Below, in pieces: positions 1 through 64,000 of a DNA stretch of 64,000 nt. A model generated the notes under the pieces. It did no database searches. It was not told the DNA's origin and saw only the letters and a list, made by a program, of their open reading frames with translations. Location of the stretch: the NCBI GenBank assembly GCA_003427395.1, contig BFEA01000036.1, positions 243,148 through 307,147 on the forward strand. The letters run 5' to 3'. Each line of letters begins with the position of its first letter. Positions within the stretch are counted from its first letter, which is position 1. Source of the DNA: Chara braunii (lineage: Eukaryota; Plantae; Charophyceae). Made by a program: the position numbers and the translations under genes.

Positions 1-329
1 GGGGGGGAAGCAAGAAAAAAATGAACAACAAAAAGGAGTGAACGACAACTGATCTTCTGCCACTGAAACAAGAAAAAGCTTATAATTAAAAGGGGGAACA
101 AAAAGTGATAGTCTCCAGCTTGAAGCTTTCAAGGATTTGGTCTTCTGGAATTTGTTAATTTGTCAGAAGTCCTCCTTCAGCAGTTCAGCAGTTTTTCCCC
201 AAAAATAGTTTAGGAATCTTACTCAGACGAAGCCTGGGAATGGCCTCGGTATCTTAAATTGTTTGTACACTTTCATGAGGGTCGCTGGGCCCGCTTCTGC
301 TCCCCACGAATAGATTGGAGTTTCGTTCC

Positions 330-366
<37 letters not shown>

Positions 367-828
367 TTCAACTTTCAGGGAAGCTATACCCATAATTAAC
401 ATGTCTATTCAGAGTTCAAACCTTCAGTGCAGTATTGCTTTCCTGTGGACAACAAGGATAAATTAGTAATTACCATCATGGTCGAATGCTTAAAGATCTT
501 GCTACGGCGATCTATCATTCCATATTGATACAAGGTTCTCTTTACCATCCTCACAAATACCAATTTACTAAAAATTTAGTATTTACATCCATATTTCCAA
601 GACCATTAGCAGAAGCTCTAGCTTTTGTTACAATTCCATAGCATACATTCAGAATCGTAATTTTGTTACGAGGATGTTTCTGTGACACCAGTTTTGTGTG
701 TGCATGCAAATGGGAAAAAGTGGGACACTTCGATCAAAACTGGCTCAGCACGAGTAGTTTTGAGAGTAAAATTCGGGCATTGGAAAATGAATGAGCACCT
801 GACTGGGTTCAGACTTCAAATTCACAGA

Positions 829-950
829 GAAAAACAAAAGAAGAAGAAGAAAAAAAGAAGAAGGAAAAGAAGGAGAAGAAGAAGGAGAAGAAGAAGGAGA
901 AGAAGGAGAAGGAGAAGAAGGAGAAGGAGAAGGAGAAGAAGAAGAAGGAA
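829..950. repeat. (GAA/GGA)n microsatellite
   Basis: Direct AGA/AGG triplet run; source of the poly-R and poly-L ORFs. Confidence 0.95.
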
Positions 951-1305
951 GATCCGGCTTGGCTTACGTACATGATACATTCCGTGGCCGCCCCACCCAC
1001 TGGTAATATGGTGCATGAAAGAAAGGTATATATGGATTCTTTCCAACGCCATTGTACTCGTACACTGCAGACACAGAGACAGAGCAGGCCCATAGTTTCA
1101 CATTTAGCACACTCTTTTGGTCTTATCCAGGATCAGGCTTGGCTTATTTACATGATACGTTCCACAGGCACCCCACCCACTGGTAACATGGTGCATGAAT
1201 GAAAGGTATATATGGATTCTTTCCTCCGCCATTGTACACAAACTGCAGCCACAAAGACATAGCAGGCCCATACTTTCACATTTAGCACACACACTTTGGT
1301 CTTAT
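951..1305. repeat. ~180-bp tandem duplication
   Basis: GATC(C/A)GGCTTGGCTTA...CATTTAGCACAC occurs at ~951-1125 and ~1131-1305. Confidence 0.9.
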
Positions 1306-1971
1306 TCCCCCTGTGGGGGAGTGCAAACCATCGACCCACTTGAAGCTGCTTTTATCCCTTGGTGTTGTGATCTGGCAGGAGCTGCTTTTCTCCAGGAACT
1401 GAGCCATCCACATCAAGATAAACTAATATCCAATGTTGCGGCGAAGGACGAAGTCTGCGACACCGAAAACATTCAAACTTGCGAGGAGATTGGTGTATGG
1501 AATGCGGTTTATAACAAAAGAGTACATGGGAAATCAGACGGGGGAAAGCAGTGAAGGTGGACATGGGGCGTCAGATTGGGGTGCTTCATCTTTACTCTCT
1601 CAGTCCTAAAACATACGTACGGGAGAGGACGGAGCAGGGTTATATCAGGAGGTTGGAGACGTGGGTGGACGAACTGCGGACAGTGCTTGGATGAAACAGC
1701 CAGCAGTGTAGCACCAAAGAACAGTGCAACGGGACAAACGAGCCCTACGGGCGGCACCAGCATTGCAAATGGCATGGCATAATTTTCACCATTCAAACGA
1801 GGAATGCAGATGTCCTCGTTTAACTGACCATCCCAAGCCTCGAGATAATTCAAAACTACATTGTTCCAATGTAGTTCCATCGGGATTCAACTACATTGTT
1901 CCAATGTAGTTCCATCGGGATTCAAACTCAGGTTCATGGGCGTACCAAACGAAGTGGACCGTTTGTGCCCC

Positions 1972-2303
1972 TTTTTTTTTTTCTTTTTTTTTTTTAATTA
2001 AAACACCCCTTCCAGTGTTAGTGCTGCTGGTAAGAGCAGACAGCACTACCACCGGCGGAGAGGCTCCATCTATTGGTGGGGAGCGTCACCTGCTGGAAAT
2101 CGGGTCCAGCGTCCCATTTCACATGAAAGGAGTGATTTGGAATATCCAGGGTATGAGTGAGTGGCCGTGGATCCTGCCAGCATTGATTACCCTGCAAAAT
2201 CAGGGGATTGACTGAGCAGGCTTATGTGTAAAAACCAGAAACGTCTTGTAAGTTGTCTGCCAGCATTGATTGCCCTGTCAGATCAGGGGATTAACTGAGC
2301 AGA
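1972..2303 (-). mobile_element. 5'-truncated retroposed 3' end carrying the pseudoknot/hairpin module
   Basis: Poly(T) on + strand at 1972-1995; 16-bp TSD GGACCGTTTGTGCCCC at 1956-1971 and 2304-2319; module at ~2002-2115. Confidence 0.9.
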
Positions 2304-2859
2304 GGACCGTTTGTGCCCCACTCCCAACTGAACACCTTTTTTTTTTTTTCCCCCAGCAGTTGACAAAACTGCCTGCCTGGAGCGTTTATTGCATTTTGAA
2401 ACTCATACCCGCATTGTGACTGCTGAAATAAGTTTGTTGAGCTTATTAAAATCTGAAGCTTGATTTTTTACCGAAACACCATTTGACCAAAAAGGAAAGT
2501 GTGAGTGGGCGTTCCACTGCTGAAAAGAAACACCGCGAGTCCATCCTTACACATGCCAAAACTTCTCTCATGACCAGGGACAGAAACATTACAAAAGAAG
2601 GGCAAACATTTTCCCATGGGCATGGACAAAAACAAGAAAACAAAAAAAGCAAAACAAAACAAGTAAGCGCAAAACCGCAAACCTTTTCCCAGGACCAGGC
2701 ATACTCATACCATGGGCGTCTCACCCACCTGCATGGACTGAGAGATAGCCTGTAAATAATGAACACGAACGGGCTCTTCCATCCCCGATGTGGCTATCCC
2801 CATTTGCTCCATGAACTGAGAGAGAGCCTGTAAATAATGAAGGCCAAGTGGCTCTTCTA

Positions 2860-3925
2860 TCCCGGAAGAGGCCATCCCCATTTGCTCTCGTTCACAGATG
2901 ACCTGACACTGATGGTGGATGCCTCTGTAGAGAATATGAAAGAGATGAACAGGCTGATGGATTGGTTTCGCAGGGTATCCGGTATGCCTGTTAACTGGCA
3001 GAACAAGACTCTATATTGGTGGATCCACTATCAGGGGGGAGGGCCTCCATAAACACGTAGAATTAAGTAGATGCCCTCAGAATTCCCGACCAAAAGTTTT
3101 AGGAGTCTCTATATCTGCCCAAGAAAGGCAGGCATCCACGGATGATTGGTTTACCAATACAGTACTGGAAAAACTGGCCCAATGGAAGAATAAGCACACA
3201 TCACTCTCAGGGAAGACCCTAGTCATCAATAATGTGGTGCTAGCTAGCCTCACTATGGTAGAAACCAGCCTTGGGCTGTTAATAGCAGTCAAGTCAGTCA
3301 GAAGACAAATCATCACATTTCTATGGAGAAGCAATCACGAGTACAAGAACGTTACAAAAACATTAGTCGGGTCGTCTGGGAGTCAATATACAAGCTAAGA
3401 CAAGGGGGGACTGGGTATTATTGACCTTGTGATCCAGGCCAAGGGCCCTCTCGATTCAATGCGCGTAGCCGGGTCGTCTGGGTATCAACATGCAATCTAA
3501 GACAAGGGGGGAGGTTGGGAATTATTGACCTAGTGATCCAGGCCAAGGGCCCTCTGGATTCAATGCGCGAAGCGACCGATCCTCTCTCGGCGCGTTTTGT
3601 GGAGGGCTCTTTCAGGCTTGCCCCTCAACCCCCACCAACAGTAAGTCCATTTGCATGGCTGGAAGATATTGGGCAATCCCATGAAAGCCAATGAAGCCAA
3701 AGGCGGAATCCGATAGAGTACTCGGTGGGACCTCCTCCGTGATGACTTCTCAGTGAACGTGATCAAAACGTGGAAGAAACTCTCCCTGCCTCACAAAGTG
3801 GCCCCTATGAGATGGGAGGAGATCTACAGGCAACCGCTGTTTGGAAGCAGATGGATAACTGACCTTCAGGGCAGGGTCTTCCAAACCTTAGATCACTGAT
3901 GGAGAGGATGACCAAAAACAGAATC

Positions 3926-3957
<32 letters not shown>

Positions 3958-5080
3958 CAAACCAGGGATGAGGCGCTGGTAGGAGCAGACACTTCAAACT
4001 TCCTAGGAGGAGGCTCCATCTATTGGTGGGGAGCTCCCTGCCGGGAAACGGGCCCAGCGTCCCTTTATACAGTTGTACATTGAGAAAACAGGGACCAGTT
4101 GGGGACCAATTGGAACACACGGGGGGATCACCTCTTCAGTCTGAGAACAGACCGCCTCTAATATTCAATGGGACGCTAGCTACTCCCCCTTTCATTCATT
4201 GTAAGTTGGGGGATGTCGAGGGTGGCCACATTCATCCTCCTCCCTTTGGATTCTAAACCCCTAGACTCTACACCCTTGGGTGCCCTTGATTGGCATTGAT
4301 TGCCTTTGATTGCCCAGCACTGAACCCTCACATTTGTAGGCTGTGACAGCCGTGACTTTTGACTGTACATATCAGCGTTCACCACCCCTGCTCGTTCCTG
4401 AGTTGTTGAATGTATTGTTGATTGGTGACAAGGGTGGCAATATCCATCCATCTCCTTTCGGAATCCCAGCCCCTAAACCCTTGTATCCCAGAGCACAGAC
4501 CCCTGTGGTCATACAGACTATGCTGCAGTGACATTGAGGCTTCGTCCTTCTTGGAGCGCAAACAGAATCTTAGGGGTGGGGGATCTTTGGAAACAAGCAA
4601 AGGGGGACTGGAAGCTGGAGCAGCAGATGTGCACATCACTGAGGTACTACTATAAAAGTGGAGAAAACTTGGATTTCCAAACCACTAGCCTGGGTGGTAA
4701 TACTCTGAAAGGGGCCCACCCTGGAGGAGAGTGACGGGGAGGATTGGCAATATTTTGGAAACCAGAACAAATGAAGTCTTGGTGAACTTCATCAACAGAA
4801 ACAGAGTAACGTCGTACCTAGGGTTTTCCCAGAAGGAGGTGAGGTGGCTGGCTCAAGGCAATGTCTACCGAATAAGCATATTGCTGCTATTGCATGATAA
4901 GGACCAGTGGATTGCCTTTCAGCCCAACATGCCTATTACCGGTTTGGCTATAGACCACGTGTGCTGGCAGTGAGCAATCCGAGGCACAACCAGCTAAAAC
5001 AGGAGCAGACAGCTATTCAACCTTGAAGTTAAGGCCACCTATCAAATGTTGAGAGCCACTGGAAATCTACCGGACACAGT
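2860..5080 (+). pseudogene. Decayed LINE ORF2 fragment (RT motif to post-RT region), interrupted by an antisense insertion
   Basis: SFTDDLTLMV...INW...WWIH and ...KNRIL|xVGDLW segments align with the 5399-9892 LINE protein; many stops and frameshifts. Confidence 0.85.
3928..4559 (-). mobile_element. 5'-truncated LINE 3' UTR inserted antisense into a LINE fragment
   Basis: Poly(T) 3926-3951; TSD AAACAGAATCTT at 3916-3927 and 4560-4571; pseudoknot/hairpin module at ~3960-4063. Confidence 0.9.
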
Positions 5081-5134
5081 AAGTACCACGTCGTTGAAGC
5101 ACTTACATGGAAGAGACCATCTCAGGCCAATTAA

Positions 5135-5251
5135 ACCACCAGTACCTACCGGCTGAGGCGGCCGTTAATGCAGAAGCCAAATCGGCCTGCCCCTCCAATC
5201 CAAATTCATTTGAGGCAGGGGGGTACGAAAAATGTGGTAGGTACTGGTGAT
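5135..5251. mobile_element. TTAA-type (piggyBac-like) MITE
   Basis: TIR ACCACCAGTACCTACC / GGTAGGTACTGGTGAT, flanked by TTAA and CTAA. Confidence 0.75.
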
Positions 5252-5497
5252 CTAAGTGGTTTACCAGGGCCAAACTCAGGGCATACTCACACTATCAAGT
5301 ATTCTCGCAAAATCACAAATTAGACATGATTTTTTGGGTCACAAGGGGCACATATTTTGCGTTATCAGCAGTGTCGCATATGAAATGAGCCAATCATTAT
5401 AATTGAAGGACTATGGCAGTCTCTCAACCTCTTTGATGCATACAGACGTCTTTTTCCGGTAAAACGTAAATTCACTTGTTTTAGGAAGAGCCAAACA

Positions 5498-8400
5498 ATG
5501 AATGCATCCAAATCTCGCATTGATCTCATACTTCTATCAGAAGAACTAGAAGGAGCTCTTCAATTAGCAAAGATCTTCCCTCGAAATGTCTTCCCTAGCC
5601 TTGATCACGCTATGATTGCAGTACTACTTTCTTTCAGGAAAAAGCCGGATCAAGGTAGAGGCTTCTATAAGTTAAATACATCCCTCTTGAGCATTGATCG
5701 CTTCAAAGTATATCTACAAGATGTTTGGTCCTTCTGGAGAGAGCAGAGGGAGCAAATTAGGGACGACATACAATGGTTCAACAACGACCTAATGTTTTTG
5801 GGACGTAAATGCAACGAATATTCAAAAATGCTTGCTGAGCAACGCCATCGTGAGGAATTTGATCTGCAAAAACAACTCCACCAACTTCAAGAACAAGAAG
5901 AGAAATCGGCGGACGAACCTCAATTAACTGAGTTTAACAAAAGAATCTGCGACTTGGAGTCCAAGTTATTAAAATTCATGGAGCACCGTTGGCAAGGGAT
6001 CAGAATTAGAGGTAAGTTGAAGGGTTATAACACGGAGGGGGTGATGGATGCAAGATTTTTTGCCACAGCAAAAGCCAGAACTGGCAGAACTACCATTGAA
6101 GCCTTCACGGACCCTCAAGAAAGCCAATACTCACTAGTCACATCCACAACGGCGTGCACAAAGATAGCAAGAGACTTCTATAAAAACCTTTTTACATCCG
6201 TATGCAAACAAAAACCAAAGGAACAAAGAGTGAAAAAGATTGAAGAATTTCTTGAACCACTAACCAAAACTTTAACAAACCAACAAAAAATGATGCTTGA
6301 AAGTCCACTCACAAAGGAAGAAATTTGGTCTGCCCTGATGATGATGGAGGAGGAAAAAACTCCAGGGATCGATGGACTCCCAAAAGAATTTTGGGAAACC
6401 ATGTGGGATTACCTTGCTCAAGATCTAATGGATTTCTACCATCCAGTCTGGGCCTCAGGCACAATCGGAGAAATAGTTGGACAAGGGGTTCTGACTCTAT
6501 TATACAAAAAATGCGATAAAGCTAACATCCGTAATTACAGACCAATTACTCTTCTCACAATAGTTTATAAACTGGCAGCAAAAGCACTGGCAAACCGAAT
6601 ACTAAAAGTCATCACGGACATCATTCATCCTACTCAAACTGGCTTCATTGAAGGAAGGAACATTCAAGACAATATTTTATTAGTTAATGAATTAGTTAAA
6701 CTCTCTAGACAATCTAAGCACAATGCAGCTTTCATTTTCATAGATTTTGAAAAAGCCTATGATCATGTTGATTGGTTATTTTTAGACAAATGCCTAGAAA
6801 AGTTTAACTTTGGCCCTTGTTTCAGAAGATGGATTGAAATCCTACATACTACTGCTACAACTAGGGTTATGATAAACGGTAACCTGGCTCCGCCTATAGA
6901 GCTAGAACGTTCGGTAAGACGAGGGGATCCAATCGCCCCCTTTCTTTTTGTCATAGTAATGGAAGCTTTAGCAGCTAACTTAAGATGTAACAAAGACATT
7001 AAACGTATCCAGGTTAGCTACATACCAAAAGAAGCCATACCGGTCTGTTCCTTGTTTGCAGACGACCTATCCTTGATGGTTGAAGCCTCGCACAAAAATC
7101 TGTTAGCAATCAAGGGTCTGATGGATAAATTTTGCGCCCTTTCTGATATGAAAATCAATTGGGGAACAAAAACTCAAGGCTGGTGGATACACCATCAGGG
7201 GGTGACACCTTCGGAATATCCAAATATCAGCTGGTTGACAGCAGAGACCCCAATCAGGGAGTTTGGGATCTCACTCTCAGCAAATGGAAAACCAACAGGA
7301 ATCAACAAATGGATATCTAAATCAGCTTTGGCCAAATTGGAACTTTGGAAGGACAAACGAACATCTATTATAGGACGTTCACTAATCATAAATAATGTTA
7401 TTCTAGCCTCACTCTGGTACAAGTCAGCAATATGGCCACTGGACAAATCAGCGCTTAAAACTTCTACAAAGACAAATAACAGCCTATCTATGGAGAGGTA
7501 ATCATGACTTAAAAAATATCATAAATAGAGTTGTCTGGCAAGGAGTTATTCAACCTAAAACAAAAGGAGGGTTAGGAATCTTAGACCCTTCCACTCAAGC
7601 CATGGCGCTCTCAATCCAATGGATCAAAAGATTACTTTTCAACCCAGAGACTCCTTGGACAACCCTAGTTGAGGAACAAATAGCGAGATTAGCCCCTGAA
7701 GTCCCAGAAGGGACTGATCCATTGATATGGCTAGAAAATCGTCATTGGTCCATTCCAAAAGGTAGAACTCAGCCCTCAAGCCAGCCAGAGAACCCAAATC
7801 GTCAAGCCACAAAAATGGACATTAAAAATGATCCCTTTTGGCCTGACCTCCTTAAGACCTAGCGCAAACTACCCTTACCAGATAAAATCCCTCCAAACCG
7901 TTGGGAGGAGGTCTGCCAGCAACCTCTTTTCAACAACAGATGGTTAACATCACAAGGAAGGATGTTCCATTGTATGGATTTCCCCTGGAGAGGTTGGGTA
8001 AAAAAAAAGGTCCTAAGGATTGGGGACATCTGGAACCCAGAAACGCGAGACTGGTACTCTTTTTCTAATCTCTTGCCTAACTTGCGATACTGCAGGAGAA
8101 CAAAACAATCACTAGACATAATCACAGAAGCCATCCCGATAGATTGGATAAAAATCCTCAAAAAAGGTTCCCAACTTAAAGAAAATGATTGGGTGGGCAT
8201 CCAAGGGAATTCCCAACAAATAAGAAATGTAGTATTAGTAAATGATGAGGTATCAGTCTTGCTCTCCTTATTCTCAATCAATCACAAATACCGACTCACT
8301 GAAAGTCACACTAAGGAAACTGAATGGTTCAATGCTGACCAAGTATTCAGGATCAGAGTTTTGACCACTGGATGGCCTTCATACCATCATGTGCAATCAA

Positions 8401-9388
8401 AAAATTGGCTCTAGATCCCATTTATTGGTCTTGGACCGTCCCTTTGGGCAAACATAGAAAGGGCACTCGCAATATTCACTCACTGACAGTTAGATCAACG
8501 TACCGCATGTTGAGGCCTACACTGGAATTGAAAGATAGAATAGAAACCAGGTGGATGAAACAGCTAAATGTAAGCACGGACAATCTGAGACGTATCAAGT
8601 GGTTCAAAACTATTAAGATTAAACCGACAAGAATTGTCTCCCTACAGTGGCAAATCGACCATCGATGCCTTCCCACGAATGATTGGCTAATAGATAGGAC
8701 CTCGCTGGAAGAGAAGGGTATCGCTCTACCTTGGTGCAAGCTATGCTTCTCAACATTCCCATCTAGGACCATTCCAGAAACCATCGAGCACATCTTTCTT
8801 CAATGCCCAGGTTCAGTTTGGTTATGGCGTTGGTGGGACAAGATTTGGAATTCTTTTAATACACCCATAAACTGGCCTTGGGATTGGCGAGCTCTGTTAT
8901 GCGAGACATGGTCTCCAGACCAATTAGACGATTTCTCCCAAAACCTATTTATAACCGGAAGAAGAGCCATTCTCTGGGCCCTCTGGCAACGGCGCTGTAC
9001 TTTTGAAAGGGAGGGTGCCAGGCTGGATGGTCCAGACTTACGGAGTCCATTAAACTACAGGTGCAAACTGTTATCACAGCTATATGGGACAAAGTGAAAG
9101 AAAAAATACAATTTCTGATGAATAAAAAAGAAATCCAACAACACATCAAATCATTCAGTGGCGAAAGGAGGTACGATTGGAAAGATCAAAGAAAGTGGGG
9201 TGAGGAGAGAGAACAAAGAAGAGCATAGCAAAGGAATTCAAAAAGACTACCACCTGATATTCCATGATTGGACAAATGTGGATCCAACAGTACCACTTCG
9301 CCCTCTATCAGAGTTCCCAGATCCCTTCCCACCCTCATCATTATCCCTAGTCCCCATAAGTTGGTTCGGATACGGAAGAGGAGAATAA
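5498..9388 (+). pseudogene. LINE ORF2: AP-endonuclease C-terminus, reverse transcriptase and CCHC (zf-RVT) region; frameshifted
   Basis: SRIDLILLS/SLDH (APE); KTPGIDGL, NYRPITLL, DFEKAYD, RRGDPIAP, LFADD (RT); CKLC...ETIEHIFLQC. Disrupted near 7470, 7860, 8380 and 9050. Confidence 0.95.
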
Positions 9389-9742
9389 TTGTATGTTGTA
9401 ACCAGCTAAATAACATTGTTGTTTCTGGTGAACAGACAAGGCCGAAGAGGCTGATTTTTGTGGTGGACTAGAAGGGTAGTAGAACTATAGGAAGGGCGGT
9501 TTTTCAGGGTGACAGGGGAATTTGTAGGAAAGATAGGGAGTCTGGAGCGATTGGTCATAGTCTCCAACAAGATATCTGTACGAGTATTTCGGATTGTTTC
9601 AGAAGTGGGATATAAAAGGTAATACTGCTAGGATACCATGGGCATCTGGCGGCCAGGCTCTGGCTGAAGAAGCAGTACTCCTTTTTCTTTATACTTCCCA
9701 TATTTCATGTTCTTGAATCATGTATCACTATTACCTGATTGA

Positions 9743-9853
9743 GGGACGCTGGACCCGTTTTCCAGCAGGTGCAGCTCCCCACCAATAGACTGGAGCCAGT
9801 GGTTGAGCTGCTAGGGGTGGATGCTCATACCAACACCACTAACAATCTCAGCC
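9743..9853 (+). other. Conserved structured LINE 3' end: double pseudoknot plus hairpin
   Basis: GGG-AC-GCTGGA-CCC-GTTT-TCCAGC-A-GGTG-CA-GCTCC-C-CACC-AATAGACT-GGAGC, then a hairpin with TG-CTCATAC-CA apex, directly before the poly(A). Confidence 0.75.
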
Positions 9854-10499
9854 GGTTTTTCTTAAAAAAAAAAATAAAAAAAAATAAAAAAAGAGCCAAT
9901 CATTGTGAAGTTCCATACAACACTACGGCCTACCCTACTGGACCGCCCTGGGACTGGGGACTTGTTGGGACCCTGGGACCGGGACTGGGTGTCTGCCGCG
10001 TGAATCCTTTCACATACACCAACGGTCAGCGCCCTGTGACTGGTCAAACTGACCAGCCGAGCGGTCAGCTGATGGGCACCTACTCGTCGGAGGTTGTCGG
10101 CACCCCGCCAAAAAAAAAAAAAAACCCTGTACTCAAACACCAGCCGGCTAGGTTCCATGACTGAGCAGCACTGAGTAGGTGCTGGGTTCTAATCCCATTG
10201 CCGACACTTTTAGTGGCCTAAGGAGGATGGCCAGGGCCAGTCAACGCTGGTAGCTCATTGGGGTGAGTTGTGCCGCCCTGTAACCTCTGGCAATGTGGGA
10301 GCATCAGGCCAGGTGGAAGTGGCTGCTCAGGTCTAACTGCAGCTGATCGGGACACACCCAATATCTCATCTGGAATTCTCAGTCACAATCATCATAGCTG
10401 ACATTAGCCAATCAGGGTTGAGACCCTGAATTCACTTCAGGGAGCTTAAACTCTCAACATACCTGTCATAACAAAAACTCAATAACCAATAATCATGAC

Positions 10500-10750
10500 C
10501 TGGGTAGCACCACGTACACATATGCAGTGCGTACGCATACGTATGCGTGCGTGCCCAAAAACCTGCATATGCGTACGCGTTTTTTTCTTTTCTTTTCTTT
10601 TTTTTTCTTTCTTTCTTTCTTTACACATATATATAATGTATATATAATATATATAGTCAGTATTTAGTCACATAACTCCTCCTCCTCCTCCCGATCGTGA
10701 TCTTCGTCCTCCTCCTCCTCCTACCCCTCCTCCTACCCCTCCCGTTGTAC

Positions 10751-10814
<64 letters not shown>

Positions 10815-10974
10815 AGCCAGTCAGTCAGTCAGTCAGTCAGTCAGTCAGTCTGTCTGTCTCCTCCTCCTACGCCTCCTCCTCCGCCCGTGGTACTGGACAG
10901 ACAGACAGACAGACAGTACCACGGGCCGAAGAGCAGGACGGCGAAGAAGATCGATAGGAGGAGGAGGAGGAGGC

Positions 10975-11020
<46 letters not shown>

Positions 11021-11321
11021 NNNNNNNNNNNNNNNNNNNNNNNNNNNNNNNNNNNNNNNNNNNNNNNNNNNNNNNNNNNNNNNNNNNNNNNNNNNNNNNN
11101 NNNNNNNNNNNNNNNNNNNNNNNNNNNNNNNNNNNNNNNNNNNNNNNNNNNNNNNNNNNNNNNNNNNNNNNNNCAACCAATCCCAACGCCCCCCCCCCAA
11201 CCCCTACCGGGCCAAGACAAACCCGGGAAACGGCCCGCTGTGACCACGTACGCGGGCCCTAAATTTGAGTACGCGCGCATACGTATGCGGAGCCCGCGTA
11301 CGTGTACACCGTGCTACCCAG
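10500..11321. mobile_element. Non-autonomous hAT element
   Basis: TIR CTGGGTAGCAC / GTGCTACCCAG; 8-bp TSD ATCATGAC at 10492-10499 and 11322-11329; internal microsatellites and a gap. Confidence 0.92.
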
Positions 11322-12932
11322 ATCATGACATATAATCTGCAATGACTTCCATAATAATCTCGGATTACCTGGGGCCACTCACCTGTGGGTATATCTCAAG
11401 ACTGCCGCCCTCTTTTAAAAAAAAAGAAAAAAGAGGAAAAAGAGGAAGGGCTCTCCCTGATGAATGTTCTTTTTCGGTCGAGCGCCCGCGCCATTCCGGT
11501 GAGCGCTAGGAAGGTCCGCTAACTTCCGAGCTGTGATCACAGCGCACTCTCACAGGCTGCTTGCTTTCGGGGCCGTTTGCTTTCGCGCGCACCCGCCATT
11601 TTTCGAATTCGCATGGAGCAGAGAGGGTTTTCATGAGGCAAAAATACAGGAAGCCACGTCATGCCACGCCCCAGGGCATGACACCTCTAACCACAAGCAA
11701 CCACAAGGGAGGAGAAGAAGAGGAAGAGGGAGGAATACGACAGCAAGGAGGAGGACAAAGGGAGGAGCAAGTTACGCCTAAGTGGAGGAAAAGACAAGGG
11801 ATCTAGGGGGGGAAATAAGCCGGGCGGAAAATTTCCAAACACGGGAGAAGGAAAGGGAAGGACAAACACAGCAAAGCACTGCACAAGCGAGGAAGGAAGC
11901 GACAACACAACCAAGCACATCAGCATGGCGACCTACAAGGTGCAAACAGCCTACTCCCCCATCCGAAGGTAAGAGCCGAAGTTCACCTCTGCATCCACCC
12001 TCACCGCGCGCAAGGGACAACAAGAGGACGACAAGATTTCCAAGGGAGAAGAGCAACAGTCGAGAGCCGAGAACAAACGACAACCAATTCGACCTAGTAA
12101 TCATCCTGTGTGTCTTCTCCCGTTTTTTAGAGAGATTGAAGGGACGAACATCGCGATCGCATTTACCGTATACGGCATAGATCGTGCGGTAGAGCATAGA
12201 GTTCACCACAAAGTAGACAGGAACGGATTCCCAGGGGAGCACAGGGACCGATTTCGAAGGACCAGTCCACCTTAGATCAATTACGCACGAATCCGAGCTG
12301 TGAAGGAAGCCCCACCATCCGGCGCAGCGGAACGCATCTCCAATCCGGAGTTTTTTTAACGTATCTAGCATCCTCACCAGGAGGAAAACTCCGGTTTCGC
12401 TCACCCCACACACCGCCCCCTTCACCAATAACCACCTTCCCCAACAAAACAATAATACCACACTCCTCCCCGCACTTTGCTCTCTTCCACCATCAACCCC
12501 CCCCCCCCCCCCCCCCAACGGCCCCCCCCGGAGCCCCACTGCGTACTTCATCCAGGACAGCGCCCTCCACCCACCCACGAATCACTCGCCCAAACGGCAC
12601 ACGAGCGAAATCAAGCTACGGATTCGGTTCAAACAAACATATAGAATATCAATCTTGGGTATTCCCTATTTCATTCCCTTTTAATCAACAAGCGTTTCCC
12701 ATTTTTCACTTACTGAATTCTTACACTACATCACAACTCAATTTATTTAAGCCACAAATAATTTGAAGAAGGACAACCGAACAAAGATAGAGGATTTGAC
12801 AAGCGAGCGCGTGATACCCCATTTTGGATCAGCCTTCGCTTTATTTTTTCAGGAAATAGCATACAACACTATCTCCCCTTTTCGACATTCCATTTTAAGA
12901 TTATATATTATTATTATTATTACCTGGTTAAT

Positions 12933-15900
12933 TTGACTCGCTACTGCTCACGACCACCAAGGCGGGGAGGGAAAGTGTTACCACGGACACACTCCACTCC
13001 CAAAATCCCCGCAGCTCCACCCGACCAGAACTCCGATCCCCAAGCCGGGAGAAGAATCGCTGAGGAAGTTTGTGCATTTTTCAAGTACAGTCAATCGCGC
13101 CCGCTGTTAAACCAGACAAGAGAGCCACGAACATCCGTCTGAGTCCCGACAGGGGAACCGATTGAGGATTGTGCCCCCCATCACACACCATCAGCAAGAG
13201 GGAGAGAGAGGACCACAACATTGGTCAGATAACCTGCAACTTGGAATTTCCTTCAAGTCTAAGGGATCGACTACTACTAAATTGCTAAAGGCAGTAGTAC
13301 ACCATGGCGATGACCTACATCCAAGCGGCCAGAAGGGGCCTGGCCGCGGAAGAAAAAGCCCAATCAGAGGAAAAATCATGCTGAAGCGAGCCTCTGTACC
13401 AGGGGCCAAACGATTCATCACAAGCTACCCCTCAAGGAATACAGAAAACAGCACCGGCACAAAAATCATTGGGTTAATGAGCGATGGATTTCCTGATGAG
13501 CAAAACGGAAATCAAATCAGAAATAATAAAGACGAGGGAAATAATAAAAAAACAGCGCAGGTGAACAGACAGAGGTCGAAGTGTGGGAATAGCCCAAACA
13601 AGACCTGCTATTGCTGAATGAACTCTACGAAAAGCACACAGTACTGTTCAACTTCACGAACAAGAACAGGGACCTCCCTCTAATAAACGAGAAGAGAAAA
13701 TGGGTCATGGACAGACTCATGGAAATGGAGAGTATTCCAGGTATAAAACTGGAAGTGTCTTACCACAGAAGGGATAGGTACACAGTCATGGTCTTCTGTG
13801 TTGATCCATCCTACGCGCAGTTCCTGTCTCTCTAGGTACACTGAAATGCAAGGGGTCAGTGTCACCATCCAAAATTGGAAACCCCCACGTGAGTCACAGG
13901 CAGAAGCTTCGAGACACAGACAAACAATGCTTAGAAACCACTTCTGGGTACAATTTGACAATCTGTCCGAGGGAATGCACAACTGTGTTAAAAGCAGGCT
14001 TCAAGAGGAATACCCCAATAACCCAATCATCGACTAGCTGCCAACGAATCCGGATTTCATGGCACCTAACCGCGATGCACGGGTCGCTTGCCTGGAGGTG
14101 TCGTCTAGCACACCACCGAATCTTCCGGAGGCGTAGATCTTCCGAAAGAACGGGCAACGGGTGACCGTGTTTATCTCCACAAAAACGAACCCATACTGCT
14201 TTTGCTGCAGAAACAGAGGGCATCTGGGAGCGAACTACCCCCAAAACGGGGATAAGGGAAGGAAAGTTGTCCTAAAACAATCAATGCTGGTAGAATGCGA
14301 TATAAAACCAGGGGTATGTTTCATCAATGAAACCCAATACAAAGGTTGGGTATTCAATGACAACCTAGAGAGGCCCAAATGGATTTGGGTTCTCAACGGA
14401 GAACCCAAACTCAAGCCAGACATCTACCCGCCATACGACAACAGATGGAGAGAGGTAGGAGTTGAACGAATGGAAGACAAAAACACAGGCTACATAACAG
14501 AACATATCATCAACGAAACATGCCTGCTAGATGAGAAGCAGAGAATGGAATCAATGAACAAGCTCCACACAGTTGGACATAATGCAAAAAAAACATATTT
14601 GGAGAACACGAGAGCCAGAACCAACCCGTACTCCCGACAGAGCTCATCGAGCTCCACTCCAAGAGCGTTTTCAGCCAACGCACGAAACAAGGATAACTTG
14701 CAAATTGACAGATCTCTCAAACGTAAAGCAGACAAAGGAGAGGTCAAATCCACTACAGCTCCCTTTAGCAACGGATATGGATGAAGATCGCTCACAGGGA
14801 ACAAAAAACGAGGACTCCATGGACTGCACACAGCAGGCAACTGCATCACACAACAAAGAAGATACAAAAGGAAACAGAAAAAAACGAGGACTGACGCACA
14901 ATCCAGCGATTCGGAAGAATTGGATGAAGGAGAGGATGCAACAAGTGAGGAAACAGACAAGGAAGACAGGCATGGGAGACAAAGATGACACAAACTCTCG
15001 AGATTACATCCACCAGTATGTGCGCTCGCTGGAGAGGGACATAACAGTTGAGTTCAAGGTAAGACTGGCTCACCACAAACACCTAAGAAACCTCAAAGCA
15101 GCAACCCAAGTGGCAGATGACATAACACTATAACAAATTTGAAATTTTACAGAAGGAGAGAGAAATCAACGAATTCTACGCTGCTCAATACAGCCTGAAA
15201 CCAAGGTAGAAAAGAACACAATCACGGTGGACCCAAGCAGGTATGAACAAAGATTCAAATGGCCCAAATCCTAAAAGGAACAAACATCCGATAAAAGGGC
15301 AAAAGAGAGCCCAACCAAGGAGGGCCATGGCTCCACGACAGTCCAAGAACAGGTGACAAAACCACCACCACAGGACTCAAAATCAACAGAAGAAGACAAG
15401 CAGCCATCTTGGAAGCACAAGTGAACATGTTGAGGGATCAAAATAGAGAACTAGACAAGAGTTGTCTCAATCTCAAAGACATTGCATCAGGCCAACACAA
15501 GGAGAGGCTGCAGTCAGGCTTGATTTAAGGTCTGGCCCCAAAAGACAAACACTTATCCCATACCGGTGGAACAACACATACGAAACATGGGAGATTGCTT
15601 ACCACAAATCCTATTCCCTGATCTCAATCCTGGATCACGATCTCACAAAGGAGTTACTCCAGGAATGCATAAGCGACAATATACCAGAGAGGGTGCAAAT
15701 TTTGGGAACCAAGGAAGAGGGATGGGAAGAATGGAAGGACGGTGAGGAAGAGATATAGACAACTGATCTCAAACCACTATTGATGGAACTAGAAGAATCA
15801 GCTGAACTCAAGGGGGATCATTGCTGGGCCCCGTGGCAGGTAGTAGAATCGATACCCTACGGTCTGCTAGGAGGGGAAGTTGCGGCAGAAAGAGCAGCCC

Positions 15901-16060
15901 AAAGCTTTACACTAGTTACAACGTACGGAGTTCAACACGTCACCCAAGACCCTTAGGCAAAAACTTCCAGGAACGATCTCAACCGGAAGAGACATAATAC
16001 CGGCCAGTTCCTAAATGCCTGCACAGTAATACAAATGGCTCAGAGGACCGCACTGTTCTA
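12933..16060 (+). pseudogene. LINE ORF1 (gag-like, zinc knuckle), broken
   Basis: VTIQNW...FWVQFDNL and YCFCCRNRGHLGANYP (degenerate CCHC) lie upstream of ORF2; boundaries approximate. Confidence 0.7.
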
Positions 16061-16065
16061 AAACC

Positions 16066-19000
16066 ATGGGGGACAGCACAAGGAACAAACAACCCAACCC
16101 AAGTCGTAAAACGTGGGGACTCTGCAAGTGGGAGCTGGATCGGAAAATCGTGTCATGGGACATTAATGGCATACCTTCCCTCTTGACCAATCAACGTAAA
16201 TGGGATATCTTCTTAAAAGAATAGGACTGGTTTGAGAAATCACCACCCAATCTACTATGTATTTAGGAAAGCCATTTGACAGACTCAAATGAACACCAGT
16301 CTATCCGAGATCAATTAACTAAAAAACTCAGATGGGTCAAGGAAGTACTATGGGCACCGTCCCCCCACCTGCACTCAGCAGGCGTCATTATTCTGATCCA
16401 TGCTAAAACCAAAGCTTCAAACAAAATACTCACAACCTCGACAAGGATAGACTCTCAAGAAGGCAGATGGGCAAAACTAAATTTCCAGCTTTTAGAAGAA
16501 CACTTTAGACTAATCACCATCTACTGCCCGAACACACTTACCCATAGGAGAAGGTTCCTAGAAAACCTATCCCCCAAATGTGATCCTCACACACACTTGA
16601 TCCTAGCAAGGGACTGGAACGTCACGCTGGACCCAACGAAGGACCACATATCAGGAGGCCAGATGGGTACAAAGAGCACAGCCTGGAATGAGCACTCCCA
16701 ATTCACGACCTGCTAACTGAAAGATTCTCATTGATCCCTACAGAGGTAAGCACCCGGACAGCAAAGAGTTTACATACATCAAAAGAAATCGAAGTCAGCA
16801 CATTTCAGCCTCAAGAATATATGTTTTCTTAGTCACTGAATCACTATTAGGGACTACTAAATGCCAAAATCGAAAGACTTCCTTCCTACACAGGTCTGGA
16901 TTACAAGTTGACCACAATTTCACAAGGCATAGGCATCTCCCCAAATAAAGGCCGCAATTTCTTTAAAATAAACAATTCATTACTACAAACACAAGAAATA
17001 AGGGAAGTCGTAGGTGTTGGGGACTCAGCAGTGATCGGGGAGCCGACGGGAGGCTGCATGCACCAGGTTCAGCCAACTCGCCGACGTGGTGGCCTCGCAA
17101 AACTCACTCAAGACTAGGCTCAGGAGGGATAGAAAAAGCAACCTCAACCATACCCACACATGCACTGTAGGTCTCGTCACAAGTCCGGTGCTACCTGCGC
17201 GCATGCGGCTCGGAGCCCCCCCCCCCCAACTCAGAGTCTTTCATCCCCCGTAGCATCCCTGCTGGGAGGCATGATGCGCCACGGTCAGAGGGGTGTTGAT
17301 AGGGACGATCGACCCTGCTAGGAGAGGGTCGCCCGATCGCTCCCGACGGGACGCCATCACCACTAAGTCCACCCCTTTTAGGGCTGAATCCCCCCATGGT
17401 CTCAACAACCCCGAAGGGAGTAATAGCAACCATTACGGCGCTCAAGGTGCCGCATGGAGTCCGCAGACCCGGACAAACTGAACCTTATCCAATCACATGC
17501 GCCCTTAAGAGCGCTTGGTTGCTACACTCAGTGTGCGAATGACATGTGTGTCCTATTCAAAGCCCGTCGCCGGCATATGCACGAGGCCGTGGAGTTTTGA
17601 ACCCACGCCCTCTGGCCACACATGCATTTCCAACCGTTTCCCTAACCACTGGGCTATCATGCCATTCCCGAAGTTATAATATCAACCTGCATTAAACATG
17701 AAAACTCCAACGCAAAATTCCCCGACCTAGTAATGGCCCTGACAGAAGCAACGGCCAAAACCTGAAGGACCCTTGCAACCAAAAGAAAGGCAAGGGAAGA
17801 GGAACTACAAACGACTTTAAAAATAGCGGAAAAGAATCTCAAGCAATTCAGGTCATAGCCTATACAAAAGAGTACTCGAGCAGACCAGGCAGGAACTATC
17901 GGAATGGGAAGACTGAAGAAACAAGGGACTGCGAATGCGAGCAAGAATAAGAAAATGGGAAGAAGGGGAAATTATGACCAAATATTTCTTCCACAAAATC
18001 AAGACGAATGCCAGGAACACACACATCGACCAACTACGAACGGACCAGGGTTTAACATCCAATCCACAGCAAATCCTAGAATCGGCACCGGCCTTCTTTA
18101 AGGACCTCTACACCTCCAAGGAACAAAACGGTAAACAGCAATAAACAACGCAAGCTAGAAACAAGTTCCTTACCTATCTCGATAAAACAATCTCAACCGA
18201 ACAAGCTGCAACACTAGACACCCCAATCACAGAACAAGAAGTTTACGAAGCACTGCGATCGATGAAACTCAACAAAACGCCAGGTATAGACGGCCTCTCC
18301 AAAGAATTCTGGATGACCTTCTGGCCAGCGCTGGGGACAGAGTGCTTCCAATTCTTGGAAAGAGCGTGGGAGGAAGAAACTCTAGGAGCTCTAAAGTACG
18401 GGGGTGGTCTCTCTCCTATACAAAAAGGGCAACCCGACAGACATTAAGAACTATAGACCAATCTCTCTCCTAACAGTCACGTACAAAATCCTAGCTAAAC
18501 TACTAGCCAACAGAATCAGAACAATAACAGCAAACTGCTTTCACCTGGATCAGACCAGATTCATACCAGGCAGATTCATTCTGGACAACATTATCACCCT
18601 CTCAAAATCTGTAAGATACATTCAAGACAAGAGAATGAACGCAGCCATATTATTCGACTTTGAAAAGGCCTATGACCAAGTCAACTGGAACATCCTTCAA
18701 CAAAGCATGAAAAAGATGGGGGTAGGCCCAAACTTTAGGAAATGGGTCAGAATCCTCTACGCGGATGCCCACAGGCGGGTGCAAGTCAACGGGCATATCT
18801 CCCAGCCCTACCGCATGTCACGCTCAGTACGACAGGGGGACCCACTAGCAGCACATATTTTTTTGTTCATCATGGAAGTGATAGCATCATTCCTACGTAA
18901 GGACCCCTCGATAGAGAGACTCATGGAGGAGGGCCACCACACGATAAGCCTCCCCACCACCATTCTCTTCGCCGGTGACTTAACAATGCAAACGCGCCTC

Positions 19001-21240
19001 AGACTCTTCTTTGAGGCGCTGATGCGAGCAATGCAAGCATTTCAAATAGCTTTAGAAATGAAAATCAATTGGCCCAAGACAACATGATAGTGGTTAACTT
19101 ATCCTCTTACCAATATACCCCTAAGCACACCAGAAGGAATTGAATGGTCCAGACTCCAAAGGCAACCAACCCCTCCATTTCTTGGGCATCCAGGTGTCCA
19201 AGGCAGGACCCAACCACTCAATGGCCCCAACAATTATGTGCAAGATGATCGCCAAACTGGGAAGCTGGTCCAGTATATACACTCCAATCTTCGGACGAGC
19301 CCTAATCCTCAATGCTTCCACCTTCTCCATGTTATGGTACGCAGCGACGATATGGAGCTCCCCCAAGCAACTAAGAACCCAACTCAGAAGGAAAGCGGCA
19401 GCCTACCTCTGGTCCGAGGACCCTTCCAAAGCCCACTTTATCCCCAAAGTAGCGTGGAAGTATATCATCATGAAGAAGTCCAAAGGAGGTTTGGGAGTGC
19501 TCGATCCGGAAACACAAATTAAAGCCCTACAGACGAAATGGATCCTCAAAATCATAACAAATGAAAACCTACCTCGGGTCGAACTAGGTTTGCGTAGAAT
19601 AAAACAGATGGCCAAACTAAAAACTCCGGATAACATGATGGGTCTGTTCTTAATCATGGCCAAATCATGGACCATAAAAAACCCAGACAGCGAAGCGGAG
19701 CAAGAGGAACAGGTCACAGAATATAACCAGGACTTCTGGCAGCAACTCCTAAAAAATTGGAGGGAAATATTCTTAGCCAAAGAACCCACAGCGAAGGAAG
19801 AGGTTCTAAGACAGCCTACTTTCTGTAATCAGTGGATTCTTGACAAGCAGGGGACCTGGACACTCACAGCCAAGGACGCCAAATAGGTCACATGGGTGCG
19901 AAGAGGTGTATGGCAAGTCAAACACCGATGGCAACAGTAAGAGAACTGCGTCCAAACTTGAAGGGCTGTCACAATTTACTGGAGAACCTAAATGACATCC
20001 TAACCTCAATCCCTAACAACTGGCTAGATCTACTATTAAAGGGCCCCTCCCAATGGAAAGCAGGTGACTGGGCCACAAGCACAGCAACTGTGCTTCCAGA
20101 TGTGGCCTACCTATTCCGCAAAAGAGAGGGACCAATGAACACCTGGCTCATCTGTGACATGTACCCAATCGAGGACTCAGGAGCGACCACAAGTCTTCTG
20201 GGCAAGGACCCAACATGGGAGAGAACTTTATCGGACAATGCAGTAAGGAAAATAAGAGTAGTCGAGAATGTACAGCGAAGAATTTATGACCCATCAACCA
20301 GCATACTAGATCTAGAACTCAACCCAGCAGAATGGGCCTGGAAACAAAAAAACAGGAAGGCTCAAACTAGAAAAGCGCACTAACATTTTAGAATATACCA
20401 CAAAACTGGGTTACAACCTAAGAATGAGATATCAACTGATAGCACAGATCAACAGTCATAGATGGGAAACTCAACTTAATCAACCACCAGATCGAACCAA
20501 CATTACGTCATGGAACAAAACTCTCGCCATCGCCTCCACCAAGATACGGAGTTTCCAATGGCAACTTGCATACCTAGCCCTTCCAGTCAACCAATGGTTG
20601 AATAAAAGGCACAGTACGCAGTCAAGACCGCCCCTACAGGAACTGTGTGCCATCTGCCAAGAACGCCTCGTGGAGGATGTGGAACACTGTTTATTGTCCT
20701 GCCAAAAGGCCAAGCAGGTCTGGTCCCGCGCGGCTGAGCTATGGCACTCGAGAACAGGCAACCCTGCCATCGGACCTAGTCCCCACCCTCCTGGGACTCC
20801 ACACACCCTCCGCATGGCTAAACTACGAACACACATTCTTCCACACACTGAAGATTAGCCACCCTCTGGATGATATGGAAACGACGATGCCAAGAAGCAA
20901 TTGGCCACACAACAATGGCAACCCAAGAAACGTGGGAGGGAGTATTAAAACAAGTGGAAGTGGAATACAGAGGACGATGGCACAAAACAGTCTAAATCAT
21001 TGAAAGGAACGTAAAAAACAAAGACAAAATAATATAGCAATTCACAAAACAGAAACTGGGAGATGGAAAAATAGCAACAATCATCAACAACAGAATACTA
21101 TTCGGACAATGGAGACACTGCAATATACAACAACAAACGATCTCGGAGATACCAGGAAGTATAGCATATACCCCAAGTGCGGCAATAGACGCAAGCTAAA
21201 ACCCAAGCATAGATCACCAAAGGTAGGGAAAAGCACGACA
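16066..21240 (+). pseudogene. LINE ORF2 (APE-RT-CCHC), inactivated
   Basis: KIVSWDING, SAGVIIL, IYCPN, RDWNV (APE); KTPGIDGL, NYRPISLL, FDFEKAYD, VRQGDPLA, FAGD (mutated FADD); CAICQ...EDVEHCLLSC. Confidence 0.92.
17013..17669 (-). mobile_element. tRNA-derived SINE inserted antisense into LINE ORF2
   Basis: Minus-strand head GGCATGATAGCCCAGTGG (A box) ... GGTTCAAAAC (B box); degenerate TSD GAAGTCGTA/GAAGTTATA; ORF2 reads across once the insert is removed. Confidence 0.8.
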
Positions 21241-21846
21241 GAAGACAAAGATGACTCCTCGACGACACAATCAGAACAAGGTTATAAGAACAAGGTTATA
21301 AGAACAAGGTTTTAGGATTTAGACAGAGTCAAGGGTTTAGAGGCTAGACAGAGCCAGGGCAAGTGAGGTAAAGATAAACCGAGGATAGACAGACAAAAGT
21401 TCGGGCTTCAGACACTCGGGATAAGCATGGTTTAGGATTCCAGAATCCCAAAAAGTCCGCAAGAGCCCCAGACCGCTCTAGCATAAAACATCGACCCTGC
21501 AGCATTACAGCTGAGAGGAGCAGGACTGCGGCCAAACGGATCAGCAAGGGCCAACCACAATAAGTAGTGCAGGCTAACTTAAGCTGGGGTGAGGGGGGTA
21601 CATCCTTCCACACGGAAGTAATCAATGCCGTCCACTCGGGCCTCCCAGCCATAATGGGAAGGAGTGTGCGTGAGTCTCCGCTGTATTCCATATTGACTTA
21701 CCATGGAATAGGGACCAGGAGCCAGAACCATGAGGTTCTGTTCTATTAAAAAAAAAAAAAAAAGGAAGGGCTCTACCTAATTTCACCACTTCATTCGTAG
21801 GCAAACTGTGTGAAAAAAGGCAAGGAAAGATCACCTCCAGAGTTTT

Positions 21847-22320
21847 ATTCTGCACCTTTGCGGTTTGGGGAAGGAAAACGCAATGAAAAGATGCATTTGC
21901 AACAAAAAAGTTGCATGTGTGAGTGCTCCAACAGTAGCATCCATGCCGGAAACAAACACGATAGAGCATACTCTCAGACTTCCAAACTCTGCCAATAGGT
22001 CAGTTAGGTTCCCCACATGGGATCGGGTAGAGGACCAGTTTCCCAACGGGCATACCTCCTGTCATTTTAGACTACAACAGGATTGAAGGCATTGTTGCAG
22101 TCTGGGGAAAGACAATCCAATGAACAGAGCCATTTGCAACAAAAGAAGCGCATGCGTTCCAACAGTTGCATGGTGCATGTGCTCCAACAGTTGCATCCAT
22201 GCCGAAAACAATCAGGATAGAGCACACTCTCGGACTTCCAAACTCTGCCAATAGGCCAGTTGGAAGCTACCCCACATGGCATCGTGTAGAGGAACAGTTT
22301 CTCAACCGGCATACCCCCTG
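21847..22320. repeat. ~240-bp diverged tandem duplication
   Basis: CATTTGCAACAAAA...GACTTCCAAACTCTGCCAATAGG...CCCACATGG present twice. Confidence 0.85.
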
Positions 22321-22645
22321 ATGCTTCCGCATATAGCAGGTTTTGTGCTCTCTTTTACACCCAAGGCAAAATCGTAAGATTGTCTGCTCAATGCCGCTCG
22401 GGGGTACCAACGGCCTATCTCTAGGTAGCGGGCGCCAAGTTTGCCCAGTTCGTACAGGAGAGGGGACAGGAGGGGATGCACAACAACTGGCCCATCAAAG
22501 AAGCTCGGTCCTGATGCTACCAGCTGACCCCTGGCCAGTATCACCCACGGCAGGTCAGGTGCAACCCCCTCGTATTCCCTTGTTGGAGGCTCAAGATTAC
22601 GATCTTCGTCAAATGGGTGGACCATTTTCCTCCTGATGGGTGTCG

Positions 22646-24551
22646 TTTTCCGAGCCATTTTTCTCCAATGCAGCTGCACGGATGCCACGTCTGGCAGGAT
22701 TCACCCGCTTGCCACTTTGCTTGGCAAACCTCCAGGCAAAATGAACAGCGCCGAGGTCCTGTTTTACCTGGCCATGCATCCTGTCCGACGCAGCAAGCAT
22801 GCAGCCGCGTTGGAGAAAAATGGCTGGGAAACATACTGGTTGTTTAAGCAAAAGCCAGGTATGGGCCCTGATATCATCTTTATGTTTTTTTGTTTATTGT
22901 AACATCACAGTCCTGCAGCATCTGTGACATCTAGCCCAAGCTGTGTAATGGCCCCAGTAAACTCCTGCTCTTGTTGTGTCTGCATGGGACGCTGGACCCG
23001 GTTTCCAGCAGGCAAGGCTCCCCACCCACAGACTGGAGCAAAGGTCCTGGGAGCACTATTTGGAGGTGCTCTTACCACACCAAAAAAGAGTGCAGCTCCT
23101 CTGTCCTGGTGGTGGTGAGAGATATCTTTGTATTCCAAATTCATCATGGAAGCCTTGGGCACTAGGCCTGTTTTTGCCAAAAAAAAATAAAAAAAAATGG
23201 ATTCAAAACTCAAGAGAGATTCATACCAATTTTTTTAACGATCACTGATTAACACCAGGACGAGATAGATGATTGATTCTAACATCGTAATTACGAGAGG
23301 TTCAGTAAGAGCAACAAGGGAGGAGGAAATATGTGAACAGATGACCAGCACCATTGATAATGAGTATGCTCACATTCCATAGAGAACTGCGGGCACAAGG
23401 GTTTCCTGGTTACCTGTTTGTGGAAGCAGCAAGGAAAGTTTCAAGAAAGGTGGGAGGGAGGGTCTGGGACGGGCTCACGTCGCACCTGGTACGACTGTAT
23501 GGGGTACACCACAGGGACGGCGTACAGCAGTACAAGAAGAGACCGAGGAAAACTGCTGATACTACCTGCAGAGAACGGAAGATTCAGTGCAAAAACACAG
23601 GATTTGATATCGGCCATGTAATCTGAGCCTTCGGCACGTAGCGATTGATGACGTACGCCATGGCGGTAACGACCACATGAAAGTACCTCAAGAGTCTCGA
23701 CAGATATCTGGACTTGAAATACAGGGCGGCTATCCGATGGGACCAAAAAAATGTTTTTGATCGCACAGTGATCTTTTCAGCGTAACCTTCATAATTTTAT
23801 TTTCTCTTAGTTACCAGAGGGCCTATGCAGATCTGCATGGTGCGCAGGTCTGGACTCTGAAGATAAAAGGATTTGTTTTTTGCAAACGTTTACGCGGGGT
23901 TACCCATGGTAGTGAGTTCTTCACTAGTGCTTAAAGAGGAGCCGAGGGAGTACTCGGCAGCAGTCTGTGCGAAACGGGGTAGAAGGCTGTTGAGGCGTGT
24001 GGAACACCATGCTACAAAAAGCCTACAATGTAATTTGTTTTGTGATAGGTAAACTCCGAATTACATTGTTTTTACGATTCCTCTATATTGCCTTCATTGT
24101 TTTTACGATTTCTCTATATTGCCTTAAAAAATTGGGTAGGGATCTCCATGTTTTTTTCTTTTTGTTGTTGTTGGCAAAAACAGGCCTAGTGCCCAAGGCT
24201 TCGATGATGAATTGGGAATACAAAGATCTCTCTCACCATCACCAGGACAGACGAGCTGCACGGTGACATTGAGGGGAAAAACAAAAAAAAGATGATCAGG
24301 GCCCATACCTGGCTTTGGCTTAAACAACCAGTATGTTTCCCAGCCATTTTTCTCCAACGCTGCTGCATGCTTGCTGCGCCGGGCGGTATGCACTGGCCGA
24401 ACATTTTGCTAAGAACACCGAGTGCGACTCGTTTTTCCTGGAGGTTTGTCTTGGAAAACATTCAAGCAAAGTGGCAGGCCGGTGCGTCGCGCCAGATGCG
24501 ACATGGATGCAGCCGCCTCAGAGAAAAATTGCTGTGAAATGTACTAGTGGT
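22646..24551. repeat. Inverted duplication (22646-23237 vs 24123-24551) of a MITE plus retro-tail composite
   Basis: The same junction (MITE end, CCAGGTATGGGCCCTGAT, GCCTTGGGCACTAGGCCTGTTTTTGCC, A-tail) appears in both orientations; complete TTAA MITE at 24324-24551. Confidence 0.85.
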
Positions 24552-24652
24552 TTAAGGAAAACGACATCCACCAAGCTGGAAAACAGTCCAGCGGCCTATT
24601 TTACCAAGCTATTGGTGAGGAGTGGCTCCTGCTGGAAAACGGGTCCACGTCC

Positions 24653-24838
24653 CATATGGTACATGATACAAGAGAAAATCTAAACGTGTCTGAGCGTGTC
24701 TGAAAGTGGTGTCTTTTAATGAGTAATCAACGAGTTCTTTTTGGAATATGGTACATGATACAAGAGAAAATCTGAACGTGTCTGAGAGTGTCTGAAAGTG
24801 GTGTCTTTTAATGAGTAATCAATGAGTTCTTTTTGGAA
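24653..24838. repeat. ~92-bp tandem duplication
   Basis: ATATGGTACATGATACAAGAG...TTCTTTTTGGAA x2. Confidence 0.95.
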
Positions 24839-26714
24839 AAAAAAAAGAAAAAGTGGTGTCTGAGAGAGATTGAGATAGTACATCTATTCTTCTGAATTGC
24901 CACGGCCAAGAGCCTGTTTTGTAGACATTAGCCGGACGCCAGGATGTCTGTTCTCAAAAAAAAGCTTGACCTGTTAACCCTTCGGCCATCAGCTATAGCC
25001 TGCTATCACTGAAATAGCCTGGAGAGTTATCCTCTTTGCTGCAATATGCATTTGGAGGACTACTATCTTGCCCGCATATTTGTCAAGGGCAGGGTTGTAA
25101 CTTGTAACTCAAAGGGTGAAAACAAGGATGAAGAAATTATTAAATTATTAAAATTAATCAGTTCCTCCGCCAATGCCCTGCCACTAATCTAACTTCTAAA
25201 TACTCCACGCAGCAGCAATTGAACACAGAGACAATCACTCCCAAGATCTCTGCAAAACGCTCCAAAGCCGTGCACAGCTTCTGACAACATCTCGTTATAC
25301 CACTACCTGCAGGATTCCGAAAGCTTGCCCGTCTAATCCCACAACGACAAAGTGATGGGACTCACCTACTCCCTTTGCACAATCAGGGAGAGTGAAGCTG
25401 GAACGGAGGAAGCAAACATGGGGACGGAGACATTTCCTAATGCCTCAGTGTGAGCTTCACCCAATTCAGCTGAGCCTTAGGTATCACCTTTCCAGCAGCG
25501 GCCCCATCCATGCATGCCACCCTTCCTTGCCCTGCCATAGGAGATCACCACTCCACCCAAGCCACGCGCGACACAGTGGAGCAACTCTTTTGATTTTTCT
25601 ATAATTCAGACTCTTTCAGAGCCACAGCCGTTACCTAAAGGAATGGCCTCGGAACATGCATGTCACAAAGTAATTGCCTTTTTGAAAGTCTGGCCAAAGT
25701 GTTTCACTGAGTACAGAGAAACGGTCACTACGTAAGGTTTGTCTGTCACACTACCATCTGTCTGGTCCAAGGGTGTCAATGGGATGGAATCACAGGCCGG
25801 GGTAAGATCTTCTGCTTGAAGTTATTAACTTTGGGCCTGCTACTGTACAACTGTGAGACACTGGGCCCGGTTTCCAGCATGTGCTGCTCCCCATGAATAG
25901 ATGGAGTCATCCAACAGCCTGCCCCCAATCCCGATGGTTCACTCACCACCATGGGGAAAAGTTAGTATGAGAAGTGATTAGTGATTTATAAAATAAGAAA
26001 TAAATAACTGTATTTTTAAGAAAAAGTTATATCCATTTATACATCACCCGGCGGCTGATGCCGCTTAAGAGATAAAAACTCACTAGCCGAGTACACTTTT
26101 TTCACGACTTGATGTGTGAAGTCGCAGTGTTTACTGTACCCAAGATTGGGTTTCTTTACCAGGTGTATTACCTGTAACTTGAGGTGGAATTCATGTTTGG
26201 GCCTTTTTGGGGATCCCCCGAACATGACAGCCATCATCATAAACCATATTCGGATCCAAATACAGTCATGATGCTCCGGCAGTGTGTTTGGGGAAAGAAA
26301 GTTGCGGGGGATCGAGTAGCTTCAGAGGATCTTCTGGCATGGGATGAGGGCAGCAGGATGGCCATCAGACAGTGACTGTATTGGAGGGTGCCATGTGTGC
26401 TTGAAAACTCCTGCTAATGGGACCTGTGCCCCGGTAGTGACAATGTGAGAGGTCAAGTCCCATGGGACTGGGGCTTCGTGGGCAAATCTGATGGTAAATA
26501 TCAGATGGTGAGAACCAACAGCTGACAGCAGGCATCTTATCAGAAAACTTATACACAGGCATAGCTCAGCAGGGCCGGGCCCTAAAGGGCATAGTCGTGG
26601 CTGTATCTTACACCAATATCATTGGCATTGTCGACCTTGTCTGACTCTGCCCTGAGTGAGGGTTAGCTATCCTTCCTGGGGGTGCAATCCCACTGCCAAC
26701 AAGATTCTTTTTAA

Positions 26715-26900
26715 ACCACCAGTACTTCCGAACCTCTTTTCCCCAAAGCTGTAAATGCCCTGAGGCCAAAACAAAAACCACCGGCTTGAGTCCCCTTTGG
26801 CTGGCGCCGCTAGCCAATTTGCTCCAGCAGCCAACCCCCGAAAGTTGCGGCGTGCATGCAGCCGCATGGGAGAAAAATGGCCGGGAAATGCACTGGTGGT
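26715..26900. mobile_element. TTAA-type MITE
   Basis: TTAA-ACCACCAGT ... ACTGGTGGT-TTAA. Confidence 0.85.
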
Positions 26901-27480
26901 TTAAAGACAACTTACTTTTATACTAAACAGTTAGAAAACGAGCGGGCCCTCACAACTCTACCCGGTGAAGTACTGGGGCCATTACTACCAGCAAGATGAG
27001 CCAATTGATTGTCAACCATCAAGATGACAGATCCGCATGGCTGATAATCAATTGAATGACATCTGAATCTATTCTACTGATAGTGGAACAATGCCCCTGG
27101 AGCCAGGCCCAGTAGGAGCTGTATCGAGTGCCTACGAGATAAGTTTTTTTGGTGTGGCTGAAGTATCGCCATGGGCCAAGAGATTTTCAGGTAGAATGGC
27201 CCAAAGCAGCCTATGGTTGGTACTCGACGCCGCTGCTACTAGTGGGACTTCGCCCCTATGCAGTGCTTTCTGCCAGTCATAATGGGAAGAAGTGTGAATG
27301 ATATTGGGGCTCCATCCACCACTCTCACGGTTTCCGAGAGTGACTGCATTGTTCCACACTCTATCAGATTTGAATGTCAGAAGGAAAAAAAGCAGTGAGA
27401 GTGTCAGGAAAGAGGAAGCAAGAGTATAAGGCTCTGTGTTTTTTTTTTTCCCCAAGAAGGAAAAAAAAAAAAGGAATCAA

Positions 27481-27913
27481 GGCCCGCGGGCTAGCTGAGT
27501 TGGTAGAGCCCGTAAGTGGCATTCAGGAGGTCTAATTCGATTCCCCACGTCATCCATTTCAACTCCCCACGACCCCCTGTGGCACACTTCGGGTTCACCA
27601 GCAGAGATAGTTGGCTCACCCTCCCTGGCTGGTCTTGGTAAGGGGATGTGCACTCCTTCCATCCCTTGCTAGGGGTTAGGAGCTTGGGTACTACTCCCCG
27701 CACTGAGTAGAGTAGATGAGTAGGATTCCCTATGCTCCATAGTGGGATAGATAGGCTGGGGTAGACTAGGGAGACTTAAACCCATAACCCATAGCTTGAT
27801 GTGTTGTACTGCATAGATTTGAATAGCTGGCCGCGCCTGGTTCCTGGACTGCTGGCTGATATTGGTCCCCGTTGGATGGGTAGTTAGTGTGAGGATGAAT
27901 TGAGAAAAAAAAA
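27481..27913 (+). mobile_element. Probable tRNA-derived SINE
   Basis: TAGCTGAGTTGGTAGAGC (A box/D arm), TTCGATTCC (B box), unrelated body and A tail at ~27905. Confidence 0.6.
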
Positions 27914-28484
27914 AGAGAACAATCATTTGAAAATGTTCAAAAACCGATAGTCTCAGCCTGCAAAGCTGTTAAATCAAGGTGAGGTCGGCCACCTCTTGGC
28001 TGGCACAGGAATTTCACTGCCTCGACTTGGGACCGACAGTTGCCTTTCTTTGTTGCCTAGTCACCCTTTTCGCTTTGTCCTTTCGCACTCTTGGAAAATC
28101 AAAAGTGGTTCTAGAGTGGACCGAGCAATGACGTGGTTTCCGCAGTGCTCCGGCCTCTGACAACTATCGACCACTTCTCAATTCTAGCATTGAATCGAGA
28201 GTGGTGGAGCGTGCCCAATTGTTGGACTATTTTTTTTTTCTTCGCCTGCCAGAAACTGAACTGGCGCTACAGTGCCTACACAGAATACAAGGAGCGGCCA
28301 TGTCAGATGAACCACAGTACCCACACACAATACAAGGAGCAGCAACATCAGTTCCTCCTTCCCCCCATCCGTTACCCCAACAACCACAACCAAAACAAAA
28401 ACAAAAAAAAGAAGACACTTTCCCCATGAAAGAGAAAAAAACTCCAGAAAAGAGTAAACAATCAAACAACTAAAAACCGCCTAC

Positions 28485-28703
28485 CTGGCTCAAACACATA
28501 ATCTAGATAGGATCTCCTCTGATGTGAAAGGTCCATGTTAGCCCGTTCGAAGACCAGTCTCCAGAACCACCGCTTGATGGCAGAATGCTGGCGATTGGGA
28601 TTGTCATGGCGAGCTGACGTGAAGAAATCTGCCACTCCTACAAGCCCATCATCCGCCAGGTATGCAGCCGCGGCATCGATGACACTCATATATGACGAAG
28701 TTG
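28485..28703 (-). CDS. BTA1: Internal exon of a betaine lipid (DGTS) synthase BTA1-like gene, BtaB-type methyltransferase domain
   Basis: Encodes SVIDAAAAYLADDGLVGVADFFTSARHDNPNRQHSAIKRWFWRLVFERANMDLSHQRRSYLDYVFEP, which from recall matches green-algal BTA1 (DGLVGVADF...RRFFWRSIFD.DNIDIGPERRAYL). Acceptor TTGCAG, donor GTAGGC; 219 nt, phase 1-1. Confidence 0.8.
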
Positions 28704-29379
28704 CTGCAATCAAAACGCCCATCATTAAAGAAATAAAATCCATCATCAGCACACACACACACATCCGTTCACCCTCAGTACATCCCATCACATCAGCAAC
28801 TCCAACAAACAGCAAGGGGCATTATCCACTCATTTACTCTTAATTTTTATTTATTATTTTTCACTTATTAATTCAGTAGCCCTTACAAATATTGTACTAG
28901 TCTGATTCTATCAGTACTTGAGCTCAGTCATGCATCTCATTCAGCCTCAGTGTGGGTGCGTGGGAATACAAATTTTGATACAAGCACGAGCACATCCCAT
29001 GGACAACTGGACTCACCATACCACTCACGAAACTAGTGTTTCCATGACATTTACGTACACAGCCTCACGAAACTCGGCCAAAAACAAATTTAGTGTGATC
29101 TCAGAATCCACGCTTCATCGCTCTTGAAACCCTATGCTGCTCCAGCCTGCAACATCTCTGCAACATCTCCGTTTTGTTTCAGCAGCCCTCCAATCATCCT
29201 GTTTTTGAGAGTTCACCTGAGGTTGGGACGGACAAGGGTTTTCCCTTTCCTCTGGGCTCGTCTCTCCCTTTCATGGACAACTTTCCAGAGTGATCTGTTC
29301 ATGAGGATTGTGTGGCAAGGGCGGAAATCTCCCGAGAGCACTCTGGGAATTCTCTGCCACCTCAAGAAAACTTAAGTGT

Positions 29380-30800
29380 TTTTGTCAGTGTTGTGATGAG
29401 ACCCAGATGCGCATACCCACCAATGACGGGATAATTGACTGGACGAGGCTGGAACAGAAAGGCGTGACACTCCCGTGATGCTGGTCATGTCAGAAAAACT
29501 TCCCGTCCCACAGTCTCCAAGAGACAATAAAACACTTATTTTCGCAGTGCCCCGGAGCAGTCCTCACACGGCGATCGTGGGAAAGGATATCGCGCCAGCT
29601 AGGAAGAGAATCCACTTGGCCATGGAACTGGAAAGCATTACTTTGTGGGACATGGTGCTCTCCACAGGACAGAAATTTTGAGGAAAATAATAAAATATGT
29701 ACAAAGGATGCTTAAGTATGTATCTTAGATGCCGTGCCCAGTTTCCAGCAGGTGACGCTTCCCACCAATAGACAGGAGCAACCAGCATGGGGGCTATGAG
29801 AGGGAGATGCTCATCTCACTCCCACTAGTAAACTCAACAATATAAACAAAAAAAAAAGAAAAAAAGGGAGAGGAGCCTTCCTCTGGGCCCTTTGGCAGAA
29901 GAGACGCACACACATAATGGACGGGGAGTATGCACGGAAGGCGAGGAAATCACAGACACAGTTAAACAGCAGATCCAGTTAACAGAACCATGCCTGGAAA
30001 CAAAAGCAAAATTCCATCTTTATCAGGAAAGAAAAGGCATAATGTCATAAACCAAGCAATAAAAACTTTCTCAGAGGAATGGCTGGGTGGTGAACAAGGT
30101 GGCAGGATTGCAAACATTCAATGGGAGGGCGGGAGGCAAACAGACGCAGAGACACTGAAGAGGGTGTACAAAATAGCCTTCAATGACTGGACAATGGTGG
30201 ATGCAGCTGTCTTTTTCTTTTTTTTTTAACTAGGCCTTGGCTGCTAGTGATGATGGTAAGAGCAGCAATCACTAGCAGCCCAACCAAGGACTTCCCAGAT
30301 CTCTTCCCACCACACCAACTCTGTTAGTGGATATGCAGTGGTATGGACTCTGGAGGCATTCAAGATCCTACTTCATGAGAGTGCAGGCAGAGATGGTTCT
30401 TTCACTCTGGCAGCCAGAGACAGGCTGAAGAGGCTGAGCACTAGACCCTCAGTTGATCCCCTGGCAGAAGCAGTGTAATTGATGCCGTAGACCTTAAGGG
30501 GAACATAGAGACATACACGTGGTTGAGAAGAAAAATGTAAGATGAATCTGGGATGCTGGACCCGGTTTCCAGCAGGTAATGCTTGGCCACATTGAAACAC
30601 TGCTTGCTGGCCTGTCCAATGGCCCTTCAACTGTGGCACTGGTGGGATGTTCTATGGGAGGAACTCACCAGCTCACCATTTTTCATTGAAAGCTCATCTG
30701 GTTGGTCAAACTGTCAGACTAACCACCACCATGGTCAGGTTTCCAGCATAACCTGTTTCAAACAACCAGGCTGGCCGTACTGATGGCCATCTGGAGGATG
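29380..30800 (+). pseudogene. Scattered LINE ORF2 C-terminal fragments with nested small insertions
   Basis: RCIPTN...LEQKG, FLWALWQ, FNDWTMVD and LKHCLLACP..LWHWW segments. Confidence 0.75.
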
Positions 30801-31319
30801 TGCTGCTCTTCAGAGAGAAAAGAACTCTCTTTTGGATTTGTACAGGCCAAAACGGATATCGCTGAGACAAGCAGGGCCAACATACAAAGAGCTGTGGTTC
30901 GGTTCAGCTCAGAACAAACTTACAGGACATGCAGGAGCAAGCCAAACGAAAACTTCTGTAACACATGGATAGACTGTGGGAGGGGAATATGTGAAGTGCA
31001 GGATGATGGGAACATGCGGTGGAAAAACTGGGTAGCCATGAAATTGAGACCAGTGCATTATTTCCACACACCCCTAGCAGGTGACAACTCGCAGGCTATC
31101 ACGACAACCCCTAGGGACGAGCTCTGCTGCCTGCAGGAGGAACCTGCACAGCCACTTACCAAAGAACAGGCTCGGATGGCTGGGACCTGATGGAGTCAGG
31201 TTGCCAGCTTCCGGTCATACATCAGCCATGACTGCACCTACCCGATTATGTCACCTCCACTCCCCTCATCTCCTCCGCCTGAAACACCCCACCCACCGTT
31301 CATCCAGGACAGACTCTAA

Positions 31320-31862
31320 GGGCATACTCACAGCACCTTTTTACTTATTTCTGGACAGAATTGCGATCAGATGCAAACAGGACCGGCTATAAATGCGGGC
31401 AGATACATTTCAACCACCAGTACCTCTCCCTGCTTGAAGAATTCGACGCGGCCATTAACGCGCCGCGTTGCGCGGGGTACCCACCGGCGTGCGGCCGGTA
31501 GTCCCCAATAAACGCATATCAAATTTGCAATTGGTGTCGCAAATGTCAGCGGCCTCAGGGTTGAGCAATTTGCCACCACCTCTATAGGCCTCGGGTTTGA
31601 GCAATTTGCCACCACCTCTAGGGGTGGTGGCATCTCTTTCTTCCCGAGTCTTTGAGCTTATGGAAGAGAATTGCAGGCATTCATGGACTACTTTTGCAGT
31701 GTAACGGCACAAATGGGCAATTTCTCAAATGGCAGGGCGTAGGGGCATTTGTCTTTTCCAATTTGCTGCCCATGTGCGACTGCGCAACACAGCAAAATGG
31801 CAAACTGGGAGTAGCAGACGCGGCAAATTTTGCTGTTTTGCCAGGCATGTGTGAGCATGCCC
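31320..31862. mobile_element. PIF/Harbinger (Tourist-like) MITE
   Basis: TIR GGGCATACTCAC / GTGAGCATGCCC; TAA TSD on both sides. Confidence 0.85.
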
Positions 31863-32540
31863 TAAGTCCAAATATTCTCCTCCCCCACCCACCCTTCATC
31901 CAGGATAGAGACTAACTCCCAATATTCTCCTCCCTCCGCCCCTANNNNNNNNNNNNNNNNNNNNNNNNNNNNNNNNNNNNNNNNNNNNNNNNNNNNNNNN
32001 NNNNNNNNNNNNNNNNNNNNNNNNNNNNNNNNNNNNNNNNNNNNNNNNNNNNNNNNNNNNNNNNNNNNNNNNNNNNNNNNNNNNNNNNNNNNNNNNNNNN
32101 NNNNNNNNNNNNNNNNNNNNNNNNNNNNNNNNNNNNNNNNNNNNNNNNNNNNNNNNNNNNNNNNNNNNNNNNNNNNNNNNNNNNNNNNNNNNNNNNNNNN
32201 NNNNNNNNNNNNNNNNNNNNNNNNNNNNNNNNNNNNNNNNNNNNNNNNNNNNNNNNNNNNNNNNNNNNNNNNNNNNNNNNNNNNNNNNNNNNNNNNNNNN
32301 NNNNNNNNNNNNNNNNNNNNNNNNNNNNNNNNNNNNNNNNNNNNNNNNNNNNNNNNNNNNNNNNNNNNNNNNNNNNNNNNNNNNNNNNNNNNNNNNNNNN
32401 NNNNNNNNNNNNNNNNNNNNNNNNNNNNNNNNNNNNNNNNNNNNNNNNNNNNNNNNNNNNNNNNNNNNNNNNNNNNNNNNNNNNNNNNNNNNNNNNNNNN
32501 NNNNNNNNNNNNNNNNNNNNNNNNNNNNNNNNNNNNNNNN

Positions 32541-35500
32541 AACCCTTGGTTGTCCCTTGGAATGCCCCCCCAAAGCATCCCCAGATCTCTCTACCAGGCC
32601 TCACGCTCCTGCAATCAGCAGGTTACAGGGCAACACCCCAGCACCGGCCAGCGTCGTTCTGGCATCGAACAAACGCAAATCCATGAATGTACCAGTATGA
32701 AACAGCCTAAAGGGAGTTGCTAGAAGTCCCCAGAATCCTAAAGCATTCTCTTTTTTTGCTAAGAAACAAAAACATATGCACAATTCAGAAAACAAACTCA
32801 GATACCAATCGATTCCCTATACCCCACTCCGGCAAGACTTACTGCAGCAGAGCCACCATCTCTGCTGCTGATGTACCCTATTCCCATCCTAGTAGGACGC
32901 GTGATATCCCACCATCTCCTCTCCCACTCACCTCGATCTCTTTTTTGAGATACCGGGGCCATTACCCAGCCTCGGCTTGAGAAAATGTCTGAGAATACTT
33001 GCGATAATTCAGAAAACATGAGAATAGACCACAGCGGTCCTACAAATGCTCAAAACCTCGAAGTCCCTAACTAACCCTTCCAAGGCTCTCCAACATTGTC
33101 TTACTCCCTCCCGAGCTCTTCCAGGCGTCACACCCCCACATCCTGTTGGGTTACAGGGCAACACCACTCACCCCAGCTCCAGCCAGCGTCGTCCCAGCAG
33201 CAACCCTTGGTTGTCCCGTGGAATGCCCACCCCAAAGCATCCCCAGATCTCTCTACCAAGCCTCACGCTCCTGCATTAGCAGGTTACAGGGCAACACCCC
33301 AGCACCGGCCAGTGTCGTTCTGGCGCCGGACAACCACAAATCACTGAGTATAACAGCATCGAAAACCACCTGAGACGAGTTGCTAGGAGTCCCCAGAGTC
33401 CTAAAACATTCTTAAGACCGCCGAGCCTAAAAACAGGAAAAAAAAATAACGAAAACCACCACCGATCCAGCTCTTTCCCCGCACTACAGAGGAGAGACTT
33501 GCCCAGGCGTTCGGTCCTCGTAACAACACTCGCTAGATCTCATACCCCCCTTGCTAGAGTGACAGAGCAACACCAACTGCCCCAGTACTGACCGAACTGG
33601 TTCTGACGGACAGGAAGTGTCTTCCTCCCTCGACAACTTCCTTAGCTGCAGAGCCCCCGAAGGTTACAGGGTCACTGCCCCGGCCTCAACTACGTTGGAC
33701 AAGATCGTTATGCCTTCCTCCCTCGACATAGCTCCAATAGTCTCAAGCTCCCCCTGGTTACAGAGCACTTGCTCCAGCACCGGCCATTGTCGCCCCATCC
33801 CGCCCTTCTAATTAGACCTACCATCCTAAACCACAAACCCTCCTTTGTCCGAGCATCACCACACTACCCAGCAATCCCTAGGACCAGCTTTCCCCTTCCT
33901 GCTTAAGAAAAAAACAAGATAGGACATGAGTAACACACAAAAAAGAAAAGCAAAAAGTCCGAACTGGAACCACCGACTTGCAACCTTCCTCGCAACTCTT
34001 GAAGAAAACCAAAGGCCTCGTAATCAGTCCTCGATCTTACACACAACTGGTCTCATACCCTCCTATGCCAGGGTTACAGGGTACCACTATGCCCCGGTGC
34101 CGACCAAGCTAGTATAGACGGTAAGGAATGCCTTCCTCCCTCGACATCTCCCATCAGTCGCACGCCCCTGATGGTGACAGGGATAAAACCCCGGCAACTG
34201 CCACGTCGAACGTGCTGGTTCTGCCTTCCACCCTCGACATAACTCCCCAAGCCTCACACTCCCCCAGGTTACAGAGCAACGCTCCACCACCGGCCTGCGT
34301 TGTCCCAGCCACGTGACCTACTAACGAAGGCCAAGCCCCCCCCCTGCTGCACCCCCCATTCATACTTCTCACCCGTCAGTGTGAACCATCTGCTTCCCTT
34401 AATCATGTGTGTTTTCCATAGACAACTAAGTACAAGTTAGATCTAAAAAATTCCTTGGTATAGAGAACTAAAGCCAGACAACAATGATAGTACTAAAAAG
34501 GATTAGGATTTTAAACCAATATCAAACAATCAGAAAATTGAATCGAAACACACCGAAACTGAAATTTCAAGATCAGAAAAACGAGACTGAGTTAAGATTT
34601 TGAAAATTTCTTGTAAGAAATCAGAGGTGCAAAAACCTCTGATTTTACGAATCTCAAACTAAAGAGGATTACCCAGGTAGTAATTCAGCAACAAAAATAC
34701 GACAGTCGACATGACTAATGATGTGAAATTCAAAAGAAATAAGCAAACAAAATAAGTCAGAATTAGGCAAACAAACTAGGTCACGATTAATCTTGATGTA
34801 ATCTTGGTTATCAAACCTCATAATCAAAATTCTTATACCTAAAAATTCAAGGATAAAAAAACTAATAGGTATTGAACCAGATGAAACTATCTTGGAATCA
34901 CATCGTTAAGAATCTCATCATGGTCATCACAGAATCTCCACTACAAAACGTGAAGACGAATAACACAACTGTTAGGATGACAAGGCAACACTAACTGCCC
35001 CAATACCGACCGAGCTGATTCTGACGGTCAGGAAGTGTTATTCTCCCTCGACAACTTCCTTAGCTAAAAAGTCCGTAAGGTTACAGGGTCACTGCCCTGG
35101 TTCAGCTGCGTTGAGCAGGATGGCTATGCCTTCCACCCTCGGCATAGCTCCAATAGTCTCAAGCTCCACCCCTGGTTACAGAGCACCTACGCTCCAGCAC
35201 CGACCATTGTCACCCCACCCTGCCCCTCTAATTAGACCTACCCCATGAACACTAATCCCTCTTCTGCCCACGTACCCACCACACTTGCCTAGCAACGTTA
35301 GAACCAATCTTCCCCTTTCTGCTATCCGGCGTCAACTACAATTATACTAGCAAGAATTTCAAAAAAACTAAGAAAAATCAAGCACACAAAATCCTAGAGA
35401 AGCACATGAACATTTAAGCGCACAAAATCCTGAAGAATCACATGAACATTTAAGCGCCCACTGCTCCCACAGGGAGAGGGGAAGAGGGGGAGAAGAACAA

Positions 35501-36060
35501 CCCTCTCTCCCCATGGAAACTTCAGCGCCTATTGGAGTCTCGGATACATATAAAAGGGGTCACAAGAGCCAAAGTGATTACTCCCCTCCTCCAAAAAACG
35601 ACTCCCTGTTTGTTTACTACCTTCGCGGGAAGGCGCCCCCTCACCTCCCCGCCCCAGTTCAGAACAACCCCAGGATACCCCTCCTGCTTCCTCAATCGCA
35701 TACAATACCCCCTAGAGTATGCCCCCACAGAGCAAAAGATCCCCCTATCTACTTGCCCCACCCCCTTCAAGTGGAACAGTCCTCTCAACTCTCACCCTGC
35801 TTACGTCAGCACCCTTTGTCCTCTCTCCCCAACCGCCATAGTTGATCCGACCCGAAAATCAGCGTGGCCCAAAGAAGGACAGACCCTCAATACCGTCCCT
35901 ACCCTCTCAAAGGTCATACCACCCACCTTGTGTAACCCTCGCAAGGAAGGACTCCAACCCTAAAGGAGATATCCACTCCAACACCTCTGACCTCGATCTC
36001 ACAACATCACAGTTGAGACTCCCTTGCAAGACTAACTACTTGAGTAAAAACTGGTTAGCA
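32541..36060 (-). mobile_element. Long non-coding repeat element with a tandem array of ~12 SRP Alu-domain-like modules
   Basis: Modules centred on TTACA/TGACA (+ strand) near 32625, 33152, 33285, 33562, 33665, 33759, 34075, 34176, 34270, 34979, 35082 and 35178; homologous in reverse orientation to 50270-51878. Boundaries uncertain because of the gap. Confidence 0.75.
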
Positions 36061-38823
36061 TCGAATTTAGAAAATCCATCGAGATAGAGGTAAGATGGGA
36101 ATGAGAGAAATTGCTCAAACAGTAAACCTGGAATCAAAAGAAGTTTGAATTATGAATTAAGCCTCAAATTCAAGAAATTCACGAAATCAATCACAATGAA
36201 GATAATATTGAAAATACGATTTGATAAGATTTGAGAATCCAAATAGGGAACAGAATAGGGAATCAATTTTGATCTCCGAACGACTTACGACTCTGATTTC
36301 CAGAGCCCAAGGTTCAAGAAATCGCTCAGACAGTAAACCCGGAATACTAAGTAGAAAAAAAAATTGACAATCAATTGAGTCGGGAAATACTAAGCAAAAA
36401 AAATGAATCGACAATCAATTGTGTACGAGTGAAACCATAAAACAGATCACGAAATCAACAAGAAAAATTACGAACTACTGATTGAGATCAACTAAAAAAT
36501 CAGAATTCCATCCAAAAAATTACCTTCTAAGAAGTTCCCGTATCAAGAAAAAAAACAACAACAAAATTAGGGCATGCCTCAAGAATTACTGGAGATCATG
36601 TCGCTGCGTGAAGTCGCCTTGAAACGCCTGAAGTCTTAATTCGTGCAGTCCATCACGTAGCGCTCCACTCTCGCTATCCCCTGATCCAGTTGCCCCGCTG
36701 CTGTAGAGTCCAAACTCAACCCCTGCCTCTTCCTGCAGGAGCAGCACGTTCGCCTCCCCATAGCCCGTGCTAATATAGCCCCTTGGCCAGCCACACTGAC
36801 CAGAAGAGATTTGGTAGGACACAATCACATCCCTATCACTGCCATACGTGATTGCATTGTGAGTAACCACGCCAAGCCTGTTGACGCCACCTCACAAAAA
36901 GTCCAGTCCCTACCCAACGAACCAGAGGCCACTAAATCAAGAAGGATAGACGGAGTAGAAAAGCTAGTATAGGAAATCCCCCACCATCAAGCCCCCGCTC
37001 GCCCCACCCACCTTCTCCTCGACACGATTCCACACCGCCACAACCGACGACCTGCCACCGCTCGTCCCCCATTGCACGCCGTAGCCGTTTTACACCCATC
37101 GTGCTACTTCGCACCGGTCGTCCACGATTCGCGCCGCGCCGCGCTCGCCTCGCCACGCCGTGGTGCACCGTGCTCCTGTGAATCCTGCACCGGACCTGGA
37201 CGGGGCGCAACACTCCCAGCCGCGCTGCAGCCCCCTAGTCGCAAAATCTGATGATGTTTTGCAGTCACACTTTCCCCCCACCCCCAGCAAAATCACAAAC
37301 AGTGTAGTCTTTGTCAGCGGCCTGGTGGGCCGCGGGGTTCAGCAAATTGCGAGGAAATCGCATTTGACTTTCGTCAAAAAAAAAAAAAAAAAAAAAAACC
37401 CTCCACCGGCCAGAAAACGCAACTTCGTGCCTACTACAGTCCAAATTGCTATGTTCGGTTGCCAACGGGACAGTCATACAACGCCTGTGTCATTTTTGGC
37501 TTCGCGCACAACAAAATGCCTAATGGGTTTGTCCGTAGTGGAGGAGTCCCTTCCGCCCCCAGGTGAGTTTCGTACCCACTTGCGCTGCCCTTCCACCCTT
37601 CTCCGCAGTTTCTCCCCCCGTTTCCACATGCATTAGTCTTGCCCTCCGCAAGATTAGTCAGGCCCTCCGCAAGAATAGACGCAGATTCCGCTGCCCTCTG
37701 CGCAGTTTCAGGGCTTGAATGAGCACATATATGCGGGCAGGTGCAAAGAACCGTGCTGCCAGCTCTTTTTCTACCAGGGCTTGAACGAGCAGATGTATGC
37801 GGGCAGGTGCAAAGAACCATGCTGCCAACTCTTTTTCTGTCTCTCAGCACATGGTAACGTGGATTCGAGTGCTTGGCCGATCGAAGCGGTACCACAGTGG
37901 CTGCTGCCAGGCGAACCCTTTGAAGCATACTTGCAAGCGGACGCTGTCCGCGCGGTTCCGAAAGTGCGGCGGACTGTCGGACCCGACTCCTGCGGCGCAC
38001 GAATGCGCGCCCGACGACCACCTCCAAAAAAAAAAAAAAAAACAGGGGTCGGAACAAAAGTTTTGAGGCCCCTTACGAAAAATGCGACCGGTGCCGCCAA
38101 TTTTTTTTTCAGCTTGCGCTCAAGCCCGGACCTCCTTGGGGTTTTGAAATTTGAAACCCTATTTCAGGGCACACTTGGTTTCGCGCCGTCCTGCCCGTCG
38201 CCATTCGCCAGCCATCTGCTGTTCGCGCCGTCCTGCCCATCACCGTTCGCCACCCTACTGCGTCGCCGTTCTGCCCGTCGCCATCTTGCCTATCATTGCT
38301 GCCGTTGAGGAGGAGGAGCAGCCCATCCCGCCTGTCGCCATACTGCTGTCCCCGACGGTGAGTGTCACCAGCCCATCGTCCTCCTCCCCCTCATTCTCCT
38401 CCGCTGCTCCTCCTCCTCCTCCACCTCCCCCTCGTCTCCCCCCTCTTCTGGTTCTCCTCGTCTCCCCCCTCTTCTGCCTCTCCTCGTCTTCGTCCTCCTC
38501 CACACTTCCTCCTGCCGTCATCCTGCCCATCCGCTTCTCCTCCTCTTATCCCTCGTCGTACTCCTCTCCATCCTCGCCGTCCTCCTCACTTTTGTTCTCC
38601 TTCCCCCCCCCACCTCGTCGTCCTCCTCTCCAGCCCGTCGTCTTCCTCCTTCCACTCGTTCTCCTCACTTTTGTGTCCATCCCCCATCATGGTAAGGTAC
38701 GGGTGCATTGCAAAGATGGAGTCCAGCTGATGGCTGGGATGTTTCGCAATATGTTTTTGTCATCGTCCTTCTTGGAGACACACCTTCTTGGAGACTCTCT
38801 CTCTCTCTCTCTCTCTCTTTGTG

Positions 38824-38883
<60 letters not shown>

Positions 38884-39119
38884 NNNNNNNNNNNNNNNNN
38901 NNNNNNNNNNNNNNNNNNNNNNNNNNNNNNNNNNNNNNNNNNNNNNNNNNNNNNNNNNNNNNNNNNNNNNNNNNNNNNNNNNNNNNNNNNNNNNNNNNNN
39001 NNNNNNNNNNNNNNNNNNNNNNTACTTCGATTGATAGGATGAGAAAAATCAATTGTACGGGTGTGAAGAACATGGAAAGGACGATGACAAAAACATAATG
39101 CGAAACACCCCAGCCATCA

Positions 39120-39905
39120 GCTGAACTCCATCTTTCCTCCATCCCTCCTCCATCTCTCGTCCATCTCTCCTCCATCTTTCCTCCATCCCTTCATCCCTCC
39201 TCCATCTCTCCTCCATCTCTCCTCCATTTGATCCCTCCTCCATCTCTCGTCCATCTTTCCTCCATCTTTCCTCCATCCCTCCTCCATCTCTCCTCCATCT
39301 TTCCTCCATCTCTCCTCCATCTCTCCTCCATCTTTCCTCCATCTTTCCTCCCATCTCTCCTCCATCTCTCCTCCATCTCTTCTCCATCTCTTCTCCATCC
39401 CTCCTCCATCTCTCCTCCATCTCTCCTCCATCTCTTCTCCATTTCTCCTCCATTTTTCCTACATCTCTCGTCCATCATTCCTCCATCTCTCCATCATCTC
39501 TCGTCCATTTCTCCTACATCTGTAGTACACTTCTCCTCCATCTTTCCTACTATACACCCATCTCTCCTCCATCTCTCCTCCATCTCTCGTCCATCTCTCC
39601 TCCATCCCTCCTCCATCTCTCCTCCATCTTTCCTCCATCCCTCCTCCATCCGTCCTCCATTTCTCCTACATCTCTCCTCCATCTCTCCTCCATCTTCCTC
39701 CATCTCTCCTCCATTTCGCCTACATCTCTAGTCCATCTCTCCTCCATCTTTTGTTCGTCTTTCCTACTATTGTCTCCAATCTCTCCTCCATTCCTCCTCC
39801 ATTTCTCCTCCATCTCTCCTCCATCTTTCCTCCATCTCATGTCCATCTCTCCTCCATTTCTCCTCCATCTCTCGTCCATCTCTCCTCCATCTCTCCTCCA
39901 TGCCT
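39120..39905. repeat. CTCTCCTCCAT-type minisatellite inside the hAT element
   Basis: Degenerate ~11-bp unit array. Confidence 0.95.
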
Positions 39906-39986
39906 CCTCTATCTCTCGAAGAGAACGATAGAGTACAGGGTGTACATGTGGAGCGGGGCTGATATTCTGGCTGGGTGCCAGTCATC

Positions 39987-42796
39987 ATGTCGGGCCGCAA
40001 GTATAAAGCCAGCCTTGTCAAGCGCCATTTTGATGTCCTTGGCCCCGCGGGTAAGGATCCTTCGAAGGGGGGAAAGTGGTGGCTCTACCATTACTGCGAT
40101 CAAAATTTTTTTGGCAATCTCAATTGCCTGAAGGAATATTTCACGAAGAGGATTTGCGCAGTTGAGAAATCAACAAAAACATTGACCGCAGAGGAAATAT
40201 TGAGAAAGAAGGAAGGATTGCGGCAGGCAAGGATAGACTCGGGCATGCCGAGGGATTGTGCCAATGCCCTACCTACTGTCAGCAGTTTGGTGGCTGCTTC
40301 TATGGGCGGGGGTTTGGTCAAAGAGGTGGGCTACGCTTGTGGCGAAGCGGCGAGCGACGCTTGTGACGAAGGGGTGGGCGGCAGCGGGCCAAGTGTCACG
40401 GCGCATCGCACAGGTGCATCTGCTGCACCTGCTGCACGGATGCGATAGATGGTGTTGGAGGAGACCGACAGCGTCGTCACAAAGAATGAGCAGACGTCAA
40501 GAAGAGTAGACTGCTGGATGGCGTGCACGAACCAACCATTCAACATGGTTGAGAACGAGTTCTTCAACGACATGGTGAACGCCATACAATAGGCCCACCC
40601 ATCATGGAGACTGCACTCGAGAGAGGCGGCGCGTAATGGTCGATTGAACGGACAACACCAGAGGGCGATCGAGGACGTGGGGAGGTTGGCGAAGAAGTGG
40701 GCTCGCACAAGCTGTATGGTGCAAGTAGATGGGTGGTCTGACCGACGGGGAAGACCACACGTAAACGTCATGGTGTCCTCTCCCATCGGCACCGTCTTTT
40801 GGAAGTCGGTGTGCGTAGCGGGAAAGGACAAAGACGCCAGTGCGTACTACAGAATACTCACCGCTGCGATTGAGGAGATTGGCCCAAGATGCGTGGTTGG
40901 GGTGATCATGGATAATGCCCGAGTTTGTGTGAAGGCCGGGAAGTTGGTGGAGAAAAAATACCCGTGGATATTCCGGGTGGGTTGCGCGGCGCATGCCCTT
41001 GACCTCGCATTGGAGGACATGGACAAGCGCATTCCGTGGTTTGCGGAGACTGTGAAGAGGGGGAATGTGTTGGGGAAGTTCGTGATGAACCACGACAAGG
41101 TTCGAGCACTCTTCTTGACCAAATCGGGTGGTGTGCAGATTAAGAGGCCGGGCGTCACTCGATTCGCGACCAACATCATCATGTTACAGTCGCTGTGGGA
41201 CAGGAGAAACGCCCTGAAATTGACTGTGGCTGCCAGCGGGTGGGTCTCCTCCATAGTGCCGCCCCACTTGCGTTCCCAATTCGAGGAGGTGACGGCGACT
41301 ATCTTGGATGGCGGCTTTTGGGAGCGGGTGGACAAGGCCTTGAGGACCACGGACCCCATCGTAACGCTATTGAAGCTCGTCGATGGTCCAGACGCAACAA
41401 TCGCCAAGGTTTATCATCGAATGGATGGTGTGGTGGAGTCAGATTCGCGAGCTGGACATCTTGACAGACTTTGAGAAGGCAGAGGTCGAGTCGATCCTCA
41501 TGGATCGATGGGCGTTCATGACTTCAGAGTTGCACTGTGCAGCAGCCTTCTTGGACCCGGAGTACAGATCGCAGGGCTCCTTCAAAGACACCGGGATCCG
41601 AGCCGGGTTCAACATCTGGTTGTACACCCGGTGCACGGATGAGATGTTCAATGATGGGAGCTGGCAGGTTGACGAGTGGGTGAATTTGAGGGGGGCCTTG
41701 CAATCAGAGGAAGCTTTGCGTGCAACACGCACCAAGACCCCGACGATGTGGTGGGAAGCGTTTGGCTCGCGGCTGCATCTTTTGCAGCCCCAAGCGATCA
41801 GACTGTTGGGCCAGGCAAGCTCATCCGCGGCATGCGAACGCAACTGGAGCCTGCATGAGCTCGTTTTTGGCAGGAGGAGGACGAAGCTAATGCCCACCCG
41901 CCTATCAAAGCTCGTCTACAACAATTGGAACCTCCACCTGCAATGGAGGCAAGAGCACGGTCGTGGTGAGGATGATGTCCACATTCCGTGGGTGAAGGAA
42001 ATGCCAGAAGCCGAGTTGAAGGAGGAGGCAGAGCAATTTTACAGTGATTGAATGAAACGGGTGAAGAACAGCACGCCGAGTGGCGGGAATGATACATCAG
42101 ACAAGGAAGACGAGTCGGAGGACGACGACGATGGTGAGGAAATGCCTATGGCAAGGAGGTGGTTGCGCAATGACGAGGTGGACAATGCAATGGACCAGGC
42201 GGAGGGCCTTGCGCACATAGATAAGTACACGAACGACTGACACTTCAACACTTGACCGTGGAGGCAGCTGGAGCGAGCCTTGCGAAGGTTGTCGGGCCAC
42301 CAGCGCCCAACACTTGAAGTGCGGTATAACAAGGAGGACCGGGAGCTTGCACTGCGGGCTCGACAGACGGGCAATTGGGTGGAGGGTCGGAGGCAGCAGG
42401 CAACGTAAAGTGCCACGCGATGATGAGGATCGTCGTGACGGTAAACGTGCTGCGGAGGAGGACATTGCACCTCCCGAGAAATAAAGGAGAGGGCGGCCGA
42501 CCAACAAAGAGGTCGCAGCAAGAAAAGCAGCAATGCGAGCTGAGAAGAAAAAGGCAGCGTTGGAAGCATCGAGAAAAAAGAAAACTGCTGGAAAGAAAAA
42601 AGCAGCAGCAAAAACAAGAAAGAGGGACAACATCATCGACGATGACGGCACAGAAGCATGTTCATCGTCTTCAACTTCATCAGAGGAAGGGGATGATGAA
42701 GATCATGATGCCAACACAAAGGGAGGAGGAAGAGGAAGGGGAGGGGGAAGAGGAAGGGGAGGAGAAAGAGGAAGGGGTCGCAAAGGAAGAGGGTGA
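39987..42796 (+). pseudogene. hAT transposase (degenerate BED finger, DUF659-type RNase H fold, dimerisation domain)
   Basis: QVDGWSD, MDNA, CAAHALDL, TRFAT, AAAFLDP, SSAACERNWS; premature TAG/TGA codons and a frameshift near 41440. Confidence 0.93.
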
Positions 42797-43163
42797 GACT
42801 TCTGCACGGGGAGGTGCAGAGGATTAGGAAATTTAGGCGGAGTTGATGCCGCTGGGTGAGACTTCTGCACTGGGAGGTGCAGAGGATTAGGAAATTTAGG
42901 CGGAGTTGATGCCGCTGACAGCAAAGTTTGCAGTTTCGCGGTTTATCTTTCGATGTTCGGTTGAACTTAGAACAAAGTAAGAACTGTGAACTACAACTTC
43001 TAGAAAAACGATGTTGCTTTACAAAGATGCTAAATTTCAACAACGCTGGATCTCTGGGATGAAATCATTGAATCCTAAATTTTCGGAACAGATTGACTTG
43101 ATATTGCAATCAAAACAAAAACTCAGAGAATGATATAGTCCATTTTTGATTTAAATTCAAAAT

Positions 43164-43322
43164 GACCCTGGTAGTCCATGCCGTAAACGATGAGTGTTGG
43201 TCCTTGGTCTACGCCCGGTGGTTTTTGGGGGCGATTCGATGAGGGACCTAGCTAACGCGTTAAACACTCCGCCTGGGGAGTACGGTCGCAAGGCNGAAAC
43301 TCAAAGGAATTGACGGGGGCCN

Positions 43323-43355
<33 letters not shown>

Positions 43356-43430
43356 ACAACGCGCAAAACCTTACCAGCCCTTGACATATGAAAGAAACTC
43401 CTCGTAAGAGGTGTACTTTGACTTCATACA
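43164..43430 (+). pseudogene. rrn18: Nuclear insertion of a mitochondrial SSU rRNA fragment (NUMT)
   Basis: GACCCTGGTAGTCCATGCCGTAAACGATGAGTGTT...AAACTCAAAGGAATTGACGG...GATACAACGCGCAAAACCTTACCAGCCCTTGACATATGAA...TTCATACA, plant-mitochondrial signature variants of the universal 16S motifs. Confidence 0.9.
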
Positions 43431-45001
43431 AAGTTGTAGTTCATCTTCTCATCATCAGTAAAGTAACTCAAGTTAAGTCTTTGAGTTGAACAAAGTAAGA
43501 ACTGTGAACTACAACTTCTAGAAGTTGTAGTTCATCTTCTCATCATCAGTTAAGTAACTCAAGTTAAGTATTTGAGTTGGCATTTTGTCCATTCCTCCCG
43601 TGTTGCAGTGTGCGTGCGTGGTTTTCTGTCATTTGCCCAATTGCAGTGTGCTGTTTTGCTGGCTATGCAGTGTTTCTGTGTCTGCATCAGGTAACAAGTA
43701 ATAACAAGTTAACAGGTGAGTACCCTGCCACACTGCCTGCCCCGCCAATGCAATTGCTACAGTCACGACACCGTCACTTGTTTCATAAGACGAGTCTTGT
43801 GCGTACCCCCCTACATTTGCCAATAGTTCGCAACTTCGGACCCCTCAGAGGTGTGCACTCCCCACCAACAATGCCCCCCACCCAGCGGAACCTCAAAAAA
43901 AAANNNNNNNNNNNNNNNNNNNNNNNNNNNNNNNNNNNNNNNNNNNNNNNNNNGCGGGGAAGGCACCGCTCCAGTCCCGGACCAAACCGCACCGGACAGA
44001 AGAGTACCGCGTCGTACCCCATCTGGCCCCGTCCGGTCCGGTCCGGTCCGGTCCGGCTCTGTCCGGTCCGGCTCTGTCTGCTTGCAAGTATGCTTTGAAG
44101 TCATGCCCGTGCGGGCCCAAATGTTATAGGAAAAGGGGGAAAAAAAAAAAAAAAAAAAAGACATGAAAAGTTGAAAGCCCAATAAAAAATATTCCACCAT
44201 CTGCTATCAGCTGTGTGACCACGCTAATACCAAATGGACCAATTTTCAGCAAGTTGGGGCGATGTATCATTCACAAAGGCAGCCGTGTGTGAGTACGCAC
44301 CACAGCTAAACCTCAAAATCGCAGTTGCAAAACTGCAGATGGAGCCTCTCCTCCGGTGGTAGTGCTGTCTGCTCTTATCAGCAGCACTAACACTGAAAGG
44401 GGTGTTCTTCTAAAAACAAAAAAAAACAAAAAAAACAAAAAAGATTATGCAATTTTGCTATTCATGTGTGAGTATGCCCTTAGGGTGATAAAGTGCTCAC
44501 ACAGCATCCAGACAAACGATAGAGGTACAACTGCAGGGCCCTCCAAGGAGTATACCTCCCCGTGGGGAACAGGGGCCATTGGTGGAAGGCAAAAAGAAGA
44601 ACCAGATGTGGCAGCTCGGAAGACTTGAACACACGGATAGTAAGACAGGGGACAATATGTAAGAGATCTGCCAAGATGCTGGCAGGGACTGGATTAGTCA
44701 ATTAAATCTGTACGGACAGAGAGGACTCGGTGCACCCCTGTTGTGAGGGGTGAGCAGTTAATCCACTCTTAGGACAAATAATGCTAGCCACCACACAAGT
44801 CTGTTAACTTCGCTTCGCTGTGTATTTGTTGTTGTACAAAGGGGAAGGACCCGGTTTCCAACAGGTGAAGCTCCCCACCAATAGGTTGGAGTCGTCACAC
44901 AGAAGGCCTACTACAGGCGGTTGAATGTATCACCTCCAGTAATAGGCCTTCAACAGATTCTTTAAAAAAAAAACAAAAAAAACAGCAGGTTGAACCGTTG
45001 A

Positions 45002-45132
45002 ACCACCAGTACTTCCTAAAGTCAGGGAAACAAGCAACAGTTTTAGGAAATGTACCGGTCACTGAAGAAGCGACCAAATTCATCCGACTACAAACGTTTC
45101 AACGGCTGATAGCTGGACCAAGTACTGGTGGT
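45002..45132. mobile_element. TTAA-family MITE
   Basis: TIR ACCACCAGTACTT / AAGTACTGGTGGT; homologous to 53605-53755. Confidence 0.85.
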
Positions 45133-45223
45133 TGAAACATCAAGCTCAGAGCAAGGAGTAAACAATTCCAAAGAAAAGGATTCTTCAATCAGAACAATTT
45201 AATCTTCAAACACAGGTACGGCA

Positions 45224-45272
45224 TCCCCGACGCTACGTTTCGACTGTCGCCAGACAGTCATCCTCAGGGGGA
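45224..45272 (-). ncRNA. Type I minimal hammerhead ribozyme (Penelope-like element type)
   Basis: UCCCC-CUGAGGA-U-GACUGUC-UGGC-GACAGUC-GAAACG-UAG-CGUC^GGGGA: intact core, 5-bp stem I, 7-bp stem II, minimal stem III. Confidence 0.88.
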
Positions 45273-46785
45273 ACCACCTTCGTCCTCAAACACTAATATT
45301 CCTTCCACAAACCCGCTTCCAGTGCTAATCCTTCCCGGATCTCTGGACAGCCGGGACATCCCAGTGAGTGTCAGACCTGAAAGAGGTTGAACTCTAACTT
45401 CGCTGATTATATAGTGAGGTCAACAATCAGGGAATATATACTTCGACCCAAATTCCTGAGTTCCAAAAGCCGCTACCCTTCAAAGGGCACCACTTGGACT
45501 TCCCAAAGCTTCAAAAGAAAAGAGTAAAGCTACCTACAGGGCCGAGAAGAATGCCGAAGCAAAAAAAAGGGGGGTTACCAACTCACAGTGCAGGTAAATC
45601 CCTTAGCGAATGGAAGAGGTCTGAGGATCAAAACTTTCCATCTAAAACCAAAGCAAAGAAAAACAGAAAAAACAAAACTCCTGAGGGTACCTGTGCCGAG
45701 GCAAAAACAGTGGGCTAAAACAGCACTACCGGGTGGAATAGCACACCACACCGATGTTCACAGATACAGGATTCACCTTGTAACCAAACAAAGCCACACC
45801 AAACGAGGCCTGTGACCATGGCTGAGGTACACAAGTGAAATAAATTGGCGCGTATCATCGAAGTCGATCCTCCTCCAATGGTCGGAACCACTTGTAAGAC
45901 CAAATTATGCATCTCCAGGCTGCCATCACGCCAAGCACTACCCTATTTTTCAGACATTTGCACACAACTCAGAAGACGAGGGGAATTACTGACACTTAAT
46001 TCGCAGCCCAATAAATTTCAACATCCAGCTCAACGGAGGTTAAAGCATCGCTCCAAAGATCACCTTGGAGGGCCGCTGGACCAGGCTTCCTGCAGGTGAT
46101 GCTCCCCACCAATAGACTGGAGGGATCTCTGGTGGGCGTAGTATTGGAGGATGCTCATACCACTCCCAATAACATGCCCTAGCAGATATTTGAAGAAAAA
46201 AGAAAAAAGAGGTTGCAATCCACATAAGCACACAGGACACAGGCCAGGGGAGGGCTTGTGGAGGGCTTGAGCTCTTCCCCATTGGAATACCCACATCCTG
46301 GCACAGCAAAACACCAGTTGCCGTAGTGTAAATGTGTGCAAGATCCAATTAAAAAGTGCCACTAAGACACCCAAACATGCTCACTCGTCCCGGCAGCTGA
46401 CTCCAGGATAGTTCGCACACGCTATGCACAATCTATAGTGGGTTTTTACTCCTTGCCCAACAATTCTTCACAGGCCTATCTTCTGAACTTTGGAGTTCGT
46501 ATCCAACAGATCTAAGAGACAAGGGGCTTTTGTGCTCAGAGACCAGAGAGTAAATCAGGACTGCAAGTTCCAAAAGACTTTTGCACCACCTTTCGACCCC
46601 TTTCCTGTTCAAAAGCAAGTACTGCGCTTACTGATCTAAGGTCTGAGGGTAGGTACATTGGCTCTAGGGATATGGGCGGGCCCTACAGAATCAGGGGGGG
46701 GGAAAGGAAAACGACTGCACAAAATGCAAAGCCACCCACATTACCAACCTGCTGGGGCAAGATCGCACTCGTCCAGATTTTTCAC

Positions 46786-47232
46786 TTCTTTTCTTTCTTT
46801 TTTTTTCTTTTTTTATATACATAAAAGCCCAGGGTGTTGTAGAGGCCAAGGACCAGACCCGCGGTGATTGCTGGTAGCAGCAGCCAATGGTTGTCCTGAC
46901 AGGATAGGCCACCTACCCTACCCATCCCCAAGTTAATACTCCCAGCGCACCCCGACCCTACTATCCTACCTCAGTGTGACCAGCACTCAGGAGAATCAGC
47001 CTACCAGTATACGGGGCAACTTGGACCAGACAGCAGTGACAAGCACCAAGGCTGGGGCAACCTCACAGCCCTGATGGAAGCGGGAAGCGGACGAACCTTG
47101 CCGTACAGGAACTTCGGACGCCAGGCTCATGCAATCTTCTACAGGCCCGATTCAGAGAGTCTACCCCGCAGGATTACCTAAGCAAGGCAGGCCAGCGCAT
47201 GCAGACACATCCTACCGTCCTTCCCCTAGCTT
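46786..47232 (-). mobile_element. Retroposed repeat (second copy at ~55645-56068)
   Basis: ~410 bp of near-identical sequence in two places, each preceded by a T-rich tract on the + strand. Confidence 0.85.
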
Positions 47233-47914
47233 ACCCAAGGCTAGGCAGAACTCAGACTAGCCAGAGCGGCTTATATCCCTACCCCTGCCCTAGATCTAAG
47301 CCATGCGTAAGTAGACCCCGTCATATACCTGATAGACCCCCCCAGCCCTGTATTGTAGTTGTGTGTATGTGTGTGTGCCCAGAGGCTATGTATTTTGTAT
47401 CTGCCCATAGGGCCATGTGTTTTGTATCTGCCCGAAGGCTATGTGTGCTCTGTGTAACTGTATAGCGAGATGTTTGTGCCCGAAGGCCAGATATGTGCAG
47501 TCTATGTGTGCTCTGTGTAACTGTATAGCGAGATGTACGTGCCCGAAGGCCAGATATGTGCAGTACTATGTAGAATGTTCGTTTGAAGAGACGACAGGCC
47601 AAGCTGGACAAGAACCCCCCCCAAAGTCCCAAGCCAGACTCAAACCCGTGATCTATGGCATGTGACCTGAAGACTCTACCAATCGCAAGCGGCCCCTGTG
47701 TGTGATATGCCAGACTGGGAAGATCAACAGAACAACCACGAGCAACAGCCACAAGCAACCCACACAGCATCAAGACCCGACATACAACACCATGGACAAC
47801 CCTTGGGTGGTGCGCAGGCAGTGCCTGTATAAGCTTACCGTGCGTCAGCCCAAGGGAATGTGTGTCCAGCCGTGCATCATTCTAACGCCCTGCCAGTGTC
47901 CATGCGCAAGGCTG

Positions 47915-47992
47915 CAATTGAGTTTTGAACCTACAACCTCATACCACAATGCGCATTTCCAACCAGTGCTCTAACCACTGAGCTAACATCTG
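47915..47992 (-). mobile_element. tRNA-derived SINE head (same family as 17013-17669)
   Basis: TAGCTCAGTGGTTAGAGCACTGGTTGGAAATGC...GGTTCAAAACTC. Confidence 0.75.
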
Positions 47993-48689
47993 CTGGCCAG
48001 GCTAGCGGAGGTGATATGAACAGCCCCCACTAGCCTCCCCGAGGATGTGTCCAGTCTTTTTTTTTTTTTTTCCCCAAATCAGTCGCTCCATCTATTGGTG
48101 GGGAACTGCACCTGCTGGAAAACAGGTCCAGCGTCCCTGGCTCCAGTCTATTGGTGGGGAGCAGCACCTGCTGGAAATCAGGTCCAGCATCCCTTCCAAA
48201 GCATCGAGAACATTATGATGGTCTGGAAGAACATATGAGGTATCAATATGGCCGCCTCACAACTCTGGACCATCCTACCCTCCCCTATCCCCTTTGCTAG
48301 TGTCCCCTGGAATACAGCGCCCCCCCACCCCAACCCTTTTTCCCTACCGAGATATCCCTGTACCCAATCCCACACTCTCATATGTCCTGGCCACACCACT
48401 CTGGTTCCTACCAGAGCCATTCCTGCCGGCGGGAGCATGTTGGAAACTCCTCCGGCGCTCTCGTGGGAATACTGGGATCTACCTGTAACCAATCGTGAAA
48501 GTGAAGCTTGTCGTCTTTCAGCCGGGGGATCCCCTCCCCCTCCTTCCCTGCGCATTCTACCTGGGCCATCCACCCTCCTCTTTCCCCACCCAGCCACCCT
48601 GCGCAGAACGGTTTTATTTCCTTACAGATGTCTGCTTTTTGTGTGAGATTCTACATTCTTTCCTGAGCCTTTTTCCACCGGATTCTTAT

Positions 48690-49335
48690 CTGTTTCTATA
48701 AATTGCTAGACTGTTCTGGGAGATCGCCTCCTTCCACCCTGGCCTCCTCCAGGGAGTGAACACATCTCCACCACAAGGTCCACACAACCGCTTTTCTACT
48801 GATTGAAAAGAGGTTGCTGGTGAAGGGGGAGAACTGTGGCTGCCTCCAAGCCCCTAGAAGGATCGCCTCCCATTTCCATGCACATACCTCCCCAGTGCCG
48901 AGCTGCGACCAGATGCAGTCCCACGAGCACCATATGAGGACCATGCCCGGGCACTGGAGAAATATATGCTCTATTCTCTCACGGATCCTGCGACTCAAGA
49001 CCGGGAGTGAATGCATTTGAGAGTTCGCCTCCTTCCACCCTGGCCCCCTCCAGGGAGTGAATGCGTCTCCTCCACCACAAGGTCTGCACAACTGCTTTTC
49101 TACTGATTGAGAAGAGGCTGGCGAAGGGGGAGGACTGTGGCTGCTGCCAAGCCCCTAGAAGGATCGCCTCCCATTTTCATGCCCATACCTCCTCAGTGCT
49201 GAGCTGCAACCCAGATCCTGCGACTCAAGACCGGTGTGGCAGAACTTGCACCATGGTAGGGCTATGATGGCTATCCCCCTCTGCTCCAGGTTCGAATGGT
49301 CGATAATCCAGTCATTTGTGGGGAGGCATCTGCCT
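48690..49335 (-). pseudogene. Duplicated LINE C-terminal (CCHC) fragments
   Basis: IEHIFLQCPG...WKWEAILLGAW...RKAVVWTLWWRC, partly duplicated. Confidence 0.85.
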
Positions 49336-49689
49336 GTTCACAGTCAGAATGTTTTTCCTTTTAAACCATCAGTGCTTTTCCCAGCCATTTTGCTTGCGAA
49401 CAGCTGTCATTTGGGACTGTACACAGAAGACAACCAGTTCTGGCCAGTGTTACTGGTGGGAGACATTGGGGCGGCCCTCCACCTCAGCATCCATAGAGGC
49501 TAGATGGTTTTGTCCCTTTCCCCCATCCTGCAGAGTATCCCAGCGAGCCTCCTGGCGCCTCCACAGGCTGGATCCCAGAATCTCAGAGCAGCGGCCCTCA
49601 TCCCATCTCAAGTTATAGACATGCTGTCTCAGGAGGAGACAAATGGGGACCATCGAGTAGACCACAGCAATGGGTGCGCAAGATAGCCC

Positions 49690-50050
49690 ACGTGGACCTT
49701 GATGTCAGGGCACTAATCTTGAACGGACTGGCACAAGCATCCCCAGAAAAGAGGGATGCCATCTGGCGTATGCTAAAAACGAAGGGAACCAGGACCTGGT
49801 TGGACGTGGCTTGCGTGCAAGAGACACACCTCCGCCACTCACCTACACACAAAGCTAAGGAGAAATGGGTCTGGCCATACACATCTTTTTCGACCAAGCA
49901 AGATCGAGAGCCTCAACAGGGGTTGACAAATGGATACCCCCCTCCTTGAGACTGAATCCTGTGGCTCACGAATATGACCAGCAAGAGGGGTGCTGGGTGT
50001 ACGTCAAGGCGATAAAAGGAGACGAGGAAATAGGCATTGTAAACGTTGAC
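49690..50050 (+). pseudogene. LINE AP-endonuclease N-terminal fragment
   Basis: LNGL...LDVACVQETHL...EGCWVYVK...IGIVNV. Confidence 0.8.
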
Positions 50051-50269
50051 GACCTCAAACTTTTTGTAATGCTCAGGCAAATCTTGTTTAGTTTATTTTT
50101 CTCCATAACATATCTTTTTTTCAGATTATTTTGACGACTTTTTTTTTTTTTTTTTTTTTTTGTTGGGTCCGCATTCGGCCCGAACGGTCGAACGCATCCC
50201 CAAGGGATCCCATACGTTCAAGCGTTCGGGTTCGGGCGTTCGGCCCGTCCCGAACACCGTTACCCTGAT

Positions 50270-51745
50270 TCCCCAAATAATTCCCTCACTAATTTTTTTG
50301 TAAAGTCATTCTGACATCATCACCATCATCATCACCATCATCTGTTTATAAATTCATTATTTAGTATTCTTCATCACTATCATCTAACTAGTTTATTTCT
50401 CCTCATAGGCTTTAAAGTCAGATATGGCGAGAAGGTAAGTGGATTAAAGGTGGGGCGAACTCTACTCTACAAAGGAAGCGCAAGGAGAGAGGTGCTAACC
50501 TTCGAGGGAGTACAGGCAGACAAGGGGGAGTGTTCTAGTTTGGGGCTGGGGAAGATCCCAGTGGTGGCAGATTAGGGCACAGCTAGCTTGAGATAATCAC
50601 TGGGGGGAACTGATTACTCAAGGGAGTAAAGGAAGAGGAGATGGCTTTCTCTCGCTGGGGCTGAAGGAATTTAACTGTTTGCAGATCGATTCCACTCAGC
50701 GGGGGCAGCACAGAGAGAGGAGGAAAGGAAGAGGGGGGAAGAGGCAGGGGAGGAGAGGGGAAATTGAATCTACATCAAGGGTCATCATCAAAAGCAGCAG
50801 CATCTACATAGTTAGTTTTTTCAAAAAAATCCTCTGATTGCGTTTTATTGGAATATGAGAGAAGGTAAGTGGGAAAGGTGGGAAAACTGAAACTCTATAA
50901 GGGCATCGTAAGGTGGGAAGTGATGCTCTGTTAGGAGTGGAAGTAGATGGGGGATTGCGCTAATCTGGGGCTGATAATCCAGCGGGGGCAGATTAGGGCA
51001 ACAGCTTGATTGGGTCATACTTTGGGGGGAATGGTAGGACCTAATGGTGAGTACTGTTGTAAGGGGGACTGTCCCAGGTTGGGGCTGAAAAACGACTACT
51101 CATCAGGGAGGTTCATTTCAGCGGAGGCAACAAGGGGCAAGAAGGAACGGTGAGGGGAAGAGGAATAGAATCCATATCTACTGACGTCAATCATTATCAT
51201 CACCACCCTCATCAGATACGTCATCTGCTGGGGACTCAACTAAATCATATCCTTTATTTTTAGGTATTATTATCAATTTTGCTGATTGTCTGATTGAGTT
51301 GTGAATGTGCACTTGCCTAGGTCAAGTTGATGCCAGAACGACGCTGACCGGTGCTGGGGCATTGCCCTGTAACCTAAACTACTAGGAGCTTGAGGTCTTG
51401 TAGAGAGTTATGGGGATTGCTGAGGGAGGAAGGCAGTCCACTAATTTGACAGACGGTAACAATCCTGTCGACGATGGTCGGAGCTGGGGCGGGTAGCGCT
51501 GCCCTGTAACTTAGCTAAATAGAGGGTGTGAGACTGGGTAGAGGTGGGATTGATACACAGCACAACATCAGATGACAATTGCTGGAATTGGTAGAAATAC
51601 CTGGAATTAGGATAGGGTCCCATGTTGTAGTTCTGAGTAGAGAACATTCTGATTAGCCTTCCTTATCACTCTTCCTTATTGGCTAGTACTTAGAGTGTGA
51701 CTGCTCAGATCATGATTCTGATTAGCAGAAAATCATCAGTTTTAG

Positions 51746-51778
<33 letters not shown>

Positions 51779-51878
51779 ATGTTGGTTATTCCGGGTAGAC
51801 TGTGAGGACCCCGGCCTCGATGCTCTCAAATATCAATACAAGCCTTGGGCACTGGGCCCTTCTTAAAAAAAAAAAAAA
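50270..51878 (+). mobile_element. Poly(A)-tailed non-coding retroposed element with two Alu-domain-like modules
   Basis: Two G-rich ~400-bp repeats, modules at 51346-51397 and 51476-51535, (CAT)n, tail GCCTTGGGCACTGGGCCC followed by poly(A). 5' boundary approximate. Confidence 0.75.
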
Positions 51879-53411
51879 CTTGCTTTGAAAGATGGGATGC
51901 TGGACCCGGTTTCCAGCATAGGGATACTTGGCATCAACCAGCCAACAGCGGTATAGGAGACATAGAGAGGGAGACTATGTTGCTATAACTTGCACCGAAA
52001 AGGGACACTTTACCCGGTTTCCAGCAAGTGCTCACCAAATAGATGGAGCCTTCACCAGGAAGGCCACTTTAGGGGGATGCTCGTACCACCTCCTAAAATG
52101 TGGACCTCCACTCTAAATTTATAATGAAAAAAAAAACGTTTCCCAGCTATTTTTTCAGAGATGAAGCTTGCATGCTGCCTTTTTTTCAGATATGCAGCTT
52201 GCATGCTGAGGCAACTTTCAGGAGCTTGGCTCCCGGAGCAAAATGGTTGGCAGCATCAGCCAGAAGGAGGCCTGCACCAGTCCTTTTACTTACACAACAC
52301 ATTTCCCACCCTGGAGAAAAGTTCCTCAGTATTGGTGGTGATCTTGTCCATGTACATTGCTGCATCCAGAAATGTCAATCAGTATGCGATGGGTTGTGAT
52401 CCACCACTCTCAGAACCACAGGAAATCAAGGGTGGTTCAACAGACCTCAAACATGAAAAGTGCTTCTTCACTGATGAAACAACTACATCTCAGTCAAGGT
52501 TTGAGTTTCTTATACGCAGGAAAAAAAAAAAAACCCACTAAATGCAGTTTTGTCGCGGTGGGAGTTTAAAATGCGCAAAAAGCGTAAAAATATTGTTCTT
52601 TTAACTTTTATTTATTTTGCCGTTTTTTAAACTCCGGCCCTTTGCACACCACCGCCCGCCCCGGTAGTTATGGCATCTGCGCCTATTAGAAAGTACCAAA
52701 CCTCATTTATTGCCTTTTCAAACCTGGCGTGATTGACCTGCTGGTATATGTTTTGTTTCGCGAGTTGGCTCTTCATTTTGGTATTCTTTTAAAGGTGACA
52801 GTCTTGATATAGATCCACAGGCCACCGGCCTCAGGGGCTGGGTCCCACCAACCGTGTGACACATTTCAAGGGAATAAATTGCAAAGCGTGAGCGGCGGTG
52901 AGCCATCATTATCTCGTCAATAGGAGGACAGTCTGACAGGGTGTGTTTGACTCTCATTGTTAAACTTGTTCCTTCTTTTGGGCAACAAATGCACCTGGCC
53001 GACACAGTTGTCCGCATTCATTTCAGAAAAGACCTTCCCTTACCACAGAGTATCTCCCTCAGACTCTGCGAGACACATTTCTTTTCTCTGAACTTTCGAA
53101 AAATCGGGACAAAGCTGGGTCATCATTTCACAATTCTAGAAATAAAAGAAATATAACGTTCTCCACATGAAGTGGGGCAGAAATCTCACAGAAGCAGATC
53201 TTTCCCACACAAACCATGAAACCAAAACATGCCGAAAACAAATTTGAAAAGTAAAAACTCTAGGCAATATTCAAACGCATCTATGGCAGGGGTCTATCCC
53301 ACTTGCCACACGCAATTGAAAACCCAGCGTTGAGGCAGCCAATGGTGCAGGTGGGACCCGGTCCCACGTATGTGGTCCACTGGTGCCTCTTCGGAGAATT
53401 TCCCTACTCAA

Positions 53412-53755
53412 ACCACCAGTACCTCGCCCAGCTATTGACGCCGAGCCTGAAAATGCCATGCTCGCCAAAGAAAAAGAGCAGGTGCGGGCCTCATTTTGAC
53501 AGGTGCCCCAAGCCATTTTGGTCCAGTACCGCGACCCCCAAGGTTGCGGCCATATATGAGCCGCCTATTTGTTTTTCAAGTGGGGAAAGGTACTAGTGAT
53601 TTAAACCACCAGTACTTCCTAAAGTCGCGTAGCGTTAACGCTACGCAATTTTAGGAAACGTACGGGCCACTACAGGAGCGCCCACATTCATCCAACAAGA
53701 AACGTTTCTACTCTATTTTTTTCCGCGGCCGATAGCTGGGCCAAGTACTGGTGGT
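53412..53755. mobile_element. Two adjacent TTAA-family MITEs sharing one TTAA (53601-53604)
   Basis: 53412-53600 and 53605-53755, each with ACCACCAGTAC TIRs. Confidence 0.85.
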
Positions 53756-56069
53756 TTAACCTATGTACTGCAGAGAAAACGAAAAAAGTTGTCGGGCTCC
53801 AGCTACCAATCTCAATGGGGTTATTACAGAAATGCCACCCCACGACCAGCAAGATCAACTGAGAAATGGTGCAAATGTTCTCCAACTCAACCACAATTGC
53901 AATCAGTCTGATGCATTGAACGGGCATTTAGGAAATACATAACCAGGCCTTGTTTTTGAGGAACGTGAATCAGGCGTCCGGAAAGAAAACTTCGACCATA
54001 TCTTCAGCTTCACAAAATTCAGCCCAACCTCGGGGGACATTCAAAAGGACTCAGAATTGTGAGTTTGAAGGCTGGTGACCGGCTATTTCTCTCAACCATG
54101 CACAAACATTTTTTCCTATTTTTTATGTGCAAATTGCAAGGTAGTATGGCCATGTTGAAAAGAGTGAAACAGACTATTTCATTTCATGTTCTCGGCGGTG
54201 TAGCGAAGCCCTTGTGTGCTCAACAGTGTAGCAACTTACTAGCAAGGCCCTAAGTGGAGAAAAGACACCAGAAATGCATTTTGAGACTCTAGCCACACTG
54301 GATGATTTGAAAGGGAGGGCCTGGTTACACTGCTTGCCATCAGCTGAAGTCCATTGCGAGTATTGTCAACTGAAAAGCAGCAGTTTTGTGGCTAATCGGG
54401 CTGACAGTTACACACTTGCCATGGAGGTTTTCAAGAACAATCCAAAGGTAGTGCACCTCATGTCCAGCCATGACACTGAAATCCTCCCCACGTACGTCTC
54501 CGTGTCGAGGGGTTGGAAGGACATCCTTCACAAAACAGCTGTGACAGGCAAGGACATCACAAATTCTGCTGTGGCAGGCAAGAACATCACGGATTCTGCC
54601 ATGATACGGAAGCACGCATCTTCTGACTGTCAGGTTTACAAGGGTCTCATCACAGCACTCGCAAAAAGACAACATTGGGCATCGTCACACTATGCACGAA
54701 ACGAGTGTGAAACCGTTTAGCGTCATTTGCACCGCACTACCATCTTGCTACTCTCAGAGTCTCACGACCCCAGGTTGTGTGTTGTCAGATGTGTGACAGT
54801 GGAGGAAGTCGCATGCTGCCCAAGACCGCCCGCCTGCACCCTCAGGATTTTCGAGGGTGCTCCCAGAAGGGCGTGAGGGAGATGGAACACAACTGAAGAA
54901 TTTTCAAGGGTGCTCCATGAAGGGTGTTAGGGAGGCAGCTGAACGCACGAGTGAAGAAGAAATAGCCGACCGTAGGTTGTGATGTTTTGTTTTTTGCCCT
55001 TTTTTCCAGTGTGTTCTGTTGTGATAGTTGTCGCTTCGCATGTGTAGTGCGGTGGTAAAGGCGAAAACATACTTTTCGAGTTGTTAGGGCATTCATAGGC
55101 CCTCTTTGTGGTTCATTTGGGTTTGTTTCCTGTGTAGTGAGGCTAGGCTCAGGGCCCTGAGGTATCAGAAAAAATTGAGATCACTCATTCCATGAGAGGA
55201 CCTGTGGGAGCAGGTGCTCCTCCCCACCAATAGATGGAGCCTCCCGAGAATGCTAGGGGTGCCTGCTCTTATCAGCACCCCTAACATCCACCCGGGTGTT
55301 TTTTTTTTTTTTAAAGAGGGGAGGAACTGGAAGAGTTTGGACCAGAGGCTGCAAAAGCTGCGATATTGTCACCAAACTGGGTCCGCACTATAGGACTTGA
55401 TTGATAGCTTCACCCTTGCCTAGTACGCAGTACTAAAAAAGGGGCCTACATTGATAGAAGGGGACTGGGTGCGGCTGCTGGACTTTCCCAACCAGGTGGG
55501 GCAGGTGCACCTACCGCCCAGACACACCGATTGATAGGCTGCCAATCAATCCAGCAGAATGGCAATGGACCCGTGGTAGGCAGCGGGGGGGCAAACCGCA
55601 GGAACCGCTGATGCTGGCAGGCATGAAGGTGAAAACATCATATAGATTTTTTTAAAGCCCAGGGTGTTGTAGAGGCCAAGGACCAGACCCGCGGTGATTG
55701 CTGGTAGCGGCAGCCAATGGTTGTCCTGACAGGATAGGCCACCTACCCTACCGGGCCTACCCATCCCCAGTTAATACTCCCAGCGCAGCCCCTGTCCCTA
55801 CTATCCTACCTCAGTGTGACCAGCACTCAGGACCATCACCTACCAGTATCGAGGGCAACTTGGACCAGACAGCAGTGACCAGCAACAAGGCTGGGCCAAC
55901 CTCCCAGCCCTGATGGAAGCGGAAGCGGACAAACCTTGCCGTATGGGAACTTCGGATGCCAGGCCCATGCAATCTTCTACAGGCCCAATTTAGAGAGTCT
56001 ATCGCAGGATTAACTAAGCAAGGCAGGCCACCACCCGTGGACACATCCTACCGTCCTTCCCCTAGCTTA

Positions 56070-57110
56070 GACTTCTGAGACCTGGAAAGATCCTGAAAGA
56101 TATAGTATGCAACCAATAGCAAAACACCTGAAATCTGCTCTAATTTGCTCAAACCAACCCGCTGGTTTAAGGAGTATAAGCTAAGGCCTGCAAAAGTCTC
56201 CTCGCTCCAATGGCAGGTTGCCCACCGCTGCCTCCCAACCAGTAACTGGTTGATTGACCACAAGAACCTAGAGCAGCAGGGGCGGTGCTATCCAGAGCAG
56301 AAGTGGCTGGAAACCGTAAAGCACATCTTCTTACAGTGCCCCACAGCTTTGTTGACATGGCGCTGGTGGCAAACAGCCACGGGACTGTAGGGCCCTCCTT
56401 ACAGGCCACTGCCCCTACTTTGGTGATGAACAGATCAAAGAAAATATGTTCTGGAAAAAAAAACAAAAAAGGGTAGACGATCGGTCCTCTGGGTCTTATG
56501 GTGGCAGAGATGTATTATGGAAATGGAGGGGCAAGGGTAGAGGTAGGAGAGGTTGCTGATCAAATCAAGCAACTTGTCTAAGCCGAGATCGGCAACCAGT
56601 GGCGGCCAGCCAAGGGATAAAGACGCCACCATCAGCCGTTTTTGTGAAGATTAGCTGGGGGAAAGGCGGGGGGTTGGATGGCGGAGGCGATTTGGGCAGG
56701 GGATACCACCCAGCAGCCACCAGCAGTGGAGGACCAGCTGTGGGACAAGGTTGCCAGGGACTACAGGGTGCTCTTTCATGATTGGACAGCAGTCGATCCC
56801 AACGTGCAGCTGAGACCTCCCTTGGATTTTATGGACCCCCCACACCTATTTTCCTTAGTAGAGGTCCTGCAAGAAAGCGACTGATCGGCTTCATGACTTC
56901 CTGTGCTCGTATCCTGCAAGGAGGCTGACCAGCCTCATGGTTTCATACAACTCATCTGAGGGGCGTTCTGGGGATGCTGGGCGCGGTGCCGAGCAATCTA
57001 CACATGCTGTGTACCAAGGGACGCCGGACCCGGTTTCCAGCAGGTGCTGCCCCCCACCAACGGATTTAAGTATGCAGGTTTGGTCTCCAGCAGGTGCTGT
57101 TCCCCACCAA
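56070..57110 (+). pseudogene. LINE C-terminal fragment and 3' UTR
   Basis: SLQWQVAHRCLPTSNWLID, VKHIFLQCP, YRVLFHDWTAVDP; pseudoknot module at ~57018. Confidence 0.85.
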
Positions 57111-57347
57111 CTTATTTACATATAATGCATGTTTTGGTAAAAAGGGGGGAGGACCAGGATGTGGGGAGAGGAAGGAAAGGAAAGGAAAATGAGATGAAGA
57201 CTCCGGAGCCTCCCCAGAGAGGACGCCTCTGCATCCCTCTGACCTTCCGTGCTGTGCCCACAGACTGAAGTTCTTCTAGTGTTTGCAGATAATCTTATGA
57301 AACAAGTGCGGTAGTAGCACACTTTCAAACTGTAAAGGCAAAAAAAA

Positions 57348-57791
57348 CACTAATGGGCAACGGAAAAATGGCCGCAGTTCGAAAAGGCAGTCATAACATC
57401 AGAAGGTGGTAACATCAGGCCCCGAGTTTGAAANNNNNNNNNNNNNNNNNNNNNNNNNNNNNNNNNNNNNNNNNNNNNNNNNNNNNNNNNNNNNNNNNNN
57501 NNNNNNNNNNNNNNNNNNNNNNNNNNNNNNNNNNNNNNNNNNNNNNNNNNNNNNNNNNNNNNNNNNNNNNNNNNNNNNNNNNNNNNNNNNNNNNNNNNNN
57601 NNNNNNNNNNNNNNNNNNNNNNNNNNNNNNNNNNNNNNNNNNNNNNNNNNNNNNNNNNNNNNNNNNNNNNNNNNNNNNNNNNNNNNNNNNNNNNNNNNNN
57701 NCCCTTTTCAAACTCCGCGCCTGATGTTACCGCCTTCTGATGTTATGACTGCCTTTTCGAACTATGGCCATTTTTTCGTTGCCAATTAGTG
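57348..57791. mobile_element. CACTA-ended element with ~85-bp TIRs spanning a gap
   Basis: CACTAATGGGCAACG... / ...CGTTGCCAATTAGTG; no matching 3-bp TSD. Confidence 0.6.
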
Positions 57792-58099
57792 CCCCCAGGA
57801 CACTCACTGCTTGATATGTGAAGAAAATAAGATTAGTGACACAAACGTACTTGCCCCTAATCTTATTTTCTTCACATATCAAGCACTGCTGCCCTAGGAT
57901 AGGCCCGTGCCCCCAGGACACTCAATGCTGGCAGGCTCCTCACAAGTCCATATTCTTTCGTAAAAAGGGACACTGGACCCGATTTCCAGCAGGTGTAGCT
58001 CCCCACCAATAGATGCAGCCACCCGTGGCAGCTACAGGTGACTGCTCTTACCAGCATCTGACGCTTCCTAAACAGATTTCCACCCTTTGCCACACTTTT

Positions 58100-58710
58100 G
58101 AGACAGATCACTCTCAAGAGTGGGCTGGGAAAGGACAGTCAAGCCTAAAGGAAAGGACCAACCATTGGCACAGACAGGTCACTCTCAAGAGTTGGCTGGG
58201 AAAGGACAGTCAAGCCTGAAGAAAAGGACCAACAATTGGCACAGACAGGTCACTCTCAAGAGTTGGCTGGGAAAGGACAGTCAAGCCTGAAGGAAGGGAC
58301 AAACCATTGTCTGTGCCAACCTCACACCAACTCCCAAAAATTGGAGGACAAACAACAAATGGTAAAAGGAGCTTCTACATAACGGAAATGAACCCTTATC
58401 TGTCCCAGCCTCAGGCCAACGCCCAAAAACTGGAGGACAGACAAGTCCAAAGGAAAGGATGCACCCTGTCTGTCCCAACCTCGGGCCAAGTTGTAGAAAG
58501 TAGAGGACAGACAAGCCCAAAGGAAAGGACAAACCCTTGTCCCCCAACCTCAGGCCCATGCCTGAAAACTGGACGACAGACAAGCCTAAAGGAAAGGAAG
58601 AACCCTAGTCTCCTCAATCTCAGGCCAACTCCCAAGGACGAACCAGCTGGATAAGCCAAAAGAAAGGACGAACCCTTGTCTGTCCCAACGTCAGGCCAAT
58701 GCCCAAAACT
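58100..58710. repeat. ~60-70-bp tandem repeat array (related inverted copy near 29200-29300)
   Basis: Unit GGACAG(A)CAAGCCTAAAGGAAAGGAC...CCCAACCTCAGGCCAA repeated. Confidence 0.9.
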
Positions 58711-58747
58711 GAAAGCTTATTTTGAGCGCGAGAGGAAAGGTATCTCG

Positions 58748-59152
58748 AGGCATACTCGCACTGCGACCCCAAATCAGCAAAATATGCGGATTTGGTAAGG
58801 GCCGATTTGAGCTTTCGAGCATGGTTCAGGTCGCACTGCTGCACCTTTTCAGATGGGACAACGCCCTGGCCGTCTGGAGCAATGGCGGTAGTTTACTGGT
58901 CACAAGGCGCCATCCACAAATTGTGCAAGAACTTTTGTAGGCGAATTTTCACCGATTCTCAAAGACAATGCTAAAAAAAAATAGGGCATTTGCCGTCACC
59001 TCCAGAGGTAACAAATTCCCTTGCCCCGTGGCTACACAGGCCGCTGACAAATGGGCACACGAATGGTACATTTAGGACTTGACATAAGTGTGACGGGTCC
59101 TGTACCTCTTTTGGGGGGAATTTTGGGTTATAGTCCCAGTGCGAGTATGCCC
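58748..59152. mobile_element. PIF/Harbinger-type MITE
   Basis: (A)GGCATACTCGCACTG / CAGTGCGAGTATGCCC; flanks TCG/TCA. Confidence 0.75.
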
Positions 59153-59224
59153 TCAGTTGGTGCACCCATGAACTGTAGATAGGACATGTTGTCGAATCCA
59201 GATTGAGCTAGACTATGGAAAAAA

Positions 59225-59337
59225 CGCTCAGTTGGTACACCCATGAACAGTGGAAATGCGGACCCGAGTTCGAATCCAGATAGACCCAGATTACCAACAT
59301 CCCTGAATTACCTGGGGCGGGTGAGATATTAAAAAGA
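59225..59337 (+). mobile_element. Short tRNA-derived SINE-like sequence (degenerate partial copy at 59152-59212)
   Basis: GCTCAGTTGGT (A box), GAGTTCGAATCC (B box), A-rich end. Confidence 0.6.
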
Positions 59338-59445
59338 GGGGAAAAGAGAGCCTCTGACAACCAGATATAAATAAAAAGTACAGAGGGAAAAGAGAGTATA
59401 CTCACACTATCCCCCACCCCCCCCCAAAAAAAAAAAAAAAAACTA

Positions 59446-59572
59446 TACTCACACTAGGCCCTCAAAATCACAAAATCACAAAATGAGCGGCCAGATCCAG
59501 TCTTTTTACAAGGCCTCGATCTGGCCTCTCATTTTGCTAATTTGGTATTTTGAGGGCCTAGTGGAGTATGCC
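59446..59572. mobile_element. Palindromic Tourist-like MITE
   Basis: ATACTCACACTAGGCCCTCAAAAT ... ATTTTGAGGGCCTAGTGGAGTATGCCC. Confidence 0.75.
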
Positions 59573-59839
59573 CTCAGAGAGCCTCTGAAAACCCACGGGT
59601 TGCAGGCAGGCCGAGATTCACCTTTCTAGAGCCCCTTCGGAAAGAGGCTCTTTGCGCGTTTCTCCTCCTCTTTTGTTTAAGAGGCTCTTTGCGCGTTTCT
59701 CCTCCTCTTTTGTTTTTTCCTTTTTTCTAAAAACAGCCTGCCTTCTCCTCATCCAGGGACAGCCATATATTTTTCTCACACCTCACATGTTTTTAACTGG
59801 CGTTCTGCCATGTCATCCTGGAACATACTCTTTTCGGCC

Positions 59840-59898
59840 CACCATCTCAATTCATGCGTGTCATCCATGCGCAAGGGGCCATGCTAATCTTCTCTGTA
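59840..59898 (-). pseudogene. U6: 5'-truncated U6 snRNA copy
   Basis: Minus strand reads TACAGAGAAGATTAGCATGGCCCCTTGCGCATGGATGACACGCATGAATTGAGA; lacks the 5' stem-loop. Confidence 0.9.
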
Positions 59899-61252
59899 GG
59901 GCCCACGTGTAATCACACATACTAAGTGTATCTGGACCTTCAAGAACGATACATTCAAACTATTCGATCAGCCGACATGTATCTGGTCTACGTGCCCCTT
60001 CAGGATCAGTGGAGCCACCAAACTATTGGCGGATGAGAGCAGGCCACACCGTAGTGGAGCCAGCCTCCCCAGTATCCACAAGCTACCAGGAAACCCCAGT
60101 ATCCACAAGCTACCAGGCAAGCGATACATGAGATATATGAGCCTCGCTCCACTACTCCACATTCTACATGCATTTGGACGCCTTTCTGGACCATGGGCAT
60201 TCAGAGACGCCCAGCATTTTGAATGCAGTGTAGCGGGGCAATGATGAGATCCAAATACACGTAGAGTGTTCTGCGTAGTTTTCTTTGTTTTGTTTTTTTA
60301 AAAGGGCGATGGCCTTGAGGTATAGCCAGGTCGGTAAGGGAGAGGGGATGATTTAAGTAGGAACACTGGAGTCAGACAGGCGAGTAAGAATGGCTTCGGT
60401 TGTCAGGAGACGGGGTTAGTAGTTAGGCTGGTAGAAGTAAGGGCAGCAGCCTGGGCGCTCAGGTGCGATAAGGGACCCGGTCGCAGTAGACACAGCTGGT
60501 CAGGGAGCGCTAGTCAGCGAGGAACTTGGTTCCATCGGCCGAATTAGGCTGAAGACTGGCCGGGTTAGGCCAGGCTTAGTTAGTTAAGGTGGTTAGGAAG
60601 AAGAATAGAGGGTAGCGAGAGTAGGTAGGCCAGGAAAGGGATAGGACTAGGACTGAGGGATTAAGAAAGTAATCTAGATAGGATAGAGGGTTTCGCATGA
60701 GTTAAAAAGTTGGTACATGATTGGATGTTGATAAGCTAAACCGGCTGATGCTGCCGGGATAACTCCGGGGGGAATTGTGAGGTCCCCGGCCTCAGCTCAT
60801 TGATTGATGATTAAAATTTGCTTTTTAAAAAATAATATAAAAAAAAAATCATCGGACTAACCAGCCCAGGTAAATTCAATAATATTGTGTCTAATCTGAC
60901 ATCGGGTGGCCTTTTCAGCCCAGGGTGGCCTTGATTGCCTTCAGGGAACCCCCAACGGGGGACACCGGCCAGGGGACAGCCGGTAGCCGAGGGACCAAGC
61001 ATCATCTGAGTGGCCAGTGGCTGTGCCTCCCCCTATGAACATCAGCACAGACTGCTTTTTAATGCCAATTGGTGGGACCAACCGGCTATCTCTAGCCCTA
61101 TGTCTGAAATCTACACATTCTTTACTGTTGGTACTGTACTTCTTCGAAAGCAATAAAAGGCCGTCCTGTCCAGATGTCCAGATTTGACAGGTAATTGAAT
61201 TGGTTGGGCTTAAAAAAAGCAATATATACACCTGACGACATGACAGGCCTAC

Positions 61253-61352
61253 CGGGGCAAGGTCCCACTTGCACGGATTAAGAGATTCTGGCCGTTGATC
61301 TTTGCAATCTACGGTCAATAGCGCTTAATTCGTGTAAGTGGGACCTGGCCCC
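61253..61352. mobile_element. ~100-bp palindromic MITE (second copy 62520-62620)
   Basis: GGGGC(C)AAGGTCCCACTTGC...GCAAGTGGGACCT(G/A)GCCCC fold-back, present twice. Confidence 0.8.
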
Positions 61353-63521
61353 CGGTAAGGGGCCACGGTTCCACGACCGGAGGGGTAAGGGTAGGGCCTC
61401 GTTCCTCTACTCACCAAATGTGCGAAATGATGACGAATCTTCTGCTAGAACATTGAAAGATACACCTCCATATTTTGTCTTCTGCGTATGTGGTGAGTAG
61501 TGGAGCGAGGCCCATAAGATATGGCCCCCACGGCTGGAAAATTTCCAAGGAATACTTTTTTTCACAGAAAAGGCGACGGTCTTGAGATATCATCATCGAG
61601 TAATCTAGCTGAGTGCCCAGCTCAACTGGCGTACTATTCCTTCGCCTTTCACTAAACTAAAGAACACCCGTGGGCCGAGCACAAATAAGCAGCTTACAAC
61701 AATTTCTTACGGCTCTTCGTTCCGTCGAAAAAAAAAAACCGGATATCATCTTCGAGTAGACCGGCGCCCGGTGATTCACAATTATTTCATTGCATTCATC
61801 AACGTCCATCAGGATTCGAAATTGGGTCTGTAATTCAACAGCTCATGGGTGTACCACCTAAGCAGGCTCATCGGTCAAGGTTTTCTTTTTTTTTTTTTGA
61901 GGAAAGGGCAGCTCGGTCAAATGCAGTTCCCGAAGATATGTGCCCGCAACCACCCCAACCCCCCCTCCTCCCGAAAAACAAAAAATGTCTGCCAGTTCCT
62001 GTAGTTTCTATGGCAGGTCTCGTTACAAAACTCGAGAAAACTTGGACAAAAATCAACAAGTGGAGAACTGCCTGCTTCTCGGTTTATGCGTGCCACTCTT
62101 GCACCGGCCATGCATTCTCTGTTTTTGTTCCGTCTTTCATGGATGTCTCTTGAGCACTGCAGACGTGCTCGACCATGGGGAAAAACAAGCAAACAAACGA
62201 CAGGTGGAGAAATACAGAAGTACGGCGAGGAGAAATTAAGAAATATAGCCGGTAGAGAAATCGTTGCCGCTCTTCAAGCGCTTACATATTATGGCGATGA
62301 CCCGCAGAATTGGAAAAAATCAAGGAGTGACAAGCAGACGCAACAACCGCAGGAGATATAAATAGTGATAAACAGAGGCCATAAGACTGTCCTTCGTGCA
62401 TGCTTCGACAGAAAATTCCATGCTCAACCGCACCCACTGAGCTCAGAAGAAACGCGCTCATTGCCCTACGCACGTGTCAGCCAGGAAGCGCACCTGTCAC
62501 TCATCAGGGGCCTTCTCCTCGGGGCCAAGGTCCCACTTGCGCAAATTAGGAGATTTCGGCCGTTGATCTTTGCCATCTACGGTCATCATCTCTTAATTCG
62601 TGCAAGTGGGACCTAGCCCCGGATCCGCCTTATGGCGATGACCGGCAGAATTGGAGAAAGATCAAGGAGTGACAAACAGACAAAACAACCGCAGGAGATA
62701 TAAATAGACGATATAAAGGATGAAGAAATAAACGGGAACTGCAATGGATATGTTTACGCATATTAGACGATGTACATAGAGAGAGAGAGAAAGGGGGGGG
62801 GGAGGGGGGGTAGCTGGAGGGCGCACGGGGGGAATATGAAGATCACTTCGAACGGACTCAGAAACTGCAACAGAGATGTATGGACGATCTAAAGGATGAA
62901 GTCATCGGAAAGAGCAAAGGATAACTGACATATATTAGACGATATAAAGGATGACGAAAAAAAGAAAAAAAGAAAGAAGTGAAATTAGAAATAGAAGTAA
63001 AAAAGTGATATAACGGACATAGAGAAGAAGAAAGATAAGCAATGGCCGATTGCTCTTCACACGCGAACCAACAGATTTCCCGTTAATGCAACAAGCGTGT
63101 AGAAGCCTGTACATTGTAAACAAAAGCAATAAGAAGAAACTGCCGGTACGTCCCCGAAACAAAAGGCAAACCGTCCTCACCAATTATTCGATATTTTCTT
63201 TTCCAAGAGCCTATATCATTTTTCCTCATTGTCGGGCTTTAGATGAAAGAGATTAACAGAAATTGTGTTAGGAGAAACACCCCCCCGCGCTCCCCCCCCC
63301 TTCCCCCCCACACACAAAAACAAAAACAAAGAAGACTAGTGAACTTGCTTGATTTCTTTGACCCTTCGCCTCTCCTTTCGACATCTGCCGTGCAGAGGTA
63401 ACAATGCCTCGTTCTCTTTTTTTTTTCTTTTTTCTCGCTTGAATCACTGCCGTGTTGAAGATGTAATCACGTCTTAATCGATGTGCATATCATCTAGCAA
63501 CAATGACATACTAATACAAAA

Positions 63522-63700
63522 CGTGCTCATCAATGACGTTGTGCTAATCAATGACGTTGTGCTAATCAACGACTTGCTAATCAGTGACGTGCTAATCAGT
63601 GACGTGCTAATCACTGACGTTGTGCTAATTAATGACGTTGTGACGTGCTAATCACTGACGTTGTGCTAATTAATGACGTTGTGACGTGCTAATCAATGAC
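63522..63700. repeat. ~15-23-bp minisatellite GTGCTAATCAATGACGTT
   Basis: About ten degenerate tandem units. Confidence 0.92.
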
Positions 63701-63876
63701 ATGATATCTCTTTGACTCATGGCAGAGGATAATCAATGTGTGGATCAATGAGTTTATCATCGAGCAACAATTGCATGTTGATCAATGACGCGTTTCTTTT
63801 TCTTTTTCCACTGTCGAGGTGCAGGCTTATTTTACAGGGAAAAGGCCTTAAACAAAAAAAAAGGGAACAGGCCAAA

Positions 63877-63982
63877 GATCCTTCGGGAGATACGCTAAAA
63901 TTGGAACGATACAGAGTCTGAAGATTAGCACGGCCCCTGCGCAAGGATGACACGCGTAAAACGAGGACTGGTCCGAACTTTT
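63877..63982 (+). ncRNA. U6: Full-length U6 snRNA variant, probably a pseudogene (4-nt insertion in the ACAGAGA box)
   Basis: GATCCTTCGGGAGA...AAAATTGGAACGATACAGAG[TCTG]AAGATTAGCACGGCCCCTGCGCAAGGATGACACGC...TTTT. Confidence 0.92.
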
Positions 63983-64000
63983 CGGCTTAAAAAGAAGAGG

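Follow-up and report, generated by a model that had tools for sequence, protein, structure and literature searches.

In a 64,000-nt stretch of Chara braunii DNA (the window), ten sites had been singled out from the sequence alone as hairpins with largely different stems and one shared apex, lying directly before an A tail. The site at 9798-9853 raises the question to which element such a hairpin belongs and what keeps its apex constant while the stems change.

The hairpin lies at the end of a LINE 3′ UTR

Upstream of the site lies a LINE coding remnant (Table 1). Its RT ORF matches Pfam RVT_1 (E 1.8e-29), and the closest relatives are Chara braunii CBR_g8636 and CBR_g31387 with 60-66% identity. 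Domains of the types Exo_endo_phos, RVT_1 and zf-RVT, which together make up plant-type L1 LINEs, are present in more distant relatives. The downstream ORF gave a weak zf-RVT match (E 0.0019) that is below the curated cut-off. An endonuclease was not found in the coding remnant of this LINE copy, which is 5′-truncated or decayed. The last coding remnant ends about 700 nt before the flagged stretch, which is followed by GGUUUUUCUU and an A tail and is therefore the last part of the LINE 3′ UTR.

The tail runs from a conserved box through the hairpin and a G/U-rich linker into the poly(A). The box yielded 41 nhmmer matches in about 300 kb of Chara DNA, and its majority frequency is 0.8-0.99 over most columns (23 tails). 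Other copies carry a linker tract of similar composition, for example GGGGUGUUUU or GGGUUGUUCU. The hairpin is the last element ahead of linker and A tail in 17 of the A-tailed copies; RT-coding remnants are found upstream. The claim that it stands directly before an A tail could be maintained in part: an A tail is close by in seven of the ten listed copies, but there is none at 23067 and 58043, and a T run follows after 55264. This T14 run (55297-55312) is not a poly(A) of the tail at 55242-55296; on the minus strand it is the A14 tail of another element, which suggests a tail-to-tail insertion into an earlier A tail.

The same layout would fit a role in 3′-end formation, with hairpin and linker defining the cleavage and polyadenylation site or shielding the 3′ end from exonucleases. 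In the A-tailed copies, the end of the hairpin and the A tail are always 8-25 nt apart, the G/U-rich tract that follows is of conserved composition, and most copies contain no AAUAAA-like signal between hairpin and tail. However, stability or processing alone does not need a loop conserved base by base, and other Chara retroposons reach their poly(A) via quite different hairpins. We therefore regard a function restricted to the 3′ end as unlikely. As a specific candidate, the ENE of plant transposon RNAs, which clamps poly(A) in a triple helix by a U-rich internal loop between stems near the 3′ end, was rejected, since the internal loops of the Chara hairpin are 1-2 nt long and not U-rich, and Rfam gave no match.

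A third conserved module was observed 40-100 nt upstream of the box. It reads CCUGCUCAGUYAAUCCCCUGG-(4)-CAGGGYAAUCAAUGCUGGCAGG and forms a nested hairpin with two AAU-rich internal loops. It is duplicated in the window copy 2170-2302 (-) and also lies upstream of the box in the copies L003 21590, L004 13685, L003 59575, L001 13726 and L001 53841.

Table 1. Features of the flagged LINE tail, hairpin copies in the window and other Chara tails. Positions refer to the window unless a locus (L001-L004) is named.
Feature	Position	Strand	Evidence
LINE coding remnant, incl. RT ORF 5498-7501 and C-terminal ORF 8372-9097	4911-9094	+	Pfam, tblastn map
Conserved 3′ UTR box GGGACGCUGGACCCGnUUUCCAGCAGGUGnnGCUCCCCACCAAUAGAUGGAGCC, directly 5′ of hairpin	9743-9797	+	nhmmer, majority frequencies
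Hairpin	9798-9856	+	
Outer stem, 5′ strand GGUUGAG	9801-9807	+	pairs with 9847-9853 in MFE and centroid folds
Inner stem, 5′ strand UAGGGGUGG, alignment columns 13-21	9812-9820	+	pairs with 9833-9841
Single bulged nucleotide directly 5′ of UG	9821	+	RNAalifold leaves column 22 unpaired
Conserved apex UG-CUCAUAC-CA; 7-nt loop 9824-9830; free position N 9827	9822-9832	+	logo
Inner stem, 3′ strand ACACCACUA	9833-9841	+	fold, covariation
Outer stem, 3′ strand CUCAGCC	9847-9853	+	MFE and centroid folds
G/U-rich linker GGUUUUUCUU, between hairpin and A tail	9854-9863	+	
Poly(A) tail, A11-T-A9-T-A7	9864-9892	+	
Copy, stem UAGUGCUG/CAGCACUA, loop CUCUUAC	2006-2060	-	CM 62 bits, fold z -4.2
Copy, loop CUCCUAC	3955-4009	-	CM 43 bits
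Copy, stem UUUGG/CCAAA, loop CUCUUAC, without A tail	23045-23099	+	CM
Decayed copy, loop CUCAUCU; LINE C-terminal remnant 29413-29712 just upstream	29786-29840	+	CM
Hairpin and A tail without box	30232-30286	-	CM, fold z -3.7
Short 5′-truncated copy, subfamily of 2006-2060, loop CUCUUAU	44348-44402	+	CM
Divergent copy, apex drifted to UGAAUGUAUCA	44900-44954	+	CM
Copy, loop CUCAUAC	46130-46184	+	CM, fold
Hairpin, apex UGUUCAUAUCA, between A15 run and tRNA-like sequence	47990-48044	-	CM
Copy, stem UUUAGGGGG/CCUCCUAAA, loop CUCGUAC	52056-52110	+	CM, fold
Copy, stem UAGGGGUGC/GCACCCCUA, loop CUCUUAU	55242-55296	+	CM, fold
Copy, stem CAGGUG/CAUCUG, loop CUCUUAC, without A tail	58021-58075	+	CM
Hairpin-less box tails	275-363	+	
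	48071-48138	-	
	L003 50487-50602	-	
	L003 67516-67587	-	
Second tail type (five in sample)	21700-21763	+	
	L001 5222-5243	-	
	L003 62705-62736	+	
	L001 47272-47313	-	
	L002 21614-21632	+	
Further small-hairpin tails	50139-50161	-	
	51865-51878	+	
	L001 19311		
	L001 22756		
	L001 85073	-	
	L004 18653	-	
	L003 11268		

Collection of hairpin copies

Altogether, 27 sense-strand hairpin copies were collected from about 315 kb of DNA of one species, Chara braunii, and 13 of them are located in the window. The additional DNA consisted of four Chara braunii assembly loci (237 kb; L001-L004) and three BFBZ01 contigs. An HMM of the box was built so that the loop would not be judged on copies ascertained via the loop, and a covariance model (CM) of the hairpin was built and searched alongside it. 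These searches added three decayed copies in the window (those starting at 29786, 44900 and 47990 in Table 1) and 14 copies in other Chara braunii DNA. The three BFBZ01 contigs, which are Chara-like DNA with two more copies, came from a metagenome scan with a 20-base box pattern; four other matches to this pattern are high in GC, probably bacterial, and were discarded as chance matches.

The stems and loops quoted in the sequence-only reading are all present in the sequence as given. Allowing up to one mismatch, TGCTCNTACCA occurs 16 times in the window compared with 3.7 expected, and none of 100 shuffles reached 16. Ten of the matches are the sites listed before; the other six, including the one at 47967, are at background level.

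Two further arrangements were observed among the copies. The copy at 30232-30286 (-) is probably a 5′-truncated insertion of about 65 nt. At L001 20235-20840 (-), a box-like sequence and a hairpin with the perfect apex UGCUCCUACCA are present twice, about 550 bp apart and with no A tail; this duplicate looks like part of a tandemly repeated unit.

The stem varies and keeps pairing

For the seed alignment, 17 copies were arranged ungapped and anchored on the apex, and RNAalifold was run unguided. It returned an inner stem of eight consecutive pairs (columns 14-21 with 34-41; our model adds 13-42, giving nine), the unpaired base 5′ of UG, the U-A and G-C pairs, a 7-nt loop and a partial outer stem. 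In the seed copies 82.0% of the cells pair, compared to 66.1 ± 1.6% in partner shuffles, and none of 500 shuffles was as high. Fourteen of the 17 pairs change on both sides and are thus compensatory, and sliding the partner by 1-3 columns lowers pairing to 34-58%. Ten held-out copies, which had not been used to derive the structure, gave 75.9% against 62.8 ± 2.5% (0 of 500 shuffles as high) and the same contrast to the slid controls. The hairpin with its bulge 5′ of UG, as proposed from the sequence alone, was hence recovered without guidance, and its pairing exceeds both the shuffled and the slid controls.

The variation within this frame is considerable. In the 27 copies, 22 distinct sequences were counted for the 9-nt 5′ strand of the inner stem, and the stems still pair. 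The pair 21-34 beside the bulge is kept in 24 of 27 copies and switches between U-G, G-C and C-G. The description of the stem as freely covarying goes too far: the base of the stem is semi-conserved (CUAG...CUAG/CUAAC), and stems of the GCUAGUGGUG type are common.

Seven copies, folded as single sequences, gave z-scores of -2.2 to -6.1. The flagged copy folds weakly (z -1.28; 23 of 200 shuffles are as good), and the UG/CA pairs are absent from its minimum-energy structure; the structural evidence thus comes from the family and not from the flagged copy. In the latter, seven of the nine inner-stem positions pair, in columns that covary across the copies, and the bulged base is an A, in most copies a C. 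The two closing pairs (U, G, C, A) are invariant and never covary. An 11-nt conserved apical loop is therefore as valid a description as the 7-nt loop, and the data, which fit both equally, do not fix the exact loop geometry.

The apex is conserved across divergent lineages

The apex consensus of the 27 copies is U-G|C-U-C-N-U-A-Y|C-A. From 5′ to 3′, the logo counts are U 26, G 27, C 25, U 25 and C 22, then the free position N (T 13, A 6, G 4, C 4; 0.19 bit), followed by U 25, A 26, Y (C 15, T 11), C 25 and A 27. All ten specified positions are matched in 19 copies. In the larger sample the loop thus proved to be conserved as had been stated for the first ten sites, and the stems vary and pair. 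The copies themselves are old, divergent lineages, since a blastn comparison of the 500 nt upstream of the box revealed only short motifs common to them. A G at N is found with each of the two main apex backgrounds, (C)UG...CA(G) and (A)UG...CA(C), which shows that this position changed more than once. No covariation of N with the variable box positions (CCCG-N-UUU and GGUG-NN-GC) was seen by eye in this small sample.

The conservation might have no function and merely reflect recent kinship or ascertainment via the loop. Indeed, the first ten copies had been found by eye via the loop, and several copies form one subfamily with the GCUAGUGGUG stem. However, the 23 tails ascertained by the box alone show the same peak: the majority frequency is at least 0.9 across UGCUC, UA and CA and falls to 0.5 at Y, 0.4 at N and 0.3-0.8 in the stems; apart from the apex, only the box forms a conservation peak. 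The many different stems that still pair, and upstream UTRs that cannot be aligned, likewise speak against kinship as the cause, and we consider an apex without function very improbable. The apex is under selective conservation.

Ten positions kept across lineages with unalignable stems and UTRs, one free position N and a constant bulge are the pattern expected for a loop that is read by a protein. The suggestion of a protein-binding loop, one of the two inferences initially offered, is thus a putative assignment that fits the ten conserved loop and closing positions, the single free central base and the bulge. In the Chara sample, the position of the module, its structure, the compensatory change in its stem and the conservation of its apex are established. 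The explanation we favour, with a probability of roughly 0.6, is that the hairpin is a terminal cis-acting 3′ UTR module of a poly(A)-tailed L1-type LINE clade and a putative recognition tag for the ORF2 protein. According to this model, the ORF2 protein or its RNP would dock on the terminal hairpin module, and target-primed reverse transcription of the element's own RNA would then begin at the poly(A) next to it. The helix with its one-base bulge might supply the shape, and the apical UG-CUCNUAY-CA would be read base by base, with one central base facing the solvent. With about 55 nt and ten defined bases, the hairpin is a compact RNA target for binding and retrotransposition assays.

Anticodon likeness and a possible host reader

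One loop that is common to many divergent LINE lineages could equally be due to a shared host factor instead of the element's own protein. The hairpin would then be a landing pad and not an ORF2 tag, and a host RNA-binding protein would read its apex. This protein might be an export or stability factor, a La-like protein, or a synthetase or modification enzyme that reads tRNA anticodon arms. Consistent with this, the apex is kept although the ORF2 proteins are about 35-45% identical within the window and the UTRs are unalignable, and the loop has the generic anticodon-loop signature C-U-NNN-A-Y.

tRNA anticodon loops have seven nucleotides with Y32-U33 and a purine at position 37, and U36-A37 is the context for the t6A modification. 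A precedent for an anticodon-like element in a retroelement RNA is found in HIV-1, where it is bound by LysRS. The apex had been compared to an anticodon loop from the start, and in part this is correct: the 7-nt loop C-U-C-N-U-A-Y has C32-U33 and A37, and four variants read C-N-U as anticodon. Yet these features are generic and expected in about 1 of 16 loops by chance. As a tRNA arm the likeness breaks down. The Chara hairpin has two invariant closing pairs and then a bulge, whereas the tRNA anticodon arm has an uninterrupted 5-bp stem; position 38 is C or U, and other tRNA features are absent. ARAGORN found no tRNA genes in the window and seven loci. Rfam returned nothing relevant at the gathering threshold for the window and no tRNA match with E up to 10 for 9700-9880 on either strand. 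The antisense strand of the hairpin was also considered as a tRNA 5′ half and rejected, the likeness being confined to short pieces (UAG ... UGGUAAGAGCA) without model support.

The weak tRNA likeness argues against a host reader of the anticodon-arm kind, and mimicry of a single tRNA identity set is made less likely by the free variation of the middle "anticodon" base. In addition, no precedent for such a reader in non-LTR elements was found in the literature search. Overall, we think it unlikely that a host factor, in place of ORF2, is what reads the apex. Decidedly less probable is the narrower version, in which the apex is a true anticodon-loop look-alike (C-N-U, A37) that recruits a host anticodon-arm binder marking, protecting or escorting the LINE RNA; if it were true, a retrotransposon tail would exploit the tRNA machinery beyond its own reverse transcriptase.

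Pairing of the loop with a tRNA or SINE D-arm

As an alternative, pairing of the apical loop in trans had been suggested, its partner being the D-arm either of a tRNA or of a SINE RNA derived from a tRNA. The match behind this suggestion is real: the reverse complement of UGCUCUUACCA, UGGUAAGAGCA, is identical at 10 of 11 positions to the D-arm of a tRNA-like sequence on the minus strand at 47967-47977. However, this is one of six matches outside the tails, compared with 3.7 expected by chance, and 10 of 11 is reached only by copies with N = U and Y = C (7 of 27). The tRNA-like sequence at 47967 has one weak relative in 300 kb and is therefore not an abundant SINE here. The free N would moreover face the invariant A21 of the D-arm, which disfavours such pairing, and the D-arm is buried in the folded tRNA. 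With a match at background level, we see hardly any likelihood in this proposal.

Immediately downstream of the hairpin at 47990-48044 (-), the interval 47640-47985 (-) contains two tRNA-like sequences in which A-box and B-box-like motifs can be recognised. There is no A tail between hairpin and pair, ARAGORN did not call either of them, and the sole weak relative in 300 kb is located at 17592-17660. A hairpin preceding a tRNA-like head, as at 47640-48044 (-), is the reverse of the normal SINE order. Nearby, at 47436-47571 (-), a unit of about 64 nt is present in two tandem copies that are about 95% identical.

Comparison with known recognition hairpins

The iron-responsive element, which a single protein recognises, also has a conserved apical loop and a bulged base on a stem whose sequence is free; this is an analogy in design only, since sequence, host and function are unrelated to those of the Chara hairpin.

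Among retroposons, the nearest counterparts are a monocot L1 lineage and the zebrafish L2 tails. The monocot lineage "monocot 1a" with LINE1-1_ZM has a 3′ hairpin ahead of its poly(A) that is shared with ZmSINE2 and ZmSINE3 (Ohshima 2012, PMC3472496; review PMC3747384). The stem of that hairpin varies with compensatory changes and bases in its loop are conserved, which was taken as stringent recognition (PMC3472496). Monocot 1a is an L1-clade LINE of the plant lineage, as the Chara elements probably are, and like them it ends in poly(A) and carries in its last ~50 nt a hairpin with a variable, compensated stem and a few conserved loop bases. The conserved bases differ: a UCU loop and a CGAG 3′ flank in monocots, compared by description and not by sequence, and UG-CUCNUAY-CA with the bulge in Chara. 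The Chara hairpin is also longer (about 55 nt, two-tiered) and is preceded by a second conserved box, and no equivalent of the SINE partners of the monocot hairpin was found in our sample.

L2-clade tails, from eel UnaL2/UnaSINE1 and zebrafish ZfL2-1 and ZfL2-2, resemble the Chara tails in their terminal hairpin, in which the loop bases matter and the stem serves as shape. Zebrafish L2 ORF2 recognises its tail hairpin in two parts, with general binding to the stem and specific binding to the loop (Hayashi et al. 2014, PMC4176376), and experiments have shown that it is the part of ORF2 between EN and RT that binds (PMC4176376). L2 elements are of another LINE clade, and their ends are formed by short repeats, in contrast to the poly(A) of the Chara LINEs. 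Their loops differ between families with cognate specificity, whereas one apex is found across many divergent lineages in Chara. Bombyx SART1 (R1 clade) is of the stringent type and yet poly(A)-ended, with both 3′ UTR and poly(A) needed for accurate initiation (PMC3472496); it is an animal, telomere-specific element, and unrelated to the Chara tails in sequence and structure.

The literature search yielded no description of the apex motif, of Chara LINE tails or of an anticodon-like LINE tail. The kind is already known as the stringent-type LINE tail hairpin, also from the plant L1 clade; the Chara form was not found described. Stringent 3′ recognition has been proposed to be ancestral in green plants and to have been relaxed later to poly(A) alone, in parallel to mammals (Ohshima 2012, PMC3472496). 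A single monocot lineage and a Chlamydomonas pair have so far provided the evidence for this. An intermediate data point is now added by Chara, a streptophyte alga near the land-plant stem, in which many divergent L1-type lineages with poly(A) tails have a structured tail and a precisely conserved loop in common.

The hairpin is one of several tail modules in Chara braunii

The hairpin is a lineage-specific module of Chara braunii LINE tails. Only 30 of the 145 A runs of at least ten nucleotides follow a box-type tail, 29 with a box match and one with the hairpin alone. Four box-bearing tails contain no hairpin and lead straight into long A runs (A11 to A47). Two of them share the variant box CACGAAUAGAUUGGAG and a similar linker of 13-16 nt, so that a lineage appears to propagate without the hairpin; this suggests that the hairpin is not indispensable in every lineage. 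The copy at L003 67516 could alternatively have arisen by a deletion across the hairpin base. A lineage without the hairpin, together with one loop in many lineages, leaves room for an accessory role of the hairpin or for a host reader.

A second tail type was found at the LINE with an RT at 18404-19087, which ends at 21763 with a box-like variant followed by a different hairpin of 7 bp with a tetraloop. Tails of this type consist of GCUCCCCAGAAUGGnaGGAGCC, then CAGAACC-NNGA-GGUUCUG (or CAGGGCC-ANAA-GGACCUG), a short U-rich linker and poly(A), and their box looks like a variant of the type-1 box. They also carry GUAAUCAAUGC, which is related to the third module upstream of the type-1 box. Other retroposons have at least four more recurrent motifs directly before their A tails, each of which contains a small hairpin of its own, for example GGAUGCGUUCRRCCGUUYGG...GACCC, GGCCCGGCCGUGCAAGGRCC..GAAGGYCCC, CCUUGGGCACUGGGCCC and GGUCCnUnGGACCA. 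Several hairpin tails have no coding sequence detected upstream, and these may be merely 5′-truncated.

No SINE partner and no multi-copy non-autonomous family with the hairpin tail was found in the ~315 kb. Of two outgroup LINEs, neither of them informative, one (L005, ENA) has an AT-rich UTR and poly(A) and no such module, and the other (L013, Logan) stops short of a tail. The modular composition of the tails, with box, apex hairpin and other hairpins, could help to classify Chara retroposons. Apart from the retroposons, the window contains a full-length match to U6 snRNA at 63878-63982 (+) with 74.8 bits (E 4e-17).

Follow-up and report, generated by a model that had tools for sequence, protein, structure and literature searches.

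Organization of the module locus

The window, that is the whole 64,000-nucleotide stretch of Chara braunii DNA analysed here, is a mosaic in which LINEs are mixed with a hAT element and with short repeats that have poly(A) tails. Examination of its minus strand between positions 32605 and 35198 revealed twelve UGU(A/C)A cores, with the first U at 35180, 35085, 34982, 34273, 34179, 34078, 33762, 33668, 33564, 33288, 33155 and 32627. Nine of them belong to intact three-way junctions, one to a mismatched junction and two to decayed ones. A previous sequence-only reading of this DNA had described about twelve minus-strand modules with one fold in a plant lineage; the lineage is Chara, the count agrees, and the five examples it had quoted are all found where it had placed them. 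Its description of a tandem array needs correcting, as the arrangement is not simply tandem and consists of three-module units (A, B and C) and a second unit type (D and E).

Units A, B and C have diverged and are mutually 70-80% identical, a module and its adjoining purine-loop hairpin recurring with a period of about 93-105 nt. Unit A contains A1 (35163-35198), an intact three-way junction with short loops and an 8-bp outer helix, followed by A2 (35073-35100) and A3 (34969-35004), both of which have lost the closing helix; A3 is of a long-loop type and is truncated at the point where a further element copy begins with its 5' part. Unit B comprises B1 (34258-34288), the lone mismatched module, with a G-G in its closing helix and an outer helix bearing compensatory changes relative to A1 and C1, together with B2 (34164-34195) and the long-loop module B3 (34057-34098). 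Unit C is made up of C1 (33747-33778), C2 (33653-33684) and C3 (33544-33586), the last again of the long-loop type and with a possible 5-bp loop-loop pairing. The second unit type is represented by the two modules of unit D, namely D1 (33267-33303), which belongs to a high-copy subfamily, and D2 (33132-33177), a long-loop module, and by unit E, which enters an assembly gap below 32541 and is cut by it after its first module, E1 (32605-32642). All of these lie on the minus strand.

The locus is not one array but a rearranged succession of several element copies, because a 3' tail stub (32941-32986, minus strand) breaks at an A6 run (32941-32946), ahead of the terminal hairpins shared with LINEs, and because a piece of the 5' body (34800-34970, minus strand), matching positions 8024-8211 of L047, a homologue on scaffold BFEA01000984.1, re-emerges within the locus. 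This piece cuts A3 and marks a junction between element copies. DNA contigs join the monomers in other orders too.

A separate pair of modules, F1 (51353-51389) and F2 (51483-51527), lies on the plus strand with a purine-loop hairpin, and a CAT repeat and a poly(A) tail are found downstream. Upstream of the pair, two related G-rich units (50400-50800 and 50850-51230, plus strand), 69% identical over 180 nt, both start with a canonical 5' splice-site-like motif. A probable single long-loop module, G1 (10255-10300, plus strand), has a B-box-like motif upstream and was missed by the covariance model at E<1. At 56340-56417 on the minus strand, two back-to-back descriptor matches with UGUAA and UGUCA cores occur in unrelated sequence, where the covariance model did not recover them.

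The motif GUAGGUC, which resembles a 5' splice site, occurs 30-40 nt upstream of every three-module unit, including that of L047 (approximately 35229-35235, 34316-34322 and 33815-33821 in the window, minus strand). Splice-like motifs flanking the units would suit a cluster of RNAs hosted by introns, but no splicing was seen and no RNA splice joints were listed for the reads; this reading is not supported.

Structure of the modules

Each module measures 31-46 nt. Its 3-bp closing helix opens onto an unpaired G, the first hairpin, the UGUNR core and another hairpin; the strand that completes the closing helix comes last, and NUGAG usually stands behind it. In a set of twenty modules, taken from three loci in the window and from L004 and L005, U-G-U is invariant (20/20), the fourth core position can be A, C or U, and a purine always occupies the fifth (20/20), an invariance that is partly built in since modules were collected by their UGU core; a degenerate copy at 1326-1350 of L004 has no UGU core. 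The junction G is kept in every module aligned or parsed. The topology proposed in the sequence-only reading, a three-way junction with helices 2, 3 and 4 and an invariant junction G and UGU as in the 5' Alu domain of SRP RNA, was thus recovered.

A strict descriptor of the fold gave seven matches on the minus strand of the window and none on the plus strand, and when applied to 300 dinucleotide shuffles it gave a mean of 0.05 and a maximum of 2. A covariance model built from 12 modules recovers further modules. In the alignment fitted to this model, 94.8% of the cells are paired and 7 of the 11 core pairs show double-sided change; none of 500 shuffles matched the observed pairing and covariation, and slid registers reached 42-61%. 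Such an alignment is structure-fitted and its sequences are related, so these values lean in favour of the fold and no further. A cleaner test than covariation in a fitted alignment is provided by two held-out modules on another scaffold, outside the model, which score 33.1 and 29.8 bits (E-values of about 1e-7 and 1e-6, respectively). One-sided changes to G-U weigh little, because transitions dominate among the copies, and imposing the junction fold costs 1.4-14 kcal/mol relative to the free minimum. The earlier remark that differing stems make one fold is strengthened by the compensatory changes, which affect both sides of the 7 core pairs and, as described below, of outer pairs as well.

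An outer helix encloses the module: the strand 5' of the closing helix, past a 3-nt GGN linker, pairs with the strand that follows NUGA. In this register 87% of the cells are paired over 4 bp, against at most 67% on other diagonals, and shuffling of Watson-Crick partners gives p values of 0.010 (4 bp) and 0.002 (6 bp). Among first-position modules both sides have changed in 4 of 8 pairs, the distal pairs being weak, and the middle modules B2 and C2 do not follow the register. The equivalent strand of SRP RNA, downstream of helix 2, has a distant partner, the far 3' end, with which it forms helix 5 (Rfam structure line); the topology of the outer helix is therefore that of a circular permutant.

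Pairing between the two hairpin loops is not significant over all modules (p 0.19-0.26), and kissing loops were rejected as a general feature; short-loop modules have loops too short for a loop-loop pseudoknot. In ten long-loop modules the last five bases of loop 3 match the start of loop 4 in 45 of 50 pairs, compared with 13-31 in slid registers, with some double changes and a partner-shuffle p of about 0.03-0.04 for a subtype picked post hoc. These values are suggestive of a 5-bp loop-loop pairing in the long-loop modules only.

Between modules lies a covarying purine-loop hairpin with an 8-bp stem and the loop GAGGGWGGAA, in which 53 of 64 stem pairs form versus 43.7 in partner shuffles (p 0.002). 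The copy downstream of A1 is at 35123-35148; further minus-strand copies were located at 35032-35058, 34218-34243, 34126-34150, 33707-33732 and 33614-33640, and degenerate ones at 33220-33243 and 32559-32581. The outer helix, the purine-loop hairpin, the composite locus and the module-less short relatives described in the next section are additions to what the sequence-only reading contained.

The carrier element and its copies

Upstream of the units, the 5' non-coding body (35453-36346, minus strand) is 79% identical over 934 nt to that of L047, in which the order of parts is the body, one three-module unit, a segment matching window positions 32820-32933, a structured tail and poly(A). That segment (minus strand in the window) forms a second high-copy part, which precedes the tail in L047 and is also present in module-less short elements of L005. 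On its sense strand, the L047 element has no stop-free run longer than 71 codons, and the carrier has no ORF, in line with the non-coding repeat previously proposed. The 5' body also holds, on the minus strand, a GC box at 35647-35655 and a TATA-like box at 35545-35555. Both are conserved in the window and L047, where the first module follows some 450 and 350 nt downstream of them, respectively, and they may act as a promoter. No properly spaced pair of A and B boxes, as in pol III heads, was found before or inside the units, and the modules sit more than 1 kb inside the shared body.

L004 contains an element of the D type; it is 85% identical to unit D and, like L047, ends in the family tail and poly(A). 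Over its last ~55 nt, this tail shares 85-88% identity with the 3' ends of L1/Tx1-like LINEs (window 9743 and L001 13671). The link to LINEs drawn in the sequence-only reading therefore finds its basis in a 3' tail common to LINEs plus poly(A) in the L004 and L047 copies, of which the window copy keeps a stub. Most family reads run on into the LINE-type tail (loose ends at 32945), unlike the window copy. In L005, an element of ~340 nt (50535-50870, minus strand) has a hairpin-rich front, a LINE-type tail and a long poly(A) and no module; modules are dispensable for mobility, because such short elements with the same tail exist without them. At 567-745 of L004, the poly(A) of one copy adjoins the tail of another that runs in the opposite direction. 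The ends of this contig also repeat its first 95 nt, and together these features suggest a nested insertion or a collapsed tandem repeat.

The family is a non-coding, non-autonomous non-LTR retroposon in all respects bar target duplications. Target-site duplications and the 5' end were sought in L047, which is interrupted by a hAT element, and in the window copy, which is bordered by a gap, and none was found.

Two L1/Tx1-like LINEs with broken ORF2 and differing 3' tails lie on the plus strand of the window (5498-9890 and about 16900-21770). The ORF2 of the former (5498-7498) has its best matches among Chara braunii proteins (60-66% identity), and its terminal hairpins are common to the module-bearing element. 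Candidate modules in LINE 3' UTRs (9100-9866 and 20858-21750, and in L001) are not supported, the loose matches at 9364 and 9502 not being recovered by the model. For the hAT protein of the window, 15 of 15 homologues come from Chara braunii. The hAT elements at 37926-44092 in the window and at 8215-13731 in L047 are bounded by terminal inverted repeats of 12 bp and a target duplication of 8 bp; the duplications differ, making the two insertions independent, and each is situated next to or inside the 5' part of the retroposon family, whether by chance or through a target preference. The modules are not hAT cargo: they are found outside both hAT elements, each of which is flanked by an 8-bp duplication of its own. 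In ~200 kb, six sequences resembling U6 or U2 score above the Rfam threshold (63878-63982 in the window; 8885, 11180 and 39509 in L005; 18569 in L006; 8067 in L007), which suggests snRNA-derived repeats or many retrocopies. At 33560-33700 of L005 (minus strand) and 10130-10305 of the window (plus strand), a tRNA-like head with A- and B-box-like motifs is immediately followed by one Alu-like module; these are possible tRNA-plus-Alu chimeric SINEs, comparable to the Tu type of tree shrews.

Abundance and transcription

Family copies are present on other scaffolds, dispersed and in high copy number. Summed DNA depth, which does not equal copy number, amounts to 1.3e5-2.2e5 in the D1 and E1 bins, 4e3-2e4 in unit C and 65-400 in the spacers, and DNA reads cover all 30 bins. 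Three module sites were found in 315 kb of other Chara DNA, or about 1 per 100 kb in a transposon-rich sample. For a genome of about 1.5 Gb, this density would correspond to module sites of the order of 10^4.

In two oligo-dT RNA runs from one study, first mates in the module bins lie 9:1 and 26:1 on the plus strand and therefore represent module-strand (sense) RNA, given the usual stranded library. The same bias could reflect oligo-dT priming on genomic poly(A) in read-through RNA, and no piles of read starts or ends were listed. Less than 1% of the RNA reads are 99% identical to the locus; the RNA therefore comes from other copies or another strain, and the signal is one of the family.

Relationship to SRP RNA and SINEs

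Binding of SRP9/14 requires the G4/U23/G24 triad of SRP RNA (PMC12265939), whose UGUNR motif was defined previously (PMC4605306). Judged by their sequence, the invariant bases of the modules correspond to this triad together with UGUNR. In one study, G24C/G25C mutants still pulled down SRP9/14 from lysate, and the triad is therefore an imperfect predictor of SRP9/14 binding.

Searches with Rfam SRP models, the check that had been suggested for each module, turned out unfavourably. The best match, to D2, covers positions 1-72 of Metazoa_SRP with 21.2 bits, far from the 70 bits needed for gathering; its E-value is 7e-4 for a selected stretch of 221 nt and 0.26 for 4 kb. At the gathering threshold no SRP match exists in the window or in L004-L007. 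The match is confined to those model positions, with no S domain (helices 6 and 8). The module locus is thus no SRP RNA gene (Rfam CL00003), and the element, having neither a 5' 7SL head nor an internal pol III promoter, is no member of SINE1. No tRNA genes were predicted by ARAGORN.

A metagenome pattern match, L003, lies within a prokaryotic gene region and was discarded as chance, leaving L004 as the only true metagenome copy. Also regarded as chance are 37 viral pattern matches, which were preselected by pattern, occur one per contig and reach at most 21 bits with the model. The module pattern was not found in bacterial or archaeal genomes.

SINEs derived from 7SL are known from Euarchontoglires and hagfish (PMC7245038), and the previous statement that they occur in animals only holds in the accessible literature. 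In that literature, with most subscription papers and Repbase outside its scope, no Alu-domain modules in mobile elements of plants or algae and nothing relevant on Chara non-LTR elements were found; reports of Alu-domain modules in mobile elements came from vertebrates only.

Proposed function and alternative explanations

The modules are probably minimal SRP Alu domains, taken from 7SL RNA and then multiplied. We consider it somewhat probable that they act as SRP9/14-binding devices which dock the RNA on ribosomes and aid its capture by LINEs. Transcription, possibly by pol II, would proceed from the GC/TATA region and yield a long RNA, every module of which would bind one SRP9/14 dimer through its G-UGU U-turn. 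The bound dimers would then attach the RNA to ribosomes, among them ones engaged in the synthesis of LINE ORF2p, where an L1/Tx1-like reverse transcriptase may recognise the LINE-type 3' hairpins and poly(A). Several modules could confer greater avidity, and the outer helix, as a circularly permuted helix 5, may close each module locally and let it fold in the middle of an RNA with no need of a 5' end.

Several published observations make such a role plausible. In human cells, the 46-nt 5' domain of Alu is necessary and sufficient for SRP9/14 binding and retrotransposition, and it also works embedded in pol II transcripts, less efficiently than at the 5' end (PMC12199147). The module length of 31-46 nt fits binding of SRP9/14, because the minimal binding Alu domain is of 46 nt. 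The SINE1 of hagfish represents a second, independent origin of an Alu domain combined with a LINE-derived tail (PMC7245038), and Arabidopsis carries genes with SRP9 and SRP14 domains (PMC3610429). The fuller scenario would be that Chara, independently of vertebrates, evolved a non-SINE retroposon whose arrays of permuted minimal Alu domains recruit several SRP9/14 dimers, dock on ribosomes and are captured by an L1/Tx1 machinery, possibly from pol II transcripts, with the module also placed on tRNA-like heads elsewhere; we advance it tentatively, at a little less than even confidence.

The three-way junction might instead serve another partner or role (scaffold, nuclease block, export, or binding of ORF1p or ORF2p), as a convergent structure or a repurposed 7SL fragment. 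Other covarying modules, such as the purine-loop hairpin and the tail hairpins, abound in Chara retroposons, the Rfam SRP scores are weak, the topology of the outer helix is unlike that of natural SRP RNA, and a loop-loop pseudoknot is impossible in short-loop modules. The last point loses force as Plasmodium Alu RNA lacking the pseudoknot still assembles with SRP9/14 (PMC8137916), and the invariant bases would be exactly those of the SRP9/14 triad and UGUNR, with NUGAG after the closing helix, near the layout of Rfam Metazoa_SRP; another partner thus seems rather unlikely. A neutral relic, in which the 5' part of 7SL was captured once and spread by tandem duplication and template switching, would have inherited its structure and acquired its wobbles through transitions. 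Transitions indeed dominate the differences between copies and turn G-C or A-U into G-U with no selection, decayed modules occur (two in the window and one in L004), and copies derived from U6 and U2 are common in the Chara genome. A relic would not be expected, however, to show both-sided changes in 7/11 core and 4/8 outer pairs or loops and helix lengths that vary freely around a fixed junction, and a plain 7SL 5' fragment cannot supply the outer helix, all of which makes neutrality distinctly unlikely.

That the RNA acts as a sponge or delivery vehicle for SRP9/14, altering host translation or being kept by the host for that purpose with mobility secondary, is suggested by the multiple modules per RNA, by the polyadenylated and sense-biased family RNA, and by human Alu RNPs, which reportedly deliver SRP9/14 to 40S subunits and inhibit translation (PMC4357698). 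With ~2000 family reads among 16 million, many of them tail-only, the RNA in those samples seems much too scarce to titrate SRP9/14, and there is no conserved single locus, the window copy being rearranged and partly decayed; we regard this role as very unlikely. The module strand is G/T-rich, which favours wobble pairs, and an assembly gap borders the locus, so that the fold might have arisen by chance in G/U-rich repeat DNA or through an artefact of assembly. The shuffle controls, the held-out modules on another scaffold and the DNA reads over all 30 bins leave this explanation scarcely credible, and for the fold chance is already refuted.

If the modules do bind SRP9/14, the Alu trick would have arisen three times independently, with Chara as its first case outside vertebrates in the literature found, and ribosome docking through SRP9/14 would be a general route for capturing LINE reverse transcriptase. 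Thousands of natural, minimal, internally folding and multimerised Alu variants would then make the docking model testable, for instance by relating module number to copy success, and could serve as compact components for RNA-templated gene insertion, as proposed in PMC12199147.

Comparison with known systems

With the 5' Alu domain of SRP (7SL) RNA (CL00003; RF00017), the modules share the order of helix 2, junction G, helix 3, UGUNR and helix 4, the G4/U23/G24 triad, a size of 31-46 nt and, in long-loop modules, a possible loop-loop pairing. Unlike SRP RNA, they have no S domain, occur many per RNA and are internal rather than 5'-terminal; the strand after NUGA pairs just upstream of the module and not with a distant 3' end, the loops of many modules are too short to kiss, and the score is 21 bits against a gathering score of 70.

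The Chara element would, by inference from these likenesses, resemble the Alu domain of SINE1 in its working. Like the L1-mobilised SINE1 elements (primate Alu and rodent B1), it is non-coding, poly(A)-tailed and presumably LINE-dependent, and, like dimeric Alu, it has more than one Alu-type fold per RNA. It differs from SINE1 in having no pol III A/B box head, a length of more than 2 kb, two to three modules per unit and more per locus, a structured LINE-derived tail and a streptophyte alga as host. The hagfish SINE1-1_EBu is likewise an independent Alu-domain element with compensatory changes and the tail of its partner LINE, but it is a SINE of 282 nt, transcribed by pol III, that has just one Alu domain, at the 5' end, along with clear 7SL identity and an RTE partner (PMC7245038), whereas the Chara modules are internal multimers with an L1/Tx1-like partner.

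In SA46/AY46, a 46-nt 5' domain within a pol II transcript suffices for SRP9/14 binding and L1-driven retrotransposition; these are laboratory constructs, and their authors considered that a promoter-less fragment could not succeed in evolution (PMC12199147). The Chara element would be a natural counterpart of them. SVA is a long composite non-coding retroposon, transcribed by pol II and mobilised by L1, whose own Alu-like part is antisense. The Chara element is also long, composite and non-coding; unlike those of SVA, its Alu-like modules are sense-oriented and structurally maintained.
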